This document shows positions 1 to 64,000 of a DNA stretch of 64,000 nt, one piece after another. The notes beneath the pieces are model-generated. The model made no database searches. It was given only the letters and a program-made list of their open reading frames with translations, and had not been told where the DNA came from. How positions within the stretch are numbered: position 1 is the stretch's first letter; the number at the start of each line of letters is the position of its first letter. Both the position numbers and the translations under genes were made by a program. Source of the DNA: a virus (lineage: Duplodnaviria; Caudoviricetes); IMG/VR virus record IMGVR_UViG_3300045594_000287, positions 1-64,000 of that record; one strand, written 5' to 3'.

Positions 1-354
1 TTTTGAGGTAGTCGTGGGTAAGAGATTTGTTATAGGGCGCTCGGACGGACAACGCTCCTGGGGGTATTTCTAGTACCTGTGTTATGCTATACTATCCTCG
101 TACAGACTTTTGGACAAAACTGGTTGTTAAGCTTCACTACGACAGCATACGTACCCTCTATGAGGGTTTGAAGTATGTAGTTTGTAGGTATTAGCTTAAT
201 TGAGAAAAATGATGAGTTATATAGGTTCGTCATATGGATTGTATAGGGATAGCGAAGCTTCACTTAATATATTGTACTGTCTCTTAATTTATACAGGCTA
301 GAAAAGCTATTAAACTATATAAGTTAAGAAACACTAGAATATATTAACGAGAAA

Positions 355-407
355 AATAGAAGATGGTATAAACGGGGGAGGAATATCCGCCCATACCATC
401 TTCTATT
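355..407 (-). terminator. Intrinsic terminator ending the leftward operon (possibly bidirectional)
   Basis: Arms AATAGAAGATGGTAT / ATACCATCTTCTATT directly after the stop at 409; T-rich tail on the - strand. Confidence 0.7.
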
Positions 408-408
408 A

Positions 409-645
409 TTATTTAACCGTGACGATAGCGCCACGACTGCTCAGCCACTGTGCACTCTCAATCGTGAGGTTCATGAGTCTCTTCAGCCAGCTTTTCTTAA
501 CTCGGCCGGAATCCTTCGTCTGGCAGATGCCATTGACGGGAATCTCATAGACGACTCCATTAGAAGCTGTCACCTTGCAACCAGAAAAACCGGAGTGAGC
601 CATGACGCCCACGAAACTTGTATGACATGCATTACCTTTAAGCAT
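409..645 (-). CDS. Hypothetical protein (78 aa)
   Basis: ATG at 645 with AAGGAG RBS, overlapping the stop of the upstream gene; the ORF-track start at 675 is less likely. Confidence 0.65.
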   Translation of the reverse strand: MLKGNACHTSFVGVMAHSGFSGCKVTASNGVVYEIPVNGICQTKDSGRVKKSWLKRLMNLTIESAQWLSSRGAIVTVK

Positions 646-1033
646 TTTCTTTTTCTCCTTCATCATCTGTATCATCGGCCGGCATGTTCTTAATGCCGAA
701 ATCTTTCTTGAGTTTCTTGAAATCTTCTACCAGGTCGCCACATACGGCCATCATGGAGTTGATGAAGCTTGCCCCGCTCTGAATCAACATCTTCAGAGGC
801 GTAGCGTTCTTCACGATGATATCCATCAGAGCCGTCGTGAACTCTGCTTTATACTCCATCGTGACCCTAAACGGGTTGGCGAAGTTCAGCGGGGATACTT
901 CTACTCTGATAGCTGGAGTGTCCTGAACGAGACCTTTATCGTCTTCCTTGAATGAATCCTTGAGGCCCAGCTTTACCAGAACCTCATTCATCTTCAGCAT
1001 TTCTTTTGCGGTTAAATACATCTCGATTTTCAT
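638..1033 (-). CDS. Hypothetical protein (131 aa)
   Basis: Tightly packed in the operon, RBS-like GGAGAGG upstream, acidic C-terminal tail. Confidence 0.75.
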   Translation of the reverse strand: MKIEMYLTAKEMLKMNEVLVKLGLKDSFKEDDKGLVQDTPAIRVEVSPLNFANPFRVTMEYKAEFTTALMDIIVKNATPLKMLIQSGASFINSMMAVCGDLVEDFKKLKKDFGIKNMPADDTDDEGEKENA

Positions 1034-1034
1034 C

Positions 1035-1331
1035 TTACTCTGCCTCTCCTTCTACTACTGCTTCAGCCTCTACGGTCTCCACTTCCGGGGCATACTTCTC
1101 TGACTTCTTCTGGCATGCGTCTCCTGCGTCATAGCAGACACCGGACACTTTCTGCCCTGCCCCTTCGATGCCATCAGCACTGAGACGAAGTCCCTTTGCC
1201 GTATATTTTGTCGTGTTCTCCACGACAACTCCCGTGCCTTTGCATACACATGCAAGTCCACGGAATAATCCTGCGAGTACCGTTCCAGCGGCGGCGTTGG
1301 CTTTCATTTCTTCTTCTTTAGTAAGTTCCAT
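1035..1331 (-). CDS. Hypothetical protein (98 aa)
   Basis: AAGGAGAG RBS upstream of ATG; abuts the next gene. Confidence 0.75.
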   Translation of the reverse strand: MELTKEEEMKANAAAGTVLAGLFRGLACVCKGTGVVVENTTKYTAKGLRLSADGIEGAGQKVSGVCYDAGDACQKKSEKYAPEVETVEAEAVVEGEAE

Positions 1332-1435
1332 GATAATTCTCTCCTTTTAAATAACTCTTTTCGTTAACAGCTCTCCAGTCCGGAGCTTAATAAAAGAGAC
1401 AAGAACTGAATCTTGTCTCCTCTGTAAGCTTCGGG

Positions 1436-2251
1436 TCAGAAACCCTCTGCAACCTCAACCGTGTCGCTGTTGCGACGCTGAATGCTCGGAAGCATATCAC
1501 GGGTAGCACGCTCAACATCACGGACGTTCAGCAGATGAATCTGGAACGGGCTGAGATTGCTCTCGTCGTAGTTGCCATTCTCGTCAGCAACCGGAGTGCG
1601 GTCAATCTGATAGGAAATGGACTCTTCCTGAGTCTGCGGATTGGTCACCTTGTACTCATGTACAGTGAAGTCACCATCCTGGAACGGGTCACTGCAGACG
1701 ATGTTGCCATCTTCCGTAGCGCTGATACGATGACCAGTTTCCTCGTCCTTCGTGGATACGAGATGAATCTTCATCCCATCGGAAAGCTCTGTGCCTTCCT
1801 CGGCCGTTACGCCGTAGTAATACAGCTCACTGGCCTTGGTAAATACAACCTTGAGTTTGTCCTGCTCCTGAATGGATGCATGCATTTCGACGAAGTCGCC
1901 GATAGCGTCAAGCCATTCCTCGGACATCCAGTCCTTTACGAGCTTCTGAACAGTCTTATCGACATCACCATCGAAGTCCTTGAATACACGAGTGCATTCA
2001 AACGCACGGATAGCGGCGTCGTCCGGGAGGATGATGTTCAACTGGCCAGCCATCTGACCATCGAGTGCCTGCTGAATCGTCATTGCGGCGATACCCAGAG
2101 CGTTCGGGATGTTGCCACCCTCTGCGTCGGTGATGAACTCTGTTTCTTTGTTCTTGTACGTGTGCATAATGCGGCGTGCAACCTTATTGTTGCGTGCCTT
2201 GATAACTGCGACGTAGTTGGAAATACCTTTTTTCTTCGTGTTGTTAGCCAT
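1436..2251 (-). CDS. Hypothetical acidic protein (271 aa)
   Basis: ATG at 2251 (MANNTKKK) preceded by AGAAAGAGAGG; codon usage like the highly expressed genes. Confidence 0.8.
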   Translation of the reverse strand: MANNTKKKGISNYVAVIKARNNKVARRIMHTYKNKETEFITDAEGGNIPNALGIAAMTIQQALDGQMAGQLNIILPDDAAIRAFECTRVFKDFDGDVDKTVQKLVKDWMSEEWLDAIGDFVEMHASIQEQDKLKVVFTKASELYYYGVTAEEGTELSDGMKIHLVSTKDEETGHRISATEDGNIVCSDPFQDGDFTVHEYKVTNPQTQEESISYQIDRTPVADENGNYDESNLSPFQIHLLNVRDVERATRDMLPSIQRRNSDTVEVAEGF

Positions 2252-2337
2252 GATAATAGCCTCTCTTTCTACCGGTGTCACCGGCAATACAAAGTTGATT
2301 TGATTTTTTTGTTGTTTAGGATTTGTGGCTTGCACCA

Positions 2338-2371
2338 CTCCCCTCACCTATTTTGTATAGGGAGGGAGACC
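2338..2371 (-). repeat. GC-rich hairpin repeat, copy 1 (GGTCTCCCTCCCT...GGTGAGGGG)
   Basis: Near-identical to 2841-2875; both are followed on the - strand by an A/C-rich tract and then an RBS. Confidence 0.7.
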
Positions 2372-2520
2372 GAGCCTTGCTCAGTCTGAGTACTATTGAG
2401 GAATCCGTAGGAAGACCACGGGCTCCTGGAAACCAATTTCCGCGCACGGGCTAAACCCTGCCGGCGGACGTTGAACAGATAGAACTCCTTCCAGAATGAA
2501 CTGTACTTCTTTGCTTTCAT
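2344..2520 (-). CDS. Small basic hypothetical protein (58 aa, MKAKKYSSFWKEFYLF...), not in the ORF track
   Basis: Translated by hand; AGAAAGGA RBS about 10 nt upstream of ATG 2520. Confidence 0.5.
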   Translation of the reverse strand: MKAKKYSSFWKEFYLFNVRRQGLARARKLVSRSPWSSYGFLNSTQTEQGSVSLPIQNR

Positions 2521-2538
2521 GATGTACCATTCCTTTCT

Positions 2539-2778
2539 TTACTCTGTCATATCTTCGTCGAGCTCGAAGTTGTCGAATCGATGCCAGCTTTCACCGCATA
2601 CATTACATGCACAGACATCTCCGTCTCTCTCCTGGCACATATGAGTGCAATAAGCACATGCGTCGAGATTGGACAGTCTTTCCTCGAGCTTTGTGACATC
2701 CTGGCGATGCTGAGCTCTGCTCGTTGCTTCATCGACGAGCGCCTGGACTTTCCAGGCATTTTCTTTGTTTTCTTCCAT
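2539..2778 (-). CDS. Small Cys-rich, putative Zn-binding protein (79 aa)
   Basis: CAYCTHMC...CACNVC; AAGGGAGAG RBS. Confidence 0.7.
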   Translation of the reverse strand: MEENKENAWKVQALVDEATSRAQHRQDVTKLEERLSNLDACAYCTHMCQERDGDVCACNVCGESWHRFDNFELDEDMTE

Positions 2779-2840
2779 GTATATCTCTCCCTTATTTATG
2801 AGTAGTAGTAATTAGTTTTTGATTTATTTGAGGGTTCTGT

Positions 2841-2875
2841 GTCCCCCTCACCCATGTGTTAAAGGGAGGGAGACC
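2841..2875 (-). repeat. GC-rich hairpin repeat, copy 2
   Basis: Matches 2338-2371. Confidence 0.7.
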
Positions 2876-3031
2876 AAACCCATTAGGTCCTCGAATGACC
2901 AAAAGAAGTAGTAAGATAGGAGGTGGACGAAACAACAATGTAGATAGAAAGCAACGGACGAGTATCGAAAGCATTCGGGGTTAAGGGCGTCGTCCGTAGG
3001 ACGCCCAACCCCATCCCCCGTAGGGGGGGGG

Positions 3032-4723
3032 TCAGAATGCAGCAGAAACAGCATACTGGGAATAACGGGAAGAACGGCGAGTTGAGGTGGAAGCATTGGA
3101 GTTGCTAGAGAAGTTCCGGGCCGGCTGAGAAGTTACCGGGGCTTTACCATAGAATGCCAGGACATCACTGTTCGTCTTCGGTGCAGAAAGATTGTCGATA
3201 TAGACATTCTCTACCGTCTCAAAACGGGAAAGAGCGACGTACATCTGACCAGCCGCCCAGAGGTTCTGAGCATAGATGTTGCCAGATTTGTAAGTCTGAC
3301 CCTGAGACTTATGAATCGTAATGGCATAACCAAGAGCGAGGGGGATCTGCTTATAAGAACCAATGGTTACCCGGGAACCATTCTTATAGCCACAGATCTC
3401 CCACTCGTTGATGCCAATACCGCAACGACCAGCATCATCGAAGTCGACAGTAACCCCATCCCGGGAGAAACCGACAACCGTGCCGAACTGGCCATTCTTC
3501 AAACCAGCATCATTGATGTTGGTCATGAGGATAACACGAGCGCCCACCTTCAGCGTGAGCTCTTCTGGAACGACACGATCCGTCTCCTTCACGATGCCAT
3601 CAGAATTAGCGAAGAAGGTCTTCTCCTGCCCAGAGAGCTTGCTGAGCTCACGAGCATTGATTGCTGCAGCAGTCTTCTTGAAACCGCATAGCGTTACTGC
3701 ATCGGCAACAGGAACCTTGGCGCAATGTTCCTGAATATACTTGACACCATCGCTGCCACCAAAACGAATGTCATTGAGGGCAGCTGCATATTCCGGATTC
3801 TTCTGGCGAACAATCTCCGTTAGAAGATGCTTCTCGAAGCCCATCGTCTCCCAAGCCTTAGTCTTAAAAGCAAGACCTTCCGGATTACCAGGGAAGCGAC
3901 GATTAAACTCAGCCTGTTCGTTGCGGCTTACGACAGGAGCCAGCTGCGCGAAATCGCCGCACAGGATAACCTGGATGTGATGTTTCTTACTCTCCATCCA
4001 CACCGCCTTCATGACAGCAGTAAAGATGTCAGCACGCACCATGCTGATCTCGTCGATGATCAGCACTGACACCTTCTCCAGGTTAGAAGTGTCAGCTGTA
4101 CCCTCTGCGATGCCGATGCCAAGCTTGAAGAAGCTGTGCAGCGTCACGCCCTCAATATGCAGCGCTGCGATACCAGTCGGGGCGCAGATCGCTACGCTCT
4201 TACGGCCACGACGACTAACGACCTCCTTGATATACTTCTTAATCAAGAAACTCTTGCCAGCGCCTGCACCGCCAGACAGGAATACATTCTTACCAGAACG
4301 CATTGCCTCGAGAGCTTCAGACTGGCCAGCAGTCAGTCCATCGACCAACTTTGCTGCCGCTTCTTTCTTCACCTCCTCTTTGATGTTATTTACCTTTTCC
4401 ACGACAACCTCATCCTTGAGGATGCCGATGCATTTATATTTCATACCGGCCTTCTTGCTAACCGGTATGAATTTATCTACGAATTCCTGGAGGTCTTCCT
4501 TGACCCCGCCTCTCTTGTCGAATGTATATTCGACGTCACGGCGACCGAGAAGATGAGCGTAAGCAATCATACGTTCAGTCTCTAAAACATTCTCATTGCT
4601 AATAGCAACCCTAAGTGCTTCATTTGCTTTCATGTTCTTTACTACTACAAAACTGTTGTCCATCATTTTAATCTCCTCTTTCTTGTCTACAGCTGTATTG
4701 CTAGAAGTGTTAATATATCTCAT
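3032..4723 (-). CDS. Pif1/RecD-family (SF1B) DNA helicase
   Basis: Motifs GGAGAGKS (Walker A), APTGIAA, IIDEISM (Walker B), GDFAQL, EIVRQ, YAITIHKSQGQT, YVALSR. Start ATG 4723 with AAGGAGG; an alternative in-frame start at about 4666 also has an RBS. Confidence 0.92.
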   Translation of the reverse strand: MRYINTSSNTAVDKKEEIKMMDNSFVVVKNMKANEALRVAISNENVLETERMIAYAHLLGRRDVEYTFDKRGGVKEDLQEFVDKFIPVSKKAGMKYKCIGILKDEVVVEKVNNIKEEVKKEAAAKLVDGLTAGQSEALEAMRSGKNVFLSGGAGAGKSFLIKKYIKEVVSRRGRKSVAICAPTGIAALHIEGVTLHSFFKLGIGIAEGTADTSNLEKVSVLIIDEISMVRADIFTAVMKAVWMESKKHHIQVILCGDFAQLAPVVSRNEQAEFNRRFPGNPEGLAFKTKAWETMGFEKHLLTEIVRQKNPEYAAALNDIRFGGSDGVKYIQEHCAKVPVADAVTLCGFKKTAAAINARELSKLSGQEKTFFANSDGIVKETDRVVPEELTLKVGARVILMTNINDAGLKNGQFGTVVGFSRDGVTVDFDDAGRCGIGINEWEICGYKNGSRVTIGSYKQIPLALGYAITIHKSQGQTYKSGNIYAQNLWAAGQMYVALSRFETVENVYIDNLSAPKTNSDVLAFYGKAPVTSQPARNFSSNSNASTSTRRSSRYSQYAVSAAF

Positions 4724-4733
4724 AATGTCCTCC

Positions 4734-4934
4734 TTAAAATAAAGAAAGCTGCTCGACAGGAGCAGCAGCCATGGCAGCGCGTGGAACATAAGCATAGAGA
4801 TCGCGCAATCCTCTCCATCCCCATTTTTTACAGAAAAAATAGATTGCCTGTTTCTCACTGTAAGCAGCAATCTGTTCCGATGCTCTAGATCCTTTTACCA
4901 GAGCACTGACGTTGTAAATGTTTTTGATTTTCAT
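4734..4934 (-). CDS. Hypothetical protein (66 aa)
   Basis: AGGGGG RBS; fills the gap between the RNAP C-terminal gene and the helicase. Confidence 0.65.
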   Translation of the reverse strand: MKIKNIYNVSALVKGSRASEQIAAYSEKQAIYFFCKKWGWRGLRDLYAYVPRAAMAAAPVEQLSLF

Positions 4935-4981
4935 GATATATTCCCCCTATAGAATATATAGAATTAACTCATCAGAGTGCT

Positions 4982-6913
4982 TTAGCCTACGACGCTTTCG
5001 AAATAGGCCATGCCATCAACTGGCACGCCATTCTCATCTACATCGTATGAAGGAGCAACCTGTTCTTTGGCAGGCTTGCAATAACGACCACTGAGACGAC
5101 CGGTGCGGCGAACCTCATGTTTTGCACTGGACACTTTCATATCTAACGGCTCAACGAACTCGGTATCCTGGCTATCTTTCACGTCAGACATGAGTACGAG
5201 AGCAACCTTATGATTCTTCTTCACCTGCACCCCATGCTTACCGGAGACTTTCATCTCAAGTTCGCAGGAAATCATGCCGGTAATTTTGCCAGTCTTATTA
5301 CGGTACATTGCCTGAATCGATTCCGGATTATCAGAGCCCAAAGAAGTTCTGAATTTACCGATCATCTTTCCATCAACGACAATTGCATCGTGAAGATCTT
5401 TGCCGTCTTGCTGCTTACGATATGGAATCAATGTAACTTCCTTGTCTTCCATCTTTTTCATAACAGCTGTAAGATTTTCATCTCCCCAATCACTCCCCTT
5501 AGTGATAAAGCAGAGAACAGATCCATCCGGATCTTCAGGAGCGAGAACTTCTTTGATGAGCTTAGAAGCTACAAGATGTCCATTCTTGTTCTTGCGAATA
5601 GTGAATTCACCATCAAGCTCATCATCGGCAGCTTTTGCGAATTTGCCATCATCGCCATAAGCCTCGCCGAAAACGAACTCTGCCACATCGCCTTCCTTGA
5701 AGGTGCAGCTGATGAGTTTGTCCTCGGTATACTTTGCAACCTTGTCTTCATCCTTGAAGATCTGCAGCACGAATGCGAGGAACTCCTTATCCAAGACGCC
5801 ATGCGCATAACTGGAATACTGACTGTCTTCTTTGTTATCTCCAACCATGATGACAGATACCAGTACGGCAGCCCGCATGGATGCACTGAGATCGCGCATC
5901 TGGAATCTCAGAGTCTTGGCAAGGTAGGTATAGAAGGGTGCCATATCCTTTTTGAGATCCTTGATATGAGCCTCAGCCTTATAGCGATCAGGATACCGAT
6001 CACGAATATCTCTGATGCGAGTTGCCTGCACATTAGAAATAGAGCTATAAGCCTGTTTTAAGAACTCTGCCACTTGGCAAGCGCCGGTATGTTTTGGCAC
6101 GACAGATGTTTCCATCCATGCCAAAGTACGCTGGCTGAACTGCTGCTTCATCTTTGCAAACTCCTTTGCAAACGTGCAGCCTGCCTTCAATGACAGAATC
6201 CGGAGATCCTGCTGGAAGTCATGAATAACACGCACATCCTGTTTTGTGCCATCCTGAAGCTTCTTGACAGTCGTATATGACGGTCTCTCATCACATACGT
6301 ACTTAACACCGCAGAATCTCTTCCAGCCATGCTCCTTGCGGCCGATAAACTCATCGTGATCCGGTTCAAGGATGATTCTCTTCTTATCCTCATCCATGCA
6401 ATGACGCCAATCGACTTCGAAATTGAAATCGTTGTCGCTGCGTTTCCTTGACATCATTTTGACATTGCTCATGGCCTGGGCATAATCAAGGCAGAGTACC
6501 GGATCACTTGTCTTGAATGTATCAATCGACATCTCCTGCCCCATGCGGCCATTTGCATGAAGATCAGTTAATGCTGCCATGCAATTGTTCTTCGTAAGCT
6601 TCATCTCACGAGAATTCGCGACAATTACATCCGACTTCAAGATATCAATTCCCTGTGTGGGAATGTTATTATCTTGAACTTCCGGATTGCCAAGCGGAGA
6701 CACATATTCTGTTTCTCCACCGTTATTGCCAAAGCCAATATTGAAGATGGCTTTGACATCCTCCGGAACTTCATCTTTTGCAGCATTAAGCTGTACTAAT
6801 GCCTCTGAGAACGGAAGATGACGTACCGTTACTCTACCGACATCCAGGCTGTCATTAGCCAGGATATTTTTGAGGGCTTGGTTTCCAATATTGTAGTTCA
6901 TAACGTTTTCCAT
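4982..6913 (-). CDS. C-terminal part of a split YonO/RdRP-like RNA polymerase (643 aa)
   Basis: NDSLDVGRVT resembles the post-catalytic N..LG.I helix, and QEMSIDTFKT resembles the (A/V)(V/I)D(F/Y)AKT motif of cellular RdRPs and YonO. Own AGGAGG RBS; directly downstream of the DFDGD gene. Confidence 0.7.
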   Translation of the reverse strand: MENVMNYNIGNQALKNILANDSLDVGRVTVRHLPFSEALVQLNAAKDEVPEDVKAIFNIGFGNNGGETEYVSPLGNPEVQDNNIPTQGIDILKSDVIVANSREMKLTKNNCMAALTDLHANGRMGQEMSIDTFKTSDPVLCLDYAQAMSNVKMMSRKRSDNDFNFEVDWRHCMDEDKKRIILEPDHDEFIGRKEHGWKRFCGVKYVCDERPSYTTVKKLQDGTKQDVRVIHDFQQDLRILSLKAGCTFAKEFAKMKQQFSQRTLAWMETSVVPKHTGACQVAEFLKQAYSSISNVQATRIRDIRDRYPDRYKAEAHIKDLKKDMAPFYTYLAKTLRFQMRDLSASMRAAVLVSVIMVGDNKEDSQYSSYAHGVLDKEFLAFVLQIFKDEDKVAKYTEDKLISCTFKEGDVAEFVFGEAYGDDGKFAKAADDELDGEFTIRKNKNGHLVASKLIKEVLAPEDPDGSVLCFITKGSDWGDENLTAVMKKMEDKEVTLIPYRKQQDGKDLHDAIVVDGKMIGKFRTSLGSDNPESIQAMYRNKTGKITGMISCELEMKVSGKHGVQVKKNHKVALVLMSDVKDSQDTEFVEPLDMKVSSAKHEVRRTGRLSGRYCKPAKEQVAPSYDVDENGVPVDGMAYFESVVG

Positions 6914-6962
6914 GATATATTCCTCCTAATAAATAGAGCCGCCCATTGCTGAGCGGCCAACC

Positions 6963-9026
6963 TTATAATGCTGCCTCGAAAGCCTTGTCATCAGCTTTTC
7001 TCTTGACATCCGTATCAATCACGACAGCAAGAGGAGTTACATTCCAGAGAATATCGACAAAGCCGATCTCTCCGTCACTTTCCTCCCCATATCCAACACA
7101 TGCATCCCCATCGAAGTCCATGCCTGCCAGCATATTCTTCAACTCTTCCAGAGCTGGGATGGCAATGTTACCACCGGTCATTTTGCCAGCCTGCTCGATA
7201 ATCAACTTCTTCTGATAAGCAGTCAACTTCTCAGAAGCATTGACTCTGCGAGCATACTCAGCTAAAGAAACCGGTACAGCCTTTGCAAACTCTCTGAAAT
7301 GCATCTTTGGATATTTCACCAGAATCATGCGATTCCATTTAGCTGCATTGGCAACTGGGCTGATCACTTCACATTCTCCATCCTTGGAATACGTGAGAAT
7401 CCGTGCACCGAAGTCGGCGGCAGGATCTGTCGTCAATTTCATATATGCACCAGGCACAGTTACATTCAAGCGATTGAATGCAGTGACCAATCCTTTGCAA
7501 GCATTGTCAATATTACTACGGAAAATCGGTGCATAGTTTTCCAAAACGAATTTTGGAGCAATGCGTCCGATCAGTTGTGGAATATCGACATTTCCACTAC
7601 TGATCTCCGCATACGTCGGTGCGGATCCTTCATCTGCAAGCAGACGCTCACGAATGCTCTCAATCATGGCACGCATCTTACGCTCATACCAGACCTTCGT
7701 GGCTACCGGATCGATAACCATTGCAGACTGGATGCTCTGCGACGATGCGTTTGCGCCAGATTCTGGATGATGTTCAGTATGAGACATATCCAATGCATTC
7801 AGGCCCGACATCCTTGTCAAGTCAAACGGAGCCTTGAGCCCATTGAGATCAGTAGCATAATCCGCTGCTTCCTCGTCGCTCTTCCTTGAATCGACAATGC
7901 GCACCCACTTCCCTGCATATGCGCCTTCTTTGCCTTTAGAAAACACCGTCTTTGTGAACTTCGCCTGGATTTTATCATCTACCTCGTCACGATAGATAGT
8001 AACCATTTTAGTATGGTCAACAGAAATGCGATAATTGACAAACTCTTTCAAGTAAGCCCTCATCACGCACTGAGCCATGACTTTGCAGGTCCAAGGCCTG
8101 GTCTGCAGCGAAATGCCAGCTGGTGCATCAGGCATAACGAAATACCTCTTCGGATCTATCGCAGTAAGGCACTCTGCAACGAATTCCGATGCGACCATTG
8201 CGAATCCATCCTTGAACTCATTTCCAAGATCATCCTTGATCTTGCCCATGTATACAACGAAATTGCCTACATTAAGGAGTGGGGTGCTGCTGGCGCAGAA
8301 CGCTGATAAACGAACATTGCCCTGAGCTACTTCTTTTGGAGAAGCAACGCATGCCAACTGGCAGAGCTGATCACTTGCACCATATGTGACCTTGCTCCAG
8401 ATTGCCTTCCTATCAACTCCAGGAAGGTTGCATGCCGGCATAGTCAGTGTGCTCAACTTAAGCTGGCCTGCTGTACCGCGTGCACAGCTGTCTACATCAT
8501 TGTAGACAATAACGTCTTCTTTAACGTTACCATCGGCATTGAATACCTCAGACAATGGGGCTTCGTTATCCTTTTCTTCACCGAAGCGAAGAAGATCAAT
8601 AAGAACGCCATCATTCTCTGGATTAACCGTGTAGAATCTTTCGTTTACACCATCCTCACGATCCGGCACACGATAAATAACCTGATCGAGGATATATGCC
8701 ATGGCTTTATTCTGAATGGAAACATCCAGAATACCAACGGTATATCTTTGCACCATCTGTGGGCAATCTGCTTCAGTAGTTGCAGCTACTAAAACATTTT
8801 CCTGCATTGGCAACAAGGACGTCTCCAAACTTGGAGTAACGGTGATCAGCATACGCTGAACGCTGTCCTCATTGAAAACGAGCGACGTAGCCTTAAAGCT
8901 AGTCTCTGGCCGACTAAGTGCAAGACTGCGCATTGCCTCTACCTGGTGGGCAGAGAGCACGACTTTCTTTCCAAGAGCACGCTGCTCCCGGATCTTCTCG
9001 TTGCGATGGCTAATAAACTTACTCAT
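6963..9026 (-). CDS. YonO/QDE-1-like double-psi beta-barrel RNA polymerase, catalytic N-terminal part (687 aa)
   Basis: Ordered motifs FKDGFAM (cf. TDG), LQTRPWTCK (cf. Q.R...K), KYPKMH (cf. K/R-x-P-x-x-H) and AGMDFDGD (DFDGD at nt 7104-7118). Start ATG 9026 with AAGGAGG. Confidence 0.85.
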   Translation of the reverse strand: MSKFISHRNEKIREQRALGKKVVLSAHQVEAMRSLALSRPETSFKATSLVFNEDSVQRMLITVTPSLETSLLPMQENVLVAATTEADCPQMVQRYTVGILDVSIQNKAMAYILDQVIYRVPDREDGVNERFYTVNPENDGVLIDLLRFGEEKDNEAPLSEVFNADGNVKEDVIVYNDVDSCARGTAGQLKLSTLTMPACNLPGVDRKAIWSKVTYGASDQLCQLACVASPKEVAQGNVRLSAFCASSTPLLNVGNFVVYMGKIKDDLGNEFKDGFAMVASEFVAECLTAIDPKRYFVMPDAPAGISLQTRPWTCKVMAQCVMRAYLKEFVNYRISVDHTKMVTIYRDEVDDKIQAKFTKTVFSKGKEGAYAGKWVRIVDSRKSDEEAADYATDLNGLKAPFDLTRMSGLNALDMSHTEHHPESGANASSQSIQSAMVIDPVATKVWYERKMRAMIESIRERLLADEGSAPTYAEISSGNVDIPQLIGRIAPKFVLENYAPIFRSNIDNACKGLVTAFNRLNVTVPGAYMKLTTDPAADFGARILTYSKDGECEVISPVANAAKWNRMILVKYPKMHFREFAKAVPVSLAEYARRVNASEKLTAYQKKLIIEQAGKMTGGNIAIPALEELKNMLAGMDFDGDACVGYGEESDGEIGFVDILWNVTPLAVVIDTDVKRKADDKAFEAAL

Positions 9027-9039
9027 TATGGTTTCCTCC

Positions 9040-9068
9040 TTTAATGGATAGACCACCTATGCTATAAT
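9040..9068 (+). promoter_or_regulatory. sigmaA-type extended -10 promoter P1 (antisense to the early operon)
   Basis: TG-C-TATAAT at 9060-9068; weak -35 TTTAAT at 17-bp spacing. Confidence 0.65.
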
Positions 9069-9105
9069 GAGTAATGCATAGGCGGGGTTAAATGGATAGA
9101 CATAG

Positions 9106-9141
9106 TTAAATGGATGGGACATTGTGCGATGACTTACTCAT
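9106..9141 (-). CDS. Putative leader uORF MSKSSHNVPSI sharing the start context of the RNAP gene
   Basis: AGGAAACCATAATGAGTAAGT is identical to the RNAP start context; stop at 9106-9108. Confidence 0.35.
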   Translation of the reverse strand: MSKSSHNVPSI

Positions 9142-9199
9142 TATGGTTTCCTTCTACCTTGTTTATGTACGAGAATACGGTTGCAGCCATATTCTCACG

Positions 9200-9228
9200 A
9201 GCCGGTTGTTGTCGCAGCCGGCTTTTTT
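9200..9228 (+). terminator. Intrinsic terminator of sRNA 1
   Basis: AGCCGGTTG-loop-CAGCCGGCT plus T run; the stem mismatch is a G-U wobble only on the + strand. Confidence 0.8.
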
Positions 9229-9248
9229 GTGCAAAGAGAAGGATTCCC

Positions 9249-9277
9249 TTGTCTGTAAGGGGTATCAGTGCTATAAT
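9249..9277 (+). promoter_or_regulatory. sigmaA promoter P2
   Basis: TTGTCT-17 bp-TATAAT with extended TG. Confidence 0.8.
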
Positions 9278-9283
9278 GAGCAA

Positions 9284-9383
9284 TGCATAAGTGTCTCCTA
9301 TTGAGTGGGTATGATTAACTATGCAACTGAGAGCGGTATTGCTGTTCTCCACGAAGTCGACTGCTGAGCACAGTCGGCTTTTT
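9284..9383 (+). ncRNA. Putative sRNA 2 (about 100 nt), same 3' architecture as sRNA 1
   Basis: Promoter P2, GAGA..TTCTC hairpin, terminator AAGTCGACTG/CAGTCGGCTT plus T run (9354-9383). Confidence 0.6.
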
Positions 9384-9416
9384 GTGTTACAAGAAGTTAA
9401 TCTCGGCTGCTGTGGT

Positions 9417-9445
9417 TTGAATGTGCCCTTCCGGCATGGTAGTTT
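9417..9445 (+). promoter_or_regulatory. Possible sigmaA promoter P3 (antisense to 9467-9688)
   Basis: TTGAAT-17 bp-TAGTTT with extended TG. Confidence 0.45.
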
Positions 9446-9466
9446 AACGTCATTCCGGACGATAGC

Positions 9467-9688
9467 TTACTGGATCTCGGCAGTGATGGTGTATTCTCCA
9501 TCTTCATAACTCTGGGATACAATCTTCATAGGAGCACCGCTCGTCTGACGGTATACGTCAACAATTGCTGCGCGGCGGGCCATCATCCTCCCCTGAGCAC
9601 CACCCATATTGACCGGTGCCATACCATGACCGACTACGATCATAGCAACGAGAGTAACAACGACTTTGAAACCTTTGAAATTAAACAT
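9467..9688 (-). CDS. Small protein with N-terminal hydrophobic/signal segment (73 aa)
   Basis: ATG 9688 right after the leader repeat RBS; MFNFKGFKVVVTLVAMIVVG. Confidence 0.7.
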   Translation of the reverse strand: MFNFKGFKVVVTLVAMIVVGHGMAPVNMGGAQGRMMARRAAIVDVYRQTSGAPMKIVSQSYEDGEYTITAEIQ

Positions 9689-9693
9689 AACGT

Positions 9694-9730
9694 ACCTCTT
9701 TCTCCCCGTATACGCCGATAGGACAGCAAT
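9694..9730 (-). repeat. 37-bp leader/RBS repeat, copy 1 (ATTGCTGTCCTATCGGCGTATACGGGGAGAAAGAGGT)
   Basis: Identical to 9993-10029, similar to 10243-10276. Confidence 0.9.
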
Positions 9731-9733
9731 CAA

Positions 9734-9814
9734 TTAATGGAGACGCTCTCCATGATCATCAAGATCAAGAAAAGCCTTAATAAATTCCCAAACCTCTTTA
9801 ATAAACTTTTTCAT
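9734..9814 (-). CDS. 26-aa amphipathic peptide MKKFIKEVWEFIKAFLDLDDHGERLH (not in the ORF track)
   Basis: Strong GAGGAGGA RBS; fills the gap between neighbouring elements. Confidence 0.6.
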   Translation of the reverse strand: MKKFIKEVWEFIKAFLDLDDHGERLH

Positions 9815-9828
9815 AACAGTTCCTCCTC

Positions 9829-9987
9829 TTACTTGTTAAGTTTTGCAATGTTTGCTGCCTGCGGATCACCATTCTTCCAAGCATCAGAAGCATCTTCAAA
9901 AGATACATCTTCCTCTGCCTTCACCATGTAGCCAATGGAAGCAGAAATACCAACAGCAGCGATAGCGACAAAAATGTAGATAGCCAT
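9829..9987 (-). CDS. Small membrane protein (52 aa)
   Basis: ATG 9987 after the leader repeat; N-terminal hydrophobic helix MAIYIFVAIAAVGISASIGYMV. Confidence 0.7.
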   Translation of the reverse strand: MAIYIFVAIAAVGISASIGYMVKAEEDVSFEDASDAWKNGDPQAANIAKLNK

Positions 9988-9992
9988 GATAA

Positions 9993-10029
9993 ACCTCTTT
10001 CTCCCCGTATACGCCGATAGGACAGCAAT
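9993..10029 (-). repeat. 37-bp leader/RBS repeat, copy 2
   Basis: Identical to 9694-9730. Confidence 0.9.
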
Positions 10030-10036
10030 AAAAAGA

Positions 10037-10237
10037 TTAAGCGTTTTCGACAATGTAACCACGGAAGATGTAATCACGAATCGTATCCGCGGTTACCTTC
10101 CCAGAGAAGTAGTCGTCAATTACCTTTTCCGTCTCTTTTCTGAGGCGAACAGGGAACTGTCCCATACGACCATTCTCCATAGGCAGCTCATACTGAACTC
10201 TGTAGTTGGATCCCTCAAAATCAAACGAAGTAAACAT
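10037..10237 (-). CDS. Hypothetical protein (66 aa)
   Basis: ATG 10237 after leader repeat copy 3. Confidence 0.7.
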   Translation of the reverse strand: MFTSFDFEGSNYRVQYELPMENGRMGQFPVRLRKETEKVIDDYFSGKVTADTIRDYIFRGYIVENA

Positions 10238-10242
10238 GATGT

Positions 10243-10276
10243 ACCTCTTTCTCCCCGTAGTCAGATAGGACAACAT
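10243..10276 (-). repeat. Leader/RBS repeat, divergent copy 3
   Basis: TGTCCTATCTGACTACGGGGAGAAAGAGGT. Confidence 0.8.
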
Positions 10277-10396
10277 CAGAATAAATACTCTTAACCCCTG
10301 TCTCTCACAGGGACGCCCATTCAACTCCGGTTTTCACGAGGCGCTACCTTAGTAGTTGGGTCGTCGTCTTTTATTTATAGTGCGTGACGTCAGCAC

Positions 10397-10425
10397 TTGC
10401 GTTTACCATAAGTAGGTGATAGAAT
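10397..10425 (+). promoter_or_regulatory. sigmaA promoter P4 (antisense to peptide gene 10426-10578)
   Basis: TTGCGT-17 bp-TAGAAT with extended TG. Confidence 0.75.
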
Positions 10426-10578
10426 TTATCTGTATTGTTCCACCACGACAGTCTGGAAGTTATCACTTCCATCAATAGCTGCAGGCGCCATAAGCACCAT
10501 TGCACCTATCAGTGCCGCCATAACGGCAGCGCCAATTCTGTTGAGGGTACGAGTTTTACCAAATACTTTAATAGTCAT
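10426..10578 (-). CDS. 50-aa single-TM peptide MTIKVFGKTRTLNRIGAAVMAALIGAMVLMAPAAI... (type I toxin-like; not in the ORF track)
   Basis: Translated by hand; AAAGGAG RBS; N-terminus similar to 10714-10851. Confidence 0.7.
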   Translation of the reverse strand: MTIKVFGKTRTLNRIGAAVMAALIGAMVLMAPAAIDGSDNFQTVVVEQYR

Positions 10579-10638
10579 GATTGCATTCTCCTTTCATGAC
10601 GCACTGCCCTAACATATCGTAAGTATGCTAGGGCTTTT
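10432..10638 (+). ncRNA. Putative cis-antisense RNA 3 covering peptide gene 10426-10578 and its RBS
   Basis: P4 upstream; hairpin GCCCTA..TAGGGC plus TTTT at 10606-10638 (one A-C mismatch on this strand). Confidence 0.5.
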
Positions 10639-10665
10639 CCTTATAGAAGGCAGTTTTTATTACCC

Positions 10666-10694
10666 TGGACATGCTCAGGCCCAGCTGTTACAAT
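10666..10694 (+). promoter_or_regulatory. sigmaA promoter P5 (antisense to peptide gene 10714-10851)
   Basis: TGGACA-17 bp-TACAAT with extended TG. Confidence 0.75.
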
Positions 10695-10700
10695 AAGAGA

Positions 10701-10914
10701 TGCAAGATATTGTTTACTGTGCGATACGAGCTAACTGCATAATATGCCCATACCAATCAGCACCTACCAGTGCTGCTACAGTTGCTATAGTATATACAGC
10801 TGCAGTAGCACGGTCTAATGAACGGATCTTGCCTAAAAATTTGATAGTCATGATTGAATCATCCTTTCTTCATGACGCCTTGCCCTAGCGTCCCTATGTG
10901 CTAGGGCTTTTTTT
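10701..10914 (+). ncRNA. Putative cis-antisense RNA 4 covering peptide gene 10714-10851 and its RBS
   Basis: P5 upstream; terminator GCCCTAGC/GCTAGGGC plus T7 at 10882-10914. Confidence 0.6.
10714..10851 (-). CDS. 45-aa single-TM peptide MTIKFLGKIRSLDRATAAVYTIATVAALVGA... (type I toxin-like; not in the ORF track)
   Basis: Translated by hand; AGAAAGGA RBS; leader shared with 10426-10578. Confidence 0.7.
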   Translation of the reverse strand: MTIKFLGKIRSLDRATAAVYTIATVAALVGADWYGHIMQLARIAQ

Positions 10915-11191
10915 GTTCTTTCTTTTCGCTCAAAAGAACTTCATTGAGAACACTACCCGGGGGCTCAAAAGCCCCCATTGATGTTTCATAAAAAGTACCG
11001 GGTCCCTCGATAAATTTTTTATAATTTTCGAATCCCTATAGGCGTTTTCTGAAAATATTTCATAACATTTTTTCTTTTCCTATAAATTTTCAGTATATTC
11101 GGTAAATTTCGGGCGGAGGTAACTTTTTAGATCCCAGATGAAGTACAGAATCTACGAAGCGTAATATTCCTGTATGAGGAGGGAAAAGAAT

Positions 11192-11479
11192 ATGTCAAAA
11201 GTATGGGTTAATGGAAAAGGGCCTGTAGAAGGCTCATTCTCTTTCGAAGTTGCACTTGATGAAACGGCACAGCCGCCTGTATATATCATTGAGGGAGTCT
11301 TTTCGTGTGCTCATGGGTACTATGAAGAGATCGACAGTTTGGTTAACGAGAGGTATCGTCTGGACCGTGTACGCGTGTACAAGGAAGTGTACGGATCCGA
11401 TGAGGATACAATCTTGTATTATTTTCGGGCTGGAGACTACGGAATGAGAGACTTTAAGGAGGAAAAGAAAGATGGCTGA
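11192..11479 (+). CDS. Hypothetical protein (95 aa)
   Basis: ATG 11192 with GAGGAGGG RBS; overlaps the start of the next gene. Confidence 0.75.
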   Translation: MSKVWVNGKGPVEGSFSFEVALDETAQPPVYIIEGVFSCAHGYYEEIDSLVNERYRLDRVRVYKEVYGSDEDTILYYFRAGDYGMRDFKEEKKDG

Positions 11480-12158
11480 AGAAAATGACGATGAGCTTCA
11501 GCTCATCGATGACTCTGGAGAGGTTGAAGCTTCTTTGGCAAGAACGAATCGAGAGAACTTTGAACGTTCGTTGGTTACGCAGAACCTTTGGCAGCATTCG
11601 GCGAAGGGCCTGGAAGCGAAACGTGCTGCCATGACTATGTTGTCGACGAAGACAGGTATGTATGCTCGTATTCCTTTACTTTGCAAAGGAGATGATTGTC
11701 CATACACAGATACGTGTCAGCTTCTCCCCTATGACCTGGCTCCTGTAGGCGAGTATTGTCCTCAGGAAACTGCTCAGATCGAGTTGAGAGCCAACGCGTA
11801 TGCTCAGGACTTCGATGTCGACACAATGAGTTTTACAGATAAAACTCTACTAAATGAAATCATCGGTTTCGACATCATGCTTGAACGCTGCAGAGCACTG
11901 ATGGCTAAGGAAGGCACGCCAGTGGTCGAAGTAGTAGCTGGGATAGCGGATAACGGAGACGAGATTAAACAACCTGCTGTGTCTAAAGCATGGGAAGCTT
12001 ACGAGAAGATCTCGAAGAAGCGAGATGCTGCTTATCAGCTCATGATGATGACGCGTAGGGATAACAAGAACAACTCTGACGAAGAACAGTCAGCTCTTTC
12101 TGCTATGTTGGACAACGTGATAACGGAACAAGATGTAGAGGAAGAGAAAGATAAGTAG
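11472..12158 (+). CDS. Hypothetical protein with Cys4 cluster, possible terminase small subunit
   Basis: CKGDDCPYTDTC...YCP, helical C-terminal half with PAV..WE; near the start of the packaging block. The function is positional inference. Confidence 0.45.
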   Translation: MAEENDDELQLIDDSGEVEASLARTNRENFERSLVTQNLWQHSAKGLEAKRAAMTMLSTKTGMYARIPLLCKGDDCPYTDTCQLLPYDLAPVGEYCPQETAQIELRANAYAQDFDVDTMSFTDKTLLNEIIGFDIMLERCRALMAKEGTPVVEVVAGIADNGDEIKQPAVSKAWEAYEKISKKRDAAYQLMMMTRRDNKNNSDEEQSALSAMLDNVITEQDVEEEKDK

Positions 12159-12175
12159 ATGAAAGTAAAGTAGAT

Positions 12176-12397
12176 GCGACAATAAGTCGCGGGGCAATGG
12201 ATCGTATTCACTGGCTCCCCATGGTTAAGGTATTCATGGTCCTGTTACTGCTAATGGGTAATGCGTGTACTGTATCAATTCAGCGTAAGCTGAAAAGATT
12301 TGAGATGCGCTTCTCCCCTATCTGGCAGCTAAGAGGATCGTAAAGTACTGATACCATTGGGTTTCAGGTATATACGGGGCGAAAAATGCTCTCCGTA
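12176..12397 (+). ncRNA. Candidate structured RNA
   Basis: Intergenic, contiguous hairpins including a roughly 100-nt rod (12238-12339) capped by a GNRA loop (TTCAGC-GTAA-GCTGAA). Confidence 0.5.
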
Positions 12398-12420
12398 GAA
12401 TACAGAAAGGAGTTTACATT

Positions 12421-12813
12421 ATGGGCGCAGGATTTTCAAAATTCATGGAAGGCGTAGGCGACAAGCTTGGCAAAACAATTCTCGAATCAAACAAGCCGAT
12501 AAATTCCATCGGTATGATGGAACATGGAGCCATGGTTGGTTCCAGTATAAGAGAGCAAGCTATGGAGCGTATCACAAACGCCCCCGGACTGGCTAATAAA
12601 TTCAAGCCGCTTGAGGGTGGTGGATACAGCAATTCAGATATGGCAATGTCAATGCTTTACCATCAGGACGGTTCTCTCGCAAAAGGCAGAATCGCTGGCG
12701 GAATCGCTGGAGCCTACATGGGTGTATCATCGGCCGGCCGTATCGCTTCCGGTGGCGGACTTTATCGAGACTCCGATGGTAACTTTGACGTAATGGGCGT
12801 ACCACTGATTTAA
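12421..12813 (+). CDS. Gly-rich hypothetical, probable virion/ejection protein
   Basis: AGAAAGGAG RBS; Gly/Ala-rich hydrophobic C-terminus. Confidence 0.7.
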   Translation: MGAGFSKFMEGVGDKLGKTILESNKPINSIGMMEHGAMVGSSIREQAMERITNAPGLANKFKPLEGGGYSNSDMAMSMLYHQDGSLAKGRIAGGIAGAYMGVSSAGRIASGGGLYRDSDGNFDVMGVPLI

Positions 12814-12826
12814 GGAGGAAAGTGCT

Positions 12827-13432
12827 ATGGCAGCACCTCATCTTGAACATGTGAACGATGACGTTGGCTTGATTGGAAAAGCCATCGGAGGAATAGCTTC
12901 TGGTGGTATATGGGTTGGAGGAAAACTACTAAAGGGCGGAGCAAAACTTGCTTACGGTTCAGCAGCATTTTCCGGAAAAGCAATGATAGGAACTGCCGGT
13001 TTTGTTGGAAAGCATGCCGGCAGAGCTTCTATTTCCCTTGGAAAATCTTTTTGGAATTCTTTCCATGAGGAGTCCGGCCTTAAGAATCCTGTAGGAGCTC
13101 TTGCAAAAACGACCTACAAAGGGCTATCCAAGATGGCAAAATTTACACCATCGCACACAGTTTACAACGATACAAAGAAAGCTTTCGAGACTAAAGGCCC
13201 TTCTTTGAAACTGACAAAGTTAGGGTTAGGAACAATGGTAGGACTATCTGCCATTGGAGGAGTCTCAAAAGCGTATGACTCTTATATGACTAAAAGAGCA
13301 GGAACAATAGATACTCAAAAGACAACTGCCACACCAGATTACAATCCGGCACAATATACAGTGCAGCATCCTGACTATGCAGGAGCAACTGGAGATCTAG
13401 TTTTTGCTCTGAATGCAAATCGAAGAGGATGA
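12827..13432 (+). CDS. Gly-rich hypothetical, probable virion/ejection protein
   Basis: AAGGAGG RBS; amphipathic Gly/Ala/Lys segments. Confidence 0.7.
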   Translation: MAAPHLEHVNDDVGLIGKAIGGIASGGIWVGGKLLKGGAKLAYGSAAFSGKAMIGTAGFVGKHAGRASISLGKSFWNSFHEESGLKNPVGALAKTTYKGLSKMAKFTPSHTVYNDTKKAFETKGPSLKLTKLGLGTMVGLSAIGGVSKAYDSYMTKRAGTIDTQKTTATPDYNPAQYTVQHPDYAGATGDLVFALNANRRG

Positions 13433-13437
13433 TATAA

Positions 13438-13863
13438 ATGATTAAATCGATCGCAAAGGCATTATGGCAGAACAAAGGCAACGTCGCTATGGGTGGTATT
13501 GGCGTATATTCTGCAAGTGATACTTATCAAACTGCCAGAGAATCTGGTAGTGGCGTTGCAAGCGCTGGGCTACAGGGTGCTGCCGACTTTGCTCTCCCCT
13601 TTATGATGGGTGGCTGGGGATACGCAGCCTACGAAGCCGCTACTGAACTTCCTTCTTTAGCTGTAGAAGGTTATCAAGCCGCTGACAATTATCGGCGTAG
13701 ACTTGGTCGCGAAGGAATGAATCATGCGTTCCAAAACTCTACTTTTAACGACACGCAACAGGTACATACTATGCGACAGGCCGGAATGGCTATCGCACAA
13801 AGATCTAGATACAACATTCAGCAAGCGCAGCTTGGCAATGAAGCAAAATACATGATGAAATAA
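13438..13863 (+). CDS. Gly/Ala-rich hypothetical, probable virion protein
   Basis: Operon packing, RBS. Confidence 0.7.
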   Translation: MIKSIAKALWQNKGNVAMGGIGVYSASDTYQTARESGSGVASAGLQGAADFALPFMMGGWGYAAYEAATELPSLAVEGYQAADNYRRRLGREGMNHAFQNSTFNDTQQVHTMRQAGMAIAQRSRYNIQQAQLGNEAKYMMK

Positions 13864-13872
13864 AGGAATCGG

Positions 13873-15351
13873 GTGAGAATATTGGCAGGAATATCGGGAA
13901 TAATGAAGCTGAATAAACTCTACAAGGCTATAGGAGAAGCAAAAGAAGCGCCTGGCTTGGCGAAAAAAACTTTGATGGAAAATGCCTTCAAGGAGCATGG
14001 CGTAGTCGGAATAAACGTAGTAAATGCGCAGGAAAAAGTTTATAAGCCGAGTTTGGCAGCTGACTTTAGAAAAACTGAATCACCATCTGGAGCTTCAATG
14101 TGGGGAGTTCCTAATGGAAATGGCGGATACAATGTTGTGCCAAACTTAAATAGAGGATTCGAAGCGCAGGCATATAAATCTGGCGGAATTTCGGAACTCT
14201 ACGGCTCAAACTATAATGGTGGTAGCATTAAACCGGATGAAATCAGTATCGCAAAACCAGCCTCCATTAAATTCAATGGAGATAAGGGGCAAATCACTTC
14301 TACTGGTACGATGAGTTTAAGAAATGGCGGTAGCGAATTTAGAGAAGCAGGAGCAGATCTGGCAGAGGTCCAAAGAGCAGAAATCCCTTTGAAAGAACGA
14401 AATGAAGCGAAAATTACGGAACCAGTAGCTCGAGAGGCGCCTAATCCCGCTCCAGCCTCAACTGTTTCTGCTCCGGAAGAAGTTGCTACCACTCAACCAT
14501 CAAGAGGCGGAAACAGTCAGAATCATCCTGTCAAAAAGAAAAGAGTTCATGCCAAAGATGTACGTGAACAACAGCAAGCGCAAACACGAGCGGGACAGCA
14601 GGAAAAAGCTGAAGCTAAGGCTGCAGCTAACGAGACCAAAGAACAGCGGCAAGCCAGGGCTCAAGCTGATTTTGAACGAAAATCAGAAGAGCAATGGAAT
14701 AAGCAGCAGCAAGAACGCGAAGATTACGATAAACGTAATGAAAGAAAAATTGATCCGGCCGATGAAGTCAAGCTCCACAGCGACAACATTGATAGGCAAC
14801 TTGAAAAAGTTCAAGCTGGGATAGATGAATCTCAGGCGGAAACTAAACGGATAGAAAAAGAAATTGAAGAGAGTCACGCCGAAAAACCGGCAGACCAGTC
14901 ACCACCGGACATCGGGCTAAGGACTTCTGGAGAAGCTCCAAAAGCAGATGCAAGTTTTACATATGACGAAGAATTTGGGGCAAAACTCGATGAGATGGCC
15001 AATGATAAGTCAAGGAATCGTGCAGAAAGATACGCTTCGAAAAGTGCATCTCGATCGTATCGGGAATATACAGACCAATATGCCGATCTGGCGAAGGATG
15101 GAACCCCAGATCCAGAAAAATTATCGGCATTAAATAAAAAATATGGAGTATCCGGGGACGCATCTGAAATGCAGGATAGTTTTTTGAAAAAAGCTTCGAA
15201 TCCTGGCGTGATGGACTATGTCGGAGGGTACGACGTAGTACCAGTTGCAACTTCGTCAGTTGTTTTGGGTGGAGCTGTATCGAGCGTATTTGGAAATAAA
15301 GGACAAAGGAGCAATGCGGACCTTTATGGGGATCCGTTCGCAGGACAATAA
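13873..15351 (+). CDS. Hypothetical protein with coiled-coil/low-complexity middle (492 aa)
   Basis: Long ORF; stop overlaps the TerL start (TAATG). Confidence 0.75.
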   Translation: MRILAGISGIMKLNKLYKAIGEAKEAPGLAKKTLMENAFKEHGVVGINVVNAQEKVYKPSLAADFRKTESPSGASMWGVPNGNGGYNVVPNLNRGFEAQAYKSGGISELYGSNYNGGSIKPDEISIAKPASIKFNGDKGQITSTGTMSLRNGGSEFREAGADLAEVQRAEIPLKERNEAKITEPVAREAPNPAPASTVSAPEEVATTQPSRGGNSQNHPVKKKRVHAKDVREQQQAQTRAGQQEKAEAKAAANETKEQRQARAQADFERKSEEQWNKQQQEREDYDKRNERKIDPADEVKLHSDNIDRQLEKVQAGIDESQAETKRIEKEIEESHAEKPADQSPPDIGLRTSGEAPKADASFTYDEEFGAKLDEMANDKSRNRAERYASKSASRSYREYTDQYADLAKDGTPDPEKLSALNKKYGVSGDASEMQDSFLKKASNPGVMDYVGGYDVVPVATSSVVLGGAVSSVFGNKGQRSNADLYGDPFAGQ

Positions 15352-17120
15352 TGGCAAAATTATCACCAGTACAACAAGCAAAACTCAGAAAAATAATGGC
15401 TGACCCAGTTCTATGGGCTAAGGCATTCTTAGTTTCAAACGATGCGCAGACAAAAAAGATGGGCCCGTGGCAGGCTCGTGATTACCAGGAAGAGATGCTT
15501 CACGATAAATCACTTCGTAAGGTATACCGCTGCGGTCGTCGTACTGGTAAATCAGAGACGATGGTTGTTGAAGGTATGCATAAGGCATTCACGAACAAGA
15601 TGTTCCGCGTTCTGTACGTTACCCCGTATGAGAACCAGGTCAATCTGCTCTTCATGCGCATGCGTGAGCTGATTCACGACTCGCCTCTCATCAAACGAGA
15701 GGTAGTCAAAATGAAGAACTCTCCATATACGATCGAATTCAGCAATGGATCCGTAATCATGGGTTTCACGACCGGTGCATCATCGGGATCCGGCGCAGCA
15801 TCAATCCGTGGTCAACGAGCCGATTGGTTGATGCTTGACGAGTTGGACTACATGGGCGAGTCAGATTACTCTACGGTCGCAATGATCGCCGGCGAGCGTG
15901 CTGATATTGGTATCACTGCTTCCTCTACCCCAACTGGTAAACGAGGAACGTTCTATAAGATGTGCACGGATGCGAAGATGGGTTACCAGGAGCACTATCA
16001 TCCATCAATGCACAACCCGAACTGGTGTCAGGAAATGGAAGACCAGTTCAGATCAGAGCTTACACCGTCACAGTACGATCATGAGATCCTCGCCATATTC
16101 GGTACAGAGGAATCTGGTGTATTCGATAAAGACAAAGTCGACCTTGCATCAAGAACAGATTGGTATACCTATGATAAGTTGAGCGAAACGCAGCTCAGAC
16201 AGCTTGACGGCAAGAAAGAACCAGCATATCTCGATTATTCTTATGAAAACCCCGCCCCTCTCAACCCGTTTCGCTGTATAGGCGTTGATTGGGACCAATT
16301 TCAAGCGAGTAGTTCAATAATTGTTTTGGATTACGACATTAAAAGAAAAGTCTTCAGAGTAATAAAGAGAGTAGAAGTTCCGCGTGCGGAGTACACGATC
16401 GATAATGCGGTCAACTGGGTTATCCGGATGAATCACATCTATAACCCCTCCTGGATCTTCTGCGACCGTGGATACGGAGACTACCAGATTGAACGTCTTC
16501 ATATCTATGGGGATCAACATCCGTCGTCAGGTTTGAAGAACAAAGTAATTGGTTATCAGTTCAAGAACACTTTGGACATCATGGATCCGATTACTCAAGT
16601 CATCACGAAAGAGCCGATGAAGCCATTCATGGTAAATCAGCTCGTTATGGCATTCGACCGGCAGCGGCTTATCCTCTCCCCTTTCGACGAGACTCTTCAT
16701 AAACAGCTTATCGACTATTGTGTCGAAAGAATTTCCCAGAGCGGACAGCCGGTATATACATCCGTAAACGAGCATTTTGTGGATGCACTCGGTCTCGCCT
16801 ATCTGGCATTCGTTTTGAAGTTCCCAGATATCACGCGCGCAATTAAGCGTCCGCAGATTACTTCGAAAATGGAGCACTCCTCAGTACAGCTTGGAATGTC
16901 AAAAGCCAACGTTGCATTGAGGGAAATTTCATCACCCACGGCAAACCCTTGGAAAAAACGAGACAACTACGTACAGGCCGGCAAAGGTCCGAACGAACGT
17001 CGCGGAGATTACCAACAATGGGTTCACGTACCTCTTACTTCAGCAAGGCCATCGTCTAGTGGCGGTTCTAGCTGGGGTGCACGTTCCGGAATGGGAACTG
17101 GAGGCCGTTCAATGTGGTAG
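15351..17120 (+). CDS. terL: Terminase large subunit
   Basis: YQ adenine-binding motif, GRRTGKS Walker A, MLDE Walker B, STP motif III, RNase H-like nuclease GVDW...D...HFVDAL. Confidence 0.95.
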   Translation: MAKLSPVQQAKLRKIMADPVLWAKAFLVSNDAQTKKMGPWQARDYQEEMLHDKSLRKVYRCGRRTGKSETMVVEGMHKAFTNKMFRVLYVTPYENQVNLLFMRMRELIHDSPLIKREVVKMKNSPYTIEFSNGSVIMGFTTGASSGSGAASIRGQRADWLMLDELDYMGESDYSTVAMIAGERADIGITASSTPTGKRGTFYKMCTDAKMGYQEHYHPSMHNPNWCQEMEDQFRSELTPSQYDHEILAIFGTEESGVFDKDKVDLASRTDWYTYDKLSETQLRQLDGKKEPAYLDYSYENPAPLNPFRCIGVDWDQFQASSSIIVLDYDIKRKVFRVIKRVEVPRAEYTIDNAVNWVIRMNHIYNPSWIFCDRGYGDYQIERLHIYGDQHPSSGLKNKVIGYQFKNTLDIMDPITQVITKEPMKPFMVNQLVMAFDRQRLILSPFDETLHKQLIDYCVERISQSGQPVYTSVNEHFVDALGLAYLAFVLKFPDITRAIKRPQITSKMEHSSVQLGMSKANVALREISSPTANPWKKRDNYVQAGKGPNERRGDYQQWVHVPLTSARPSSSGGSSWGARSGMGTGGRSMW

Positions 17121-17161
17121 TATCGGGAACTCTCCCGCCCGATTCTATATATCCCCTTTCT

Positions 17162-17202
17162 AAAGGACGCTAAGTTTCTCCCCTCCGCTTAGCGTCCTTT
17201 TT
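17162..17202 (+). terminator. Intrinsic terminator after terL
   Basis: AAAGGACGCTAAG/CTTAGCGTCCTTT plus T run. Confidence 0.8.
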
Positions 17203-17234
17203 ATATCCTGATTTTTACAAGGAGTTGAATACCA

Positions 17235-19148
17235 ATGGAAGACAGTAAAAAAAATGACTTACTGTATGTGCCGGTGCTTAAACCTGATAGGACATATCGG
17301 TCCGATGCAGAGTTTATAGAAGAAGTCGAGGATGATATTCCACCAATCCCCGATGAACCAGCCAAAAATACACCGGCACAAATATATCATGATTTTGAAG
17401 AAGTGCAGGATCTTATCCCGGACTTCCCAGAAATAAAGAAGAGCATCGAACTGCTGAAAAAACGCCTTATGATAGCATTCCCAGATGGGAGTACACCAGA
17501 ACCTCATAAGCGGGACGTAATCGCTCCTAAAAGTACTAAAATACCAGAAATAAACTTTATATCCGATATTCCAAAGGAAACTAACCCCGGGGTGAATAAT
17601 CTTCCGAATATGTTCCCGTCAACAACAAATATTGCGTTAAAAGTTGTAAGCCCCAGAACTTTGGTCCAGATTATTCAAGATGGATATGACACTGACCAAG
17701 TTAACCTGCAAAACTACTATTTGCAGCAGCTGCAGCTTATCATTCAGAAATACTTCCAGGAAATGTTGATGGTTATGGCAGAATGCGGAGTAGAAAATAT
17801 TGATAATCTAACAAAAAAATTTGACGGAGACACTGTGGAAGTAAGTGATCCAAATCTTGGGCATCTTCGTGATCATATTGTAAGATCTCAAATCATTCGC
17901 GACCAAAAGAAACGTTACATGAAGAAAACCCATAATGTCGACCAAACAATGATGCATATGCGCGCCTGGCACATCGCTAAAGAAGAGCGCGTGAAATATT
18001 ATGGCGAGAAATATGGAGATTCTGGCTCTTACCTCGATTCTCACTCAAATGGATTATTGAGAGAAAATCGTTCTTCTCATGATCAAAAATACTCTGACGC
18101 ATTATATAACATGTACAAATACTTGAATTCATCAATCTCATTGATGGATGACATCTTGTCAATGACCGTAAAGGAAGCTCAGGCAAAAGGAAAGCTTCTT
18201 AATGCCGGAGTTAAGATATACGAATCGGCGGAAACCAAGGAGGCCGAGGAGGATGCAGCACGCGAGAAGGCCGAAGAAGCAAAAGAAGAAGAGAATGAAA
18301 AGACACTGAATTCTCAGAAGCAGCTTAGCATGACTGGAGAAGAGATCAAGAAAGGTAATCATATCGATCTTGACGGTAATCCAATCGATCAGCCTGATTC
18401 CGCAGCTGCTAACAAAACAACAGATGCCGGAACGACAGACGATAAAACTGACGATGCGAAGAGTACAGATAGTAGCAAAACTGGTAATACTGACAATGGA
18501 ACGGCTGCAAAAACAGACACTACTACAGCTGCGCAGTCACAACAATTAGCTAAAGATGCTTTAGACAAAGTAAAAAGCGGAAAAGCCAGTGATCTTATTG
18601 GTATGCTTAGTGGTGGCATAGATAGCAGCGGTGCAGGGTGCTTGGGTGGCCATGATTTTGGCGACCTAAGCAAAATTACATCTCCATCTTCTGCCGCGAT
18701 CAGCAGCTCGAATGATCCAAATAGACTGGAAAAAGCCGAAGAAAGCGATGCGAAAGCAAAAGCCGACAAAGAACAGCAAGATGCTGAGAACAAGAGGAAG
18801 CAGGAAGAAGCTGAAGAAAGCAAACGAGAGGCAGCGGCTTATCAAGAACGCCTTAAACAGAGAGACGAAGTCAGAAATACATGGAAAGCGTCGCCTGAAT
18901 ATCAGCAATACCAGCAGGTAAAAGCCGAAGCAGACTCAATGGCCGGCAGAATGGCCACGAATCTGAGGAATGCTACATCTAAGTATAAGGCCGAGCACGG
19001 ATGTGCGCCGAATGAATCATGGTTTAGCTCAGATGAAGCGGAAAGTAAATATGGGTTAGACAGATCATTGCAAGAAAGATATCAAGAGCTTCGTAGGAAG
19101 GAAGCAAGCCTGTATTCAAGCAGCATGGATAAATATCAAGCATGGTGA
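17235..19148 (+). CDS. Hypothetical protein (637 aa), helical N-domain and low-complexity C-terminal half
   Basis: AAGGAG RBS; long ORF between terL and portal. Confidence 0.8.
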   Translation: MEDSKKNDLLYVPVLKPDRTYRSDAEFIEEVEDDIPPIPDEPAKNTPAQIYHDFEEVQDLIPDFPEIKKSIELLKKRLMIAFPDGSTPEPHKRDVIAPKSTKIPEINFISDIPKETNPGVNNLPNMFPSTTNIALKVVSPRTLVQIIQDGYDTDQVNLQNYYLQQLQLIIQKYFQEMLMVMAECGVENIDNLTKKFDGDTVEVSDPNLGHLRDHIVRSQIIRDQKKRYMKKTHNVDQTMMHMRAWHIAKEERVKYYGEKYGDSGSYLDSHSNGLLRENRSSHDQKYSDALYNMYKYLNSSISLMDDILSMTVKEAQAKGKLLNAGVKIYESAETKEAEEDAAREKAEEAKEEENEKTLNSQKQLSMTGEEIKKGNHIDLDGNPIDQPDSAAANKTTDAGTTDDKTDDAKSTDSSKTGNTDNGTAAKTDTTTAAQSQQLAKDALDKVKSGKASDLIGMLSGGIDSSGAGCLGGHDFGDLSKITSPSSAAISSSNDPNRLEKAEESDAKAKADKEQQDAENKRKQEEAEESKREAAAYQERLKQRDEVRNTWKASPEYQQYQQVKAEADSMAGRMATNLRNATSKYKAEHGCAPNESWFSSDEAESKYGLDRSLQERYQELRRKEASLYSSSMDKYQAW

Positions 19149-19158
19149 GAGGCATAGT

Positions 19159-21267
19159 ATGAAACTTATAGAAAATATAAAAACTGCATTGGGGCTCAGT
19201 ATCCCCAACAACACGAAGCCAAAAAAAGTAATCACCGAAGCCACGGGAAGTACTTCGGGGCAGATCTCTCAAGCAAACATCAAGAATTTTGTAGTAAAGG
19301 CTGTCGGTAACGTCAGTGAAGGCTCAAATGGTGATTTTACCTCTTCTTCTTACGATCTGAGCGAGATTAAGGATGCAATCGCTGCAGATTCCTACATTAA
19401 GCTGGCCATAACGAAATATAGCCAGTTGGTTTTCAAGGCCGGCTACAATATCGTCAGCCAGAACGATGCTGCGGCTGAATACATCAGATCCCGCTTCAGA
19501 ATGATGGGATTCATGACAGGAACCCCTATGGATGTCGTCCTTCAGCAGGTTGCTGATGACCTTGTCTCCTACTCCAACGCCTTTCTTGTTAAAAGCCGTG
19601 TCGATATGACAAATATCGGCGGCTTACAGGCAAAAGGTATCCTAGACACGAAACCAGTAGGCGGATATTTCCGCGTAGACCCATCAACGGTACAGATCAA
19701 GACAGACAAGACCGGTACAATCAAACAGTACCAGCAGCAGTCCGGACAGAACACCACGAAGTTCAAGCCGACGGATGTCATTCATATCTATATGGATAAG
19801 CAGGGCGGCGAGCTCTTCGGAACCCCTCGTATCGTCGCTGCGATGGAAGACGTAAAACTCTTACGGAAAATCGAAGGTAATGTCCTGACACTGATCTATC
19901 GTTTCGCCATTCCTCTCTATCAGATGAAGATTGGCCTGCCTGAAGCCGGCTTTATGGCTACCGACCAGGAAATTACGGATGCAAAGAATGAAGTAGAGAA
20001 GCTGGCAAGCGATGGTATCCTCGTAACTAACGAAAGAACGGAATTCGATGCGATTGGTGCAGAAGGGACGGCTCTCGACGCTACAGGATACCTGAATTAC
20101 TTCGAAAAGCGCGTTTTTGCTGCTCTGAATATGTCTGAAGCTATGATGGGACGCGGCGGAGCTAAACAGGATGCTGATTCCATGGAACAGCAGATCCACG
20201 ACTCTGTTAAATACTTCCAGCGCACTCTTGAGATCTTCATTGAAGAGAAGCTGATAAATGAGCTGCTTCTTGAGGGCGGATATAACCCAATCATGAATGA
20301 GCAGGACATCGTACAGTTCCAGTTCGAGGAAATCGACCTCGATACTAAGGTGAAGATGGAAAGCCATGCAATGAATCAGTTCCAGGGCAATGCAATCCCG
20401 TTCGAAGAGATGCGTACACAGCTTGGCCAGCGTGCAGACAATGTCGACGAGTCGAGACTGTACGACAATATGATCAAGCAGCCTAATGCATTGGCGCTCG
20501 TCAACGCCAAACTCTCGCAGAGCGGAACAGGATCTGCCTCGGCCAATACCGGCACTTCCGGTCCATCGAAAACGAAAACGACAAATGGTACGATCAAGAA
20601 TACCATGCAGCCTAGGAATCAGCATGGAACGACTACGGCCAACATCAAGGAGTCGTTTTTAGACCTGAAAGAGTCTTCTACACAGTCAAACATCGATAAG
20701 TACAAGAAAAATTTCCCATCTGTGTTCAAAAAGTATACGACAACGCGTAATGATGTATGTGAACATGGCGTTAAAGCTTATGTAGCACTGCCTCTTGCAC
20801 GAGATAGCATTGTGAAAGAGCTTAAAAGTCAGGTTGCGTTTGAAGCCCAAGGCGGCATACAGAAAGCTCTGAAAGACAGCGGTAAAAAACCGGATGCTCT
20901 CAGGAAAGTATCACTAAAACTGATTAACGACAAAATAGAGACTGTTACTACAAACATGTTTAAGGATATCCGAAAACGTTTGAATACCGCAAAGACTTAT
21001 GAAGATCGCGAAGCGGCCTTTAACGCTGTCGAGTATCGAATGAGATTCTTATGCGAGGAAATCATTTCTAAGGCTCGTTGGTTTGGTTATGTGAAAGCTT
21101 GTAGCCAACTTGGCATTGACCAGGTTTATGTGAACTTTGGAAAGAGTGATGACAATGAGACTCACGATGCCATCGTTCATACAAATAAATTTAGCCTGGA
21201 CGACATTCCCGCTTTTCATGCGTACTGTACGTGTAAAATCGGACTCGAAAAGGCAGGTGATAAGTAA
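19159..21267 (+). CDS. Portal protein with C-terminal MuF/gp7-like extension
   Basis: Position before the protease; portal-like NAFL..., DVIHI...LFGTP, ALNMSEAMMG, FEEMR..LG; terminal PAFHAYCTC resembles the MuF PxHxxCRC motif. Confidence 0.85.
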   Translation: MKLIENIKTALGLSIPNNTKPKKVITEATGSTSGQISQANIKNFVVKAVGNVSEGSNGDFTSSSYDLSEIKDAIAADSYIKLAITKYSQLVFKAGYNIVSQNDAAAEYIRSRFRMMGFMTGTPMDVVLQQVADDLVSYSNAFLVKSRVDMTNIGGLQAKGILDTKPVGGYFRVDPSTVQIKTDKTGTIKQYQQQSGQNTTKFKPTDVIHIYMDKQGGELFGTPRIVAAMEDVKLLRKIEGNVLTLIYRFAIPLYQMKIGLPEAGFMATDQEITDAKNEVEKLASDGILVTNERTEFDAIGAEGTALDATGYLNYFEKRVFAALNMSEAMMGRGGAKQDADSMEQQIHDSVKYFQRTLEIFIEEKLINELLLEGGYNPIMNEQDIVQFQFEEIDLDTKVKMESHAMNQFQGNAIPFEEMRTQLGQRADNVDESRLYDNMIKQPNALALVNAKLSQSGTGSASANTGTSGPSKTKTTNGTIKNTMQPRNQHGTTTANIKESFLDLKESSTQSNIDKYKKNFPSVFKKYTTTRNDVCEHGVKAYVALPLARDSIVKELKSQVAFEAQGGIQKALKDSGKKPDALRKVSLKLINDKIETVTTNMFKDIRKRLNTAKTYEDREAAFNAVEYRMRFLCEEIISKARWFGYVKACSQLGIDQVYVNFGKSDDNETHDAIVHTNKFSLDDIPAFHAYCTCKIGLEKAGDK

Positions 21268-22575
21268 ATGGCTTTGATGATCAGAGAAACTATTGACCAT
21301 GAAGATGCGAACGGATTCTTCTCGGAAGCAGCAAGTGAAAGCGTTCATTCCCTCGATTTAACCGAAGGAAGAAACGTCGAAGCAGATGAACCGATTGATC
21401 CGAACTCATTAATGGTCGAAATCGAAGGCATTCATGGTTATCCTCACGCAACGAGGAACTACACGCGTTACATGCCTGAATGCTTAATCGACAGTACACC
21501 ATCTTGGACGAAACCTTATCGCCGTCCTCTCATTAAACACCATAATGATAAAGATGGTGACATCATCGGCAGAGTGTGTGCTGCCGAGTATGTAACGAAG
21601 TCCGGACGTTCCAAAACGCCGGCGGTGAAATTCACCGTTAATGTTTCTGAAGAAGAAGCAAAAAAGGGCGTGAAAGATGGACGTCTCGACACGGTATCAA
21701 TCGGCGTTATCGCCACTGATGTCCGCTGCTCTATCTGCGGTAAGCAATTATCGGATGGAGACATGTGCGAACACGAACGTGGCATAGCATATCAAGTTGG
21801 TAACAAACTGAAGACATGCTACTGGGATATCTACAGTATGGAAGCCAAAGAGCTCAGTTATGTTATTGTTCCGTCGGATATATACGCAAAGAACAACAAA
21901 GTGTATCCGGCAACACAGTCAGGAGCTAAGCCTCAAATAACTGAAAGTCTCGATAATACTTTAACCAAAAAGGAGAATAAGACTATGGCAGAACCAAATG
22001 CTAACGCAGAGAAAGAGTTGGCAGAAGCTAAAACAAAGATCTCCGAACTCGATGCGAAAGTAAAAGAGCTCGAAGAGGCGAAAACTGCTTCTGACACGAA
22101 AATAACAGAGCTTACGGAAGCTAAGGCCGGCCTTGAAGGTCAGGTAACTGAGCTGACAGAAGCAAAGAAAACCCTTGAAGAGGGTGCAGAAGAAGCAAAG
22201 CAGCTCCGTGAGGGTCTCGAAACCGAGATTGCCGACACGAAGGCTAAGCTGAAAGAAAGTATGGTACAGACGCTGCAGGCTGTTCGTCTTGCTACTGGTA
22301 AGAAAGAGCTCGAAGCAGAGTCCGTGAAGAGCCGGACCGAAGATTCTATTCGCGATTCCATTATGGACCTGAAAGAGGAATTCTCGATCAAATTCAAGAA
22401 AGCGGCTGATCCGGTTATCCCGAAGCCGAATTCCGTACAGGACCCGACGATCACTGAAGGCGCAAAAGGCAATGACCAGAAGCTGAATGTTAAAGAGTCG
22501 AATACGGATAGTAATATCAATTTGAAAGATGCACTAGGCAGTCTGCTTACTGATACTTTCAACACGCATAAATAA
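21268..22575 (+). CDS. Prohead protease fused to a coiled-coil scaffold
   Basis: HN...IIGRV, TVSIG, CSICG..CEH insert, ELSYVIVPSD; heptad-rich C-terminal half. Confidence 0.85.
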   Translation: MALMIRETIDHEDANGFFSEAASESVHSLDLTEGRNVEADEPIDPNSLMVEIEGIHGYPHATRNYTRYMPECLIDSTPSWTKPYRRPLIKHHNDKDGDIIGRVCAAEYVTKSGRSKTPAVKFTVNVSEEEAKKGVKDGRLDTVSIGVIATDVRCSICGKQLSDGDMCEHERGIAYQVGNKLKTCYWDIYSMEAKELSYVIVPSDIYAKNNKVYPATQSGAKPQITESLDNTLTKKENKTMAEPNANAEKELAEAKTKISELDAKVKELEEAKTASDTKITELTEAKAGLEGQVTELTEAKKTLEEGAEEAKQLREGLETEIADTKAKLKESMVQTLQAVRLATGKKELEAESVKSRTEDSIRDSIMDLKEEFSIKFKKAADPVIPKPNSVQDPTITEGAKGNDQKLNVKESNTDSNINLKDALGSLLTDTFNTHK

Positions 22576-22589
22576 GGAGCTGAATTTTA

Positions 22590-24260
22590 ATGGCATTACA
22601 ATCTAATGACTTGACAGTAAATGAACGTCTGCAGCCTGGTGCTCGCGGCGAACAGTTCCAGGTAGACATGCCTGGGCACAGAAATGAAGGCGACCGCCTT
22701 AACCGTACCAACACGAAAATGGATTCGTCAGAGCATGACGTCCTGAACACGAAGTATGAATTCGATTATCGTCTTCCTACGCTGTTCCGTTATGGTTTCG
22801 CTTATGGCTTCAATCAGATCGTTATCCCGAAAGGCCGTATCGTCGCAGTCGACCAGCATATGGACCTCGTGGACTTTGAGTCTCAGAAGCAGTTCAATAC
22901 GCTGACTCTTGCGAATGGCGGCGCTCCAGTTCGTCTGCGTAAGGCAGAAGATAAGTACCGCGATGATAAGAAGGATAAAGTATCCCTCGTATCTGATGGC
23001 AAACAGGGTACTGCAGTACTGAATGCTGGTAAAGACTGGATCCCAGTTGTTGGCATGCAGGATGCTTACACGAAGAATGCTTATCGTCCGTTCTCGAAAC
23101 GTGTCGAGGCAGCTGGCGATACAAAAGCATCCGTAACGTTTGCTTCTCCTTCTGACCAGATGGTTGCTGCCGGCATGACGCTGAGCGATACGACTGGTAA
23201 GGTAATCGTTGGTGGTCAGGAAGTCAACAACTATCGTACGGGTAATGTTCCTCTCGGTATGATCGAGCGCAACGAGTACACTCGTGACGACGATGCTTTC
23301 AACGGCATCATGCCTGGCCCAGTTCTTACGGATGCACTCGTGGTATTCCCATGGTTCGCATATAAGGATAAGGCAGAGCAGAATCCGTGGGGCAGCGCAT
23401 ACGGCAATATCTTCCCGGGCGCACTGGTTAAATCCGATGAGAACGGCCGCGTAACGGTCTCCCCTCTCTCCTTCCCGGATGAAGTTGCTACGATGGGCAT
23501 GGCTGAGTATGAGCTCGAGCGTCAGCAGGTTATCGGCCAGGTTTACAGCGTAAACCATGAGCTCGTTCCTGAGGGTGCTGCTAAGTGGGCTACTTGGGCA
23601 CTTGAAGATCGTCTGAATTCTGAAGAATTCAACCCGGCAATCTACGCTAAGACGAACCGTCACGGCGAAGATGCTGTCAATGGTTCTCCGTTTAACAGCG
23701 AGGGCAAGTATCCTGGCTATCCGTACGACAAGAACTACCTGAAGCATGATCTACATATGCTGGCTTCCGCTGGTCGCAAAGACGACTATGATCCGCGCAT
23801 GAATCCTGAGTATCAGTACAGCGATCTCGGTATCCCGGGTCTGACTGATGGTGCAAACGCAGTTGTACGCGAAATTCCGATGACGCGTGCAGGCATGATC
23901 CACTATGCTGGCGGCAAAGATTACGTGAAGATGTTCTTCCGCGCAATCGAGGTCAACATGGAGGAAGGCAGCCTTCAGATCCAAGTTGGCAACGAAGCTG
24001 CAACGAACTGCGTGAAGGGTGCCAAGATCGGTGCAACCGGCCTTACGGTAACCTACGCTAACCCGAAACAGGGTCTCGTAGTTCTCGAGGTTCTCAATGC
24101 TGACGACAAGAAAGCAGCGGATACGTTCCTCAACACGGATGCTTACAAGGGCGGCTGCGAAGTCAAACTTGGTGGTAAGAAACGCGGCCAGGCTGGCGTT
24201 CCTACATTTATGGATTGGGATGGCATTTGCGGTTCCATTCAGGTTCTGTTCCAGAAGTAA
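22590..24260 (+). CDS. Head structural protein (decoration/minor capsid candidate)
   Basis: Between protease and MCP; codon usage like the MCP; VIPKGRIVA motif reminiscent of decoration proteins. Confidence 0.6.
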   Translation: MALQSNDLTVNERLQPGARGEQFQVDMPGHRNEGDRLNRTNTKMDSSEHDVLNTKYEFDYRLPTLFRYGFAYGFNQIVIPKGRIVAVDQHMDLVDFESQKQFNTLTLANGGAPVRLRKAEDKYRDDKKDKVSLVSDGKQGTAVLNAGKDWIPVVGMQDAYTKNAYRPFSKRVEAAGDTKASVTFASPSDQMVAAGMTLSDTTGKVIVGGQEVNNYRTGNVPLGMIERNEYTRDDDAFNGIMPGPVLTDALVVFPWFAYKDKAEQNPWGSAYGNIFPGALVKSDENGRVTVSPLSFPDEVATMGMAEYELERQQVIGQVYSVNHELVPEGAAKWATWALEDRLNSEEFNPAIYAKTNRHGEDAVNGSPFNSEGKYPGYPYDKNYLKHDLHMLASAGRKDDYDPRMNPEYQYSDLGIPGLTDGANAVVREIPMTRAGMIHYAGGKDYVKMFFRAIEVNMEEGSLQIQVGNEAATNCVKGAKIGATGLTVTYANPKQGLVVLEVLNADDKKAADTFLNTDAYKGGCEVKLGGKKRGQAGVPTFMDWDGICGSIQVLFQK

Positions 24261-24266
24261 TGATGC

Positions 24267-24289
24267 GCGGGGGCGTGTCCCCCGCTTTT
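24267..24289 (+). terminator. Hairpin/weak terminator before the MCP
   Basis: GCGGGGG/CCCCCGC plus TTTT. Confidence 0.55.
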
Positions 24290-24334
24290 ACTCTAATTGT
24301 TATCTCAAACGAATAAATAAGGAGGCAATATGCT

Positions 24335-25615
24335 ATGCCAAAGTCCATTACGGAAACTTTAAATAACATCATCAAGCTGCGCAATGTAGCACAGAAACAG
24401 CTCCAGGAGGGCAAGAAGCCGGACGTTGCTCCGGGCGCTTTCGACCTTATGGAGAAAATGATCAGAAATATCAACGGTGACTATTCTCATGGCCGCACGA
24501 GCATTCAGGAAGGTCTTACTTCCACGGATGTTGTGCAGCTCATCCCGAAGGTTATCGAGGGTCAGCTGCGTGAGGCAGCAGAGCCGGAGTATCTGGCTAC
24601 GCGCTTCATGAACACGATCCATGTCGATGGCGGCAATTCCGCAGTATATGTTATCCCAGTCGTGGGCGAGCTCTTCGCACACGAAGTCGGTGAAGGCACG
24701 AGATATCGTGAAGAGTCTGTTGACTTCAACACGGTTGAGAACGGTCAGCTCGAGGTTCGGGTGAAGAAGATCGGTCTCAAAGTGAAGATCACCGAGGAAG
24801 CTATCACGGATTCCAGCTGGGACATCTACGGCATCAACGTTCGCAAGATGGGCCAGGCAATGGGTCGCTATAAAGAAGAGTGGTGCTTCAACAGCTTCTC
24901 CGATCACGGTACGGTTGTATTTGATAACAACCTCCGCGCTCAGATGCCGGAAGCAGGTACTCAGGGCCGTGCAGCAGACGGTTCGCTCAATGATACGATG
25001 ACGGTTGAGGATTTCCTGGACCTCGTGCTCGGCCTTATGGGCAACGACATGACTCCGACGGACATCATCATGCATCCGCTGACTTGGGTTATCTTTGCTC
25101 GTAACTCCATGATTGGTAACGGCCTGACGTACGGCGCTTTCGGTGCTTCTCAAGTACATCCATGGGGCGCTACTCAGGGTACTCCGGGCTTTGCAGGTTT
25201 GCAGGCTGACGAAGGCCCGCAGAAGCTGATCATGACGCCGGATCAGGTGCAGAATCGTCTGCCGATGCCGATGCAGATCAACTTCTCCCCGTTTGTCCAT
25301 TTCGACAAAGTCAACAAGAAATTCGATATGTACTGCATCGATCGCAGCAACGTCGGCGTTATTGTCGAAAAAGAAGGCCTGTCAACGGATAACTGGACTG
25401 ATCCAGAACGTGACATGCGCCTGCTGAAGTGCAAAGAGCGCTATGGCGTAGGTATCACGAATAATGGTCGCGGTATCACGGTTGCTCGCAACCTCGCAGT
25501 TGCTCCGACGTATCCGGTTGCTCCGACAGTCAATGTCAACCTTCCGATCGCTGGCGCTACGGCTACGGGTCAGGCTTCCATCACTGGTGGCTCGACGAAC
25601 ACTCCGAAAGCCTAA
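24335..25615 (+). CDS. Major capsid protein (HK97 fold)
   Basis: LIP.VI, EVGEG, KKIG..V.ITEEAI.DS, PTDIIMHP, KERYGVG; strong RBS. Confidence 0.9.
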   Translation: MPKSITETLNNIIKLRNVAQKQLQEGKKPDVAPGAFDLMEKMIRNINGDYSHGRTSIQEGLTSTDVVQLIPKVIEGQLREAAEPEYLATRFMNTIHVDGGNSAVYVIPVVGELFAHEVGEGTRYREESVDFNTVENGQLEVRVKKIGLKVKITEEAITDSSWDIYGINVRKMGQAMGRYKEEWCFNSFSDHGTVVFDNNLRAQMPEAGTQGRAADGSLNDTMTVEDFLDLVLGLMGNDMTPTDIIMHPLTWVIFARNSMIGNGLTYGAFGASQVHPWGATQGTPGFAGLQADEGPQKLIMTPDQVQNRLPMPMQINFSPFVHFDKVNKKFDMYCIDRSNVGVIVEKEGLSTDNWTDPERDMRLLKCKERYGVGITNNGRGITVARNLAVAPTYPVAPTVNVNLPIAGATATGQASITGGSTNTPKA

Positions 25616-25627
25616 GTTTTGATATTA

Positions 25628-25658
25628 GGGCGGCTAACATACAGCCGCCTTTTTATTT
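25628..25658 (+). terminator. Intrinsic terminator after the MCP
   Basis: GGCGGCT/AGCCGCC plus T run. Confidence 0.8.
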
Positions 25659-25698
25659 GACCTAAACTCTTCATTTTGTAGAAAGAAGGATATTTATC

Positions 25699-26274
25699 AT
25701 GTCTAAAGCAATTGCAACGATTAAATTGATGCCTGGCCAGGGAGGCTATTTTGATGAGCTCAGCAGAATCCATCTTACAGTTGGTGCCCCTACCGCTCAG
25801 ATCTTCGAAGGTACGAATACGTCTCATATTCGTAATTCGATCAAATCTGGCCGTATTCAGCTGCTGAACGGTACGCTTGGCCCGGATCCGGCTCCATTCA
25901 AGCTGGTTCGTCATGGTGATCAGTATGTACTGGCTCCGAATACGGTAAGCAGCATCAAAAAAGAAGTGAAGGCTGCCGTGAAAGAAAAGATGCCGAAAGA
26001 ATACAAGGATGCCGATGAGGCTTCCGAGCAGAAGGAAATTGCGAAGGAAGTCCATAAAGAAGTCATCGAAAAACTCAAAGAAGAGGTCGATGGCAACAAA
26101 GATGTACGAAAAGAAGTAAAGAAGGAAGTAGACAAGTTGGCCGGAGACGAAGTGAAGAAGGCCGCCGAGAAGCTTGCCGTCAAGGAAGAGAAAGCTGCTG
26201 AGAAAAAAGAAGAAGCTCACAAAGAGCAGCCGAAACAGGGCAAGAAAAAGGCAAACGGCAAATCTGCTAAATAA
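25699..26274 (+). CDS. Hypothetical protein with Lys/Glu-rich C-terminus
   Basis: RBS; position after the MCP. Confidence 0.75.
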   Translation: MSKAIATIKLMPGQGGYFDELSRIHLTVGAPTAQIFEGTNTSHIRNSIKSGRIQLLNGTLGPDPAPFKLVRHGDQYVLAPNTVSSIKKEVKAAVKEKMPKEYKDADEASEQKEIAKEVHKEVIEKLKEEVDGNKDVRKEVKKEVDKLAGDEVKKAAEKLAVKEEKAAEKKEEAHKEQPKQGKKKANGKSAK

Positions 26275-26291
26275 GGAAAGTAGGTGCGATT

Positions 26292-27098
26292 ATGGCGCAA
26301 CAAAAATTCTCCATAGTCAGCATCGACGCATCATTACAGAAGGGAGCAATCATAGTGAATTGCTCCCTTGTCGTCGATGAGGACTCTGTAACGCCGGACA
26401 GTATATTTGTCCTTAATCATAAAAACAGATCACTCCTCAACGTAGAAACCGTTGTTGATGGGCACGATATTTACATCAAATCGAAAGATTACGAGCCAAA
26501 TACAACATACGCCGTATATATACAGGCTTCTGTATCCGACATCGTAGGGACTCACCTGGAAGACGCCCTTATGCGTAATCTGGCATTCAATAGCGACGTG
26601 ACATCTACGGTTGCCTTCACTACCCCATCTAATTTTGAGCTTACTTCGCTGTTTCACTTCGTATGGAAAGAAACGCCGGCAAAGCCGACAGATCAGCTCG
26701 CAAACTCATATGAGTTACAAGTCAGTCGCGAAAATGCATTCTACAACATCACGAATGGCAACACCATATCCATTAATGGCAAAAATGAGTACACTATGGA
26801 ACCACCGGCCGACGAAGGACAATATTACGCAAGAATCCGTGCCGTAAAAGGCACAGAGGTAGGTATTTGGAGCGACATAGTTACTTTCACGTACAAAAAG
26901 TCGGCGACAGCTCCAAATACAGATACCGGTAGCGGAACGCAATCCCCTATCACAATAGAGGACCGGGTTGAGACTGGGGAACTCACGGTTAACTATGATG
27001 TATTATGCGAGACAATCCCCGATGATTTTCCGTTTTCTTTTAGCGAAGCGATATCGTCAGATGGCATCGAAATATCCGTTACGAGGAGTGATGTGTAA
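26292..27098 (+). CDS. Virion protein with Ig-like (Big) and FN3-like domains
   Basis: VD..SV...SI.V, PNTTY.V.I...VSDI.G pattern; YELQVS...YYARIRAV...WS pattern. Confidence 0.7.
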   Translation: MAQQKFSIVSIDASLQKGAIIVNCSLVVDEDSVTPDSIFVLNHKNRSLLNVETVVDGHDIYIKSKDYEPNTTYAVYIQASVSDIVGTHLEDALMRNLAFNSDVTSTVAFTTPSNFELTSLFHFVWKETPAKPTDQLANSYELQVSRENAFYNITNGNTISINGKNEYTMEPPADEGQYYARIRAVKGTEVGIWSDIVTFTYKKSATAPNTDTGSGTQSPITIEDRVETGELTVNYDVLCETIPDDFPFSFSEAISSDGIEISVTRSDV

Positions 27099-27766
27099 TG
27101 TCAATCGAAAAAATTGATTTCACACAGGAGATAAAAGATAACACGGTTATCCATATCAAACCGAAAGATCCGATCAAGGAAAATAGCGTATATACAATAC
27201 GGATAAAAGGAGTGAAGTCGAAAGACGGTAAAAAAGAGCTGCCGCCAATATCAGTTGATATCATGACTCCCCTCTCCCCTATGTACTGCACACTCAGCAG
27301 CGTCAGGGCACTGACTGATTCATTTGGCATTCCGAAAGAAGATATGCTGCTTTATATCCGTGATGCTTCTAAGTTCGCAGATTATGTAGCAAGTGCCTCG
27401 TCTTCAACGTCAAGCACGAATACGTTCGCAAGAGAACAGTTTGTCCGCACGAAAGCTGTCCTGGACTGTCTCACGCGTTCCTGCATGGAACGGACGTCGT
27501 CTGGAGGCGGAAGTACTTATACGCTTGACACCGCAACGATTGAGGATTCTATGAACTCCGGCAGCTATAAAAATATGATAGCGGATCTGCGCAAAGATCT
27601 GGATAAATGGCAGGATGCCATACGTGGATACTTCAACGAAGGGCGTGCGAAACCAAAAGCAACCCGTGTGGGCCTTAAATCTGACCAGAACTCGGATGTA
27701 TCGCATACAACAGTCGACAAGATCCTGGATAGTATTTCTCGTACGCCACCGGAAGGGAGTAATTGA
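27098..27766 (+). CDS. Head-tail connector (neck) protein with N-terminal Ig-like segment
   Basis: ENSVYTIRIKGVKS; PMYCTLSSVR resembles the start of adaptor proteins; position. Confidence 0.55.
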   Translation: MSIEKIDFTQEIKDNTVIHIKPKDPIKENSVYTIRIKGVKSKDGKKELPPISVDIMTPLSPMYCTLSSVRALTDSFGIPKEDMLLYIRDASKFADYVASASSSTSSTNTFAREQFVRTKAVLDCLTRSCMERTSSGGGSTYTLDTATIEDSMNSGSYKNMIADLRKDLDKWQDAIRGYFNEGRAKPKATRVGLKSDQNSDVSHTTVDKILDSISRTPPEGSN

Positions 27767-28233
27767 TAATGGAACCAATGGACACAAAAATCCGCAGCGT
27801 AATCAAGAAATTCTCTTATCCGGTTTGGTTTGTTTTACGAGACCAGAATACGAACTGCACATGTGTAGATTTTACAACGAAGCAGCCTGATCCCAAATGT
27901 AAAAGATGTTTGGGCACAGGAAAGAAAATAAAGCTCGTTAGAGTAAACGCAGCTCATCAAAATGAAGACATCTCTATGCGTGGAGATGGTCTTGGCTATG
28001 GTGAAAAAGTCGTAGCCGGCAACTACTACACTCTAACAGAGGTAGATGCATCGCCTGAGGATATCATCGTTGATGGGTCTGATGTAGACGTGTTACAGCA
28101 TATATACTCGGAACGTACGAATTCTACGAATCCGATATATTACAAGCACTCTACAGCTCCTATGAAATCAAACACTATGACATTCTTGAAAAATTTCAAG
28201 GAGGTGCTAAAAAATGCCGGATATTCCAATTAA
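27763..28233 (+). CDS. Head-closure/neck protein with Zn finger
   Basis: CTC...CKRCLGTG; position. Confidence 0.55.
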   Translation: MIMEPMDTKIRSVIKKFSYPVWFVLRDQNTNCTCVDFTTKQPDPKCKRCLGTGKKIKLVRVNAAHQNEDISMRGDGLGYGEKVVAGNYYTLTEVDASPEDIIVDGSDVDVLQHIYSERTNSTNPIYYKHSTAPMKSNTMTFLKNFKEVLKNAGYSN

Positions 28234-29266
28234 TCTCTCGAAAGATGAGCCTTTGGTTCAAGTAACGATAGACAAGCATTCAAATATGCTAATTATCGGC
28301 AAAGGAGATACTGATTTTTCCATTGCAAACCCAACATATGAAGAAGATCCAACTGAAGTTGCTAAAAGATATGGGCCGAACTCCGAATTAACTGCTTGCT
28401 TTCTAAAAGCACAGGCTCTTGGTGTCGAATACATTTTTCTCATGAATATCAGAAATCATTATGATTTCTTAAGCATCTCAGACACGATTGAGCAGAATGA
28501 CTTTGCTTACGTTGTCCCAATCAGTATATATCTTTCAGAGACATTTACGGATGTCTCCAACAGTAATCACGAAACGACATACTTCTCATATCTGATGAAC
28601 CATCTGAATATACATAATCGATCGGTCTTCATCACTACAGACAAGCATGCTTCACTCTATGAAGATATGGATGCATTCATAAAAGACATGAATGATGTAG
28701 AAAAAAAGTTCTGCACAAACTGCTATCCAGGAGTGAACAAAGAAAACATGATATTTGTTGCTAATAACCTGGAAGAAACAAAATATGCAAATATCTACTT
28801 GGCAGCGGCACTATGCACGACAGATATCAGCCTGTACCCCACCGCAAATTTTGGCACCGCAATATTTGATATTGATCAGTATGACGGCATTGGCAGCTGG
28901 GCTTACTTTAAAAACCATTATTTGTGCGATTGCACGGTAGAAAATTTGTTAAATGAAGCCCCTCTCGGATCTTCTCAAAAAATTGTAACCATCTCTAGGA
29001 TCTGTAAGCTTATTGAACGAGAGATAGACTTCACGGAGTTCAAAGGACGCCAATATACAGAGTATCAACGCTTAAGAATCGCAAAGAAACTAGAACTCTA
29101 TCTCAAGACCCTTACTGGTTACGCGATATATAAGTACAAAATTGAAAGCGTCCAAGCATATCGCGGTGACCCTGGAACCGTAACGGTCCTAAACAGATTC
29201 AAGATCTGGCCAGTCAATAGCATCGCTGAAATAACCATTGAAAAAGGAGTTGAGATTGGGTCATGA
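28214..29266 (+). CDS. Short tail-sheath-like protein
   Basis: LIIG...YG.NSEL N-terminus and sheath C-domain-like ending (ISRI...FKG...I.I.PV.SI.EITI). Confidence 0.55.
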   Translation: MPDIPINLSKDEPLVQVTIDKHSNMLIIGKGDTDFSIANPTYEEDPTEVAKRYGPNSELTACFLKAQALGVEYIFLMNIRNHYDFLSISDTIEQNDFAYVVPISIYLSETFTDVSNSNHETTYFSYLMNHLNIHNRSVFITTDKHASLYEDMDAFIKDMNDVEKKFCTNCYPGVNKENMIFVANNLEETKYANIYLAAALCTTDISLYPTANFGTAIFDIDQYDGIGSWAYFKNHYLCDCTVENLLNEAPLGSSQKIVTISRICKLIEREIDFTEFKGRQYTEYQRLRIAKKLELYLKTLTGYAIYKYKIESVQAYRGDPGTVTVLNRFKIWPVNSIAEITIEKGVEIGS

Positions 29267-29937
29267 GCACTGTAAAGCCAATGCAGCTTGATAATTTAGG
29301 GATACTTCTCCAAAAACAACAGGATGCGAGTAATAACATTAGTGAAAGTCCGGAAGAGATCGTAAAAGAAGATCGAGTTCCAGCTCCTATCACGAAAGCA
29401 AATAAAGGAGCCAGTCTTGACGACTTTGTCACGATGGTTAGCATGCTTGTAACAAAAGGCATGAAGAAGATGGAAGTAGAATTCCAACCCGATGAAGGCG
29501 CGCGAATAAGTGCAGATATGTCAAAGAAAATTGACCATCCTTACATTTATTATGAAGTAATCAAAAGAGAGCCTTCTAAAGAACTTAAACCTCGTGAAAG
29601 AGAAACTATTGACGAAATTACAGACGACAAAAACAGCCGTAGAAAAGGGCGTATTTACGGGCAAAGATTCGATTGCGTAGTGCAATTTAATTTCTTCGCT
29701 TGTGATTATAAGACGGTTAATAAAGTAATGAATGATTTTGAAGAACTTATCTTCAATTACTCCGCTTACCTTAAGGAAAACGGAGTAGCTGAAATTTTGT
29801 TCAAAAAGCATTTTACAGACAAGAATCTTGACGAATACCGGCAGAGCCTGTCGATACGGAGCCTTCAATACTCTGTAACGATCGAAAAACTCTTTGCTAC
29901 ATTCGATTCTGAGATTGAGAATGTTTCCATTGATTGA
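29263..29937 (+). CDS. Tail completion/terminator-like protein
   Basis: Position just upstream of the sheath; PYIYY...FDCVVQF..FA pattern. Confidence 0.5.
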   Translation: MSTVKPMQLDNLGILLQKQQDASNNISESPEEIVKEDRVPAPITKANKGASLDDFVTMVSMLVTKGMKKMEVEFQPDEGARISADMSKKIDHPYIYYEVIKREPSKELKPRERETIDEITDDKNSRRKGRIYGQRFDCVVQFNFFACDYKTVNKVMNDFEELIFNYSAYLKENGVAEILFKKHFTDKNLDEYRQSLSIRSLQYSVTIEKLFATFDSEIENVSID

Positions 29938-29967
29938 TGGATAAAACCTGTAAGGAGGAAAAAGTAA

Positions 29968-32900
29968 ATGAGTATTTTTGACAATGAAAACAACCTTCCT
30001 GGCGTTATCACAGAAGTCGAAGCTGACTATAGCTATGGTTATGACACCTCGCTGTTTGGCACGACTGATAGTGAACTGGTGATTGGTACTGCTTTCGATG
30101 GCCCTGTCGGTGTTCCTACCCCGGTATACTCTCCGGAACACGCAGCTTACGTATTTGGTGCGCCGTATGATTCCACTAAGAAACAGGAAGCTACCCTGAC
30201 CGCTGGTGTGCAGGATGCCTGGGATCGTGGCTGCCGTACGATTTACGCAGTTCGAGTAGGCGGTAAGGATCTCTACAAGGACTTCAATTTCTGCGTAGAT
30301 AACGGATTCAAGCTTCGTGTATCTTCCATGTTCCCATCCAACACTGGTAAGGAAGTATACATGTACTACGACAACAGCAAGGGTGCTGAGAAGGTAAGCT
30401 TCTATAAGCCGGCCTCCCGTGCAACGATTGCAGAGAAAAAGAGCGGCCTGGTAACGAGCTCGAACGCAGTCTTGGTAACGGAGCTGAAACTTGCCGAGGA
30501 TCGCTCGATCAACTACGATTCCAAACTCGTAGATATGATCAACCTCGTAAATTCCGATGCATACAATAATGTTATCAAGCTCTCCATCGTAAATGCTGAC
30601 GGCGTTGACGTCACGAATTCCATGGAAGCTTATGAGATTCCTCTTGGCGTTATGTATCCTGGTGCTTACTTCATCGGTCGCAATGCTAACGCAAAAGGCC
30701 TGACGGAGAAGACCGAGACTCAGTTCTGCCTGCTCGAGAATGGCGTAACGAAGCCGTACTCCGATTTCACTGATGCTTACTTCCGTAAGCTCATCATCAA
30801 CACGGATGTGACGCAGAACTTGCCGATCTATGCCGCCAAAGCTGATGATCTTCGTACGATTCTTCGCGATGTCAGCATCACGATGATCAAGCCGTATGAC
30901 TTTCTGAAACAGTCCGGCATTTCGGATCGCGCATGGATCCCGGATTTCGTTGACTATGAAGAGACCAACCTTTCTTCTTTCGAGCTCTATAAGCGTCTCG
31001 GCTGTGGCTATGCGGTAACAGCTCGCGCAGAGCGTCGCCTGGACAGCAACAACAACGAGCTGTCTCCGCGTATTCGTGAGACGCCGACCGAAGATACGGC
31101 AAATCGCATCCAGGCTATCGAGGATGGTATCTATTCCGTCCTGCAGGACGCAGAGATCCGTTATCGTGCCCTGACTTGTGCATATGCAGATCAGAAGATC
31201 TCCGGCAAGCTTCCGCGTGCTACTGACTTCCAGAAGGCAATCGCAAAAGAGGTCGAGGTTCTTTCGGTCGATGCCACGAGCCAGACAAAGGCGATCGTAC
31301 TTACTCCGAAAGTTGATGCCGCTGAGCGCGTAAACGCAAAGGCATACGAAGTAAGCTTCAAGGATATCTCAAAAGATACAAATAAAACGGTTGCTGTATC
31401 CGACATCTACACCAATGCAGTATTCGAGGTCATCGGTGCAGTTGCCAAGGCAGCTGATCTTGCAAAAGCAAATTTCGCAGCCGGTACGAAAGTACTCGTT
31501 GAAGACACGAACGAGTTCAAGCATTTTACGACTTCTGGCCTGGTGGATCTTGACGCGAAGACCCTGGCTGGTAAGTCTTTCATCGTCAAAGGCACGGATG
31601 GCAAGAATGCACTCTACACGGTAGATGCAGCTGGCATCGTATCCAAGCCGGCCGATGTAATGAGCACGAAAGTAGTAGACGTTGACGCTACGAAAGCAAA
31701 CCAGGACAAAGAAAATGCCGATGCCGCAGCTGCTACGCCGCCGCGTACGCCGAAGACGGTCGACAAAGTCATGAAGACCGTGAACGCTAAGTTTGTCCTT
31801 GGCAGCATCTTGGATAACGTATTCGTTTATGCTTCTGGTGCTGGCAATGAACTAACTCCGGTCGGTGATTTCGAGAACGTCACGAAAGATGACAACGAGA
31901 AGACGGTAGTATTCGCTGAGAACCTGCCGACTGGTGTCAATAAAGTGGTTATCGGCTCCACGGTGTTCGTGAATACGACCCTTGAAGAGCTGGTAGAGCT
32001 GCTCAATACGAACGTTATCACTTCGAAGCTGTTCACGGCTGCCATGTCAAATGACGGTGCGGTTGAGAAAGATGAGTTCGTCGAGAACACGAACGGCAAG
32101 TTCCCTCAGGTTTATACGGAGAAGTTCAGCCTGGCAGCAGATCGCTCGATCGGTTATGACTACAGCCTGTACATCCCGTATCGCACGACTGATAACTTCG
32201 CACGTCAGCTGGCACAGCACTGCACGTACACGGAGCTGAAAACGACTCCGACGTTCGGCTTCATTGGCTGCCAGCGTATGACCAACGTTGGTCTGAAGAG
32301 CGTTTCTGATAAGGTAACGGATCTGCTCGAGATGGACTTCGACCTTTATGCCAAGACGAACTCCGGCCGCGACATCCTGGACCGCCAGAATCGCCCGTAT
32401 CCGATCGGCAAAAACGTATCCATCGTATTCGCTCAGTATGCGGTTCCAATGACGGATTATAACTACACGTACAGCGCTACTGGTGCTGCTGGTTATGCCG
32501 GCATGGTATCCACTCTTCCACTCGACCAGAGCTCCACGGCTCAGGCCATTGCGATCGACTCCACGAACTTCTCGCTCACTCAGTATCAGCTGGGCAAGCT
32601 CACTTCGAAGGGCATCGTAACCATGCGTAAGAGCTTCTCGAAAGGTATCGTCGTAACTGATGGTATCACGATGGCTCCATCCGATTCCGTTTACCGTCGC
32701 CTGTCCTGCAGCCGTATCGTTGGTTCCATCGAGGAATTGATCCGTGCAGCAGCAGAGCCATTCATCGGTAAGCAGAACCATACGGCAAACCGTAACGCAC
32801 TGCATACGGCAATCAAGTCGAAGCTCGACAAGATCGTTGGTACTCTCGTCGAGAAGTACAACTTCACGATGAATACAGATACTCGCATCGAGAAGTTCAA

Positions 32901-32991
32901 TTACATCGATATCACGTATCAGATCGTTCCGATCTATGAGATCCGTGAGATTCGTAACACGATCCAGGTAAAGGATAACCTCACTGTATGA
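29968..32991 (+). CDS. Contractile tail sheath protein
   Basis: LPGV..E, IGTA.DGP...P, FG N-terminus; C-terminal R..AEPFIG..N...I.P.YEIREI. Confidence 0.9.
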   Translation: MSIFDNENNLPGVITEVEADYSYGYDTSLFGTTDSELVIGTAFDGPVGVPTPVYSPEHAAYVFGAPYDSTKKQEATLTAGVQDAWDRGCRTIYAVRVGGKDLYKDFNFCVDNGFKLRVSSMFPSNTGKEVYMYYDNSKGAEKVSFYKPASRATIAEKKSGLVTSSNAVLVTELKLAEDRSINYDSKLVDMINLVNSDAYNNVIKLSIVNADGVDVTNSMEAYEIPLGVMYPGAYFIGRNANAKGLTEKTETQFCLLENGVTKPYSDFTDAYFRKLIINTDVTQNLPIYAAKADDLRTILRDVSITMIKPYDFLKQSGISDRAWIPDFVDYEETNLSSFELYKRLGCGYAVTARAERRLDSNNNELSPRIRETPTEDTANRIQAIEDGIYSVLQDAEIRYRALTCAYADQKISGKLPRATDFQKAIAKEVEVLSVDATSQTKAIVLTPKVDAAERVNAKAYEVSFKDISKDTNKTVAVSDIYTNAVFEVIGAVAKAADLAKANFAAGTKVLVEDTNEFKHFTTSGLVDLDAKTLAGKSFIVKGTDGKNALYTVDAAGIVSKPADVMSTKVVDVDATKANQDKENADAAAATPPRTPKTVDKVMKTVNAKFVLGSILDNVFVYASGAGNELTPVGDFENVTKDDNEKTVVFAENLPTGVNKVVIGSTVFVNTTLEELVELLNTNVITSKLFTAAMSNDGAVEKDEFVENTNGKFPQVYTEKFSLAADRSIGYDYSLYIPYRTTDNFARQLAQHCTYTELKTTPTFGFIGCQRMTNVGLKSVSDKVTDLLEMDFDLYAKTNSGRDILDRQNRPYPIGKNVSIVFAQYAVPMTDYNYTYSATGAAGYAGMVSTLPLDQSSTAQAIAIDSTNFSLTQYQLGKLTSKGIVTMRKSFSKGIVVTDGITMAPSDSVYRRLSCSRIVGSIEELIRAAAEPFIGKQNHTANRNALHTAIKSKLDKIVGTLVEKYNFTMNTDTRIEKFNYIDITYQIVPIYEIREIRNTIQVKDNLTV

Positions 32992-33048
32992 TGTCCGGGG
33001 GCTCTACGCCCCCTTTCATTATAAATCTTATAAGGAGTTGACATAATA

Positions 33049-33687
33049 ATGGCAAATAACACAGTTGCTACTGAGTACACGAAGACTTATACCTCGTTTA
33101 GTGGTTGCGACATTGTATGCACATTCGGTAACACCGTTATCGGTGAGCTGCAGGCCATAACTTATCATGTACAGCGTGAGAAAGCACCTATCTATACGAT
33201 GGGTTCAGCTGAGCCGCGTTCGTTCTCTCGTGGTAAGCGTGGTATCGCAGGCACTCTGGTGTTTACGATCTTTGACCGTGATGCACTGATCGAAGGTTTA
33301 AAGGAGCATATCGCCAGCGAACAGTCCTTCCAGCGCATTGGTAAGGATCTTAATATGCAGGCAATCACGATTGATCAGTGGGATAGCCAGATGACCGACA
33401 TGGCATCTGCAGGTATCTCCGGTTCGAATTCGCAGAACGCGGAAGAGATCACGAAGAACGTTGCAGCAACGACTACTCCAGCATATGCGGATGAGATTCC
33501 TCCATTTGATATCACTGTATCGTTCGCGAATGAGTACGGCCAGAAGGCTACTCTGGTTCTGTACGGCGTTGAGATCCTGAACGAAGGCTCTGGCTTCTCA
33601 ATCGATAACGTAACATCTGAGAAGGCATGCACATTCGTTGCTCGTAAGGTTGAGTATATGAAGCCTGTCGACAAAGACTCGAACTAA
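33049..33687 (+). CDS. Tail tube protein
   Basis: Follows the sheath; SFSG.D, G.LQ.ITY...EK.P, RG.RGIAG.LVF, DEIPPFDI, YGV.I.NEG. Confidence 0.8.
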   Translation: MANNTVATEYTKTYTSFSGCDIVCTFGNTVIGELQAITYHVQREKAPIYTMGSAEPRSFSRGKRGIAGTLVFTIFDRDALIEGLKEHIASEQSFQRIGKDLNMQAITIDQWDSQMTDMASAGISGSNSQNAEEITKNVAATTTPAYADEIPPFDITVSFANEYGQKATLVLYGVEILNEGSGFSIDNVTSEKACTFVARKVEYMKPVDKDSN

Positions 33688-33707
33688 ATTACACCCCGTA
33701 AAAGGGT

Positions 33708-33750
33708 AATAGGAAGGTTGAGGATATAATCCTTGACCTTCCTATTTTTT
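33708..33750 (+). terminator. Intrinsic terminator after the tube gene
   Basis: AATAGGAAGGT...ACCTTCCTATT plus T run. Confidence 0.75.
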
Positions 33751-33760
33751 ATAAAAAAGA

Positions 33761-33781
33761 TTTAGTCGTTTGTCGACTAAT
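33761..33781. promoter_or_regulatory. 21-bp imperfect palindrome TTTAGTC-N7-GACTAAW, copy 1
   Basis: Also at 53751-53771 and 53787-53807. Confidence 0.7.
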
Positions 33782-33800
33782 TTCAGAAAAGAGGTTAAGC

Positions 33801-34709
33801 ATGATTGCTTCAGACTTAAAAAGCGGTCGAGTTGGAAACTCCATGAGCATATATGGCGATACATATACAACTTTTTCCGGCCATGATATGGTGTGCTCAT
33901 TTGAGCTCCCCCTACCGACTGGCGGAACTTTATTTAAAATCATAGGAGCGCTTCAGACTGTAACCTATTCAATCCATAATGAAAAAACTCCTGTGCGATG
34001 CGTAGGAGATATGAATCCAAAAGGCTATGTTTTTGGAACAAGAACTATTGCCGGCACGCTGATCTTCACTGTGTTCAATAAACATTGGGCAAAAGAAATG
34101 ATGGAAGAATATCTAAAAAATGCAGAAGTTGATGCACACATGCTTACAGATGAACTTCCACCATTCAATATAACTGTAAGCTGTGCAAATGAATATGGAG
34201 CCGAGGCCAGGTTGGCAATATATGGAGTAACTATTGTCAATGAGGGACAAGTTATGAGTATCAATGACGTGTATACGGAAAATACTTATCAGTTTTTCGC
34301 GACAGATGTTGACTACATGACGGACGTGACCAATATTGCTTCAGGAGGTTCGTCAGGAGGAAGAAATAACAGCCTCCCACCCATTGTCACTCCAAAAGGA
34401 AGAACGCCAGACAAACCAACTCCGGTAGAAAATCCATCATACGATGATGACAAGGGAAGCAAACCGAAAGTTCCTGACACAGACCCATTGAAACCATCAT
34501 CTTCAGCAAAAGACTGGCCAGCAACAGAAGAGGAAGCTATGAATGAAGCACAAAATAGCTACGACGAGAGATTGAAAAAGATTCAGGTTGATTTTACCCA
34601 GGGAAATATCAATGCGACTGAAGCACGAAGGCAGCAGTTGATGCTGCAACGAGCACTTAAAATCACCCAGACGGCCATTCGGCATCATTACGAAGGAGAG
34701 TTAGCATGA
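33801..34709 (+). CDS. Tail tube paralog with Pro-rich linker and helical C-terminus
   Basis: Aligns by eye with 33049-33687 (TFSG.D, GALQT.TY, RTIAGTLIF, DELPPFNI, ANEYG). Confidence 0.75.
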   Translation: MIASDLKSGRVGNSMSIYGDTYTTFSGHDMVCSFELPLPTGGTLFKIIGALQTVTYSIHNEKTPVRCVGDMNPKGYVFGTRTIAGTLIFTVFNKHWAKEMMEEYLKNAEVDAHMLTDELPPFNITVSCANEYGAEARLAIYGVTIVNEGQVMSINDVYTENTYQFFATDVDYMTDVTNIASGGSSGGRNNSLPPIVTPKGRTPDKPTPVENPSYDDDKGSKPKVPDTDPLKPSSSAKDWPATEEEAMNEAQNSYDERLKKIQVDFTQGNINATEARRQQLMLQRALKITQTAIRHHYEGELA

Positions 34710-36589
34710 TGGAATTATATCCATTCTGTTTTTTACGGCAGCATGGCGATTGTATAGAACTGAAGATAAATACTCGTAAATATGGTCATGACACGGTCTA
34801 TTGGTACAAGAGCAACGATCCGTCGAGAATCAATTCGGCACCGATTACGGATGACACGATGATCATTGGCGGTTTCAATGAATCCGGGAACTACTCATTC
34901 TATAGCGCTAAAGGTGCTGATAAGTCTCTGACGATGACATTATTCTTTCTATCGATAAGCAGTGAGAAATATGTGTCACAGCTGAAAAGCTACGTATCTT
35001 CCTTTATCGATGACGGGTATGCCGAATCAGTATTCAGTACAATACAAAAAGAAATGGAAAAAGGATACGAGAGCCTGAAGAAAGAAAAAGAAGACGCGAT
35101 CTCAGCAGTAAAGCGGAAAGTAGATGAAAAAAGCATACATGAAGACGATGCGAAAGCAGCAATAAAGAATTATGAATTACAGTACCTGCATGACATGCGC
35201 GTATCCCCTACCCCTCTTGAGATAGCATGTGACATGTATTCTAAGATAAAAGACCTGCAAGCATTTGAAATATCGACTTATAGCCAGATATTCCAGGTAT
35301 TCGAACGCTACGCTTATTTACAGGCAATATCAATGAATATGGATAACAGGTGCGACATAAGCATTACGTCGGATGCGGCCCCACTACTTACCGTGGGCGC
35401 AATGGTTACAAAAATCGTCCTGGAAAAAGTTACTTCTCGAGGGGTTATCCCCTATAAAACGATAGAAGTCCCATGCAGTGGAAGATATATTCTTAGGTTC
35501 GGGGTAGATAGATCATACCGCATCTTGCTGTATTCTGACAATGAAATGGTATGTACAATGAATCATTATCAGATGGATGAGGCTTGTCTGTCTTATCTAT
35601 GGACAGAAGAAAAGACTCTCTCAGACGAGATAGAACAGGCTATGAGCGATGACATGATGTACGACAATACCGGCATAGAAATGACACATGAAGAAAAGGA
35701 ATACGCAATCGCGGAAAAAAAGAAAGGCGCTTTTGATTGCATATGCTGCCGCCCACGCCTTGATCATATACATTGGAATAAGATGTATTTCTATATCGAT
35801 GAATATGAAATGCTTAACGCATTAGGGAAAAAATTTTACTTAGCTGGAAAAGAATCGGATCTGCTATTTACGGCGAATAATGAACGAAATTCAGAGATCA
35901 CGAACGAGTACGCGAGTATAGACTGCAAGGAAAACTATCTCGACGGCAACATTCTGTTCTATGTAATAGACGGAAGTCATCGTATCGTAAGCAAAGTAAC
36001 TAGGTATTCATACGATGAAGACCTTTCTGAATACAACTATAAGCTTAGAAACGTAGAAATTGATGCTTATAATCAGCGTATACAGAACATCTTAAAAGTA
36101 CAGGCACCATATGCTAAGAATACGGTGGAAAAGTTATTGGATAACGCCAGAGGTGATGAGACTATTTCAGTTGATGGCCTATGGAAATACCTTATATCAT
36201 CCATCAGCGGTGACAATTCTTTCACTGAAGACAAGATTAAGGTATACCATGCATTACTTGAAGATCTGTCCGTAAATTCTACGTGTGATGCTGACTTTTT
36301 TGATTCTGGAGTGCTATATTCACACGCTACAGATATCTATGCATTCCCCGGGAAGAAAAAACCATACGCATTGGCCGTATACGCATTCAATGATTCTGAT
36401 TCTACGATTCATTCTTGGTTTTATCCGTCATTCAACGCATCGATTGACATCCAGGCGCGTCAATATGATTGCTATATCATGTTTGCGATCGACTCAGAAA
36501 CATACAAACGTTCTGGTTTTATACTGGCAAAAACAAATAAGAAGGACCATAGAATATACAATTACAATATAGGAATCGAGATGAGTTAA
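34706..36589 (+). CDS. Hypothetical protein (627 aa)
   Basis: Long ORF, translationally coupled to neighbours. Confidence 0.8.
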   Translation: MMELYPFCFLRQHGDCIELKINTRKYGHDTVYWYKSNDPSRINSAPITDDTMIIGGFNESGNYSFYSAKGADKSLTMTLFFLSISSEKYVSQLKSYVSSFIDDGYAESVFSTIQKEMEKGYESLKKEKEDAISAVKRKVDEKSIHEDDAKAAIKNYELQYLHDMRVSPTPLEIACDMYSKIKDLQAFEISTYSQIFQVFERYAYLQAISMNMDNRCDISITSDAAPLLTVGAMVTKIVLEKVTSRGVIPYKTIEVPCSGRYILRFGVDRSYRILLYSDNEMVCTMNHYQMDEACLSYLWTEEKTLSDEIEQAMSDDMMYDNTGIEMTHEEKEYAIAEKKKGAFDCICCRPRLDHIHWNKMYFYIDEYEMLNALGKKFYLAGKESDLLFTANNERNSEITNEYASIDCKENYLDGNILFYVIDGSHRIVSKVTRYSYDEDLSEYNYKLRNVEIDAYNQRIQNILKVQAPYAKNTVEKLLDNARGDETISVDGLWKYLISSISGDNSFTEDKIKVYHALLEDLSVNSTCDADFFDSGVLYSHATDIYAFPGKKKPYALAVYAFNDSDSTIHSWFYPSFNASIDIQARQYDCYIMFAIDSETYKRSGFILAKTNKKDHRIYNYNIGIEMS

Positions 36590-37240
36590 ATGGGCACAGT
36601 ATCAAAGACATTGGATAAACGTCCTATCCATACTCCATATATAACCACATATGACCGTGTAAAAACCGCTAATGGCTTCAAGGAAAGTAGTGCATATCTG
36701 AAAAGATATTATTCTATGATCGATGCAGAAATCTACTTTGGAGATTTTTATGTGGAAGATGTCATAGACCTTGATTGGGCACTCGTTCAAAATACGCAAC
36801 CTCTGTATGGATATAACTCTTACATCTATGATGAAGTCGCTCAAGGGTCAAGACATGTAAGTGGCAAGTTCAGTATCGCTTTCTCCTCCCCTAATTATCT
36901 GAACAAAATCCTGGAGCAGGCAAAAGAAGATCCTATCACGACAATGAGTTCCTATGTTATCCCGGCACACGAACGAGTAACGGACCACATCGAAGGTGCA
37001 ATAAATAAGAATCTTGAAGGCGAAATAGACAATCCTAAACATAATTGTATATGGCCACAAACATTTGATATCGATATCATCTATGGACAGAAAACTGGCG
37101 TTGGCGATCCGGTACATGTAGTACTTCAAGGGGTCAAACTTGTCGGAGTACAAAGCAGCGTAAGCGGAGAATCAAGCAGGGCTCCGCAGATAGAAGAAAT
37201 ATATACTTTCGTAGCACAAGATATCAAAACGATTGCTTGA
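36590..37240 (+). CDS. Divergent tail tube-like protein
   Basis: P.YGY..., G.R.V.G.F.I.F, FDIDI.YG, L.GV.L, Y.FVA.DI mirror the tube motifs. Confidence 0.6.
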   Translation: MGTVSKTLDKRPIHTPYITTYDRVKTANGFKESSAYLKRYYSMIDAEIYFGDFYVEDVIDLDWALVQNTQPLYGYNSYIYDEVAQGSRHVSGKFSIAFSSPNYLNKILEQAKEDPITTMSSYVIPAHERVTDHIEGAINKNLEGEIDNPKHNCIWPQTFDIDIIYGQKTGVGDPVHVVLQGVKLVGVQSSVSGESSRAPQIEEIYTFVAQDIKTIA

Positions 37241-37292
37241 TAGGTAATATACATTTTGAAAACATTATTAAAAATAGTTGGAGGGTTTTAAC

Positions 37293-37694
37293 ATGAAAAT
37301 CAGTAAACACGAAAACAATACGGCCAAGCCAGAACGGAAAATGGAAGCACCAGTTATCGAAAAAGCAAAAAATGTCGGCGCAGTATCCCAGGAGCAGATT
37401 GATGCATGGAAACGCGAATATGGCAAGGTATTCCGGTCTGTTATCGGCAAGGATGTCGTTATCTGGAGACGTCTAAAGCGCAGCGAGTATATCACGGCAA
37501 TGACGGCTGAAGACCTCAGCGAAGACCCAGAAGTACGCATCTATCAACGCCAAGAGAGCGTCCTTAAGGCAGTATGCCTGTATCCGAGTAATATTGATGA
37601 GCTCATTGAATCGGAAGGCTGCCTGGCAACAAATCTCGGTGGCGAGATCATGGATTGTTCCGGCTTTGCAATGCCGAAGACGGACGAAATCTAA
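37293..37694 (+). CDS. Tail assembly chaperone-like protein 1
   Basis: ATG 37293 with GGAGG; QIDAWKREYGKV...RRLKRSEY pattern; upstream of the TMP. Confidence 0.65.
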   Translation: MKISKHENNTAKPERKMEAPVIEKAKNVGAVSQEQIDAWKREYGKVFRSVIGKDVVIWRRLKRSEYITAMTAEDLSEDPEVRIYQRQESVLKAVCLYPSNIDELIESEGCLATNLGGEIMDCSGFAMPKTDEI

Positions 37695-37708
37695 GGAAGT
37701 GTGGAATC

Positions 37709-38500
37709 GTGAAAATTACCAGCGACATGAAATCAGCTATAGACCAAGTTGATTACAACGCCCTATATCTGAAATTCTGCGAGAAGTATCGCAACGTTTT
37801 TACATTCCATATCGATGATGAGATTTTTATCTACCGTGCACTCGGCCGACAAGAATACCGTGAAATACTGGATGATGACCGCTTTGACCAGTATCGCAAG
37901 GAAGAGCTCATCTGCGATCAATGTTTACTCTATCCGGAAGATTATGACTGGGATAACTGTCCCGCAGGCGTGCCTACGGCTCTCAAGAAGAATATCCTGG
38001 AGAAGTCTTACCTGGACGATCTTGAACGAAGACATTCTCTACATAATTTTTATCGTTCCGAGATGTATGATCTCGATAACCAGATCACTTGCATCATCAA
38101 TGAGGCTTTTCCTCAATTTGATATTGAATCGATAGAACAGTGGGACGTCGAAAAAACGACGAAGTACCTGAGCCGTGCAGAATGGAAACTCCATAACCTG
38201 CGTGGCCTCGAGTACAGAGAACCTGAAGGAGAATTCAATGGCGATAATAGACAAGAAGATACTGAAGAGGCAGCCCCTGCTGCCGCCGAAGAGCAAACGC
38301 AAAGCAAAAAAGACAAAGACAAAACCATTCGGGGTGGTTCGAGAAAGGAAAAGCTCACCCCTGATAAGATGAAGGAGCGGGCGGAATTCCTTAAGAAGTT
38401 CCCTGAGTTCGCGAATGATGATGCTATGAATGCTGGTGTCGAAGGACTGGCGCAGGAAACCGTTGATGTTGTTGCCCCTGCCCTCAGACCTGGATTCTAA
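37709..38500 (+). CDS. Tail assembly chaperone-like protein 2 (paralog)
   Basis: Y.NVF...I......YR.L.R.EY...C.LYP matches the previous gene; start (GTG 37709 or ATG 37727) uncertain. Confidence 0.6.
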   Translation: MKITSDMKSAIDQVDYNALYLKFCEKYRNVFTFHIDDEIFIYRALGRQEYREILDDDRFDQYRKEELICDQCLLYPEDYDWDNCPAGVPTALKKNILEKSYLDDLERRHSLHNFYRSEMYDLDNQITCIINEAFPQFDIESIEQWDVEKTTKYLSRAEWKLHNLRGLEYREPEGEFNGDNRQEDTEEAAPAAAEEQTQSKKDKDKTIRGGSRKEKLTPDKMKERAEFLKKFPEFANDDAMNAGVEGLAQETVDVVAPALRPGF

Positions 38501-38516
38501 AAAAGGATGATGGCTT

Positions 38517-41500
38517 TTGACTAGAGAAGAACGCTTAAGAAGACAACAGGATATGACGAATAGAGACACTTCTTTGCGAAGCACTCTGACAATGGCTGGA
38601 GAGGCTGCTGCGGCATTTGGTGCTACAGCAGCCTTTATTCGTCGTACGGGCAATATGCCTAAAATAGCCAAAGGCATGGACATGGCGAAAGATTTCGTCT
38701 CTGCATCTGGCAATTACCTACCCAAAAAAGCCTGGAACGACGTAACATTTACAGATACCAAAAAGATGTTCAGGGATGCAAAAAGTGAACTTGCAAAAAT
38801 CAGAGAAGATTACAGGCTCCATCCTGTTCGTATAGATCCATATAGCAACACTAGTCTCGTCGGTACTATCCACGAGATGAATAGCGTACTTGCAGTTCCT
38901 GGTCGTACATCAGAAGCCGTCTGGAGGCAAAATACAGTAACCGCAGCTGGCCGTGACTTTATGGCTCAGAACTTCGCTAACCTGCCAAGAACATCGCAGG
39001 AGAAGTTCAATAACTTTATTTCTGCAGTTTCTGCGAGCCTTGACGATAGAAGAAAAATAGCGGCTGTCCGCAAGATGGCTAAATTTGATCCGGGCGAAGG
39101 TGCAATTTCCGACCTACTGCTTACTCATATGAAGCAAGCTGCAGCAAGTGACAAGGCTCATGAGGCGACTAAAGACATCACCCTCCAGAATATGAGATCT
39201 GCCAATAAGCAGTTCATGAAGGTAGATAACCTCAAAAAGGTATTTGGGTATAGAAAAGGCCCGAATGAAAAGTCGCTTGATTTTGTAAGAAAACTCACCA
39301 AGGAAGACGATGCTACCGTAGGTGATCTCCTCGATCCAAAGAATCGAGATAAAGTTGCACATATCCCTGGCTATAGAGCCAAAAAGGACCAGCAGGTAGG
39401 CGAATCTGCAATTGAGATCCTTAAAAACATGTATAAGAACTTGAAGGACAAGGATGCTGCCAATCACACGAACGAGGCAGCTGAATTCCTTAAGGTGTAC
39501 GTGGATAAAGGAAGACTCAAGAAAACGGATGGCGGAGAACTTTATAGCTTCAACTCCCCCGCCCATATTCGTGATAAATTCCTTGATTTCGGAGCAGGAA
39601 CACTCCCCGGTCAGATATTAAAACTTCGTTATTTCGAGTATAACCACAAAGCCCCTGTATTCCAATACATTGGATTAGGCAGCAGTGACCCATTACTCGC
39701 AGCAGCGGTAGGCAATAACGGCAAAGCTCGCAGCAGCGAGGTCGGCGGAAACTACCTTCGTATCAAGAACAATATCTATCACATGAACGAGAATGGCGAA
39801 GCGAATGAGGTAAAAGGCCTCGAAGACTTCCGCTATAGTTCTGGTAAGTTTGGTCCTGGAGCTAGAGTGCTCCGCCAGATAATTGGCGATACGAGATACG
39901 CTGATGGAGGGAACTTCATCACAAGGAAGCTGGACCTGTTCAGAGATCGTGAAGAGAATAATGGCAAGGCTCCAGGCAATGGCCTGTTAAGCGTCATCAC
40001 GAAAAGGGATGATGAAGACTGGCGCGGCAATGTCTTCAAGAGATTCCTCTCCCCTACTTTTGAGCAAAAAAAAGCTTTCCAACAAGGATTGATCGGGTCC
40101 GATATCTCATACTCACTGGACTACCTCAACAAAGCCGAGCATATGCAAAACATTATTGCCAGTAATGTATTTGCATTATCTAGAGAGGTAGCTTCTCAGT
40201 TGTCGAAAAATACGACAGGCCGAGCGCAGCAGCTTTTTGAAGCCCTCGGTGAGAGCGACGATGCCAAGATGCTTGACAAGATTATGCACCTCAGCAGCGG
40301 TTCATTGAGCACTCGAGGAGACTATATCAATGCCGATCTGACAAACTGGGTTGAGCAGTTCAATGCAAATCCTCAGGAAACATTGAACATGATCCGGCTT
40401 AAAGATGATAAGGAACATTTGAACATAAGCACGAGTATTTTTGATCTTCCTTCTACTAAGGGGAATAACCAGACTAAAGATGCTTATGAGATCCTGAGAA
40501 CAGAAGTCGCAAAAGAAGCGATGCTTCAGTATGCCAGCCAAGCATCATCTGATGTATCAAAGAAAAATTATAAAGCGCTCATTGACTTAGTAGGCAGCCT
40601 GGATACTGATATGAGTAAAAAGGTTGAAGCAAGGCATATGGCGGCCCTTGCTATATTCCAAGACAAGACATGGATAAACGAGAGAATAAAGGGCGGTCTT
40701 ACGGATGACGGTTACCGTTCTCTTATGAATAATGTAGAGATGGTAATGAACGGATCCAATGATGAAGAGGATAAGTTTGTCAGAAAATCTTTTAAAGAAG
40801 TTGGGAATGCGATAATCTCACCGCTAGAACAGCGAGGCGAAGAACTCACACTTGAAGGACCAGCTCAATATAACTCCTGGATAGCCATGAGAAAGATGAC
40901 TACCCCACTCGACTTTATCCGCAGCCTTAATGACTCAACTAAGGCAAAAGCTGTCGGTAAGAGAATGTTTACGCAGTTCTGGGCCGGCAGGGATAATCCG
41001 GAAGATATAACTGAAGCTACGTTAGTACCATACTTCATGCTGAGCCGTTTATCAGATGCAATGAATACCGTTGGCCTCGGATTCTCAAAAGAATCCATGG
41101 GCAGTGTTGGACAACTGACTAAAAATATCATGCTGAAGCGTGTACTTCCGGCTGCTGTAGCATCTACCTATCTTGAATGGGGCGATGATACTTCCCAGGA
41201 GCTTACCGGCACATCTGTAAGTGGAGCAATGGCCAATGGCATTGCCAATATAGACCTTGCATCCCGCAAGGTAATGGATACTTTTGGCCTCACTGACTGG
41301 TTGAAAGGCGAGAAGTCAATCAACCCGATCATGCAGTACTGGGGCGGCCATGGTGAATTCCAAAGCTGGGCAGAACGCAAGAAGTATTACGAATCCGGAT
41401 ATGATCCGGTACGTAAGGGTGCATGGTGGACATTCGGTGGTGTAAATGAGGCTCGTGGCGGAGAGATCCAATACTGGCAGCCTTCATATGCACGTCGTAT

Positions 41501-44500
41501 TAACAGCGACTATGAAGACAAAGCTTTGTATGATGGTTATTTCGACAAATGGTCTCACAGCTGGTTGCCTACCCCATCGAATCCACTCTCCCCTATTCGA
41601 GCACTATTAAATCCATATTGGCTAGAAGAAAAACATGCAGACGATAGGCCGTATGCAATATCCGGCCCTTTGTTCCAGCAAGGAACGCCCTGGGGCGCGA
41701 TCCTTAATCCAACACTTGGACAAATTATAAAACCTCAGAAGGAACTGCATCCATGGAGATTGAATAACGGCATCGATGCAAAAAACCTTATTCATGAGGT
41801 TAATGAATATATTCACGCTAAGGCGAGAGACCTCGGCGGGCAGAATATGATCGCCTTGAAAGGCAACACGGCTACCCCTGTCAGATTTACTTCGTATGAT
41901 GCACCTACGGAAGATACGACATCTACATCTGTTCAGACAAAGAACGGGATGTTCTCTGACCCAAGAAGAGGAGTTTATGGAGTATATGATGGCGACGGTG
42001 GTCCAAATCCCGCAACTGGATTCACGAAATTCGGTAAAGGGAGCGCAGCCGCTGCATTCGTAGGAGCTCAATCCGGCTTGCCTGGATTACGAGATATGAT
42101 ACGGGCGAAGCTTTCTGGCGGATCCGGGCAGATGCCGGTACAAAATGGTGACATCATGCAGGACAGTAGAGGCAATCTCGGTGTATATCTACAACAGGAC
42201 AAGCCGGCTCCTATTGACAGCAGCTTGAACCTTGAAGACGAAATCGCAATGGATCGCATGATCCGTGGTGACATGGGTGGTATTAAGCGCACGGTCGGTG
42301 AAATCGTTCATGCTTTGAATCCAACCACGATTATCCAAAGATTGAACGACGGTACAAAGAAGAAAGCCGGTCAATCTGTATCACTTCATACGGCAACCAC
42401 TGATGAATTTGATACGGAGCAAGGCTTTATCAGTCCTGATAAGCTTAAAAATTATCGTCCTTCTCAGGGGATGCAACTCTTGGATAACCCAGATGATATG
42501 GCCGAACTTGTCCATGCCGGTAAAGGCTATGACTACGTCCATGATGCAGCCGTATCATGGCGCTTGATTTCTGGTATCTACGGCTATATGGCCGGAGCAG
42601 CTACTGGATTTGGAGTAGATAATAGGAAAAAGGTTGCAGACTCATCAGACATGACATCGTTCAGCAGAACCTTCTGGGATTCAAATCTCGGAGGCGCCGG
42701 CGGAGATATCATGGAGATTGCACGTCGTTTCATTCCTGACTTCCGTCGTTCAAATCGTGTGAGTCCTTTAATGAATGAGATGCCAGATTGGTTGCCTGAG
42801 CGATTCAAGTATGGTGATCCATATACCCTTCTTCCAAAAGGTGAAATGCGATTACCAGGTAAAGGTTATCTAGCGCTAAATAAGCTACATCCTGATCAGT
42901 TTGGTACATATGGTGCATATGATCGATTCAAAATTTTGGCTGATATCGCACCGATGACCCCAGAATACAAGATGTGGAGAACGATTGCCCAGAAGACTGT
43001 GACGGATCCAGACCTCAAAGAGGATATGGATGATATTCGTCAACGTGTTTCTCAACAGGGTAAGAAACATGATTTCTACGAATATAAATCCGTAGGACAT
43101 GGTTTGGACTACGAGACCGTAACGGTATCCAGCGTTTTGGGATATGGTAAATTTCGTTCGGGATCCAGTATCTATAAAGTCGCCGGAGTAAAAGTTCGCG
43201 GCAATGATAACGAGACTATGGACCAAGTGCTTGGGCGGTATCTCCATGTGGGACAAACCGTAACAGTAGCCGTAGATTCAAACCAGGCATATCGGACAAA
43301 TAGAGATACAGACCATACGATAGACGCTGCTGTGTTTGTCGGTGGAGATAATATCTCTAAACAGATGCTTAAGAACGGTGATGCCACGGTTCGCAAAGGA
43401 GACACGTCTTCTGCTGCTATTCTGGCTAACTATGGGCCGATCCAAAGAACAATCGGCTGGGTATCAGAATTGGTTGCTCACACGGATATTCCATGGCTGA
43501 GCGATCAGTTCTTGCGGGTCCGCTCCCCTCTCGAATCGTACAGAGCAGAACAAGTATATGGCACTCCATATCAATCATGGGATCACCCAATTGACTCTTA
43601 TCTAATGCCGGCATGGAATCGTTCCATTCATGGACGTTCCATTATGGGCACTATTGGTACTTATGCATACCAAGCATTACGCGGTGTACCTATGAGTGCC
43701 TGGGATAAGAAAGCACTATCTGCTGCTTATCTCTTCGGAAATCGCGGTGCCTTCATGGGCGCAGCGGTAACTAAAATGTTCTTTGCCAATGATGCGGAAA
43801 AAGTCATGAAGGGCGCGGATATAGGATCGAATCTGGTATCACTAGGGCATGTATTGACTGGTGGCAATAGCTACTTGGACGAAATGTCAAGCGCAGCTTC
43901 AATCGGAATGTCTGTTGCCAAGTACTTTGAAAAAGACAGTGGTAAGGGTGCCATTGCCGGAGCTCTCGTTGGAGCTGCGTATCGCACAGCAAAAGGACAA
44001 GCCGGCAAAGAATGGATACCAGAAAGAACACAGAAAAAATGGGAAATGCAGGATTACTTTGATCGTCTTACCTATATCAAATACACTGCTCTTTATAAGG
44101 CTGCAGCTAAAAAGGCTAAGTCTGAAGAAGGCGTAGACGTAGACAATCTCGTATCGTCAAGAGATTATAGGGAAGAAAAGCGTCAGAGTGCCCTCGAACG
44201 TTTCAAGGGTATAAAAGATGCTCTGCGCGGAACCAAGAGCAGTTACGAGCACAAGCAGATGATGAAGCTCTTGACAGGAAAAATCAATGCGCTCGACAAT
44301 GACACTACGATCATTGAAGGTGGAAAATATACCCATTCCGCTCTTATATACAAGCAAGCAGCTGAAGCTACGATGTATGCTCTGAAGAAAGGGTCTTCAT
44401 GGTCGCAGATCATCACAGCGTTGCCTACCAACGACAGAGAGTATTTTACAGAGTTCGTAAAAGAACGAGACCCTGGCAAGCGCTCTGATATATTGAAAAC

Positions 44501-44957
44501 AGCCTCCCCTGCTCTGAAAAAGGCCCTCAACCTGGCCTGGGGCAAGGATGTCAAGAAAGATGAAGATAACGAGACTTATTTTGCGAAGCATAACCTGCCG
44601 CAACTCAACTGGGCTGGTTGGCGCCCGGATACGGATCTCAAAAACGTAGAAGTGAAAACTATTGCCAATGAAGGTATGAGCTTATCTGATTTTGGTTATT
44701 ACGAATCGCAGCTTAGGGATCCGGACGTTATAAACGCCCCGTCTATTGTCAAACCAAAGCACAAGAACTCCCAAATGAATGGGGTGCGACGTAACCTGCA
44801 GAAGATCCTTGAAGGTCAAGGGTTAAAGAATGTGAGCGTCAACGTAACTGACAATGCTTTTGACGGACACCAAATAAAAGCAGATATAGGACTATTTACT
44901 GGCAAAAGACAAATTAACGGAATGGTAAAAGACCAGATGGACGAGAAAACAAGATAA
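38517..44957 (+). CDS. Tape-measure-like virion protein (2146 aa) with a degenerate thermonuclease (SNase) domain
   Basis: Follows the chaperones; largely helical, Gly/Ala-rich segments near the C-terminus; SNase-like segment at about 43110-43385. Confidence 0.65.
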   Translation: MTREERLRRQQDMTNRDTSLRSTLTMAGEAAAAFGATAAFIRRTGNMPKIAKGMDMAKDFVSASGNYLPKKAWNDVTFTDTKKMFRDAKSELAKIREDYRLHPVRIDPYSNTSLVGTIHEMNSVLAVPGRTSEAVWRQNTVTAAGRDFMAQNFANLPRTSQEKFNNFISAVSASLDDRRKIAAVRKMAKFDPGEGAISDLLLTHMKQAAASDKAHEATKDITLQNMRSANKQFMKVDNLKKVFGYRKGPNEKSLDFVRKLTKEDDATVGDLLDPKNRDKVAHIPGYRAKKDQQVGESAIEILKNMYKNLKDKDAANHTNEAAEFLKVYVDKGRLKKTDGGELYSFNSPAHIRDKFLDFGAGTLPGQILKLRYFEYNHKAPVFQYIGLGSSDPLLAAAVGNNGKARSSEVGGNYLRIKNNIYHMNENGEANEVKGLEDFRYSSGKFGPGARVLRQIIGDTRYADGGNFITRKLDLFRDREENNGKAPGNGLLSVITKRDDEDWRGNVFKRFLSPTFEQKKAFQQGLIGSDISYSLDYLNKAEHMQNIIASNVFALSREVASQLSKNTTGRAQQLFEALGESDDAKMLDKIMHLSSGSLSTRGDYINADLTNWVEQFNANPQETLNMIRLKDDKEHLNISTSIFDLPSTKGNNQTKDAYEILRTEVAKEAMLQYASQASSDVSKKNYKALIDLVGSLDTDMSKKVEARHMAALAIFQDKTWINERIKGGLTDDGYRSLMNNVEMVMNGSNDEEDKFVRKSFKEVGNAIISPLEQRGEELTLEGPAQYNSWIAMRKMTTPLDFIRSLNDSTKAKAVGKRMFTQFWAGRDNPEDITEATLVPYFMLSRLSDAMNTVGLGFSKESMGSVGQLTKNIMLKRVLPAAVASTYLEWGDDTSQELTGTSVSGAMANGIANIDLASRKVMDTFGLTDWLKGEKSINPIMQYWGGHGEFQSWAERKKYYESGYDPVRKGAWWTFGGVNEARGGEIQYWQPSYARRINSDYEDKALYDGYFDKWSHSWLPTPSNPLSPIRALLNPYWLEEKHADDRPYAISGPLFQQGTPWGAILNPTLGQIIKPQKELHPWRLNNGIDAKNLIHEVNEYIHAKARDLGGQNMIALKGNTATPVRFTSYDAPTEDTTSTSVQTKNGMFSDPRRGVYGVYDGDGGPNPATGFTKFGKGSAAAAFVGAQSGLPGLRDMIRAKLSGGSGQMPVQNGDIMQDSRGNLGVYLQQDKPAPIDSSLNLEDEIAMDRMIRGDMGGIKRTVGEIVHALNPTTIIQRLNDGTKKKAGQSVSLHTATTDEFDTEQGFISPDKLKNYRPSQGMQLLDNPDDMAELVHAGKGYDYVHDAAVSWRLISGIYGYMAGAATGFGVDNRKKVADSSDMTSFSRTFWDSNLGGAGGDIMEIARRFIPDFRRSNRVSPLMNEMPDWLPERFKYGDPYTLLPKGEMRLPGKGYLALNKLHPDQFGTYGAYDRFKILADIAPMTPEYKMWRTIAQKTVTDPDLKEDMDDIRQRVSQQGKKHDFYEYKSVGHGLDYETVTVSSVLGYGKFRSGSSIYKVAGVKVRGNDNETMDQVLGRYLHVGQTVTVAVDSNQAYRTNRDTDHTIDAAVFVGGDNISKQMLKNGDATVRKGDTSSAAILANYGPIQRTIGWVSELVAHTDIPWLSDQFLRVRSPLESYRAEQVYGTPYQSWDHPIDSYLMPAWNRSIHGRSIMGTIGTYAYQALRGVPMSAWDKKALSAAYLFGNRGAFMGAAVTKMFFANDAEKVMKGADIGSNLVSLGHVLTGGNSYLDEMSSAASIGMSVAKYFEKDSGKGAIAGALVGAAYRTAKGQAGKEWIPERTQKKWEMQDYFDRLTYIKYTALYKAAAKKAKSEEGVDVDNLVSSRDYREEKRQSALERFKGIKDALRGTKSSYEHKQMMKLLTGKINALDNDTTIIEGGKYTHSALIYKQAAEATMYALKKGSSWSQIITALPTNDREYFTEFVKERDPGKRSDILKTASPALKKALNLAWGKDVKKDEDNETYFAKHNLPQLNWAGWRPDTDLKNVEVKTIANEGMSLSDFGYYESQLRDPDVINAPSIVKPKHKNSQMNGVRRNLQKILEGQGLKNVSVNVTDNAFDGHQIKADIGLFTGKRQINGMVKDQMDEKTR

Positions 44958-44960
44958 ATG

Positions 44961-44987
44961 AGCAGCTCCAATATGGAGCTGCTTTTT
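44961..44987 (+). terminator. Intrinsic terminator
   Basis: AGCAGCTCCA/TGGAGCTGCT plus T run. Confidence 0.8.
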
Positions 44988-45062
44988 GTCCATATACAGA
45001 TCGCAAAAGGGTAATGAAATAGTTAGTGAATACGTTAATGCAGGTAGACTGCTGATATAGAG

Positions 45063-48000
45063 GTGCGAACATTGAGACAGAATTTTATAAATGACGATTC
45101 AAAGAAAATCGTTGAAAGCAAAGTAAATGATCATATCGGGAAAATCACCAGAAACTCCGTCGAAGAGCAGATCCTTGAAAAAAGCGATAAGACAGATAAA
45201 AATCTGTATAATAAAAATATTGACCAGTGGAGAGAGATTCATGGCGCCGAAATAGCTAATGGACTTCTGAAGTCAACTGACGCGGTTGCGGGAATAAATG
45301 TCAGAGCGATAAAAAATACGCTGACAAACGCTCACAGTTCTCAGATCATAATGAATCCTTCTGAACTTTACGGGGAAACTCGTAAAAGTCGTTACCTCGA
45401 AGCAGACGTAAAAGAAGTCTACGAAAAAATGGGAATGGATGCCTTCGAGCACGTCCTTGACCTGAATGAAACTGGAAGCAAATACTTTGTAGGAAAAACT
45501 GCAACCAGTATTGCATTCCAGCATACTAACCGTGGTGTAAAACAGAACTATGACAGAATGATGGCCGGAATCAAAAACTCCGAAGAAAAAGGCCTGTTCG
45601 TAGACTGGGATACAGAAACCATGAGCGGAACTAATAAATTTGGAAAACAAATAGTCGACCAAATGACAGAGTTTACGTTCAAAGTTGCAAATTACGATGA
45701 CGGATCTATTGTAAAAGGACGTTCCTACGGCTCGATCATCGGTGCCACGGAAGCACAATACAATGACTACTTGAAAAAAATTGAACGCTATGAAAATGGT
45801 GGATCGCTTTCAAATTTAGATAGAGTTGAACTTAACCGCTTAGCTTTGATGGGTAAAAGCAAGGTCAAGGAAACCGAAAGCGGCATCCATAATTACTCCT
45901 ATTTCGCTGGTGCGGAAGAAGTAGCTGAAAACCGTTCAGAGGATATGCGTGCCGGCCTCGAGCAGTTATTTGGTATAGGTAAAGCTCAGCAAGCAAAAGG
46001 CGCCGTAGAAGAATATGGCGGGCAGAAAATGTTTGCCTGGGAGAAAAAACTATTCCAGGGCTTAGATGAAATCATTCAAAATGATCTCACTGCAGTCGGA
46101 CACAATACACTCACATTCGATAACGGCGTTATGCTTCATCAGTTGCAGCATGGAATGTGGTCTGCAGGCGGCAAGGCATATGCTGACCAAATGCTTAAAG
46201 CTACCAATGGATTGCATTTTGAGCATGAGAATGATACTATCGCGATGATTCGTCAATCCGTTCCAGATCGTCTTCAGATTTATCGCAATGCCGACGGTAC
46301 GTTAAACCAAGCAGCAATGCAGTACAACAAAGAACATGGTCTTACACTATTCCAGCAGGAAGCGATTCAGAATGCAATGAATAGTGACTTCTATGCTTCT
46401 ATTGGTGCTGCTCATACGTCAGATGTCGACGTACAGGCAAATGCTATGATGTACGCTTCAAATAAATTGAAGCTCAATACGGAAGAATCGTTCTTCAAAG
46501 GAATGCCGGAGTCTGCTCCATCGATCCAGCTGACTGGAGGAAGTAAGCAGCTACTGTATGCAATGGAAGGCGGCGGCATAGAATATAAGGGACTGCTGGG
46601 TTTTGTAACAGATCCATTGACTGGAGATATTCGCACATCTGATAAGTATCGGATGAGTAAAGTACCTACGGGCGGAGAAATGGCTTCAGAAGTAAACAAA
46701 GACTTCTTTGCCACTGGCAACATTCACAAAGGTGTATCATACACCATAAGCAATGCAACAAAAGTGGAGACGTCAGACGAGTTCCGCGACCTTATCGGGA
46801 AATATAGGCCGGGGATGGATGTCCGCAGTCTGGTAGCCGTACAACTTATGCCGGTATCCAATTCAAAAACAATGCGGGCAAAAACACCTTACACTTTGAT
46901 TGGATCCATGACCGATGTGCAAGACTATATCAATCATACTTTTTTGCATACTGGACATGCCGTTGAAGACTCCCAGGGACATAGAACCTGGACTGCCAAT
47001 GGCATTCCGGAAGAATCGAGACGACTTCTTCAGGTAAGAGAATTTGCCAACGACGGTGTCCATGCCGGATTTAAGGATTATTCTCTCGAAGACCAGCTTG
47101 CTGAAAGCTCCTATCGTCTTACGAATGAATCTGCTGCCAGAGTAGTCCGTGCGCATGAACTGAAAAAAGACGTTGGCGTATTACGATACGTTCAGGATAT
47201 GGATAAGTATGCCCGGGAAAACGCTATCGATCCGACTGATGAATATCAGATGGAAAATATGCGGCAAAAATTCCGCGACAGCGTATTCAGCCGTTCAAAA
47301 AGCATCGAATCCAAAATTCGCAGTGGAAAAGGGTACGAAGCAGAAGAAATGGTTGGAACGTTCCACGACTATTTCGGGTATATAGATCGTGATACGAAAA
47401 ATCCAATGGTATGGTCAGATACGGTCATGTCAGCTCTGGATCGCGAGGGATATGTTCGTAAAAACCAGCAAGTGATTTCCGGCGCTATTAAACATGCCTA
47501 TGCAAGAGCAGGCGAGTCTGTTACTGATCAAGACATTTCTCATATGACTGCCCTTCAGAAAAAGAACAAAGAAGCTTCCGCCTACTATAGAATGTACATG
47601 GAGTCTGCTACAGATGCAGCTATCCGTAAATTTGGATCAGGCCGGCCCGTAGGGGAGCATCGGATGGGTATCCATACATACGAACTCAACCAGTTTGAGT
47701 TTGACATGAATGGTTACAAAGGGAATTTCAATCCAGACAATGATATATTTAGTGTCCATCTCGGTGAAAATGGCAATACGATGGTCAATCGTTTGCTGCG
47801 TCATCAAGGCTTGCGCACAGACATATCTGATGAAGCAAAGATTGCCGAGCTGCGTAGATTTCAAAAATTTATTGGTGGATCCGAAACTCTCAGTGAGCTG
47901 AATTCAACCAGAAGAGAACTTCTGGAAAAAAACAACTTAATCAACATTGGTGAAGATACAATAGACTCTGCTGCAACGAAGATTATAACCCCGCTGCAGA

Positions 48001-51000
48001 ACTCTCGTCAGTACCAGCCGGCAGGCGGTCGTATTACTCCTACGCTGAAATACGAGCTTGCCGCTTCCATGGAGAACATGGGACTTGATAACCCTGAGGA
48101 GGTGTTGTCAAAAGCAGATAAAACGATCCCCAAGATTTCTATATATAGTTCTAAAACTGGCGCAGACAGCTATGCACACGATATCGTTAACAGCGTATTG
48201 TTCAACGATCTTGATGGGAAAACACTCGATGAAGTAAGAGACGACCTCCAGGAGTATGGATATACTCGTGAGCAGGCAGAAAAAATCATCGCTATGAGAG
48301 AGCAGCGCAAGGCTGATGCGCAGCCGTTCATGAAACGACTGATCGAAAGTGTTCAAAAAAATGGAGGCTCAATCGGATATAACGCAGAAGATCGTGAGGT
48401 GTTCGTAAGCCATAAAGGGAAGACAACAAAATTAAATAATCTTCCCATGGATGAATACTCCAATGGAATGTTCTATACCAGGGTGAATAATTCAAAAGTC
48501 CATGCATCGTCAGGATTCTACGCTACTGGAAAGTATAAAGATGGAAAAGGAACTTTGAAGTTCGGTTCATCGTTATTGAAAGCTGGAGACAGCGTAGGCT
48601 GGATGGATACAGCTATCGCCAGAGGTGCTGAAAACGGAGACCTTGGAGATGAGGTAAACAGCGTCCTTAGTGGGTATGCGAAGGTTATTCGTGAAAATTC
48701 TTCTATCATGGAAGAAGATCTTCAGGACATGCGTGGGCAGTTTGACATTAACTATCGCGAAGTAGCCCCGTTTATCGAAGATAACTGGGATCAGATATCC
48801 CAAAATATGGTATTTGATGATTCGCCTCAGGGGCAGATAAACCAGATTCTAAGAGATGCTGCGATGGACGGTAAACTTAGTGGTGACCGGCTTAACTTTG
48901 AGTTGAATTCTGCCATCATCCAGAATGCAGACAACATCTTGCCAGTAATGGCACAAAAATATGGTGGAAGCTATGCACAGACCATTATGTCTGGTTTTTC
49001 TCTCAATATGAAACATGCTGGAGAACTTAAGGCCAGCGCAACAGAAATAACGAATTTTGGCGACGACTTAGATAGTGGTAAGCGTGACGTAGCAAGCTTC
49101 ACAGGACGTGCTTACAAATTCCGCGCGGATGGAAAAGTTGATGGTGTTCGTATAGGACAATCTGTAACATCTGAGATAGCAGGTAATTATGCAGAAGACG
49201 CCGGCGAAGGAATCTCATACGGTGTAGATACAACACTTCGTACTGGCCGTGTACGAATGACAACCAGCGGGCTGCGTAATCTCGTAAATAGTGCAGACAT
49301 CGACAATGACTATGTACGAGACGTGTTGACTGGAATACATTTGGACGAAGGATCTGCTGCTGCCGATCCTAGACTTATAGATCAGTATTTCACTAGACGT
49401 AAGTCTATGCAGAGAATCGCAATGCATCGAATCTTTGACATGGACAAAGATACAATCGATAACCTTAGCACGAAGCAGCATACTGCTCCAATTCTAAACA
49501 TTGACCCTAAAACGGGTAATATCAGTTTCACGTATTCGAACGGCCTATTCGTAGAAAGCACAGACTTGTCGGGAGAAAGCCCGATTAGCGTCAAAGGATT
49601 CCAGGGTGCAAAAGAAGAAGTTGCAATCAAAGAAGCTGGTTTGTTCAACGTTGGCTTCTTCTCGAAGAAGGGTAATCTTTTTGCTGACCAGCAGAGCGTA
49701 ACAGATCTTTTAAATAGCAAGAAATACCATGGCCGCATCGTGAATGCAGAAGATTCGCGTCTAGAGGCTCTTAACGTCCTGAATGAAGTATACAACGCTT
49801 CGTTCTACAATCTGTCACTGGATGCCAACGGAAATACAAAACTCGGAGAACAAGCAGAAAAAGGCATGTATAATGCCCTATTTGCTACGCCTGGAGCAAT
49901 AGATAAACGTGTAGGAAGCACATTAGACCGACTAGGCCTTAGCAGCATGAAGGATCTTGTGCCGAGGTTGGATTTCATCGAATCCCTAAACGCGAAAGAT
50001 ATATCAAAAACTCCATTGGGAGCAATGATCAGTGCAAAAGCTGGACGTAACGTATCTCATGATGAGATTCTAAAAGTAATCGGCAGTGAATTTAACAGTG
50101 CGAAAAGCATGTACGATGCAATGATGGAAGAGCGCTATAAGCCATGGGATACGCTCGAAAGTATTGCTCGTAATGCTAATGTTATAAAAAATGGAGAAAC
50201 GGTCCATGCTTTCAGCAACACGATTGCTGCAGAGAATAAGCATTTAAACGCACGATCCGTCTTGAGAGTTACAGATAACCTCCTCGAAAAATATAATGGG
50301 GATGCCCAAAAAGTCGCATCATTGCTGCAAGAAGCAATGCCAGGGATTCACGTTGGTGGCAGCGGGCGGCTGTATCACAGTGGAGATATTGATATTGATG
50401 CTGTGATGGAAATAGCGAATAAGGAACTTGACGGCAACGTAAGAACCTTCTACACAAATGGAAACAAAACCATTTCAGCAGAACAATTCAGCATGCTTCC
50501 TGAAGGCGAAAAAGGAAAATGGAAAAAGAACGAATCCAGTTATGCATACACTGAATTAATGCAGCTCCCAGACCAGGACCGTGAGCGCTTAAGTGACGAG
50601 AATGGAGTTGGCAAGACCCTAAAGATGGATCATCGTACCAAGGCAATGCTTGATACCCAGGTCTACAGCAAAGAAGGTCTTAAGAATGTTCGTAATGGCT
50701 TTGTTGATTCAATGGGCAAAGAAGCTGGCGAAGCTCAGTATCGTAAGTATTTTATGGATGCCCAAAACGGAAAACTTGTGGCTGAAGGACTTAGCGACAA
50801 GATAAACGATTCAAGGTATTATGATCCAGGAGATAAACGCGTTGCTATCGATGGAGGACAAGATTTAACTAAAAAAGACAAAGAAGAAATAAGCAAGGCA
50901 AAGGAAGAGCTTAGAAAATCTGGAATAAACAAAAAGATTGCTGACCAGATAATCGAAGAAGCTCGAACCGCCGGAGTTAAAGACGTTGGCGTAGGGGCTA

Positions 51001-53714
51001 TTAAGAAGCAATACTCTTACAATATGTATAGCGTTGCAGATGACTTCAACAGAAAAGGCGGACTAACTAAAGATGACATGATCAAAAAATGGGGGTACAA
51101 AGAACCTATTTCCTTGACCAGCTTAATCACCGGCGCAAGCGATACTGTCGGACTCGAAAAATCTATGTATGGATCGAATACGCTTATAGATTTACATATA
51201 CCTGAACTGGGTGACCATCAGATATATGATGATGAAGCCCATCGTTATATGGCATTGCCTTGGGCTGATCCTAAAACAATGGGATCTTCAGATGAACTTG
51301 CTAGAACAGCATATCAGAAAAAAATTGCGGGCATGCAAAATGTTGTAAATCGAATGCGTCGAACAGCAGATGAAAACAATGGCCAAATCACAGATAAGGA
51401 AAAAATTGAAATCCAAGCAGATCTAAAAAATCGAGTAACCCAAACACATGAAGCGATTGCCGCTCAACTTGTACAGAAGAAAGGCTTAATGGCTCAAGCT
51501 TCAGAAGCTCACTTCGGAGATGCTGGTTTCAACAAAGCTTATGGTATACAGCTCGAAGGCAACGAAAAAGGATTCTGGGGAAACATAAACTTTGATGGGC
51601 TAAATATCTCAAAAGAAGCTGGGAAGGGAGAAGCCGGATTAGAGATTGATTACCAAGTGGCTGGAATGAAAGCGAGGAATCGTTTCTATAACGATAAATA
51701 CTTCAAGTCATTAGGCCTGGATGAAGAAACGACAAAAGCTATCCAGGAAAATACATTTGATCGCTTGAACAACGGCGGAACATTATCATTGAATATCCGT
51801 AACCCACAGGGTTACGATAAATCGACCAGCGCCGCAGCAATGTATTTTGACAAATCAATAAAAGGTAACACACTTGCTACATCTGCAGTGATGTGGGAAT
51901 CCAAAAAAGGCGATTATGACTCAGATGAAGCTGACTTCAAAATCCTTAAAGGCCGTGCCACTATCGTTGGGAATAATGGCAAGCAAACGGTAACTGATAT
52001 TGACTATGCTACTTATCAGACGCTGCAGCAGGCCAAAGAAAAAGGCATAATCAAAGATATATCGATGTCCGAAGAAGGACTTAAACTCTTCGCAGACACT
52101 AAGAAATCAATCATGTATAACGCCGCAGACCGGAATAAAGCTTCAAGGTCTGAACTCGGGAATACTGAATTGGGGCAGGGAGAGTACAACTACAGTAAGT
52201 TATACAATGAGTCTCTTGAAGGCAATGGCAACGTTGATAAGGTTGGCCACCATCATTTAACAACGGGGCTTAGAGAGCTTGCTCCTGAACGAAAAATGCA
52301 GCTGGCAAATATCTATAAAGATACTGAGCAAGCAGTCATTAATAAGGTTGGCCAGGAAGCATACGACAAACTGGATAACGCATCTAAGCGATCTGAATAC
52401 TTCAATTATGTCTCTGAAAATATGACTGGAGAAGCTTCAAACGAAGCGCGTAAAGCTGCAAGCTTTAATTTCAGAGTAGAGCGAAGCGCTCAGGATGCCG
52501 AAGCACGAGCGCGTAAAGTTGCTGCCGGCGAAATGAATGACGCAGTGTTCAAGTATTTCCGGGTAGCTGAGCAGGCTAAATTCTCTGACGGGTCAAAAGT
52601 CTATAGCGGTGAAGATCTGAAGGCAATGGCTCAGGTTCATACTGCATTGAACGAGGCGTTCTTATCTCCTAAGAACGAAAAAGGTGTTGGCAACATCTCA
52701 ATTGCTTCACAGTTGAGAGATGCTTTCCAGGACGTGTATCATGCAGCCAGGAGCAATAGCTTAAATACAGAAGCCAGAGAGAAAGCAAGAAACAAACTCA
52801 TTGACATCATTGACCCGATCATTCAAGGCAGGCGCGGGAAAGAAGTTGCAAAGATCCCGGGGATGGAACTTGATGCTGAGGGCAAGGCTACTGAGGCTGG
52901 AGCAAGGCATGCAGCAGAAATATTCGCATCCGTAGCCGACAGAGTAAGTTTAGCCGGGGTAAATATGAACACCTTGAATATGGGTGTTACTAGCGGGGCT
53001 ACCTCAGACGGAATCATGCACGCCGCATACCAACGTGCCAGTGACAATATGATCATGGATATGGCTGAACATCAGGCAAACATCCAGAGAAAGATAAATG
53101 GTAATGGATACAGCTCAATAGAGGAATCTACTGGCATTCACGCCTTCAGAGGATACGAAAAAGAAAATGCCGAACTCATGAGAGAAAATGCAGCTGAGGC
53201 AGCACGCAAATTAAAAGACTATGAAAATGGGAAGGCTCCAAACTTATCCGATGCCGTACCTGTCAGTAGAGGATTGGGGAAAGAAATCGGAGAAGCCTTA
53301 TCACACATGAAGATTACTGGTAAAGGCTTTGCAAAAGGCATGCTGGGAATTGCAGGTTCTCTTCTTGTTTCTGGGTATGCCAACAATCCGAGTGCCCCAG
53401 CAAGCAGCCAGCCTGCTCCGGCTGAGACTCAAGCTCAAGGAGCAACCGACTCAGCCAATGGGATGTCTGAAACTCAAGTGCCAAATCTATCTGACGGAAA
53501 TGTGAATGTATTGAGGGGCGGTCCGAAGTCAGGATACGTAATCAATATCAATGCCACATCGCCAAGAGGACAATCAGCAGCACAAAACGCCATTAGCCAA
53601 GCGATTGGAGGAGCTGTTCCAATGAACTCTTCTATAAATGTTGCCACCAATACATCGTACAAAGATAAAATAGACCAATTCCAAATTGGCAAAATCATAG
53701 AAGGAATGTTTTAA
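45063..53714 (+). CDS. Giant putative virion RNA polymerase (fused beta/beta'-like DPBB domains) with N-terminal DEDDh 3'-5' exonuclease
   Basis: Exonuclease: DTE (183-185), GHN..TFD (346-353), H451-x4-D456. RNAP: HLDEG (about 1428), K1593-x6-KG, QKKG (about 2139), R2246-NP, GDYDSD (2283-2288). The start may be TTG 45072 (GAGGTG RBS). Confidence 0.75.
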   Translation: MRTLRQNFINDDSKKIVESKVNDHIGKITRNSVEEQILEKSDKTDKNLYNKNIDQWREIHGAEIANGLLKSTDAVAGINVRAIKNTLTNAHSSQIIMNPSELYGETRKSRYLEADVKEVYEKMGMDAFEHVLDLNETGSKYFVGKTATSIAFQHTNRGVKQNYDRMMAGIKNSEEKGLFVDWDTETMSGTNKFGKQIVDQMTEFTFKVANYDDGSIVKGRSYGSIIGATEAQYNDYLKKIERYENGGSLSNLDRVELNRLALMGKSKVKETESGIHNYSYFAGAEEVAENRSEDMRAGLEQLFGIGKAQQAKGAVEEYGGQKMFAWEKKLFQGLDEIIQNDLTAVGHNTLTFDNGVMLHQLQHGMWSAGGKAYADQMLKATNGLHFEHENDTIAMIRQSVPDRLQIYRNADGTLNQAAMQYNKEHGLTLFQQEAIQNAMNSDFYASIGAAHTSDVDVQANAMMYASNKLKLNTEESFFKGMPESAPSIQLTGGSKQLLYAMEGGGIEYKGLLGFVTDPLTGDIRTSDKYRMSKVPTGGEMASEVNKDFFATGNIHKGVSYTISNATKVETSDEFRDLIGKYRPGMDVRSLVAVQLMPVSNSKTMRAKTPYTLIGSMTDVQDYINHTFLHTGHAVEDSQGHRTWTANGIPEESRRLLQVREFANDGVHAGFKDYSLEDQLAESSYRLTNESAARVVRAHELKKDVGVLRYVQDMDKYARENAIDPTDEYQMENMRQKFRDSVFSRSKSIESKIRSGKGYEAEEMVGTFHDYFGYIDRDTKNPMVWSDTVMSALDREGYVRKNQQVISGAIKHAYARAGESVTDQDISHMTALQKKNKEASAYYRMYMESATDAAIRKFGSGRPVGEHRMGIHTYELNQFEFDMNGYKGNFNPDNDIFSVHLGENGNTMVNRLLRHQGLRTDISDEAKIAELRRFQKFIGGSETLSELNSTRRELLEKNNLINIGEDTIDSAATKIITPLQNSRQYQPAGGRITPTLKYELAASMENMGLDNPEEVLSKADKTIPKISIYSSKTGADSYAHDIVNSVLFNDLDGKTLDEVRDDLQEYGYTREQAEKIIAMREQRKADAQPFMKRLIESVQKNGGSIGYNAEDREVFVSHKGKTTKLNNLPMDEYSNGMFYTRVNNSKVHASSGFYATGKYKDGKGTLKFGSSLLKAGDSVGWMDTAIARGAENGDLGDEVNSVLSGYAKVIRENSSIMEEDLQDMRGQFDINYREVAPFIEDNWDQISQNMVFDDSPQGQINQILRDAAMDGKLSGDRLNFELNSAIIQNADNILPVMAQKYGGSYAQTIMSGFSLNMKHAGELKASATEITNFGDDLDSGKRDVASFTGRAYKFRADGKVDGVRIGQSVTSEIAGNYAEDAGEGISYGVDTTLRTGRVRMTTSGLRNLVNSADIDNDYVRDVLTGIHLDEGSAAADPRLIDQYFTRRKSMQRIAMHRIFDMDKDTIDNLSTKQHTAPILNIDPKTGNISFTYSNGLFVESTDLSGESPISVKGFQGAKEEVAIKEAGLFNVGFFSKKGNLFADQQSVTDLLNSKKYHGRIVNAEDSRLEALNVLNEVYNASFYNLSLDANGNTKLGEQAEKGMYNALFATPGAIDKRVGSTLDRLGLSSMKDLVPRLDFIESLNAKDISKTPLGAMISAKAGRNVSHDEILKVIGSEFNSAKSMYDAMMEERYKPWDTLESIARNANVIKNGETVHAFSNTIAAENKHLNARSVLRVTDNLLEKYNGDAQKVASLLQEAMPGIHVGGSGRLYHSGDIDIDAVMEIANKELDGNVRTFYTNGNKTISAEQFSMLPEGEKGKWKKNESSYAYTELMQLPDQDRERLSDENGVGKTLKMDHRTKAMLDTQVYSKEGLKNVRNGFVDSMGKEAGEAQYRKYFMDAQNGKLVAEGLSDKINDSRYYDPGDKRVAIDGGQDLTKKDKEEISKAKEELRKSGINKKIADQIIEEARTAGVKDVGVGAIKKQYSYNMYSVADDFNRKGGLTKDDMIKKWGYKEPISLTSLITGASDTVGLEKSMYGSNTLIDLHIPELGDHQIYDDEAHRYMALPWADPKTMGSSDELARTAYQKKIAGMQNVVNRMRRTADENNGQITDKEKIEIQADLKNRVTQTHEAIAAQLVQKKGLMAQASEAHFGDAGFNKAYGIQLEGNEKGFWGNINFDGLNISKEAGKGEAGLEIDYQVAGMKARNRFYNDKYFKSLGLDEETTKAIQENTFDRLNNGGTLSLNIRNPQGYDKSTSAAAMYFDKSIKGNTLATSAVMWESKKGDYDSDEADFKILKGRATIVGNNGKQTVTDIDYATYQTLQQAKEKGIIKDISMSEEGLKLFADTKKSIMYNAADRNKASRSELGNTELGQGEYNYSKLYNESLEGNGNVDKVGHHHLTTGLRELAPERKMQLANIYKDTEQAVINKVGQEAYDKLDNASKRSEYFNYVSENMTGEASNEARKAASFNFRVERSAQDAEARARKVAAGEMNDAVFKYFRVAEQAKFSDGSKVYSGEDLKAMAQVHTALNEAFLSPKNEKGVGNISIASQLRDAFQDVYHAARSNSLNTEAREKARNKLIDIIDPIIQGRRGKEVAKIPGMELDAEGKATEAGARHAAEIFASVADRVSLAGVNMNTLNMGVTSGATSDGIMHAAYQRASDNMIMDMAEHQANIQRKINGNGYSSIEESTGIHAFRGYEKENAELMRENAAEAARKLKDYENGKAPNLSDAVPVSRGLGKEIGEALSHMKITGKGFAKGMLGIAGSLLVSGYANNPSAPASSQPAPAETQAQGATDSANGMSETQVPNLSDGNVNVLRGGPKSGYVININATSPRGQSAAQNAISQAIGGAVPMNSSINVATNTSYKDKIDQFQIGKIIEGMF

Positions 53715-53718
53715 CTTA

Positions 53719-53744
53719 GCCGCCTACGGGCGGCTTTTTATTTT
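53719..53744 (+). terminator. Intrinsic terminator with UNCG tetraloop
   Basis: AGCCGCC-TACG-GGCGGCT plus T run. Confidence 0.85.
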
Positions 53745-53750
53745 CCTCAA

Positions 53751-53810
53751 TTTAGTCAACTGTCGACTAAATCATGAAAAAGTAAATTTAGTCGGTAGTC
53801 GACTAAATTT
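53751..53810. promoter_or_regulatory. Two tandem copies of the TTTAGTC-N7-GACTAAA palindrome
   Basis: 53751-53771 and 53787-53807; match 33761-33781. Confidence 0.75.
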
Positions 53811-53862
53811 AATAGCCTTCTACAAAGAGTAATAATACAGGTAGTAAAAGGAGGATATATTC

Positions 53863-56800
53863 ATGGCTAACGAAAATACGACTGAAACAGTAAACAAAGA
53901 CGTTGCGGCTGCTGCCGATCATGTCAACAACATGGATTACCGTGTCTCTGATAAGAATTTCAAGACCCCTGAAATGGGAGATTTTTATATTGGTGCTGTA
54001 GATAGCACATATCTTAAAAGACTGGATGAAATAGTAAATGGAAAGGGAGAAGGTGAAGGAGACGATAAGAATGCCGCCTTCTACACTGAAGCCCCTCCGG
54101 TAAAAGAGCTTGGAGAAACACCTACGTCTCTGTTCGTGAAAGCTCATGTTAACATTTCCCAGGATGATATCGATAACGGATTGTGCAACGGAAACACTTT
54201 GAATGTAAGTCTTGATGGCATTGTCGGCGATTCCGAAGGAAAAGCAGTAAGCAATATTCAAGCATCTATGTTTAACAATACATTCAATACACCAATGGTT
54301 GGAACGGAAAGTAAAAATATTTCTGTTCGTCTGGTAGGAATGAAATGCCCAGCTAATCCGAAATGGGCTCAAGAAAAAGGAGTTAAAAAGGACTCTATAA
54401 AAATGAAGACAGTAGCTATAGGGGATGCCGCAAAATCCTCTGACTATGTTTTTGCTAACGGCATCCACGATAAGTCCGAAACGATTACGGTTGCTTATAT
54501 CGGAAATAAATGGAGAGAGATAACCATTTACAACCAAGACGACAATGTAATGGATTTTCGTTGGTGTGTTGATAGCGGCGACTCTGATGGAGGAAGCAAG
54601 GATTCCGGAGGCGTTACTGCAGCGAATAACTTAAAGAAACTGATTGATAGTGCTAATGGAGAAGTGTATTTTCTATTAGATAAGAATTCTTGTCCAACTC
54701 AGTTTGCATCAACATCGAGTGATATTTTATCTGATAGCAGCGCGATCCAACAACTGGCATCATGGAATAAGACTAACGACAATTCGAGCAACGGCTTAAA
54801 CCAAGTTACTCAAGATGCAGCAGCCAGATTCATAGGAGCTGCCTATGTAAAACGTGATGGAAAATGGATAAATCTTACGAAAGCAGCCCTTACGGACGAT
54901 TCTAACCAAACGCTGTCTGCTGATACCTCATACGATGGTAAATGTAGAGACGTTTTTAAGCCCGCACGCTATGATAAAGATTCGGTCAACTACGCCGATG
55001 CGTTTATGAAACTTACCGATGAAATTGACGATCGTAAGAAAATCCAACATGATATTTTCAACTCAACTCCAGAAGATCTTCGCAAATGGACAGTCACTAT
55101 AGGCGACGTAACATTATTCGTCCCCCCGACAAGCATTACGTGCACCTCTGAAATTGAAAACGAGCGGTTACCAATGCTGAGATCTAAAGGCAGCATGGCA
55201 AAAACAGGCCGAAGAAGTGTGCGTCATATCCAGATGCACATATACTTTAACGAGGAGCGGGGGATTAACGGGTTCAAATATGAAGCAAAGACTCCGAATG
55301 GATCTGCTATAAAATACTCTATCAATGGACTACGATCTTTAGTCGCTCAGTTTAAGTTCGTTCCGTATGTACCGATTGATAATGAATACATCAATGAAAC
55401 GCTTGGAATAAGTGCTGTAACTGTAAATAATCTCAGCGTAAAAAACGTAAATGGTTACCCCCGTTTATTGGATGCTACGCTGACAGTTACTGAATTCGAC
55501 TATACCGTATACATGCCAGAAGCTACGCTTACAGGTATAGACAATGGCGGATTCGTTAATTTTTTTGCAGCTGCTATAAATTGGCCAACTATGCGCTATT
55601 ACTACCAGCGGGCACTTTCGTATGGAGATTCATTCAAAGAGAATGGATTAACTTACAATTCTTCCGACTATAACAAGGCAATCATTAAGAATCGTACATC
55701 GCTGATCCCAATGTCGTTTACCGACCCAAATGTCAAATTTTATGTTGCGAGTGCAGATTACCTCGATAAAATGTTACAAGCCAAGCTTAATGCAAAACGC
55801 GGCAAGGGCGATAATAATATTAGCTTTACGCCTGATGAAAAGAATGCAGCAAAAGATCTTGGAACAATATACGATGCAATAGACGCTTGTAAGAACGACG
55901 GAGAATTTCAGAATGCACTTGCTAAATTGAATTCCAGAGATTTAGCCTGGAGTCCGAAGTACTCTGAAAACGGCAACTACATAAACCTTACGGGTGATAC
56001 AGCGTTCTCAGGAAAGGAACAATATAGCCAGGGCATGGTTAGCGGTACAAATCTCTGTATGGTCGCAAGTGGATACACTGGGGATCGTGAAGGAGTAGAA
56101 AAAGACCTGAATGGCGCCCTGTCTCTTTTAAAAGCCCATATGGATGAGGTCAATGAGAAGGCGGGAAAGACTATTCTCTCTGATCCAAAATTCTATATAA
56201 AATGTAGCGGAGGCAATGACGAACGTAAATTCTCTGCTGGTGTATCTTACGCAGTAAACCTTGAGTATCTTTCTACGGATGCGAATTACAATGACATAAG
56301 AAAAGACGTGTCGAATTATATCGATGCGAACTCAGAAGACTTCTTCAATGATCGTCGCATAAACGTTCCATTGTCGCTTCCATTGAGCAACCCAAGTGAA
56401 AATTACAAAACAACAGTGATGCCTAAAAATGGAGAGCTCTCGATCGACATGGACAATAAAGATGTTGCTTTTCTGAAGTATTGCCAAACTCTTGGCAAAG
56501 AAGCTCCGGATCCGAATGACACGAAACGTATCAGCTTTGTCAACCTTAATCAGCTCGATAATCTTTATTATGAAGAGTATACGATGCCTGAAACACGGGT
56601 ATCGAACTGGAGCGTGGCGTTGACTAACCACATCTCAAATCTCAATGTATGCGAGATATCCGGCTCTTCTCCTCAGTATCTTGGTGGTGAAGATTTGGCC
56701 ATTACCATGGAGGTTACCACCACAAGCGATGAAGTCGTAAAGAAATTATCCTGCCTGCCACAGATCTGTGCAGCATATGGCCGTAAATATCATAGCATTC

Positions 56801-59800
56801 TCCCTGCGAGTGTGATCAAAGTTCAGTCAGAATTTGCCCAATTCTTTGGTGTGAATGAAGTGCTAGTCCAAAATGTACAAGTAGACACTACTCCAAATCT
56901 CCCTTCTGTAAAAACGATAACAATAGAGCTTATATCCAACGATAGAAGCTTACGCAATCGAGAAGCTTTGAATAAAATTGAAGCGGATAACGCAGGAAAG
57001 ATTGGAGGAAACGAGCAAGCTGACCGCTCGATAAAGAGTTACTTCGACATCGAAAAGACGATTGCGCAAGCAGAACTGTATCCAGATCTTGAACTTCCTA
57101 CGATAGATGAAATGCAATCTGCTGGCTGGGATTATGTAAGATATAAGTTCCAAGATGACAGAAAATATGTTGATCCAGATTTCTACTTCCTATACTTGAA
57201 TACATTGAGTTCTCAGATCATCAGAGAATCAATTATCACGTCAAAAGATTCGGGGGCAGGGGCAACAACAACGTGGAAGGATTCAACTGGCGCAAATATC
57301 AAAACGGAAATGTCTGCTCGTAAAGGCTTCAATGTAATCGCAAGAGATGCTAAAGCGCAAAAGCAGAAAGATAAAGTTATTGCTATACAGAACTCAACGA
57401 ATAAGCTGAACTCAAAAGATCTAACTGAAAATCTTAGGGATTCTAATCTGTCAAATGCAGAAGCAGCTGACGGCACGGAAACATGGGATATCTGTGAAGA
57501 CATAAAAGCGGTGTTCCTTGAAAAGGGGTATAAGCAAGAGTATGATTCCTATCAAGCTCGCGTTCATGCTCAGCAAGTAAGCGGTACAACTGGAAATGCT
57601 GGTGCTATTGACATCAGCGGGACTGACAAGACAGCAACGCAAACTGCTGCCACTTCATCAACCACGGCAGCTACGAATACCACAGATACATCTTCGAAAG
57701 CAGCAGATACCACGAGCGATTCCTCAGATACCGAAAAAACAGATGATGCAACAAAATCCGACAGTTCATCTGGAGATATCCAAACAGAGGGGAAATGGGT
57801 AGCTACCCAGCTTGCAGATGCACAGAAAGCGTCAAAAGCTATTGAAGAGTATCTAAACGGAACTGGCATAACAGAAACCGTAACCGACAATAATGTAGTA
57901 AAAGAAGCTGCTTCTAAGCAGTCTGCTTCAAACGTCTTGTCCACAAGTGTTGGAAAAAGCGACACTCCGACGACTGCAGGAACGAGCGAGGCATCGACGT
58001 CAGATAAAACAACCACAACATCAACAGAAAAAACATGCCAGGACAATTCGATGGAAAGCAAGATATCCGAAGCAGTAAATAAATTCTTTCAGGATGCATC
58101 CGTCCAAGCAATTCTTGGGTTCTTAAATGTTGAATACACGAATGAAACATTCCTGGCTACAGTTAGAGATATCGTTTATGCTGCTGCTTGTGCAGCCACT
58201 GGCGAAAAAGAATACTCAAATAAAGACCAAGCTACCGGATGGAGGCCGTCACCTGACTTCATTGGTGTCGTAACAGGTAATGGTCAGGATGATAGCAACA
58301 CCACACTAGCAAAAACAGTTGATGAAGCAATGGATAGGGCCATAGAATTTGGTTGCTTTAAAATAAAGCAATACGACAGTTCTACATTTCTTAAGATGAC
58401 CGGGGAAAGCCCAAAAGACGTGTGGGGAGGCAGCGAGGATACCAATGCAACTCACTTTTTAATTGATCCATACTACAGAAGCAAATCGATTGAGGAAATT
58501 AAGCAGTACAAAAAAGGATGTATCAACAATGCAAGATTCTGCACAATGGCGTACCTTCGCATCATGCTGTATTGGTTGAAAAAGTTGATTGACATCCAAG
58601 CTTTCCCAGCAATGACTGCTGACGTATTAAGGTCGGCAGCCAAAAACGAAATGTCCATTATTCAAAAGAACAAAGAAAAAAATGTAGATGGCGACATGGA
58701 TAAATCTATGGAACAGCATTTGAACTTTTTCAGCAAACGGTCGTATGCAGTAGATGCCGGAAAGTTTTGGACAGCATGTACCCTAGCATCAGGTGATGGG
58801 AATACAACTATTTTTGATCGAATTAAAAAGCGTGATTATCGCGGTTTGAATGGTTACATCTCTGGGTGTTCTAAGCCGGCAAGCTTTATCGATCCTTCCG
58901 ATAATGGAAGTTTAGCTGTACGTAAAATGACCCTCGCTTTGGTTGGCAAAAAACGAATTAAAGATTCGGATGCTATAGGTGTTCCACAAAATACGCCTGC
59001 CACTACCTACATGAGAGACCTGTCAGAAAAAAAATATATTGAAGCAGCAGAAGATCCAGCAACTTACTGCATGCATGCTTGTCACGATATGATAGTAAAC
59101 GATGCAAGAGGGCGCATGCTTAGAGCTTTTCCTACGTACTACATGATGTTCATAGATGAAGGCAGAGAAATCGGCATGTGGAAGCTCCATGACAACTTCT
59201 ATAACAATATGTGCATTTCCAGTATCCAGGTCGTGAAATCCAGAAAACTTCCGGCGGATACGGCTATTGTATGTATGAGTAACTTCTACCAGTCATTCAC
59301 AACTGAAAATGAAGATTATCAAAAAGTAGAAGAAGAAACCTGGGGCAATACATTCAAATCTATTATGAGTCCATTCTTCTCGGATGATTATGGTAAGGAG
59401 CAAGAAGCCAAACGCAAATCGGCACCGCCTGAAGATAAGATACGACTCCGCCCGGGTGCACGCATTCATATCCGTATGGGGTACGGATCAAACGCAGCCA
59501 TGCTGCCGGTTGTCTTTAACGGTAACATTGCGGAAGTAACCGCTACAGACACCGTTGAGTTCCAGGCCCAGGGTGATGGCGTGGAGTTGATGAATCCAAT
59601 CGTAGATGATACGGAAGGACATCAAATTATAAATCAAGATAGCCTGGTGAAAGGTTGGTTTACCAACGGAGGAACTCCGAAAGATATCATGAACGCCATC
59701 CTGACTTCTTGTGGCGGAATCATAAAAGCCGCTATGAAAGATCTCGGACGTCAAGATCTTCTCGGTAGAAACCCATACGGAATTTATCATTTTGGTAATC

Positions 59801-62130
59801 CTGATTTTACACGGATTTTTAAATCAGGAGAGCCAACTCAAAACATATTTGAAGCTTGTGCTAAACCGGCCTGGGGTGATGACAACTCCGTAACATCAAA
59901 GTATGCAATGGATGAAGCCCCACATATCACATTCGATGCATTTCAGAAAACGATATGGGATATTGCAAACATCTGCAAGTCCGTTTCGCCAGACTACGTA
60001 TGCTCAGTAGCTCCATTCGATTTTCGTTCCACTCTGTTTATCGGCCATCCGCGTTACTATTATGCATACAGTTACGGAAATGAAGGCGGCGCGGTAACGG
60101 AGCGACGCAAGCCATTCCAGCAATTTCATTTTTATTCCAGTGCGTCTGATATCATTTCAAATGGCATCATTGCATCAAAATCGAAAATGAAAACGGCAGC
60201 ACTTGGTTTGTACCAAGTAGCAGAAGCGTTGAACATCAAACGGCAAGAAAAAGTTGGACCGTTATTTGCTGATATTGATATCTACCCAGAAAATCAAAAA
60301 ACCATGATTGTCGACACGCAGCTTTACGGAAAAGGCATTCCAATTATTGGATATTTTGGCGGCAATCTGCTGGCAGACCTATTTGATTATGCAGCTGATG
60401 ATAAAGGGAGCGTTGTAAGTCATGAAAAAATTGCATGGCGTATGACAGCATCTGCTCTTAAAGACTCTGTAAAAGATATGTACATGGGAGATCTTGTGGT
60501 CCTGGGTGATCCGAGTATTAAACCTCATGATCGTGTATTTATCATGGATGGATATTCAGGCATAACTGGACAATGTACGGTAAAAGAAGTTGTTATGGAC
60601 ATGTCTGTGGATCAAGGCTTTGTCACAACCATATCTCCAGACTGTATCAATACCGTTGATGACAGGTTTGAGAATTCCGTGTTCTCATGGGTAAACTCTA
60701 TGGGGGCTACCGGTTGCGCAGCAATTGGTGGAATCGCCATGGCAGCAACATGTTATCTTGCCGGCACGGTGCCTACAATCAACAAGATCAAAGACATTGC
60801 TAAAAGTACTAAAATTGCCAAAGGAGCCAAAAAAGCTGCTGATATCGCTAAAGATTCTAAAACCATAGCTAATGCTGCTAAGGCCGCAAAAACTGCTGCT
60901 GCTGCTATAAAAGGAGTAAAGGCAGTAGGAGCAGTTGTTGGAGTCGCCGGTGCTGCCGTAGGTGGAATAGCAGCAGCAACCGCTGCGGCACCTGCCATAG
61001 CTATGACACTGGCAGCGTGCGCAACTACGTATGCTATCGGATCTTTTGTTAATACGTTTATTGAACGAACAACAAAGAATTGGCAGGTGCTGCAGATCTG
61101 GCCGCTCAAACGATATGGTTTATGCTGGACTGCCGGCGTCGAAGGGAGCAAAGGCCTTGTCGTTGGATCGCCATCGCATGATAAGCAGGGTGCTTTAACA
61201 AAAGCATTTTCTTATTTAGCCAATTCCAATAGTAAGACCTTTATAGGTGGATTATTAACCGGACTCCTACTCGATGAAGATGTTCAAAAAATTGCAGATA
61301 AATACGACACCTCTCAAAACGTTATCGACGAGTCGGGAGAACCATCGACGCCTGAAGCATCTTACGATAATGTACTTAGATCATCAGCCGGGCAGAGCGG
61401 AGGAAACCTTCCGGGAGATTATCGCAACATGCAAATTGTCCCCCGTGCTGACTACAACTCTGGTGATGATGTGCAGAAGTCGTACGATCACTTTGCGGTG
61501 ATGGATACGGAACAGTATCAGAACGATCCAAAGATCCAATACTATCGCCTGGTAAGTGGAGATACTCGCCTCAAGCCATATATTGATGAGCAGTTCTTTA
61601 AAATTATCCACGAGACACCGGCTCTTAATAAAGGGGAGCAGGTAGATTCTCAAATCATCACAACCAATGGTGTAAATCATTATGTGAAAGTCATACATTA
61701 TACGATGAATAATGGTAAAGAACTTTGCGATATGCCGCTGCTTCACCCTGATGCTCTGAATATTCTCTACGAAATTGTTCGCAGGGCAAAAAACAACATG
61801 CCGGCAGCCAATGCTTCGGACAAATACGAAGCGTACGAAGACACAAAAAGTAGTTTCATTGCACTGGAATCGGCGCTCCGAGTCGGAGATACCGAATCCC
61901 AGGGGGCGGCAGGTTTTACCTTCATTCTTCAAGCGATGGAGAATGCAGTAAAGCCTATGACTTCAGCGATAAAAGAACTACATGATGAAATCGCAGCAGA
62001 CGCAAAAGATGATCCCCTTAAGAACGCTGAGCTTTTTAACTCAAAAGATCTGGGAGAGAATAAAGTAGCCGTAGTGGTAAGAATGCCACGAGTCACATCT
62101 AAAAACATAACAGATGGAGGCAATGTTTAA
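53863..62130 (+). CDS. Giant multidomain baseplate hub-like protein (2755 aa)
   Basis: N-terminal degenerate SNase; tube-initiator-like segment (TIGDVTLFVPPTSI); hub-like motifs PGARIHIRMGYG..VVFNG.I.EV and G.LVVLGDP.IKP.D; hydrophobic helices at about 60700-61050. Confidence 0.65.
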   Translation: MANENTTETVNKDVAAAADHVNNMDYRVSDKNFKTPEMGDFYIGAVDSTYLKRLDEIVNGKGEGEGDDKNAAFYTEAPPVKELGETPTSLFVKAHVNISQDDIDNGLCNGNTLNVSLDGIVGDSEGKAVSNIQASMFNNTFNTPMVGTESKNISVRLVGMKCPANPKWAQEKGVKKDSIKMKTVAIGDAAKSSDYVFANGIHDKSETITVAYIGNKWREITIYNQDDNVMDFRWCVDSGDSDGGSKDSGGVTAANNLKKLIDSANGEVYFLLDKNSCPTQFASTSSDILSDSSAIQQLASWNKTNDNSSNGLNQVTQDAAARFIGAAYVKRDGKWINLTKAALTDDSNQTLSADTSYDGKCRDVFKPARYDKDSVNYADAFMKLTDEIDDRKKIQHDIFNSTPEDLRKWTVTIGDVTLFVPPTSITCTSEIENERLPMLRSKGSMAKTGRRSVRHIQMHIYFNEERGINGFKYEAKTPNGSAIKYSINGLRSLVAQFKFVPYVPIDNEYINETLGISAVTVNNLSVKNVNGYPRLLDATLTVTEFDYTVYMPEATLTGIDNGGFVNFFAAAINWPTMRYYYQRALSYGDSFKENGLTYNSSDYNKAIIKNRTSLIPMSFTDPNVKFYVASADYLDKMLQAKLNAKRGKGDNNISFTPDEKNAAKDLGTIYDAIDACKNDGEFQNALAKLNSRDLAWSPKYSENGNYINLTGDTAFSGKEQYSQGMVSGTNLCMVASGYTGDREGVEKDLNGALSLLKAHMDEVNEKAGKTILSDPKFYIKCSGGNDERKFSAGVSYAVNLEYLSTDANYNDIRKDVSNYIDANSEDFFNDRRINVPLSLPLSNPSENYKTTVMPKNGELSIDMDNKDVAFLKYCQTLGKEAPDPNDTKRISFVNLNQLDNLYYEEYTMPETRVSNWSVALTNHISNLNVCEISGSSPQYLGGEDLAITMEVTTTSDEVVKKLSCLPQICAAYGRKYHSILPASVIKVQSEFAQFFGVNEVLVQNVQVDTTPNLPSVKTITIELISNDRSLRNREALNKIEADNAGKIGGNEQADRSIKSYFDIEKTIAQAELYPDLELPTIDEMQSAGWDYVRYKFQDDRKYVDPDFYFLYLNTLSSQIIRESIITSKDSGAGATTTWKDSTGANIKTEMSARKGFNVIARDAKAQKQKDKVIAIQNSTNKLNSKDLTENLRDSNLSNAEAADGTETWDICEDIKAVFLEKGYKQEYDSYQARVHAQQVSGTTGNAGAIDISGTDKTATQTAATSSTTAATNTTDTSSKAADTTSDSSDTEKTDDATKSDSSSGDIQTEGKWVATQLADAQKASKAIEEYLNGTGITETVTDNNVVKEAASKQSASNVLSTSVGKSDTPTTAGTSEASTSDKTTTTSTEKTCQDNSMESKISEAVNKFFQDASVQAILGFLNVEYTNETFLATVRDIVYAAACAATGEKEYSNKDQATGWRPSPDFIGVVTGNGQDDSNTTLAKTVDEAMDRAIEFGCFKIKQYDSSTFLKMTGESPKDVWGGSEDTNATHFLIDPYYRSKSIEEIKQYKKGCINNARFCTMAYLRIMLYWLKKLIDIQAFPAMTADVLRSAAKNEMSIIQKNKEKNVDGDMDKSMEQHLNFFSKRSYAVDAGKFWTACTLASGDGNTTIFDRIKKRDYRGLNGYISGCSKPASFIDPSDNGSLAVRKMTLALVGKKRIKDSDAIGVPQNTPATTYMRDLSEKKYIEAAEDPATYCMHACHDMIVNDARGRMLRAFPTYYMMFIDEGREIGMWKLHDNFYNNMCISSIQVVKSRKLPADTAIVCMSNFYQSFTTENEDYQKVEEETWGNTFKSIMSPFFSDDYGKEQEAKRKSAPPEDKIRLRPGARIHIRMGYGSNAAMLPVVFNGNIAEVTATDTVEFQAQGDGVELMNPIVDDTEGHQIINQDSLVKGWFTNGGTPKDIMNAILTSCGGIIKAAMKDLGRQDLLGRNPYGIYHFGNPDFTRIFKSGEPTQNIFEACAKPAWGDDNSVTSKYAMDEAPHITFDAFQKTIWDIANICKSVSPDYVCSVAPFDFRSTLFIGHPRYYYAYSYGNEGGAVTERRKPFQQFHFYSSASDIISNGIIASKSKMKTAALGLYQVAEALNIKRQEKVGPLFADIDIYPENQKTMIVDTQLYGKGIPIIGYFGGNLLADLFDYAADDKGSVVSHEKIAWRMTASALKDSVKDMYMGDLVVLGDPSIKPHDRVFIMDGYSGITGQCTVKEVVMDMSVDQGFVTTISPDCINTVDDRFENSVFSWVNSMGATGCAAIGGIAMAATCYLAGTVPTINKIKDIAKSTKIAKGAKKAADIAKDSKTIANAAKAAKTAAAAIKGVKAVGAVVGVAGAAVGGIAAATAAAPAIAMTLAACATTYAIGSFVNTFIERTTKNWQVLQIWPLKRYGLCWTAGVEGSKGLVVGSPSHDKQGALTKAFSYLANSNSKTFIGGLLTGLLLDEDVQKIADKYDTSQNVIDESGEPSTPEASYDNVLRSSAGQSGGNLPGDYRNMQIVPRADYNSGDDVQKSYDHFAVMDTEQYQNDPKIQYYRLVSGDTRLKPYIDEQFFKIIHETPALNKGEQVDSQIITTNGVNHYVKVIHYTMNNGKELCDMPLLHPDALNILYEIVRRAKNNMPAANASDKYEAYEDTKSSFIALESALRVGDTESQGAAGFTFILQAMENAVKPMTSAIKELHDEIAADAKDDPLKNAELFNSKDLGENKVAVVVRMPRVTSKNITDGGNV

Positions 62131-62498
62131 TGAGTGGATTAAAAGGAATCCTGCAGAGCCGCGTAAGTAACGCGGCTCAGCATATAAACAACAGTATAAC
62201 CACTGTCGGAGTCGTTACTGATTCAGACGAAATGAATAATACTTGCTCTGTACGATATGTAGACAAAGACGGGCAAAAGCGTAATAGAGATAATGTAGTA
62301 GTTCGACTGTACGGGAGTGGCACAGACTACTTCCCGGCAAAGGACGACACGGTTGTTATCGAAGAGACGGGCGACACTTGTGTAGTGATCGCACGTCATG
62401 TCGGTAACTATGCGATGGATGTTCGTTCGAAAATGAAACTCGTCAAAGACATCTTTTCAGATAGTGGCGGGTCAGAACCGGGCGGATCAATCATATAA
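62130..62498 (+). CDS. Small baseplate/spike OB-fold-like protein
   Basis: GVV...D...TC.V.Y...P..DD.V.I pattern as in gp5/VgrG OB domains; follows the hub. Confidence 0.5.
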   Translation: MSGLKGILQSRVSNAAQHINNSITTVGVVTDSDEMNNTCSVRYVDKDGQKRNRDNVVVRLYGSGTDYFPAKDDTVVIEETGDTCVVIARHVGNYAMDVRSKMKLVKDIFSDSGGSEPGGSII

Positions 62499-62510
62499 GG
62501 GGAGATTATA

Positions 62511-63689
62511 ATGGCAGCAAGCAACAAGTCCATTAATGTAACGATCGAGCAGGACGAACCGAAAACGTTCAATCCTAAACTCTCTGACGCACAGAAACGA
62601 GCTGATAATCTCAGTCGTATGTCGGAGAAGGGGTTGATCAATGAGAAATCCGGATCATCACTTGCTCTGCGGGAGAATGGACAAACCAATTTATCGGCGG
62701 GAAAATACGCCCAATATAAAATGAATCCTAACGGTAAGGTGATGGAGAACTCTTTACAGAGCGTAACTATCACCAACCGAAAGGAATTCAAGATAGATGA
62801 AATTACTGTAAATGAACACAAGCTGAATCCGCGTTTGTACGAACTTGCAGATTTTCGCAAGATCACACTCGACACGAATAAGAACGCTATCGTTGGCAAC
62901 TTCTGTTTAAACGGCAGCGTATTGGTAAAGGCATGGGAACCGAATCTGAAGCGGTATATGCTTATTCGCCGGCCGGCTCGGCTGCCGATGTTTGGACCGC
63001 TGCTCAATGTTCCAGAAATTCCTACGGCATTAAAAGTAAACGATCCACTGAAGGTTGATGAATCGATGCTTGGTATTTCTGCCGATGGGTATCAAGTCAA
63101 TGCAGCTATATCCGATAAGAACACTCTCGTCGGTAAAAAAGGTGTCGACCGTAAGGGCATTGACCGTACACCAGAAAAATCTGGTGGCATTATCGGCGCC
63201 AGCAATGACAATAGTTCCGGACCGGGAGCAAACCACAGTTGTAATCCAGGACCAGCAAAAGGTATCGGTAAGGACAATATTCCATCAGATGCAGAACAAT
63301 GGACAGTCAATATGGCAGTACGTAGTTCTGGAATATGCGGTCTACCAGCCGATTGGCTATGGGCTCAATGGAAACATGAATCTAATTTTGATGCAAGTGA
63401 TGGAAATTATAATTTCGGTGGAATCCGTCCTAGTTCCGGGATGGAATCAAACGCTTATAACTTTGCCGTGTTCCATTCTGCTGAAGAATGGGCGGATTAT
63501 TTTGGTAAATATATTTTATTGTGGAATGACCCTCCAGTAACTCAAGCAAAAACAATGAAGGAATATGTACATTGCTTACAAAATGCCGACGGAGGAAAAA
63601 CAAAATATTGTTCCGACCCTGCCGATGAAGACTTATATTACAACACAATGGCAGAATGCTTAGGCAATCAAGGAACTGTAATTAAATAA
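62511..63689 (+). CDS. Tail-associated peptidoglycan hydrolase (C-terminal GH73/FlgJ-like domain)
   Basis: AQW.HES, YNFGGI, F.S.EE...Y, YCSDP...YY. Confidence 0.75.
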   Translation: MAASNKSINVTIEQDEPKTFNPKLSDAQKRADNLSRMSEKGLINEKSGSSLALRENGQTNLSAGKYAQYKMNPNGKVMENSLQSVTITNRKEFKIDEITVNEHKLNPRLYELADFRKITLDTNKNAIVGNFCLNGSVLVKAWEPNLKRYMLIRRPARLPMFGPLLNVPEIPTALKVNDPLKVDESMLGISADGYQVNAAISDKNTLVGKKGVDRKGIDRTPEKSGGIIGASNDNSSGPGANHSCNPGPAKGIGKDNIPSDAEQWTVNMAVRSSGICGLPADWLWAQWKHESNFDASDGNYNFGGIRPSSGMESNAYNFAVFHSAEEWADYFGKYILLWNDPPVTQAKTMKEYVHCLQNADGGKTKYCSDPADEDLYYNTMAECLGNQGTVIK

Positions 63690-63722
63690 TCGAGTTGAAG
63701 AGCTTGTTAAAGGACTGATATT

Positions 63723-64000
63723 TTGGCAAACAAGTTAATAACCAAACTCGTAGATAAAACTGTTGAGAAAGCGAATTCAGAGGCATCCGAAAAATATACT
63801 TACTGCAAAAATAAATGGATCAAAGAAAAAGGTATCGATACGTCGAAGGGGGCATTCGACGTATCTCAGCAGTACGACAAAGCCTGTAAGGCCGGCGGTG
63901 ACGAGTTTATAAACAATGAATACTATGTTGGTAAAGATGATAAACTCCGCACCGACATTACTGCTGCTATTAAAAGTGGAACGGGCAAGGAGATTACTCT
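63723..64000 (+). CDS. Hypothetical protein, truncated by the window end
   Basis: TTG start with AAAGGA RBS; frame open to the end (MANKLITKLVDK...). Confidence 0.6.
   Translation, partial: MANKLITKLVDKTVEKANSEASEKYTYCKNKWIKEKGIDTSKGAFDVSQQYDKACKAGGDEFINNEYYVGKDDKLRTDITAAIKSGTGKEIT

Follow-up and report, generated by a model that had tools for sequence, protein, structure and literature searches.

On the minus strand of this phage genome, the nucleotides around the start codon of an RNA polymerase gene recur a short distance upstream, and the loop of a hairpin lying between the two copies is complementary to both, which raises the question of whether the mRNA leader folds back on its own start or whether the repeats belong to something else. 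The initial annotation took the former view, proposing a two-state switch in which the loop would pair with either the true start or a decoy, after the manner of plasmid repZ control. According to our analysis of the window, i.e., the whole 64,000-nt stretch of DNA considered here, which forms part of a 107-kb record, the repeats would be better accounted for by a gene for a small antisense RNA that includes a copy of the start site than by a self-folding mRNA switch, a reading to which we assign a probability of about 0.5. The 126-bp stretch concerned would then be a minus-strand polymerase leader overlapping the head of a plus-strand small-RNA gene. The initial annotation stands in part, namely for its sequence elements, the polymerase gene, and the -10 box within the loop; its two-state switch and its repZ analogy did not find support.

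The polymerase gene and its duplicated start region

The gene in question (6963-9026, minus strand, start ATG at 9026-9024) encodes a 687-aa protein, the N-terminal half of a two-barrel RNA polymerase that is split and of the QDE-1/YonO-like type. Its annotation as an RNA polymerase is borne out by an AF2 model of the protein (pLDDT 88.7), which in Foldseek matches QDE-1 (7y7q_B, E 1.8e-10) and, further, the phi14:2 virion RNAP (6vr4_A, E 2.4e-3). The identity rests on this fold search, since searches of Pfam and PHROGs, and both single-sequence and profile searches of PDB, gave no match by sequence. The protein has the DxDGD metal-binding loop and the double-psi beta-barrel fold by which two-barrel polymerases are recognized, the aspartates D637, D639, and D641 of its DFDGD motif being invariant across 27 family members, and the family, with 193 representatives, includes both split and fused forms.

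The true translation initiation region (9017-9040, minus strand) consists of the Shine-Dalgarno (SD) sequence AGGAGG (9040-9035), an 8-nt spacer, the AUG, and codons 2 and 3. It contains the 11-mer ATAATGAGTAA at 9019-9029, which occurs again on the same strand at 9134-9144, as had been annotated. The duplication is longer than these 11 nt, with 23 of 24 nt identical between 9017-9040 and 9132-9155, followed by an 8-nt indel and then by a 7-nt block, CATCGCA, which is also repeated. The upstream ATG (9141-9139) indeed opens an 11-codon open reading frame (ORF), MSKSSHNVPSI (9106-9141, minus strand), with a TAA stop at 9108-9106 and a weakened SD (AGAAGG, 9155-9150). Past codon 3, the likeness of this ORF to the real gene exists in DNA only, because the 8-nt indel shifts the frame, and 80 nt with a stable hairpin lie between its stop and the polymerase AUG. 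In addition, TTAAATGGATRGRC is present in three copies (9040-9053, 9088-9101, and 9106-9120 in plus-strand coordinates), the first two of which flank the hairpin; read on the minus strand, the first copy provides an anti-SD-like UCUAUCC adjoining the SD. The true SD is paired locally in folds, with a mean unpaired probability of 0.20. Two further ORFs were considered and rejected, namely a 72-aa minus-strand ORF at 9134-9352, which is without an SD and was not called by the gene caller behind L004 (an identical copy of the locus), and a plus-strand mini-ORF (MSNA, stop), also without an SD, at the 21-nt promoter/5'-end repeat described below.

The hairpin itself, a 10-bp stem CCGCCUAUGC/GCAUAGGUGG with one G-U pair at 9085-9053 on the minus strand, was found as described; it closes a 13-nt loop, ends 26 nt upstream of the polymerase AUG, has an energy of -15.3 kcal/mol, and forms with a stem probability of 0.995 in the nested ensemble of the 477-nt leader. 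Its loop does hold the 11-mer UUACUCAUUAU (9074-9064), complementary to both the real and the decoy start. Of 3000 shuffles of the nearest 109 nt, 0.1% contained a perfect 11-nt complement to the start region, as did 0.4% when the whole gap was shuffled, so that the match is rarer than chance (p ~0.001-0.004). The energy of the intramolecular loop:start pairing, in turn, is ordinary (-19.9 kcal/mol versus a shuffle mean of -17.1, z -1.24), and hairpins with a 7+2 Watson-Crick stem are, on a rough estimate, expected several times per 64 kb. The tail that follows the hairpin, UCUAUCCAUU, contains no U run, and the terminator scan did not flag it as an intrinsic terminator. The minus-strand hairpin is probably real as RNA, where we would assign it a boundary or stabilizing role rather than one in a switch. 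A second anti-start copy of the 11-mer, UUGCUCAUUAU (anti2), lies at 9273-9283 on the minus strand and can pair with either start through one G-U.

A candidate antisense RNA gene on the plus strand

Read on the plus strand, the loop 11-mer constitutes the -10 box and discriminator of a putative promoter, P1. As annotated, the -10 box of an antisense promoter, TGCTATAAT at 9060-9068, lies inside the hairpin loop, and at the level of sequence pattern it is of the extended type, with a preceding TA that makes it a Gram-positive-type TRTGnTATAAT element. The -35 hexamer (TTTAAT) is poor, owing to which P1 was missed by the promoter consensus scan. A host sigma-A-type RNA polymerase would start from it at ~9075 and would stop at an intrinsic terminator identified by the terminator scan (stem 9199-9224, T run 9225-9230). 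The locus thus has, as a pattern, a promoter and a terminator in one unit opposite the coding strand, predicted to yield an RNA of ~155 nt (9075-9230), hereafter sRNA 1, with three hairpins: a long imperfect 5' hairpin that includes an anti-start segment, a middle hairpin, and the terminator. With its 5' end at ~9075, sRNA 1 would cover only the 5' arm of the minus-strand hairpin.

Folding of this interval is stable and strand specific. As plus-strand RNA it has a minimum free energy (MFE) of -56.0 kcal/mol (z -4.15), compared with -33.4 kcal/mol (z -1.45) when folded as the minus strand; 5 of the 14 pairs in the closing helix are G-U, which would become C-A mismatches on the minus strand, and the helices of sRNA 1 hold on the plus strand only. 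A search of Rfam with positions 8500-12000 gave no match at E up to 1, a tRNA scan found no tRNAs, and blastn of a phage database returned no match.

The anti-start segment (9132-9155, plus strand), which on the minus strand appears as the decoy SD and start, is complementary to the true SD-AUG over 24-25 contiguous pairs, one of them G-U, and the single difference between the two start copies is read as this G-U pair in an sRNA:mRNA duplex. The start region and the plus-strand RNA give an RNAduplex energy of -39.5 kcal/mol, whereas shuffles average -20.0 (z -8.6), and sRNA 1 has no other extended trans match across the 107-kb genome. The simplest view of the supposed decoy start is therefore that it is where the anti-start segment is templated, the decoy SD-AUG and an accidental 11-codon ORF appearing on the minus strand because the template of sRNA 1 carries the copy of the start region. 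On the strength of these sequence features, we infer that sRNA 1 is transcribed, pairs with the polymerase mRNA in vivo, and represses the polymerase: 24 contiguous nt would engage the true SD, the AUG, and the first codons, with 7 nt more past a bulge, and ribosome binding would be blocked or the duplex cleaved, so that less phage polymerase would be made. Any read-through leader would be met by sRNA 1 as a perfect antisense as well.

Counting against this reading are the poor -35 of P1 and the fact that the anti-start segment is buried in its own hairpin: it is mostly paired within sRNA 1, opening it costs 8.9 kcal/mol, and most of its nucleotides have an unpaired probability below 0.15, with no obvious seed exposed. 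Further points against it are that, over the whole 477-nt gap, the two strands depart from shuffles to the same degree (z -5.1 and -5.4) and that no relative examined has an anti-start RNA. Moreover, the antisense RNA leaves unexplained the 11-nt identity between the promoter -10/discriminator and the start site, for which the p of ~0.001-0.004 given above applies.

A paralogous unit 2 follows on the plus strand at 9249-9386. Its promoter, TTGTCT-17-TGCTATAAT, has a 10/12 consensus match plus TG, and its product, a predicted sRNA 2 of ~100 nt (from ~9284), would end at the terminator found at 9353-9381, which has a T run. The fold of sRNA 2 (-37.9 kcal/mol, z -3.52) is likewise better than that of its minus-strand counterpart (-23.1 kcal/mol, z -1.41). 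Units 1 and 2 share a 21-nt promoter/5' end (20/21 identical) and a similar terminator, and TGNTATAAT has two occurrences within the window, both in these units. Terminator-like sites number 8 against 1.9 expected, two of them closing units 1 and 2. A search for a trans target of sRNA 2 gave nothing past a 12-nt chance match. The 21-mer was also considered as a promoter for the phage polymerase and rejected, given that there are two copies only and none ahead of late genes. At 10397-10914, two more plus-strand promoter-terminator units are found opposite genes for small peptides.

Related loci and alternative readings

When we inspected related loci, the anti-start element was found in none of seven loci from six lineages (31-42% protein identity). 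The other copies of the locus, L004 and L005, are identical to each other and to the one studied here and thus carry no variation. Searching viral, metagenome, and genome collections with the protein for closer relatives yielded distant loci or a fragment only, while DNA-pattern scans with the 21-mer and a 19-mer gave only chance matches at unrelated gene starts. P0004, the nearest relative with an upstream gap of 392 nt, shows 41% identity (contig from SRR13001969). Terminator-like hairpins occur 29-100 nt ahead of the homologous gene in L003, L009, L010, and L013, and those of the first three are G+C-rich and followed by a U run on the gene strand, as in intrinsic terminators. The minus-strand hairpin occupies the same position before the polymerase gene as these terminators.

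This last observation bears on an explanation that we deem unlikely, in which the locus is an evolutionary scar without dedicated control: the start region was duplicated, 14-bp direct repeats came to enclose an inserted small palindromic promoter element, the hairpin is what is left of a terminator, and the complementarities arose as by-products that have little effect on regulation. Besides the plain terminators of the relatives at the hairpin position, it has in its favor that the hairpin element (9054-9087) is flanked by direct repeats identical at 13 of 14 positions (9040-9053 and 9088-9101), that a simple tandem duplication would not give the observed order of repeated modules, and that the arrangement is confined to one lineage. 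However, the 24-nt copy is near perfect though its flanks have diverged, it sits precisely between a promoter and a terminator within a strongly structured plus-strand RNA, and a second, paralogous unit is present, all of which speak against a mere by-product.

The two-state leader switch proposed by the initial annotation, or a four-element version of it, on a long minus-strand mRNA whose loop pairs with either the decoy or the true start, is in our judgment quite improbable. In such a switch, a ribosome, sRNA 1, or anti2 occupying the decoy would leave the loop to close the true AUG. The exact 11-nt complement that is rarer than chance argues for it, as does the clustering of the 11-mer: at ≤1 mismatch there are four copies in the 107-kb genome, all inside 9019-9283, and on the minus strand they alternate in the order anti2, decoy start, anti1, true start. 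The one difference in anti2 keeps the minus-strand pairing as G-U, which by our own count has a chance probability of ~0.2, and anti2 pairs with the decoy start at a probability of 0.94 in the 477-nt nested ensemble; forced alternative pairings lie just 2-5 kcal/mol above the MFE. There is also no convincing minus-strand promoter within the gap, the best candidates being two at 8/12, and a long leader is therefore plausible. Either of these weak promoters, if used, would drop part of the switch from the mRNA.

Against these points, we found no positive evidence for the loop alternating between the two starts. The 161-nt leader folds no better than shuffles (z -0.57), the intramolecular duplex is as ordinary as noted above, and loop:start helices have a probability below 0.001 in nested ensembles. 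Pairing of the loop with the start requires a strained pseudoknot in which 11 of the 13 loop nucleotides are paired and the linkers are 1 nt long. The stacking gain of its S2 helix is -14.4 kcal/mol, and published pseudoknot penalties are roughly 9-16 kcal/mol; we estimate that the two about cancel, leaving the pseudoknot approximately isoenergetic with the plain hairpin and its energy marginal. Furthermore, the complementarities are not independent evidence for a switch, because the two duplications produce them automatically, and the element is missing from all the relatives examined.

Very unlikely, too, is a DNA-level operator, in which a phage regulator would bind the imperfect palindrome at the P1 -10 together with the three TTAAATGGATRGRC repeats and set the transcription of sRNA 1, of the polymerase gene, or of both, the RNA hairpin being incidental. 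A 10-13-10 palindrome is indeed centered on the P1 -10, the three direct repeats span the -35 region as well as positions +13 to +45 in sRNA 1, and the relative L012 carries at the leader position a divergent gene of 67 aa that has a promoter of its own. Yet both the half-site and the repeat are absent elsewhere in the 107-kb record, no candidate regulator was found, and the G-U pair of the stem favors an RNA-level helix. Finally, we see little chance for an integrated, attenuator-like RNA-only circuit in which leader and sRNA 1 would together govern the polymerase through four alternating segments (anti-start 2, decoy start, anti-start 1 in the loop, and true start). By binding the decoy as well as the hairpin's 5' arm, sRNA 1 would flip this switch and free the loop to close the true AUG, while its own 24-nt segment would compete for the true start.

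Comparison with known antisense and leader systems

The control of repZ (repA) in IncI-alpha and IncB plasmids is described, in the account consulted (PMC8053102), as involving the leader peptide repY/repB, Inc RNA, and an activating pseudoknot. The locus studied here resembles it in having a leader with a small ORF, a hairpin loop complementary to the ribosome site of the main gene, and a (predicted) antisense RNA from the opposite strand. The analogy drawn by the initial annotation nevertheless fails on the defining features. In repZ, the pseudoknot is needed to activate translation, whereas here the AUG itself lies within the pairing, which would be inhibitory; the leader ORF is translationally coupled there, while here it is uncoupled, its stop lying 80 nt upstream of the main AUG; and the antisense RNA binds the loop there, whereas here the loop is promoter DNA outside sRNA 1. 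Since its predicted start lies outside the loop, sRNA 1 cannot compete for it. repZ and the present locus are related neither in sequence nor phylogenetically.

Among phages, the C4 antisense RNA of the P1/P7 immI region acts on the icd-ant mRNA, according to the citing accounts (Citron and Schuster 1990, 1992, cited in PMC8198154 and PMC8546580). Like C4, sRNA 1 is a phage small RNA beside its target, with complementarity to a ribosome-binding region by which a key regulatory gene is, or here would be, blocked. The C4 region also has target sequences in more than one copy. The two differ in that C4 is processed from a same-strand operon transcript, whereas sRNA 1 is predicted to be an opposite-strand transcript with a promoter and a terminator of its own, and in that the target is an antirepressor there and the phage's own RNA polymerase here. 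A role in immunity is not indicated, because no integrase was found in a search across the phage record. As a promoter-to-terminator unit opposite a coding strand, the locus is comparable to lambda OOP, P22 sar, and Sib/ibs-like type I toxin-antitoxin cassettes. It differs from these systems in that the predicted target of sRNA 1 lies 90-115 nt away, at a second site with which it does not overlap, and since this target is reached through a duplicated copy, sRNA 1 would be both a cis- and a trans-antisense RNA. Translational attenuation of the erm/cat type likewise places a leader ORF and four segments of alternating complementarity ahead of an SD-AUG. The present locus departs from those systems in that its leader ORF opens within segment 2 instead of covering segment 1, its segment 3 is held in the loop of a stable hairpin, it offers no context for a stalling peptide, and it shows neither a folding signal nor conservation.

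Single-chain or split two-barrel phage RNA polymerases (YonO, crAss-like) are a recent discovery, and to our knowledge nothing is known about how phages dose their own enzymes of this kind. If only the ordinary reading holds, the locus would add one more antisense RNA in a single uncultured lineage. If the full proposal is true, an antisense RNA made from a host-type promoter and directed at the polymerase start would offer a simple control of timing or dosage at the switch from host to phage transcription, and the locus would show how such an sRNA can originate, with an existing sRNA scaffold acquiring a copy of the start region of its target.

Polymerase gene and its leader region

The virus record, of which the window is the first 64 kb, is linear, 106,938 bp long and about 45% complete by CheckV estimate, with no tyrosine or serine recombinase detected. 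The − strand carries the protein genes from ~1.4 to 10.9 kb, and the + strand the structural block from 11.5 kb on. The leader region lies in a gap of 440 bp that contains no gene; − strand genes of 73 aa (9467-9688) and 687 aa (6963-9026) border it. Sequence searches of Pfam, PHROGs, and the PDB returned no match for the 687-aa protein. An exhaustive HMMER search gathered a family of 193 representatives, in which a G-x-D-x-D-G-D loop is invariant and which comprises split (~690 aa) and fused (1200-1500 aa) forms. By fold, its AF2 model (pLDDT 88.7) hits QDE-1 and RDR2 with E values of 1e-10 to 1e-7 and, at 2.4e-3, the virion polymerase of the crAss-like phi14:2. The name RNAP, used in the initial annotation, is justified. 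Among the family proteins P0016 to P0046, a split pair of ~690 aa and ~640 aa occurs in the window (4982-9026, − strand) and at the related loci L002, L003, L012, and L013, and fused forms of 1064-1500 aa also occur, e.g., at L008.

A predicted antisense RNA bearing a duplicated start site

According to our analysis, the best reading of the locus, to which we give roughly an even chance, is a predicted antisense sRNA that bears a duplicated start site. The true start on the − strand consists of AGGAGG, an 8-nt spacing, and the AUG at 9026-9024. Its duplication upstream had been recognized, although with too small an extent: the copy (9132-9155) spans 24 nt, 23 of which are identical, plus a 7-nt block that resumes past an 8-nt indel. 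The corresponding segment of sRNA 1, a predicted + strand RNA, can form 24-25 contiguous pairs with the true SD-AUG (−39.5 kcal/mol; shuffle mean, −20.0; z −8.6), the lone A/G difference between the start copies becoming a G-U pair in the sRNA 1:mRNA duplex. Genome-wide, sRNA 1 has no other long match in trans than this anti-start segment, which is mostly paired inside sRNA 1, with an opening cost of 8.9 kcal/mol. Given such pairing and its uniqueness, the putative decoy start is most economically read as the template strand of the anti-start segment.

The 21-mer TGCTATAATGAG[T/C]AATGCATA is found at 9060 and 9269, each copy being followed on the + strand by an intrinsic terminator (9199-9224 plus T6 in unit 1; 9353-9381 plus T5 in unit 2), and TGNTATAAT is confined to these two sites within the 64-kb window. 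The units align at the promoter/5′ end and at the terminator, have dissimilar bodies, and look like paralogous sRNA genes with swapped inserts. Both predicted RNAs are far more stably folded than shuffles and than their own complements, sRNA 1 at −56.0 kcal/mol (z −4.15; complement, −33.4, z −1.45) and sRNA 2 at −37.9 kcal/mol (z −3.52; complement, −23.1, z −1.41). Since five of the 14 pairs in the helix that closes sRNA 1 are G-U, this helix can exist on the + strand alone. No Rfam family matched the predicted sRNAs. sRNA 2 (9284-9386, + strand), which has its promoter, 5′ end, and terminator in common with sRNA 1, carries an anti-SD-like GUGUCUCCUAU in its 5′ domain. No trans target of sRNA 2 was found in the 107-kb record; the target may be a host sequence or belong to the part of the genome that the record lacks.

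Alternative pairings in the leader

The initial annotation proposed a two-state switch, in which a hairpin loop pairs with either the true or the decoy start. Its components were all found exactly as claimed on the − strand, namely, the hairpin at 9085-9053 (10 bp with one G-U pair, 13-nt loop, −15.3 kcal/mol), the 11 loop nucleotides complementary to ATAATGAGTAA at both starts (9019-9029 and 9134-9144), and the 11-codon ORF opened by the upstream AUG, together with TGCTATAAT within the hairpin loop on the + strand. On the sRNA reading, the ORF is a by-product, since its frame diverges past codon 3. The switching itself is unproven, is not the best reading, and in our judgment is improbable. 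The 161-nt leader is no better folded than random sequence (z −0.57; MFE structure frequency, 0.0006). Because the loop:start pairing crosses the hairpin stem, it is a pseudoknot, and it demands 11 of the 13 loop nucleotides. Its energy terms are −20.5 (S1 stacking), +5.3 (hairpin loop), and −14.4 kcal/mol (S2 stacking); once the published penalties for pseudoknots, roughly 9-16 kcal/mol, are included, the knotted state is about level with the plain one before any steric cost is added. The hairpin stem has a probability of 0.995 in the 477-nt leader, and with the hairpin melted, forced loop pairing lies 2.0 (true start) and 4.7 (decoy) kcal/mol above the MFE. The preferred partner of the decoy start in the 477-nt nested ensemble is a second anti-start copy, 9283-9273 (probability, 0.94), in a long-range helix missing from the initial annotation. 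On the − strand RNA, 9273-9288 and 9129-9144 form 13 Watson-Crick pairs and one G-U pair in 16 positions, the upstream strand being complementary to the promoter of sRNA 2. By this folding model, the helix would mask the decoy start whenever the leader is full length. Over the whole gap, the two strands deviate from shuffles to the same degree (z −5.1 and −5.4). The leader could thus adopt alternative pairings, but these are not independent of the two duplications.

Control of repZ, in which antisense RNA prevents leader-peptide translation (PMC8053102), had been offered as an analogue. The likeness fails, since three defining features of repZ (leader-ORF coupling, a pseudoknot that activates translation, and loop binding by the antisense RNA) lack a counterpart at this locus. 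The C4 antisense RNA of phage P1, which blocks the ribosome site of the neighboring icd/ant (PMC8198154), is the nearer functional parallel, although its transcription arrangement is not alike.

At ≤1 mismatch, the 11-mer has four copies in the 107-kb genome, all within 9019-9283 and two per orientation. The match is not due to chance, because just 0.1-0.4% of shuffles reach a start-region complement that is exact over 11 nt; the AU-rich helix is energetically ordinary (z −1.24). Candidate explanations for the 11-nt identity of the sRNA promoter with the start site are an inverted duplication that was subsequently exapted as a −10 element (CATAAT to TATAAT), leader pairing, and a binding factor common to both sites. 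Three TTAAATGGATRGRC copies (9040-9053, 9088-9101, and 9106-9120) are also present. The first two bracket the promoter element, a palindrome of 34 bp, much as a 14-bp target duplication would, and the first supplies UCUAUCC on the mRNA, which local folds pair with the true SD. The copies could bind a protein, act as an anti-SD element, or be the scar of an insertion. The 19-mer GGAAACCATAATGAGTAAG also makes up an SD-AUG-Ser-Lys gene start at L016:1886-1904, L017:7454-7472, and L018:2415-2433, which belong to three unrelated genomes (a giant-virus MAG, an Aminicenantales MAG, and a Chloroflexota MAG); this match count is near chance expectation.

Neighboring units and relatives

At 10397-10914, the + strand holds another two units, both with a terminator and an extended −10 (TGATAGAAT at 10417 and TGTTACAAT at 10686). 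They lie opposite − strand genes for 50-aa and 45-aa peptides with a common leader, a layout resembling type I toxin-antitoxin loci. A 32-40-nt repeat including the ribosome-binding site (9679-9733, 9978-10032, and 10228-10259) precedes three unrelated small − strand genes.

In seven related loci from six lineages (L002/L003, L008, L009, L010, L012, and L013; 31-42% protein identity), no significant complementarity to the own start site was detected on either strand (z +1.8 to −2.0). Four lineages have a terminator-like hairpin directly upstream of the homologous gene, in the same position as the window hairpin, which is without a U run. An antisense-oriented TATG[C/G]TATAAT, a Gram-positive-type extended −10, lies 80-85 nt upstream of the polymerase gene in L002/L003 and L008 (L002:1840-1900, L003:3890-3940, and L008:2490-2530); at L002 and L003, this element and the 5′ arm of the sense terminator overlap. 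In L012, the position upstream of the polymerase gene is taken by a divergent gene of 67 aa. Judged by these comparisons, the predicted anti-start RNA is restricted to the window's lineage, and a divergent host-type promoter beside the polymerase gene may be recurrent, as the antisense −10 elements and the divergent gene suggest.

Follow-up and report, generated by a model that had tools for sequence, protein, structure and literature searches.

Why does a phage place two small membrane-peptide genes at the head of its leftward early operon, each wholly inside a transcription unit that faces the other way? Do such pairs form type I toxin-antitoxin (TA) cassettes that act as addiction modules, as the original prediction proposed among other options, or does the same architecture serve a different end? 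The genes lie in a 106,938-bp IMG/VR virus record (completeness 45% by CheckV), the first 64 kb of which make up the stretch analysed here, hereafter the window. Leftward genes, among them one for a Pif1/Dda-like helicase (3032-4870), start at about 10,850, and rightward genes, which include those for the large terminase (15351-17120) and the portal protein (19159-21267), run from 11,174. The nearest match of the terminase is that of Moorella phage MTATph1 (43% identity), followed by the Bacillus jumbo phages 0305phi8-36, WH1, Edson and KLEB27-3; the first rightward protein (228 aa) finds the same relatives. A DNA search with positions 9000-12000 against cultured phages gave no match. The host is very likely a member of the Bacillota, for which sigmaA promoters, intrinsic terminators and strong Shine-Dalgarno (SD) sites are the appropriate models, and strong SD sites are in use in this phage.

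Peptide A (45 aa; 10714-10851, minus strand) is the product of the first gene of the leftward operon. Peptide B (50 aa; 10426-10578, minus strand) combines a basic N-terminus, about 21 hydrophobic residues and the C-terminal motif FQxxVVExYR. Each gene has its own SD and ATG, and both products begin with MTIK..GK.R.L.R, followed by the hydrophobic stretch. Two peptide ORFs of these sizes with a common leader had been predicted, and both are in place: the leaders (10549-10611 and 10822-10887) are 77-79% identical, and the cassettes, of about 450 bp as a whole, align across the leader and the first 14 codons. Several residues that A and B have in common are written with different codons (ATC/ATT, GGC/GGT, AAG/AAA, TTA/CTC, CGT/AGA), which indicates that the N-termini are conserved at the level of the protein. 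Differences between near-identical strains are mainly synonymous (dN 0.009 and dS 0.156 between B and its counterpart in strain L017), and peptide A has a strain variant, A26V. Judged by this synonymous-biased divergence, A and B are paralogous, genuine minus-strand genes under purifying selection. Two plus-strand ORFs, 10700-10888 (62 aa, its ATG coinciding with the predicted start site) and 10435-10599, were rejected as coding: their relative frames differ between A and B, they are not conserved, and strain substitutions at third positions of the B gene fall on first positions of the ORF opposite. In strains L017, L019, L020 and L021 cassette A is absent and B is preceded by an unrelated 50-aa soluble ORF that has a terminator of its own, so that small cassettes appear to swap in and out between the divergent promoters and the putative polymerase genes.

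Are these peptides known toxins? Searches with single peptides matched words in near-identical strains only, and a full profile search was needed to reveal a family. The first round of this HMMER search brought up P0006 (52 aa) and P0007 (67 aa); a second returned about 15 clusters, most of which follow the pattern MYIRINGKxRSLNRxLAAIAVAAIxAGQAYILPxAIHGxFxFQDxVVEAYRK. One more 67-aa member, in IMG/VR contig L011, came from a local hmmsearch; the membrane segment and the C-terminal motif are kept there and the N-terminus is different. The members, 45-67 aa long, reside in related uncultured phage contigs with phage-like, syntenic surroundings: the downstream ORFs of L028 (680 and 729 aa) come near the leftward ORFs of the window (697 and 643 aa) by size alone, as does an opposite-strand ORF of L029 (231 aa) to the 228-aa protein of the window. 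Within the 52-aa group, dN/dS is 0.08-0.35. Peptide B has both conserved ends of the family. Peptide A, which matches the profile (hmmsearch E 3.5e-16), retains the N-terminal half only and is a diverged paralogue that lacks the C-terminal motif; the C-termini of A and B are completely different. Peptides A and B thus appear to belong to a conserved, unnamed family of single-pass membrane peptides of about 50 aa, encoded in the early regions of jumbo phages akin to 0305phi8-36 and MTATph1.

The family did not lead us to any known toxin. Pfam, searched with the peptides at E up to 10, gave no hit, and NCBIfam, PADLOC and PHROGs returned noise only. No homology was found to the type I toxin families in Pfam and NCBIfam (Hok, Fst, TxpA/BsrG, Ldr, Ibs, TisB and others), so that membership in one of them finds no backing in these four collections. 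The ESM Atlas gave no usable match. Scans for close relatives of P0006 in bacterial genomes and IMG/VR found none, and the small leftward ORFs of MTATph1 encode no homologous peptide. When the leader pattern was used as the query, IMG/VR returned a single chance match, in the unrelated contig L022, and the JGI metagenomes none.

What, then, speaks for a membrane toxin? Such a reading would draw on how small and hydrophobic the peptides are: over 17 residues, hydropathy peaks at 1.75 in A and 2.39 in B, and both are shorter than about 60 aa and have a predicted membrane helix, as type I toxins do. Against it, the family conserves polar motifs at both ends, NGKxRSLNR and PxAIHGxFxFQDxVVEAYRK, and such motifs on either side of the helix suggest specific partners and not general membrane damage.

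The same features can be read in a second way, namely as secreted pre-peptides from which Sec-type cleavage would release a C-terminal peptide of 13-17 aa, for instance an extracellular signal; antisense control would be compatible with this. By eye, the first 14 residues contain 2-4 basic ones and are followed by 16-18 hydrophobic residues with a proline at about -6, and small residues at the putative -1 and -3 positions (IHG, VHA, IDG, VGA) fit Gram-positive signal peptides. The length of 45-52 aa resembles that of Phr and AimP precursors, and the common N-terminal part of A and B ahead of divergent tails would also suit a precursor. However, unlike in ordinary signal peptides, few parts of the protein are as conserved as the N-terminal segment, which argues against cleavage and disposal of that part. 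P0007 and P0017 carry Asp at the putative -1 position, and no receptor-like gene adjoins the peptide gene. AlphaFold2, run on the alignment, returns a beta-hairpin (residues 2-11) and one long continuous helix across residues 12-49 (mean pLDDT 72). We regard secretion as quite unlikely.

We turn from the peptides to the DNA opposite them. Just past each peptide stop, on the plus strand, lies a sigmaA-type promoter with an extended -10, directed back over the gene. In unit A it is TGGACA-17-TGtTACAAT (10666-10694; -35 at 10666-71, -10 at 10689-94), with a score of 12 that places it among the three best sigmaA-like sites of the 107-kb genome. In unit B it is TTGCGT-17-TGaTAGAAT (10397-10425; score 10); its -35 (10397-402) matches 3 of 6 consensus positions, and its -10 (10420-25) abuts the stop codon of peptide B. 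The chance level was set by the best promoter score per random 70-nt window of this genome, for which scores of at least 10, 11 and 12 have P=0.039, 0.007 and 0.001. Three of the ten best sigmaA-like sites on both strands of the 107 kb fall on the plus strand of 9.0-10.9 kb (9063, 9272 and 10689). Beside the unit B promoter, outside its -35, is a palindromic hairpin, GTGCgTGACGTCAGCAC (10380-10396).

Each unit ends just past the SD of its peptide gene in a hairpin and T-run, as had been foreseen. Terminator A (10882-10914, plus strand) is an intrinsic terminator with the stem GCCCTAGC/GCTAGGGC and T7 (hairpin 10882-10907, -14.9 kcal/mol); its complement is HP1, the 5' hairpin of the peptide A leader. 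Terminator B (10606-10644, plus strand) is a weak one, made of a hairpin and TTTTCCTTAT (hairpin 10606-10634 with TTTTCCTT, -12.6 kcal/mol). In its stem a G.U pair of the minus strand becomes an A.C mismatch on the plus strand, so that the minus-strand form, HP1-B, pairs better; the original prediction had raised this caveat itself, rightly. A second leader hairpin follows in both genes. HP2-A (10847-10876, minus strand) pairs GUCAUGA with UCAUGAC, which buries the AUG in the stem and leaves the SD in the loop, and the 72-nt leader of peptide A folds at -23.7 kcal/mol (z -5.5 against shuffled controls). HP2-B (10574-10600, minus strand) likewise pairs the AUG (z -4.5). HP2 is absent from the 52-aa group. 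A genome-wide terminator scan placed four compact plus-strand terminators within 2 kb, at 9223, 9379, 10635 and 10908, all antisense to the leftward coding strand; similar compact terminators follow rightward genes elsewhere in the phage.

Promoter and terminator together delimit two predicted antisense RNAs. Antisense RNA A (10701-10914, plus strand, about 214 nt; fold -66.7 kcal/mol, z -4.7) would cover the entire peptide A ORF, its SD and its leader. Antisense RNA B (10432-10641, plus strand, about 210 nt; fold -60.4 kcal/mol, z -3.6) would do so for peptide B, and it would extend into unit A if the weak terminator leaks. The ORFs thus sit inside promoter-terminator units, which is the nested sense/antisense geometry first proposed for this locus.

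Is this arrangement kept by selection? In the relatives, we scanned the opposite strand across 70 nt beyond each peptide stop. Promoters scoring 10-12 lie no more than 20 nt past the stop in the majority of independent lineages: in both units of the window and in L017 (which has the unit B promoter), in L029 (TTGACT-17-TATACT, as also in L030; score 10), in L033 and L034 (TTGACC-17-TATAAT; score 11) and in L031 (a perfect TTGACA-17-TATAAT; score 12). No good proximal promoter was found in L025, L026 or L028: L028 has TATAAT without a -35 (score 8), and the proximal sites of the other two score 7. L025 has a perfect TTGACA-18-TATAAT past the next small gene, and L026 has TTGACT-17-TACAAT in the same situation. 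In L011, TGGACA-17-TATAAT (score 11) follows a second gene of 25 aa. The exact position has shifted during divergence, the unit B promoter being some 23 nt nearer its gene than that of L033. A hairpin or palindrome with the core TGACGTCA and a covarying outer stem lies just past the peptide stop in L029, L033, L034 and L028; in L029, L033 and L034 it occupies the 17-nt spacer of the backward promoter, and in unit B of the window it lies outside the -35. Within the spacer it could be an operator. A promoter that moves and is nevertheless retained matches what selection predicts, and this turnover of position with function kept suggests selection for the backward promoter.

The sense strand gives a different picture. 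Within 250 nt upstream of the peptide gene, no sigmaA-like site scores above 9 at any of the ten loci scanned, which equals the background for 240-nt windows. Of the two transcription units expected of a type I TA pair, then, the antisense one, with its own promoter and terminator, is predicted from sequence and is conserved in relatives, and no sigmaA-type promoter of the peptide gene itself was found at 10/10 loci, where a phage-polymerase promoter may act instead. Nor are the cassettes autonomous, since they lack this sense promoter and since in some relatives one backward promoter spans the peptide gene together with its neighbour.

At the other end of the unit, a strong hairpin precedes the ATG by 50-140 nt in 11/11 loci, with stems that vary (GCCCTAG, GCCCCTAAG, GCCCCTGA, GGGCCATG, GACCCAG, GCCGCTCAA). 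The T-run on its antisense side is clear in unit A (T7), L017 (T6), L011 and L031, reaches T4 in L029 and is weak in unit B; in L025, L028, L033 and L034 a long hairpin with an AU-rich base has an antisense T3 at most or none. The hairpin of L017 lies 13 nt after the sense terminator of the preceding gene, back to back with it, an arrangement that would be expected where transcript ends converge. The stem of L028 resembles that of unit B in that G.U pairs on the sense strand become mismatches on the antisense strand. The upstream hairpin may accordingly serve the mRNA, or both RNAs, as a terminator on one and as a 5' hairpin on the other, and its two complementary forms could be the site of first contact between them. 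Other roles were considered and rejected. For an N4-type hairpin promoter, the loops vary too much (5-13 nt) and the genome has no more than two copies; for cleavage by RNase III, the stems of 8-10 bp are too short. The motifs GGCGT and CCTATMGGCGT, tried as a genome-wide phage promoter, occur only locally.

Could the plus-strand promoters and terminators work without regulating the peptides at all? They might insulate the late rightward operon, act by transcriptional interference or yield RNAs with other jobs, while the hairpins stabilise the 5' end of the sense mRNA. The G.U pairs that favour folding of the sense strand fit such a role, as does the plus-strand terminator that most relatives have at the border of their divergent region, and backward promoters are not limited to one type of gene. 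Yet a promoter has been kept within about 20 nt of the stop of this one family in several lineages while its position turned over, and a fully complementary transcript must pair with the mRNA whenever both are present. We consider a role apart from the peptides very unlikely.

With a confidence somewhat above even, we favour antisense-RNA gating of early peptide genes, wired like the ibs/Sib type I TA pairs and probably acting as a switch during infection. The sense mRNA, which has no host-type promoter, would probably be made by a putative phage RNA polymerase and would open with two hairpins, the second of which pairs the AUG. A host sigmaA promoter past the stop codon would fire back over ORF, SD and leader and end at the hairpin and U-run, giving an RNA of about 210 nt that is fully complementary to the peptide mRNA. 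As long as the host RNA polymerase is active, this RNA would pair with the mRNA and block its translation, and the duplex would probably be exposed to RNase III. Peptide would be made once antisense output drops or sense output outgrows it. The idea that the peptides are held off by antisense RNA was in this respect a sound one, as the backward promoter and the upstream hairpin are both kept in relatives. Several findings run counter to the gating model: the lack of a good proximal backward promoter in L025, L026 and L028, the short or missing antisense T-runs of L025, L028, L033 and L034, the G.U pairs of the unit B and L028 stems, which fit the sense strand, and the soluble small genes under backward promoters in L005 and L026. 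If the model is true, a type I TA architecture would be working outside addiction. The locus also supplies a family of peptides that can be aligned, together with a conserved RNA layout, for a group of phages in which gene control has hardly been studied.

How close does this come to a true type I TA system, in which the peptides would damage the membrane, labile antisense RNAs would act as antitoxins, and the purpose would be host killing or the addiction of a prophage or carrier state? In the ibs/Sib loci of E. coli, a small hydrophobic peptide ORF lies inside a cis-antisense unit that has a promoter and terminator of its own, and the pairs are repeated in tandem. Here, too, a small hydrophobic ORF of 45-50 aa lies wholly within a conserved antisense unit, in tandem copies, and the leader pairs the AUG, as in many toxin mRNAs. 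Ibs peptides, however, are 18-19 aa long and chromosomal, and both ibs/Sib RNAs are made by the host polymerase, whereas the phage peptides have 45-67 aa, conserved polar ends and no sequence similarity to Ibs, and are encoded in a phage early operon without a host-type sense promoter. The type I TA pairs of Bacillota prophages (txpA/RatA, bsrG/SR4, yonT/SR6, and CD0956.2/RCd10 of C. difficile with its relatives) match one-helix membrane toxins of 28-60 aa with an antisense RNA driven by sigmaA, and RNase III acts on the resulting duplex (PMC6563280). The present locus resembles them in being a small one-helix peptide with a sigmaA-type antisense unit on a mobile element of the Bacillota, as far as sequence can tell. 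It differs in that the overlap is complete, whereas theirs is convergent, and in that the basic segment is N-terminal, whereas their toxins have a hydrophobic N-terminus and a charged C-terminal tail (PMC6563280). The element, moreover, has the look of a lytic-type jumbo phage: 0305phi8-36, its cultured relative, has been described as lytic, no integrase or resolvase is present in the 107 kb (45% complete by CheckV), and bacterial genomes yielded no family member in the close-relative search. Together with the lack of a match in Pfam, NCBIfam, PADLOC or PHROGs and with the polar ends, these points leave a true type I TA system unlikely in our view, and the addiction role put forward originally finds no support in them.

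The genes found under backward promoters bear on the same issue. In L025, a 47-aa ORF (1822-1965, plus strand) adjoins the family member and is covered by the same perfect TTGACA-18-TATAAT; its product, with a membrane helix at the N-terminus and a basic tail, has the usual shape of Bacillota type I toxins, and this does favour a TA reading. Soluble proteins are covered as well. In L005, the first leftward gene (3032-3235; soluble, about 65 aa) is flanked by a plus-strand promoter (2993-3020) and terminator (3299-3325), and L026 encodes a homologue (726-899) that is followed by a backward promoter (region 726-1000). The L026 promoter spans the peptide gene and its soluble neighbour, while the L005 unit nests the soluble homologue alone, so that this small family (57-65 aa, motif GDLVRDV) comes with a backward sigmaA-type promoter in two distinct phage settings. 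Since soluble genes are covered in L005 and L026, the backward-promoter design is, by this comparison, not confined to membrane peptides. Other small genes, too, are followed by the promoter-with-hairpin module in L033 and L028.

Further units of this kind occur within the window. At 9040-9386 (plus strand), in the non-coding gap before the gene for a 687-aa putative polymerase subunit, there are two more promoter-to-terminator units, with extended -10 promoters TGCTATAAT at 9060 and 9269, placed within a 21-nt repeat, and terminators at 9199-9230 and 9353-9386. The first RNA carries a segment (9132-9155) that is a 23/24 copy of 9017-9040 and that makes it complementary to the SD and start codon of the 687-aa gene. 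The energy of this anti-RBS duplex is -50.2 kcal/mol, versus -31.5 +/- 4.2 for shuffles.

Backward promoters on non-membrane genes and the units at 9040-9386 speak for an antisense layer that covers the early region in general. The two peptide genes would then be two of the targets of this wider layer, and their cassettes not an addiction module. We do not file them as type I TA: no homologue turned up among known toxins, the sense strand has no host-type promoter, nothing indicates a prophage or an addiction role, and backward promoters cover other genes besides those for membrane peptides. An extension of antisense gating, which we put forward tentatively, is that the host RNA polymerase acts as a sensor: its antisense RNAs would silence early products, and the block would lift at host shutoff. 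Such a timer of polymerase handover, built from type I TA-like parts and common to 0305phi8-36-like jumbo phages, would have as its targets the membrane peptides and, through the anti-RBS RNA of 9075-9231, the putative YonO-like polymerase subunit.

Other repeated elements share the region. A second leader, CTGTCCTATCGGCGTATACGGGGAGAAAGAGG, recurs on the minus strand at 9694-9733, 9993-10032 and 10228-10276, directly before three unrelated small genes at which no backward promoter was found; in L017 it precedes the putative polymerase-subunit gene. Peptide B is followed by a conserved structured RNA element (10296-10364, minus strand), which starts with AAGACGACGACCC and has a multi-stem fold of 24 predicted pairs, 9 of them with compensatory changes and with G.U pairs that fit the minus (leftward) strand. 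Rfam, searched at E up to 10, returned nothing but noise for it. The element is common to relatives at only about 45% peptide identity, and in L028 it stands after a different gene. The divergent region that precedes the rightward operon has a conserved element, TTTTTTATAATTTT(c)GAAATCCCTATAGGCGT, at 11014-11045 (plus strand) of the window and at 3538-3570 of L005; this element is a possible phage-polymerase promoter. The CCTATAGGCGT within it resembles the core of the second leader.

Follow-up and report, generated by a model that had tools for sequence, protein, structure and literature searches.

The window, that is, the whole stretch of 64,000 nucleotides that was analysed, derives from an uncultured jumbo phage of wastewater sludge; the contig represents only about 45% of the phage genome. 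Among the tail genes is one encoding a giant protein, in which a predicted DEDDh exonuclease near the N-terminus is followed by an RNA polymerase-like region (Table 1). The probable start of this gene is TTG 45072, with the Shine-Dalgarno sequence AGAGG at 45058-45062, and the gene-caller product (P0002) has 2,880 residues. Residue numbers are counted here from GTG 45063; with the TTG start the true numbers may be 3 lower.

The giant gene lies downstream of the terminase, portal, capsid and sheath genes, which follow one another in that order in the structural module, and it is flanked by two further giant genes. In BLASTP, the upstream giant matches gp145 of Bacillus phage 0305phi8-36 (E 1e-105), CDS0026 of Moorella phage MTATph1 (6e-75) and gp096 of Bacillus phage WH1 (6e-65), and the downstream giant matches gp147 (1e-69), CDS0032 (1e-107) and gp094 (2e-83) of the same phages, as well as PHROG 20474 (E 2e-177). 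The position between a gp145-like giant and the baseplate hub (orthologue of 0305phi8-36 gp147) is that of a tail module, and the same arrangement of three giant genes was found again in relatives. Similarity between the exonuclease-polymerase protein and the upstream giant was not found. The GC-rich hairpin behind the upstream gene is listed as terminator-like on the minus strand only. The nearest terminases are those of MTATph1 (43%) and 0305phi8-36 (31%), and its sequence places the phage with these two, as a jumbo phage with a contractile tail. A first guess of a crAss-like identity was ruled out by the tail sheath and by these nearest terminases.

Table 1. Features of the giant gene and its surroundings (positions in the window)
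Feature	Coordinates	Strand	Basis or remark
Upstream giant gene, 2,146 aa	38517..44957	+	Orthologue of 0305phi8-36 gp145, MTATph1 CDS0026, WH1 gp096
10-bp GC-rich hairpin	44961..44983		4 nt past the upstream-gene stop; followed by TTTTGT on the + strand
Giant exonuclease and single-chain RNA polymerase gene (predicted)	45063..53714	+	ORF translation, 2,883 aa from GTG 45063
DEDDh (DnaQ/epsilon-like) 3'-5' exonuclease domain, aa ~178-470	45594..46472	+	AF2 model, VIA, Foldseek
Exo I, VDWDTET, aa 180-186 (D183, E185)	45600..45620	+	D and E each in 113/114 long members
Family-specific insertion, aa ~227-324	45741..46034	+	Two helices, hairpin, long helix, hairpin (model)
Exo II, GHNTLTFD, aa 346-353 (N348, D353)	46098..46121	+	N in 110/114, D in 113/114
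DT motif, NDT (D391)	46227..46244	+	D in 102/114 long members
Exo III, AHTSDVD, aa 450-456 (H451, D456)	46410..46430	+	H in 98/114, D in 97/114; the rest mostly unaligned there
Candidate beta-like barrel motif KLGEQAEKG (K1593, E1599, K1600)	49839..49865	+	Motif-level call only
Beta'/Rpb1-like RNA polymerase region, aa ~2000-2570	51060..52772	+	Foldseek and VIA on model m49914093bdd0
RNP (R2246, P2248) and, 36-38 residues on, GDYDSDE (D2284, D2286, D2288)	51795..51929	+	Beta'-like barrel catalytic loop
Gly-rich weakly hydrophobic segment (aa 2759-2773) and C-terminal motif SGYVININ (aa 2823-2830)	53337..53552	+	Conserved motif
Downstream giant gene, 2,755 aa	53863..62130	+	Orthologue of the baseplate hub: 0305phi8-36 gp147, MTATph1 CDS0032, WH1 gp094

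A sequence-only reading of this DNA had recognised the Exo I, Exo II, DT and Exo III motifs of a DnaQ-type exonuclease, and all four are present in the open reading frame 45063-53714 at the positions given in Table 1. Exo II follows the pattern N-x3-(F/Y)-D (N348, F352, D353), and Exo III has the H-x4-D form that defines DEDDh enzymes, not the Y-x3-D form. Taken alone, the ordered motif string is moderately improbable, being contained in 55 of 20,000 shuffles of the giant protein. That the motifs go beyond chance follows from their conservation and from the fold. Across 16 homologues of 28-41% identity, residues D183, E185, N348, D353, D391, H451 and D456 never vary. A profile search recovered 140 cluster representatives (clusters at 50% identity), of which 114 have at least 2,000 residues and carry the exonuclease near the N-terminus (about aa 110-680); the complete D-E-D-H-D set is found in 97 of these long representatives, and in 15 more the alignment ends before Exo III. 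It is very improbable that the domain is a structural or nucleic acid-binding remnant devoid of catalysis. Such a remnant would agree with relative P0097, in which the catalytic set has degenerated to D-E-G-H-N, but the five catalytic residues have persisted in about 100 lineages that are only about 20-40% identical, and no other part of the protein is as well conserved as this domain (mean pairwise identity 0.40 vs 0.31-0.34 elsewhere).

The fold is that of the epsilon type. An AlphaFold (AF2) model of aa 150-500 (m620ff00d5910, pLDDT 86) was compared by VIA with known structures, and E. coli Pol III epsilon (1j53_A) was matched at Z 13.0 and rmsd 2.6; of its 174 residues, 168 find a partner within model residues 29-321. 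The PolC exonuclease (9qpc, Z 12.7), the DinG exonuclease (11.7), ExoI (11.0) and a TREX1 homologue (10.9) were also matched, and the best 50 chains are all DEDD nucleases or polymerase exonuclease domains. Foldseek likewise gave only DEDDh nucleases as top matches, with probabilities of 0.9-1.0 for ExoI, Orn, TREX2, RNase T and epsilon. When a 119-sequence family profile was aligned to E. coli epsilon with hhalign, the result was correct but weak (E 0.0085), pairing D183 with D12, E185 with E14, D353 with D103 (HNAAFD), D391 with D129 (TDSLAVAR), H451 with H162 and D456 with D167; a 6-sequence profile had been mis-aligned to E. coli DnaQ, whether the insertion was kept or cut out. The DnaQ-type assignment of the earlier reading is thus borne out by the fold and the complete catalytic set, and aa ~178-470 almost certainly form a real DEDDh fold with an intact site, predicted to be active. 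E. coli epsilon, PolC and DinG have the fold of this domain; the five catalytic residues recur in unchanged order, and the DT motif recurs with them. Epsilon differs in being a small replisome subunit, whereas the present domain lies within a 2,883-aa protein of a virion module and gives no significant sequence-profile match.

The same reading had pointed to a long insertion between Exo I and Exo II, and D183 and D353 are indeed 170 residues apart, compared with 91 for D12 and D103 of E. coli epsilon. Between the two motifs there are about 80-95 conserved extra residues, and further inserts occur before Exo III. The insertion (mean pairwise identity 0.37) contains the invariant residues V255, R259, L260, G264, G274, F281, G298, G306 and Q309, and it is largely absent or shorter in the MTATph1 version. 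It is important to note that these extra residues leave sequence libraries (Pfam, PHROGs and PDB sequences) blind to the domain. Neither Pfam nor PHROGs gave an exonuclease match for the whole protein, aa 150-500 or aa 1-600, Pfam not even at E <= 10, and a six-frame search of the whole record with PF00929 was negative. Searches of PDB sequences with phmmer and two profiles returned only a TREX1 homologue at Exo II (E 0.18-0.45). There was no tblastn match for aa 1-800 or aa 1380-2579 in 50,697 phage records and none in a single-sequence scan of IMG/VR; a protein atlas gave nothing above 0.83, and among public runs no RNA holder was listed. The exonuclease is therefore assigned to its superfamily by fold and catalytic residues, not to Pfam PF00929 as that profile stands.

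Calling the giant protein an RNA polymerase candidate, as had been done from the letters, proved sound in view of a beta'/Rpb1-like fold and a conserved RxP...DxDxD motif. The polymerase model (m49914093bdd0) is of moderate quality (pLDDT 67.6). Foldseek matched it to 95 PDB chains at E <= 1e-3 (best 2.2e-5), the top 50 being all bacterial RNAP beta', and VIA aligned 260-340 residues to the largest RNAP subunits at Z of about 9 (model residues 619-1190). In the catalytic loop, the three aspartates and the proline are kept in all 82 aligned relatives, and the arginine in 80, with lysine in the other 2; RxP...DxDGD was found by pattern in 30 of the 32 remaining relatives. The beta-like barrel, which in such enzymes supplies two lysines, is a candidate: K1593, E1599 and K1600 of KLGEQAEKG are invariant in 16 homologues, and the fold matches, which span model residues 564-1190 only, lie outside the motif.

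Two-barrel folds are not confined to transcriptases. Archaea have a two-barrel DNA polymerase, PolD, whose partner is an exonuclease subunit (PMC7281927). The giant protein could be a DNA polymerase of the PolD kind, or an enzyme resembling a primase, with the exonuclease as its editor. The best structural neighbours of the exonuclease, being replicative proofreaders, would suit such an enzyme. We regard it as highly unlikely, since in fold the polymerase region matches only RNAP beta'/Rpb1, with PolD absent from the top 50, and the gene stands in the tail module, not among replication genes.

As to whether the fusion is conserved, a check that the sequence-only reading had proposed, the exonuclease and the polymerase motif occur together in 112 of the 114 long representatives, with RxP...DxDxD at about aa 2,130-2,700. 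The DEDDh exonuclease is very probably a constant partner of the two-barrel RNA polymerase. We tentatively propose that the family consists of single-chain (beta-beta'-like) two-barrel RNA polymerases of 2,500-3,800 residues, a class exemplified by NCgl1702, crAss gp66 and P23-45 gp96, with the exonuclease as a constant N-terminal module. A pairing of an exonuclease with a virion RNA polymerase was not found in full-text literature searches for the two together.

Cultured phages also contain relatives in this slot. In Bacillus phage vB_BceM_WH1, gp095 (BCO16148.1, 2,515 aa, annotated 'virion structural protein') is a family member that occupies the same place between the gp145-like and hub genes. 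It was identified via the slot gene itself, not via a profile search. The family exonuclease profile matches its aa 85-385 (hmmsearch E 3e-10; hhalign 96.8%, 268 columns), RYP...DHDGD begins at aa 1958, and there is a weak match to Pfam RNA_pol_Rpb1_2 (E 0.09). It differs from the giant protein in that Exo I reads DIEN and Exo II N...YD, and it is too diverged for BLAST or the 6-sequence profile. When that profile and PF00929 were run over five cultured relatives, MTATph1 was the sole match.

In MTATph1 and 0305phi8-36, the identity of the slot was established by flanking orthologues. The MTATph1 slot protein, CDS0027 (WPA89514.1), matches PF00929 at 24.2-25.5 bits against a cut-off of 24, and its exonuclease aligns to the family at 91% hhalign probability over 230 columns; it differs in the position of the domain (about aa 860-1070) and in its shorter insertion. 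CDS0027 is closely followed by a gene annotated as a transposase, beyond which comes a C-terminal piece, CDS0031. From the N-terminus of CDS0029, we read the transposase as belonging to a putative IS21-type element, with CDS0029 as its helper. In 0305phi8-36, gp146 ('hypothetical tape measure protein') has exonuclease-like motifs at about aa 1216-1700, which are unscored and not significant by HMM or Pfam, and its direct similarity to the giant protein is not significant. The DxDxD motif is absent from both CDS0027 and gp146. G-Y-x-V-N motifs like that of the giant protein also occur near the C-termini of gp146 and CDS0031, with weak hhalign scores (E 0.03 and 0.34). The Kyte-Doolittle hydropathy of the giant protein peaks at aa 2751-2773 with 1.14, too low for a confident membrane helix. 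We propose that the family has one fixed place in the tail module, with the gp145-like giant on one side and the baseplate hub on the other, in contractile-tailed jumbo phages related to 0305phi8-36 and MTATph1.

Both gp146 and gp145 are virion proteins by mass spectrometry, according to the annotation of record EF583821.1. Gp146 is usable only as a positional counterpart, and the link of the giant protein to the virion is accordingly positional. With this in mind, we consider it somewhat probable that the giant protein is delivered with the virion. Two virion polymerases offer a comparison. In Thermus phage P23-45, gp96 is a virion two-barrel RNAP fused to the tape measure, which transcribes the pre-early genes beside the entering end (PMC10770324). 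Both gp96 and the giant protein are single-chain two-barrel polymerases, and the genes of both stand in the tail tape-measure region of phages with long tails; P23-45 is a siphovirus, however, whereas the source phage is a contractile-tailed jumbo phage, and no sequence similarity was detected. Mentions of an exonuclease or nuclease for gp96 number 0 in PMC10770324. P23-45 has a second polymerase, gp64, and the window holds a candidate counterpart, a YonO-like open reading frame at 6963-9056 on the minus strand that ends with K-Y-P...MDFDGD and for which Pfam, PHROGs and tblastn gave no support. On single-stranded or denatured DNA, gp66 of the crAss-like phage phi14:2 is a good transcriptase, and on double-stranded DNA a poor one (bioRxiv 10.1101/2020.03.07.982082). 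It too is a giant single-chain two-barrel RNAP with a DxDxD loop, and it is packaged in the virion; gp66 belongs to a podovirus, while the head genes of the source phage are unrelated and its tail has a sheath.

Most likely, we infer, the fusion would be ejected as an enzyme that acts at the 3' ends of DNA in the service of pre-early transcription. The giant protein would be built into the virion, as its slot counterpart gp146 is in 0305phi8-36, with its C-terminal end as the attachment, and would be ejected ahead of or along with the DNA. The polymerase would then make the first (pre-early) transcripts, as gp96 does in P23-45, and the exonuclease would trim or resect the 3'-ended strand at the entering genome, leaving a single-stranded template or a processed end for a clamp-poor polymerase. 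The preference of gp66 for single-stranded templates in vitro makes a strand-removing partner plausible. The distance of about 900 residues between the exonuclease and the polymerase core counts against this mechanism. Taken as a whole, the explanation that combines the exonuclease-polymerase family, the tail slot and the mechanism is the best available to us and is put forward tentatively. That the exonuclease processes DNA ends in aid of early transcription, rather than acting on another substrate, is possible, though somewhat less likely than not. In the structural comparison, DNA exonucleases outscore RNA exonucleases by a Z of about 2, too little to decide the substrate.

Another candidate substrate is RNA. 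The exonuclease may trim, mature or proofread the transcripts of the polymerase to which it is fused, for example by clearing 3' ends that are backtracked or mis-incorporated, or by setting the 3' ends of pre-early RNAs. The nearly universal fusion (112/114) would be explained in this way, and many DEDDh enzymes are RNases, including 3'hExo, CAF1, RNase T and Orn at Z 10-10.8 (10.1-10.8 for the RNA-specific members 3'hExo, CAF1, RNase T and REXO2). In coronaviruses, nsp14 ExoN, a DEDDh enzyme, proofreads for an RNA polymerase. Two-barrel polymerases, however, use their own active site to clear backtracked RNA. In structure, moreover, the domain best matches DNA proofreaders (epsilon and PolC), and the exonuclease survives in a slot protein that has no polymerase motif. 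We consider an RNA 3'-end enzyme improbable.

Since the MTATph1 slot protein keeps the exonuclease without DxDxD, and gp146 may do so too, the job of the exonuclease is not strictly dependent on a fused polymerase, which counts against the preferred mechanism. A self-standing delivered activity of this kind also fits a nuclease for counter-defence or host takeover, which would degrade host or defence nucleic acids before phage expression, with the fusion to the polymerase serving as a means of delivery. Its targets could be nicked or broken host DNA, plasmids, retron or primer DNA, or short signalling oligonucleotides. The strong conservation of the catalytic residues is in line with such a role, and so are the structural neighbours, which include CBASS-associated Cap18, oligoribonuclease/REXO2, TREX1 and the homologue Plex9.1. 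But one or a few injected molecules would be a poor means of destroying bulk nucleic acid, and a 3'-5' exonuclease requires free 3' ends; the family-specific insertion gives no pointer to a small-molecule substrate, and no defence-related genes were seen among the neighbours. In our view, this role is unlikely.

To return to the preferred reading of an enzyme on DNA 3' ends, its boldest form is that the exonuclease makes the template: it would chew the 3'-ended strand of the first-entering end and hand the single strand to the polymerase of the same polypeptide. We rate this form as doubtful. If it were true, pre-early transcription would be directed at the genome end and would start by resection where other systems melt a promoter, a mode of initiation without described precedent, and the preference of single-chain virion polymerases for single-stranded DNA in vitro would be explained. 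Because a 3'-5' exonuclease removes the 3'-ended strand, the strand that remains can template only transcription towards that end. The sequence-only reading had suggested transcript trimming or proofreading, resection of the incoming end and degradation of defence-related nucleic acids as possible roles, but had left this polarity constraint on resection unstated.

Two phage groups are known to inject single-chain RNA polymerases of the cellular type, namely the crAss-like and the Thermus P23-45-like phages. The contractile-tailed jumbo phages of the 0305phi8-36/MTATph1 lineage may form a third large group, one that adds an intact 3'-5' exonuclease to the same polypeptide. If the nuclease prepares ends or templates, then genome entry, end processing and first transcription would be joined in one ejected protein. 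In some members of this lineage, the slot of the 'hypothetical tape measure protein' probably encodes an enzyme carrier. WH1 is cultured and has the family member gp095, which makes it a practical test system.

All four DEDDh exonuclease motifs that the sequence-only reading had reported at the head of the giant polymerase candidate were found where it placed them (Table). The gene probably starts at TTG 45072, 9 nt after AGAGG, and with that start the true residue numbers would be 3 lower. When the protein was shuffled 20,000 times, 55 of the products also had the ordered motif string, so the string alone is suggestive only. The exonuclease domain gave no significant match in Pfam, PHROGs or PDB sequences, and profiles built from 6 or 16 homologues found nothing significant in the PDB. 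That the domain is beyond chance was settled by homologue conservation, the AlphaFold fold and a large profile search.

Table. Positions of the exonuclease-polymerase gene, its motifs and other features.
Feature	Position	Strand	Remarks
Exonuclease-polymerase ORF	45063-53714	+	2,883 aa; central of three giant ORFs (2,146, 2,883, 2,755 aa)
Exo I VDWDTET	aa 180-186	+	read in translation
Exo II GHNTLTFD	aa 346-353	+	read in translation
NDT (DT motif)	D391	+	read in translation
Exo III AHTSDVD	aa 450-456	+	read in translation
GC-rich hairpin	44961-44983		between upstream giant gene and exonuclease-polymerase gene; from sequence
Sheath; 302-aa ORF	29968-32991; 33801-34709		PHROG match, gene order
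Plasmid-type genes between giants (metagenomic relatives)	L006:884-2269; L007:9375-10748; contig of protein P0012		Rep3 or ParA/ParB matches
Two adjacent ORFs, 697 + 643 aa	4982-9056	-	first: K-Y-P...MDFDGD 46 residues before stop
PIF1-like helicase, 612 aa	3032-4870	-	Pfam PIF1, E 2e-25

D183, E185, N348, D353, D391, H451 and D456 are invariant in 16/16 homologues, which are 2,356-3,207 aa long and share 28-41% identity in the exonuclease region. From the alignment of these homologues, AlphaFold modeled aa 150-500 with pLDDT 86 and pTM 0.86. In a structural search against representatives, the model matched the E. coli proofreading subunit epsilon (1j53_A) with Z 13.0 and rmsd 2.6 over 168 of 174 residues, followed by the exonucleases of PolC (12.7) and DinG (11.7), ExoI (11.0) and a TREX1 homologue (10.9). 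The best 50 chains were all DEDD nucleases or exonuclease domains of polymerases, and Foldseek agreed; at the level of the predicted model, the DnaQ-like fold proposed earlier is thus supported. A weak hhalign match (E 0.0085) between a 119-sequence profile and epsilon recovered the expected D12, E14, D103, D129, H162 and D167. The long insertion between Exo I and Exo II is likewise real, D183 and D353 lying 170 residues apart versus 91 in epsilon. In the model (residues ~78-175) it forms two helices, then a hairpin, a long helix and another hairpin, and it holds several Gly, Arg and Phe positions that are invariant in the 16-homologue alignment; because it is conserved in its own right, it appears to be a functional part of the family's exonuclease domain rather than a loose loop. 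The two top viral structure matches to the model, BFVD A0A8S5RKK9 and A0A7R7G2L5_1 (E ~1e-6, query TM 0.52), are parts of long viral proteins, one named 'YprB ribonuclease H-like domain-containing protein', and are probably additional family members lying in UniProt under uninformative names.

A six-member family profile searched against 1.84 billion cluster representatives (E <= 1e-3) matched 140 proteins, 114 of them at least 2,000 aa long, with the exonuclease domain at aa ~110-680 in nearly all. The short matches look like contig-end fragments with the same domain offset, and no ordinary small DnaQ protein was among the 140. The complete D-E-D-H-D set is present in 97 of the 114 long members; the alignment ends before Exo III in another 15, and the last two are either degenerate or not aligned at Exo I. 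Pairwise identity averages 0.40 in the exonuclease domain, 0.31-0.34 in the remaining protein and 0.40 in the 100 residues at the polymerase catalytic loop, and by this comparison the exonuclease is the best-conserved part of the whole protein. A rival reading takes the domain for an inactive remnant; the DEDDh fold is intact and under strong purifying selection, on one chain with a predicted two-barrel polymerase core. The metagenomic relative P0097 (2,692 aa) is the sole long member with a degenerate set, D-E-G-H-N, and one of just two without RxP...DxDxD; it may be a decayed copy.

The fusion, whose conservation the sequence-only reading had wanted checked, is kept in 112 of the 114 long relatives. 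The moderate-quality model (pLDDT 67.6) of aa 1380-2579 matched 95 PDB chains by Foldseek at E <= 1e-3 (best 2.2e-5), and the best 50 of these 95 were all bacterial RNAP beta'. A second structural look aligned 260-340 residues (model residues 619-1190) to Rpb1, A190, C160 and beta' at Z ~9. R2246-x-P2248 and D2284-x-D-x-D2288 are kept in 82/82 relatives aligned by local profile (R to K in two), and RxP...DxDGD lies at the same relative place in 30/32 relatives outside that alignment. The beta' fold matches and the conserved catalytic loop therefore support the giant RNAP candidate at the levels of fold and motif. All 16 homologues keep K1593 and K1600; the beta-like half is a candidate assigned from motifs only. 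According to another rival, the exonuclease is the editor of a polymerase that is not a transcriptase.

The IMG/VR record is 106,938 bp long and estimated to be 45% complete; the window is its first 64 kb, and the contigs of relatives measure 253-260 kb. Genes for terminase, portal, major capsid and a 1,007-aa tail sheath upstream of the giant genes indicate a contractile-tailed jumbo phage and rule out a crAss-like podovirus. The terminase has its nearest counterparts in Moorella phage MTATph1 (43%) and Bacillus phage 0305phi8-36 (31%). A PHROG labelled 'major head protein' is matched (E 2e-40) by a 302-aa ORF after the sheath, in the usual position of tail tube genes; small post-sheath genes of MTATph1 share the label, which is probably wrong and carried over.

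BLASTP identifies 0305phi8-36 gp145, MTATph1 CDS0026 and gp096 of Bacillus phage vB_BceM_WH1 as orthologues of the 2,146-aa protein, and the baseplate hub (gp147, CDS0032 and gp094, respectively) as that of the 2,755-aa protein, so the exonuclease-polymerase gene fills the 0305phi8-36 gp146 slot. The gp146 record reads 'hypothetical tape measure protein; identified as virion protein by mass spectrometry'; the tape measure assignment came mainly from tail length, and gp146 diverges fast, its last 60 residues alone aligning with relatives (PMC2147016). The tail chaperonins are directly followed by the gp145-type giant, in the window the 2,146-aa ORF (38517-44957), which shows good conservation throughout the lineage (E 1e-65 to 1e-105); the gp146 slot evolves fast and in the window holds the exonuclease-polymerase. 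The true tape measure, considered here for 38517-44957 and L017:16787-30237, may be either the gp145-type giant or the slot gene. The three-giant arrangement recurs in metagenomic relatives; in some of them plasmid-type genes separate the giants, Rep3 in two and ParA with a faint ParB match in a third, a hint of a phage-plasmid lifestyle or of mobile DNA inserted here. Near its end (53337-53552) the exonuclease-polymerase has a stretch that is rich in Gly and weakly hydrophobic, and a conserved motif, SGYVININ; G-Y-x-V-N motifs lie ~50-60 residues from the C-termini of gp146 and MTATph1 CDS0031 (alignments not significant), and this piece may anchor slot proteins in the tail. Bioreactor-sludge and wastewater metagenomes of several studies contain the words of 45063-49062 (4 kb of the gene) at a share of 0.6-1.0; two of these runs may be the source sample.

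In WH1 the slot is occupied by gp095, a 2,515-aa 'virion structural protein' that matches the exonuclease profile, along with its insertion, at aa 85-385 (hmmsearch E 3e-10; hhalign 96.8%, 268 columns). It carries RYP...DHDGD from aa 1958, with a sub-threshold Pfam RNA_pol_Rpb1_2 match there, and on sequence grounds is placed in the family. In MTATph1 CDS0027, a protein of 1,309 aa, residues ~860-1070 make up a DEDDh exonuclease that passes Pfam PF00929 (24.2 bits, cut-off 24) and matches the family profile at 91% probability, every motif being in register. No DxDxD was found in CDS0027, nor in 0305phi8-36 gp146, where exonuclease-like motifs are unscored only. CDS0027 is followed by a gene annotated 'transposase' and, farther on, by the C-terminal piece CDS0031 (313 aa), which matches the gp095 C-terminus (E 3e-7); the MTATph1 slot gene thus looks split by insertion. 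The 'transposase' gene and a 252-aa 'hypothetical protein' lie directly after the exonuclease-bearing gene (L005:13539-15781, in MTATph1); from the N-terminus of CDS0029, the element is putatively IS21-type with the 252-aa protein as its helper. Since CDS0027 has the exonuclease without DxDxD, the exonuclease seems the more constant slot occupant and the polymerase a frequent partner.

The slot is fixed within the tail module, and its protein is virion-borne in one cultured relative. By analogy with P23-45 gp96, which makes pre-early RNA next to the entering genome end (PMC10770324), the exonuclease-polymerase would be ejected and its polymerase would make pre-early RNA. We favour a role for the exonuclease at the DNA 3' ends of the incoming genome, because its nearest structural relatives are DNA proofreaders and because phi14:2 gp66, the one comparable virion enzyme with in vitro template tests, transcribed duplex DNA far less well than single-stranded or denatured DNA (bioRxiv 10.1101/2020.03.07.982082). 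Rivals to such end processing are transcript trimming and a counter-defence nuclease; the MTATph1 case argues that the nuclease does not strictly need a fused polymerase. A 3'-5' exonuclease takes off the strand with its 3' end at the terminus and leaves the 5'-ended strand. As this strand has its 5' end at the terminus, a polymerase that reads its template 3' to 5' travels towards the terminus, so template-making by resection predicts pre-early genes pointing at the first-entering end.

Full-text literature searches turned up no virion or two-barrel RNA polymerase described as carrying a fused exonuclease, and the P23-45 paper (PMC10770324) mentions no nuclease. The exonuclease-polymerase is classed as a virion-type single-chain RNAP, a kind already known, with a divergent DEDDh exonuclease module. 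For 0305phi8-36, a jumbo-phage survey lists a YonO-like enzyme alone. In the window, the K-Y-P...MDFDGD of the 697-aa ORF resembles the catalytic loop of YonO/QDE-1-type polymerases; the 697- and 643-aa ORFs, which had no match in Pfam, PHROG or phage tblastn, are a candidate split non-virion RNA polymerase. The PIF1-like helicase shares a leftward operon with this candidate.

What the first reader, a model, noticed from the sequence alone, without database searches (positions are those of the whole stretch)
49330..51950. Single-chain beta+beta' RNA polymerase motifs with a variant DYDSD active site
Seen, in canonical order: GIHLDEGSAAADPRL (cf. beta GYNFEDSILVSER), GNTKLGEQAEKG (cf. GDKMAGRHGNKG), QLVQKKGLMAQ (cf. 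beta' KGKQGRFRQ), and LNIRNP..(34 aa)..GDYDSD (cf. NRAP..NADFDGD, similar spacing). The DxDxD triad is retained with Gly replaced by Ser. The gene lies between the TMP and hub with its own terminator. Known: crAss-like phi14:2 packages a large single-chain DPBB RNAP. Inference: a virion-delivered early RNAP.
Basis: partly seen in the sequence, partly recalled or inferred. Interest (0 to 1): 0.9.

Follow-up and report, generated by a model that had tools for sequence, protein, structure and literature searches.

The report
Giant tail-module exonuclease–RNA polymerase fusion protein
A 2,883-residue protein encoded among the tail genes of an uncultured jumbo phage with a contractile tail contains a single-chain version of the cellular RNA polymerase core fused to a 3'-5' exonuclease, so the phage probably carries its own transcription enzyme into the host, in a protein family I found described in no paper or curated library.

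Summary
All four motifs are present at the stated coordinates in one ORF (45063-53714, +). They hit residues that are almost invariant in a family of 88 metagenomic clusters of 2,500-3,800-aa proteins: E1429, K1593, K1600, K2139, R2246, P2248 and D2284/D2286/D2288. The Asp triad is kept in 86 of 86 proteins.

The Ser in DYDSD is ordinary: position 4 is S in 45, G in 36, A in 3 and T in 2 family members. The beta-like barrel folded alone gave no significant match. An N-terminal DEDDh exonuclease is intact and conserved.

Virion delivery is inferred from gene position and conserved synteny only. The "TMP" and "hub" labels are unverified. A second, small DFDGD polymerase candidate lies at 6963-9056 (-).

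This scan has noted similar exonuclease-polymerase giants in several other genomes. Verdict: real, a new variant of a known kind.

The parts
45063..53714 (+). Gene for the 2,883-aa giant protein (P0001). The start is probably TTG at 45072, which gives the 2,880-aa database form P0002.
45570..46442 (+). N-terminal DEDDh 3'-5' exonuclease domain, about residues 170-460. Exo I is D183/E185 (45609-45617), Exo II is N348..F352 D353 (46104-46121), Exo III is H451..D456 (46413-46430).
   Evidence: These residues are invariant in 8 close homologs and at least 90% conserved in 48 full-length members. The family profile hits solved DEDDh exonucleases 9mrc/9mrd at E=4.7e-7.
49332..49895 (+). Candidate beta-like (second) barrel region, residues 1424-1611. 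It contains E1429 (49347-49349) and the invariant Lys pair K1593/K1600 (49839-49862).
   Evidence: K1593 is kept in 83/86, K1600 in 86/86 and E1429 in 70/77. The two Lys sit on a beta hairpin in the model. The fold of this part alone is inconclusive.
51477..51479 (+).
   Evidence: 79/84 in the family
51519..52139 (+). Beta'-like catalytic double-psi beta-barrel, residues about 2153-2359 (model 754-960).
   Evidence: In the model this region is strands with short helices. Unrelated double-psi barrel proteins (CDC48 N domain) align to model 754-960, and RNA polymerase largest subunits align over about 600-1200.
51798..51824 (+). R2246-x-P2248-x-x-Y2251-x-x-S2254 motif. It has the same R/P/aromatic register as NRAPTLH of E. 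coli beta'.
   Evidence: R 83/87, P 87/87, S 80/86; comparison with sequences printed
51912..51926 (+). DYDSD, the predicted Mg-binding triad D2284/D2286/D2288.
   Evidence: 86/86 for each Asp
52428..52586 (+). 53-residue helix (residues 2456-2508) with conserved G2489. It lies about 170 aa after the triad and is a candidate bridge helix (inference).
   Evidence: Model secondary structure; G2489 conservation. In gp66 the bridge helix lies 164 aa after the triad (paper 10.1101/2020.03.07.982082).
53340..53711 (+). Most conserved block of the family, the C-terminal ~120 residues. A Gly/Ala-rich hydrophobic stretch is followed by a GYVININA-type segment. Function unknown; possibly an assembly or ejection signal.
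   Evidence: Y2825, I2827, N2828, A2843 at least 90% conserved
53718..53745 (+). Intrinsic terminator: a 7-bp GC-rich stem followed by a T run.
38517..44957 (+). Upstream giant gene (2,146 aa, no Cys, no family match). First member of the conserved three-giant block.
   Evidence: synteny
53863..62130 (+). Downstream giant gene (2,755 aa). It matches PHROG 20474, labelled 'endolysin', and has a hydrophobic stretch at residues 2285-2387. Third member of the block.

Best explanation
The gene encodes a multidomain giant protein whose central third (about residues 1400-2600) is a single-chain two-barrel (cellular-type) nucleic-acid polymerase, most likely a DNA-dependent RNA polymerase. D2284/D2286/D2288 would hold the catalytic Mg ions on the beta'-like barrel. 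K1593/K1600 would come from the beta-like barrel. An intact DEDDh 3'-5' exonuclease is fused at the N-terminus. The gene sits in the late tail operon as the middle of a conserved block of three giant genes, so the protein is probably built into the virion, passes into the cell with the DNA, and transcribes the first phage genes. A second, small polymerase candidate with a DFDGD motif (6963-9056, -) would then take over, as in Thermus phage P23-45. Shown here: motif conservation, the polymerase fold, the exonuclease homology and the synteny. Inferred: RNA synthesis, packaging, ejection, timing, and the role of the exonuclease.
Against: No sequence-level link to any RNAP family was found in Pfam, PHROGs, PDB phmmer or phage tblastn. 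hhalign to beta', gp66, gp96 and gp64 gives at most 3.3% probability. The beta-like barrel folded alone matches nothing significantly; Foldseek gives only weak beta/Rpb2 rows at E 0.07-1. Foldseek TM-scores for the large model are low (0.13). No proteomic, transcript or promoter evidence exists. The contig is only about 45% of the genome and lacks most early genes. A fused exonuclease is not a feature of any two-barrel RNA polymerase in the papers and structures I consulted.
Confidence: 0.6

Rival explanations
1. It is a two-barrel polymerase but not an injected early transcriptase. It could be a non-packaged middle/late RNA polymerase, a primase-like or RNA-dependent enzyme like QDE-1, or a PolD-like DNA polymerase whose fused DEDDh exonuclease proofreads.
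For: The best structural match is QDE-1, which uses both RNA and DNA templates (PMC9508822). A 3'-5' exonuclease fused to a polymerase is the classic proofreading DNA polymerase layout. PolD shares the two-barrel core (PMC6355029). The exonuclease is conserved together with the polymerase residues. Packaging is untested.
Against: PolD was not among the rows listed in either structural search, which is not an exclusion. The gene lies inside the tail operon with conserved synteny, not with the replication genes on the other strand. A separate small DFDGD polymerase candidate already exists for a non-virion role.
Confidence: 0.2
2. It is mainly a structural tail or ejection protein (tape measure, tail-lumen or conduit protein). 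In this reading the polymerase-like core is an inactive relic or scaffold.
For: It sits in the slot where contractile-tailed phages have the tape measure. The C-terminal block is the most conserved part. There is no Cys in 2,883 residues. P23-45 gp96 shows that one protein can be both (PMC10770324).
Against: Every predicted catalytic residue of both enzymes is kept across a family with about 16% mean identity. That argues for selection on activity. A relic would lose the triad in some lineages.
Confidence: 0.07
3. The motifs are chance resemblances in an unrelated protein.
For: Short motifs such as DxDxD are common. Three other DxDxD strings occur in the same protein.
Against: Only the 2284 copy is conserved. 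Independent structural searches return two-barrel polymerases exclusively at the top.
Confidence: 0.02

Closest known systems
Thermus phage P23-45 gp96, a tape-measure-fused virion two-barrel RNA polymerase (PDB 8H2M/8H2N; PMC10770324)
   Different: There is no significant sequence or profile similarity. gp96 has the polymerase at the N-terminus of a 5,002-aa tape measure in a long non-contractile tail. Here the polymerase is central, an exonuclease is N-terminal, the phage has a sheath, and a tape-measure role is unproven.
Neurospora QDE-1 and plant RDR2 (eukaryotic RNA-silencing two-barrel polymerases; PDB 2J7N, 7Y7P)
   Different: These are eukaryotic cellular enzymes with no exonuclease fusion. 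Identity is 10-12%, and they are unrelated in biology.
Cellulophaga phage phi14:2 gp66, the crAss-like virion RNA polymerase (PDB 6VR4; 10.1101/2020.03.07.982082)
   Same: It is a giant (2,180 aa) single-chain two-barrel polymerase and the middle of three consecutive giant virion-protein genes. It has a non-Gly fourth motif residue (DFDID) and an R-to-D spacing of 39.
   Different: hhalign finds no relation, and gp66 is not among the listed structural matches. gp66 belongs to the order Crassvirales and has no exonuclease domain described. The segment between the two barrels is about 400 aa longer here.
P23-45 gp64 / P74-26 gp62 non-virion polymerases (PDB 8F72, 8F5M)
   Different: They are about 600-aa stand-alone enzymes. 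gp64 is undetectable in P23-45 virions (10.1101/2022.12.01.518664).
DEDDh exonucleases (DnaQ/RNase T/TREX type; PDB 9mrc, 1y97)
   Same: The Exo I, II and III motifs are present with His as the general base. The profile match is E=4.7e-7.
   Different: Here the domain has a long insertion between Exo I and Exo II and is fused to a polymerase of the RNA polymerase superfamily. Pfam models do not reach it.
Coliphage N4 vRNAP (about 3,500 aa; PMC13434306)
   Same: It is a giant polymerase packaged and ejected with two other ejection proteins to start transcription, which is the function proposed here.
   Different: Its catalytic fold is unrelated: T7-like palm, not two-barrel (PMC7824862).

Membership tests
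Two-barrel (double-psi beta-barrel) RNA polymerase superfamily | A barrel carrying the DxDxD Mg-binding loop, preceded by the R-x-P strand | tested here: met
   The triad is kept in 86/86, R2246 in 83/87 and P2248 in 87/87, and the spacing is 38. In the model the loop lies between a short helix and a strand. Model 754-960 aligns to double-psi barrels and to RNAP largest subunits.
Two-barrel (double-psi beta-barrel) RNA polymerase superfamily | A second barrel supplying two conserved basic residues to the active site | tested here: inconclusive
Two-barrel (double-psi beta-barrel) RNA polymerase superfamily | The whole catalytic core superposes on solved members | tested here: met
Two-barrel (double-psi beta-barrel) RNA polymerase superfamily | Bridge helix and trigger loop after the catalytic barrel | tested here: inconclusive
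   Long helices at model 938-970 and 1057-1109, plus disordered 967-1005, fit the pattern. No residue-level superposition was available.
Two-barrel (double-psi beta-barrel) RNA polymerase superfamily | Match to curated RNAP sequence models (Pfam Rpb1/Rpb2 domains, RdRP) | tested here: not met
   This is usual for divergent phage families, and even the DFDGD protein P0010 fails it.
Two-barrel (double-psi beta-barrel) RNA polymerase superfamily | Template-dependent, Mg-dependent RNA synthesis | not testable with these tools
   Needs biochemistry.
Virion-packaged, ejected phage RNA polymerases (gp66, gp96, N4 vRNAP as a functional class) | Protein present in purified virions and delivered to the cell | not testable with these tools
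   There is no cultured relative: tblastn of three family members finds nothing in 50,697 phage records.
Virion-packaged, ejected phage RNA polymerases (gp66, gp96, N4 vRNAP as a functional class) | Gene lies in the late structural module | tested here: met
   It is on the same strand downstream of terminase, portal, capsid and sheath. The block of three giants is conserved in L002, L003, L005, L007, L013 and L014.
Virion-packaged, ejected phage RNA polymerases (gp66, gp96, N4 vRNAP as a functional class) | Dedicated early promoters and rifampicin-resistant early transcription | not tested
   The contig is about 45% complete and holds little of the early region.
Crassvirales gp66 orthologs | Sequence or profile homology to gp66 | tested here: not met
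   hhalign probability 0.4%. This protein is not a member; the resemblance is in architecture and proposed role.
DEDDh 3'-5' exonucleases | Exo I (DxE), Exo II (D) and Exo III (HxxxxD) catalytic residues | tested here: met
   D183, E185, D353, H451 and D456 are invariant or at least 90% conserved.
DEDDh 3'-5' exonucleases | Significant similarity to a solved member | tested here: met
   The family profile against 9mrc/9mrd gives E=4.7e-7, with Exo II and Exo III aligned. TREX2 gives E=0.78.
Tail tape measure proteins | Tape-measure family match or demonstrated length-determining role | tested here: inconclusive
   No tape-measure family matched any of the three giants. Only the gene position fits.

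The most novel reading that the evidence does not exclude
The exonuclease and the polymerase work as one injected machine. In one version, the DEDDh domain resects a 3' strand at the entering end of the linear genome to expose single-stranded template on which the two-barrel polymerase starts without a classical promoter. gp66 transcribes only single-stranded or denatured DNA in vitro. In the other version, the enzyme is a proofreading, PolD-like two-barrel DNA polymerase or primase delivered with the genome. Either would be the first exonuclease-coupled member of the RNA polymerase superfamily in a virus.
Probability: 0.15. Interest if true: 0.85.

Novelty: new variant of a known kind. Interest (0 to 1): 0.62.

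Why it matters
In the papers read here, virion-delivered two-barrel RNA polymerases have been shown experimentally in crAss-like phages, in the P23-45 group and, as multisubunit enzymes, in phiKZ-like jumbo phages. This family would add a widespread, uncultured clade of roughly 220-260 kb phages with contractile tails. It has 88 clusters at 50% identity. It would also add a new architecture: a polymerase of the cellular RNA polymerase superfamily fused to a conserved DEDDh exonuclease. It gives another deep branch for the debate on the origin of eukaryotic RNA-silencing polymerases from phage enzymes, since QDE-1 is the best structural match. It suggests that host-independent early transcription is more common among jumbo phages than gene annotation shows; the only source name found for any member is "hypothetical protein".

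Tried and rejected
- Sequence searches with the whole protein found nothing: Pfam, PHROGs, phmmer against PDB, and tblastn against 50,697 phage records.
- tblastn with two distant family members also found nothing.
- The search for related loci in IMG/VR found no relative other than the window's own record.
- ESM Atlas feature search gave no usable hit.
- Pfam scan of 26 diverse family members at E<=1 gave no RNAP family.
- Pfam Rpb1_2 and Rpb2_6 against the whole contig gave nothing.
- hhalign and hmmsearch of family profiles against E. coli beta/beta', gp66, gp96, gp64 and phiKZ subunits were not significant. The aligned stretches do cover the catalytic loops.
- Family profile against PDB sequences: phiKZ gp55 reached only E=0.49.
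- The beta-like barrel folded alone gave no supported match in three searches.
- gp66 (6VR4) and PolD did not appear among the listed structural rows. This is not an exclusion.
- Neither neighbouring giant had a significant PDB sequence match.
- Promoter search was not attempted because the contig lacks most early genes.
There is therefore no habitat or expression data.

Full report
**The sequence.** The window is the first 64 kb of a 106,938-bp IMG/VR viral record that CheckV rates 45% complete, which implies a genome of about 240 kb. On the + strand it carries large terminase, portal, major capsid and a tail sheath gene. Three giant ORFs of 2,146, 2,883 and 2,755 aa follow. The finding lies in the middle ORF, 45063-53714. 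The database copy has 2,880 aa, consistent with a TTG start at 45072. A strong terminator follows the gene.

**The protein belongs to a real, large and unannotated family.**
- Whole-protein searches of Pfam, PHROGs, PDB sequences and 50,697 phage genomes found nothing.
- A word-indexed search gave seven metagenomic homologs at 29-37% identity.
- A profile of residues 1380-2420 searched against 1.84 billion representatives gave 88 clusters, 57 of them at E<1e-30. Nearly all are 2,500-3,800 aa.
- Members occur on contigs of up to 253-260 kb. The only name any source gives is "hypothetical protein".
- The order of the three giant genes is kept in close relatives and in distant ones.

**The motifs hit the family's few conserved residues.** In 48 full-length members only 46 columns are at least 90% identical. 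They fall into three groups:
- A DEDDh exonuclease set: D183, E185, N348, F352, D353, H451, D456.
- A short C-terminal block.

The Asp triad is present in 86 of 86 proteins. The fourth motif position is S in 45, G in 36, A in 3 and T in 2, so canonical DFDGD and DYDGD forms occur in the same family. The Ser is therefore a clade habit, not an oddity. crAss-like gp66 has Ile there and is active (10.1101/2020.03.07.982082). The R-x-P-x-x-aromatic strand has the register of NRAPTLH in E. coli beta'. The Arg-to-Asp distance is 38 residues, against 38 in P23-45 gp96, 39 in gp66 and 35 in beta'.

**Sequence comparison alone cannot prove the relationship.** hhalign and hmmsearch against beta', gp66, gp96, gp64 and phiKZ subunits give at most 3.3% probability, although the aligned pieces always cover the catalytic loops. 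The literature says the same of two-barrel polymerase families in general (10.1101/2022.12.01.518664).

**Structure settles the fold.** AlphaFold2 on residues 1400-2599 with a 35-row alignment gave mean pLDDT 83.1 and pTM 0.81. Three searches agree:
- Foldseek against PDB returned 84 hits at E<=1e-3. The listed rows are all bacterial RNA polymerase chains, best E 2e-5 and probability 1.0, though TM is only 0.13 because the proteins share only the core.
- An exhaustive search that does not lean on Foldseek (48,161 chains) gave the same picture. The top 17 rows are all two-barrel polymerases and include phiKZ and AR9 non-virion polymerases and P23-45 gp96. Unrelated double-psi barrels (CDC48 N domain) align to model 754-960, which contains the triad.

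Against predicted viral structures, the best matches are unnamed giant phage proteins, including ones from Acinetobacter phage ME3 and Microcystis phage MaMV-DC. Proteins of uncultured 'cr' phages (one annotated putative RNA polymerase) and giant-virus and jumbo-phage polymerase subunits follow.

**The N-terminus is a DEDDh exonuclease.** The family profile hits solved enzymes 9mrc/9mrd at E=4.7e-7, with Exo II and III aligned. All catalytic residues are conserved together with the polymerase residues. None of the papers or solved structures consulted here shows such a fusion in a two-barrel RNA polymerase.

**How it most likely works.** The fold, the conserved active-site residues and the tail-operon position point to an enzyme that is assembled into the virion and enters the cell to transcribe early genes. 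This is the role shown for gp66 and gp96. A 697-aa ORF on the other strand (6963-9056) carries conserved SKGKxGxxAGK, VKYPKMH and D[FY]DGD motifs. It is a candidate non-virion polymerase, which would mirror the P23-45 pair. Packaging, ejection, timing and template are all inference. I put about 0.9 on the two-barrel polymerase fold and about 0.6 on the full injected-transcriptase model. The main rival, at 0.2, is a polymerase with another role, including a proofreading PolD-like DNA polymerase. The labels "TMP" and "hub" for the neighbours have no support.

**Novelty.** No paper found here describes this family or the fusion. The concept of an injected two-barrel polymerase is known. I class this as a new variant of a known kind. 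Other windows of this scan hold AI notes on similar exonuclease-polymerase giants in at least seven other genomes. I did not test those notes and do not count them as evidence.

Noticed in passing
window 6963-9056 (-) and 4982-6913 (-): A 697-aa ORF (P0010) has VKYPKMH, a GMDFDGD motif near its C-terminus and SKGKxGxxAGK. All three are conserved in its two homologs P0099 and P0100. It has no Pfam, PHROG or PDB sequence match. It is a candidate small non-virion two-barrel RNA polymerase. The triad lies 50 residues from the end, so the following 643-aa ORF may supply the rest of the enzyme.
   Followed up: partly
window 38517-44957 and 45063-53714: The first two giant proteins contain no cysteine in 2,146 and 2,883 residues. 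The third has 1.3% Cys. This may be linked to passage through the tail in an unfolded state.
   Followed up: no
window 53863-62130: The third giant matches PHROG 20474, labelled 'endolysin', at E=1.8e-177 over residues 1986-2442. It has Gly/Ala-rich hydrophobic stretches at residues 2285-2387. In a distant relative the equivalent protein has a weak Endonuclea_NS_2 hit.
   Followed up: partly
window 33049-33687, 33801-34709, 36590-37240: Three ORFs downstream of the sheath gene all match PHROG 9206, labelled 'major head protein'. Given their position next to the sheath, these paralogs look more like tail tube-type proteins.
   Followed up: no
L005 884-2269 (-), and the P0004 contig: In two relatives a Rep3-type plasmid replication initiator gene sits on the opposite strand between the first and second giant genes.
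   Followed up: no
window 53745-53811: Two palindromic sites of the type AATTTAGTCxxxxxGACTAAAT lie between the terminator of the polymerase gene and the start of the next giant gene.
   Followed up: no
BFVD entries A0A172Q021_2 and A0A075BUT7_2: Uncharacterized giant proteins of the cultured phages Acinetobacter vB_AbaM_ME3 and Microcystis MaMV-DC are among the best structural matches to the polymerase core (E 1.8e-7 and 2.3e-4). They could serve as experimental stand-ins.
   Followed up: no
window 3032-4870 (-): A PIF1-like superfamily 1 helicase (Pfam PF05970, E=2e-25) lies next to the small polymerase candidate.
   Followed up: no
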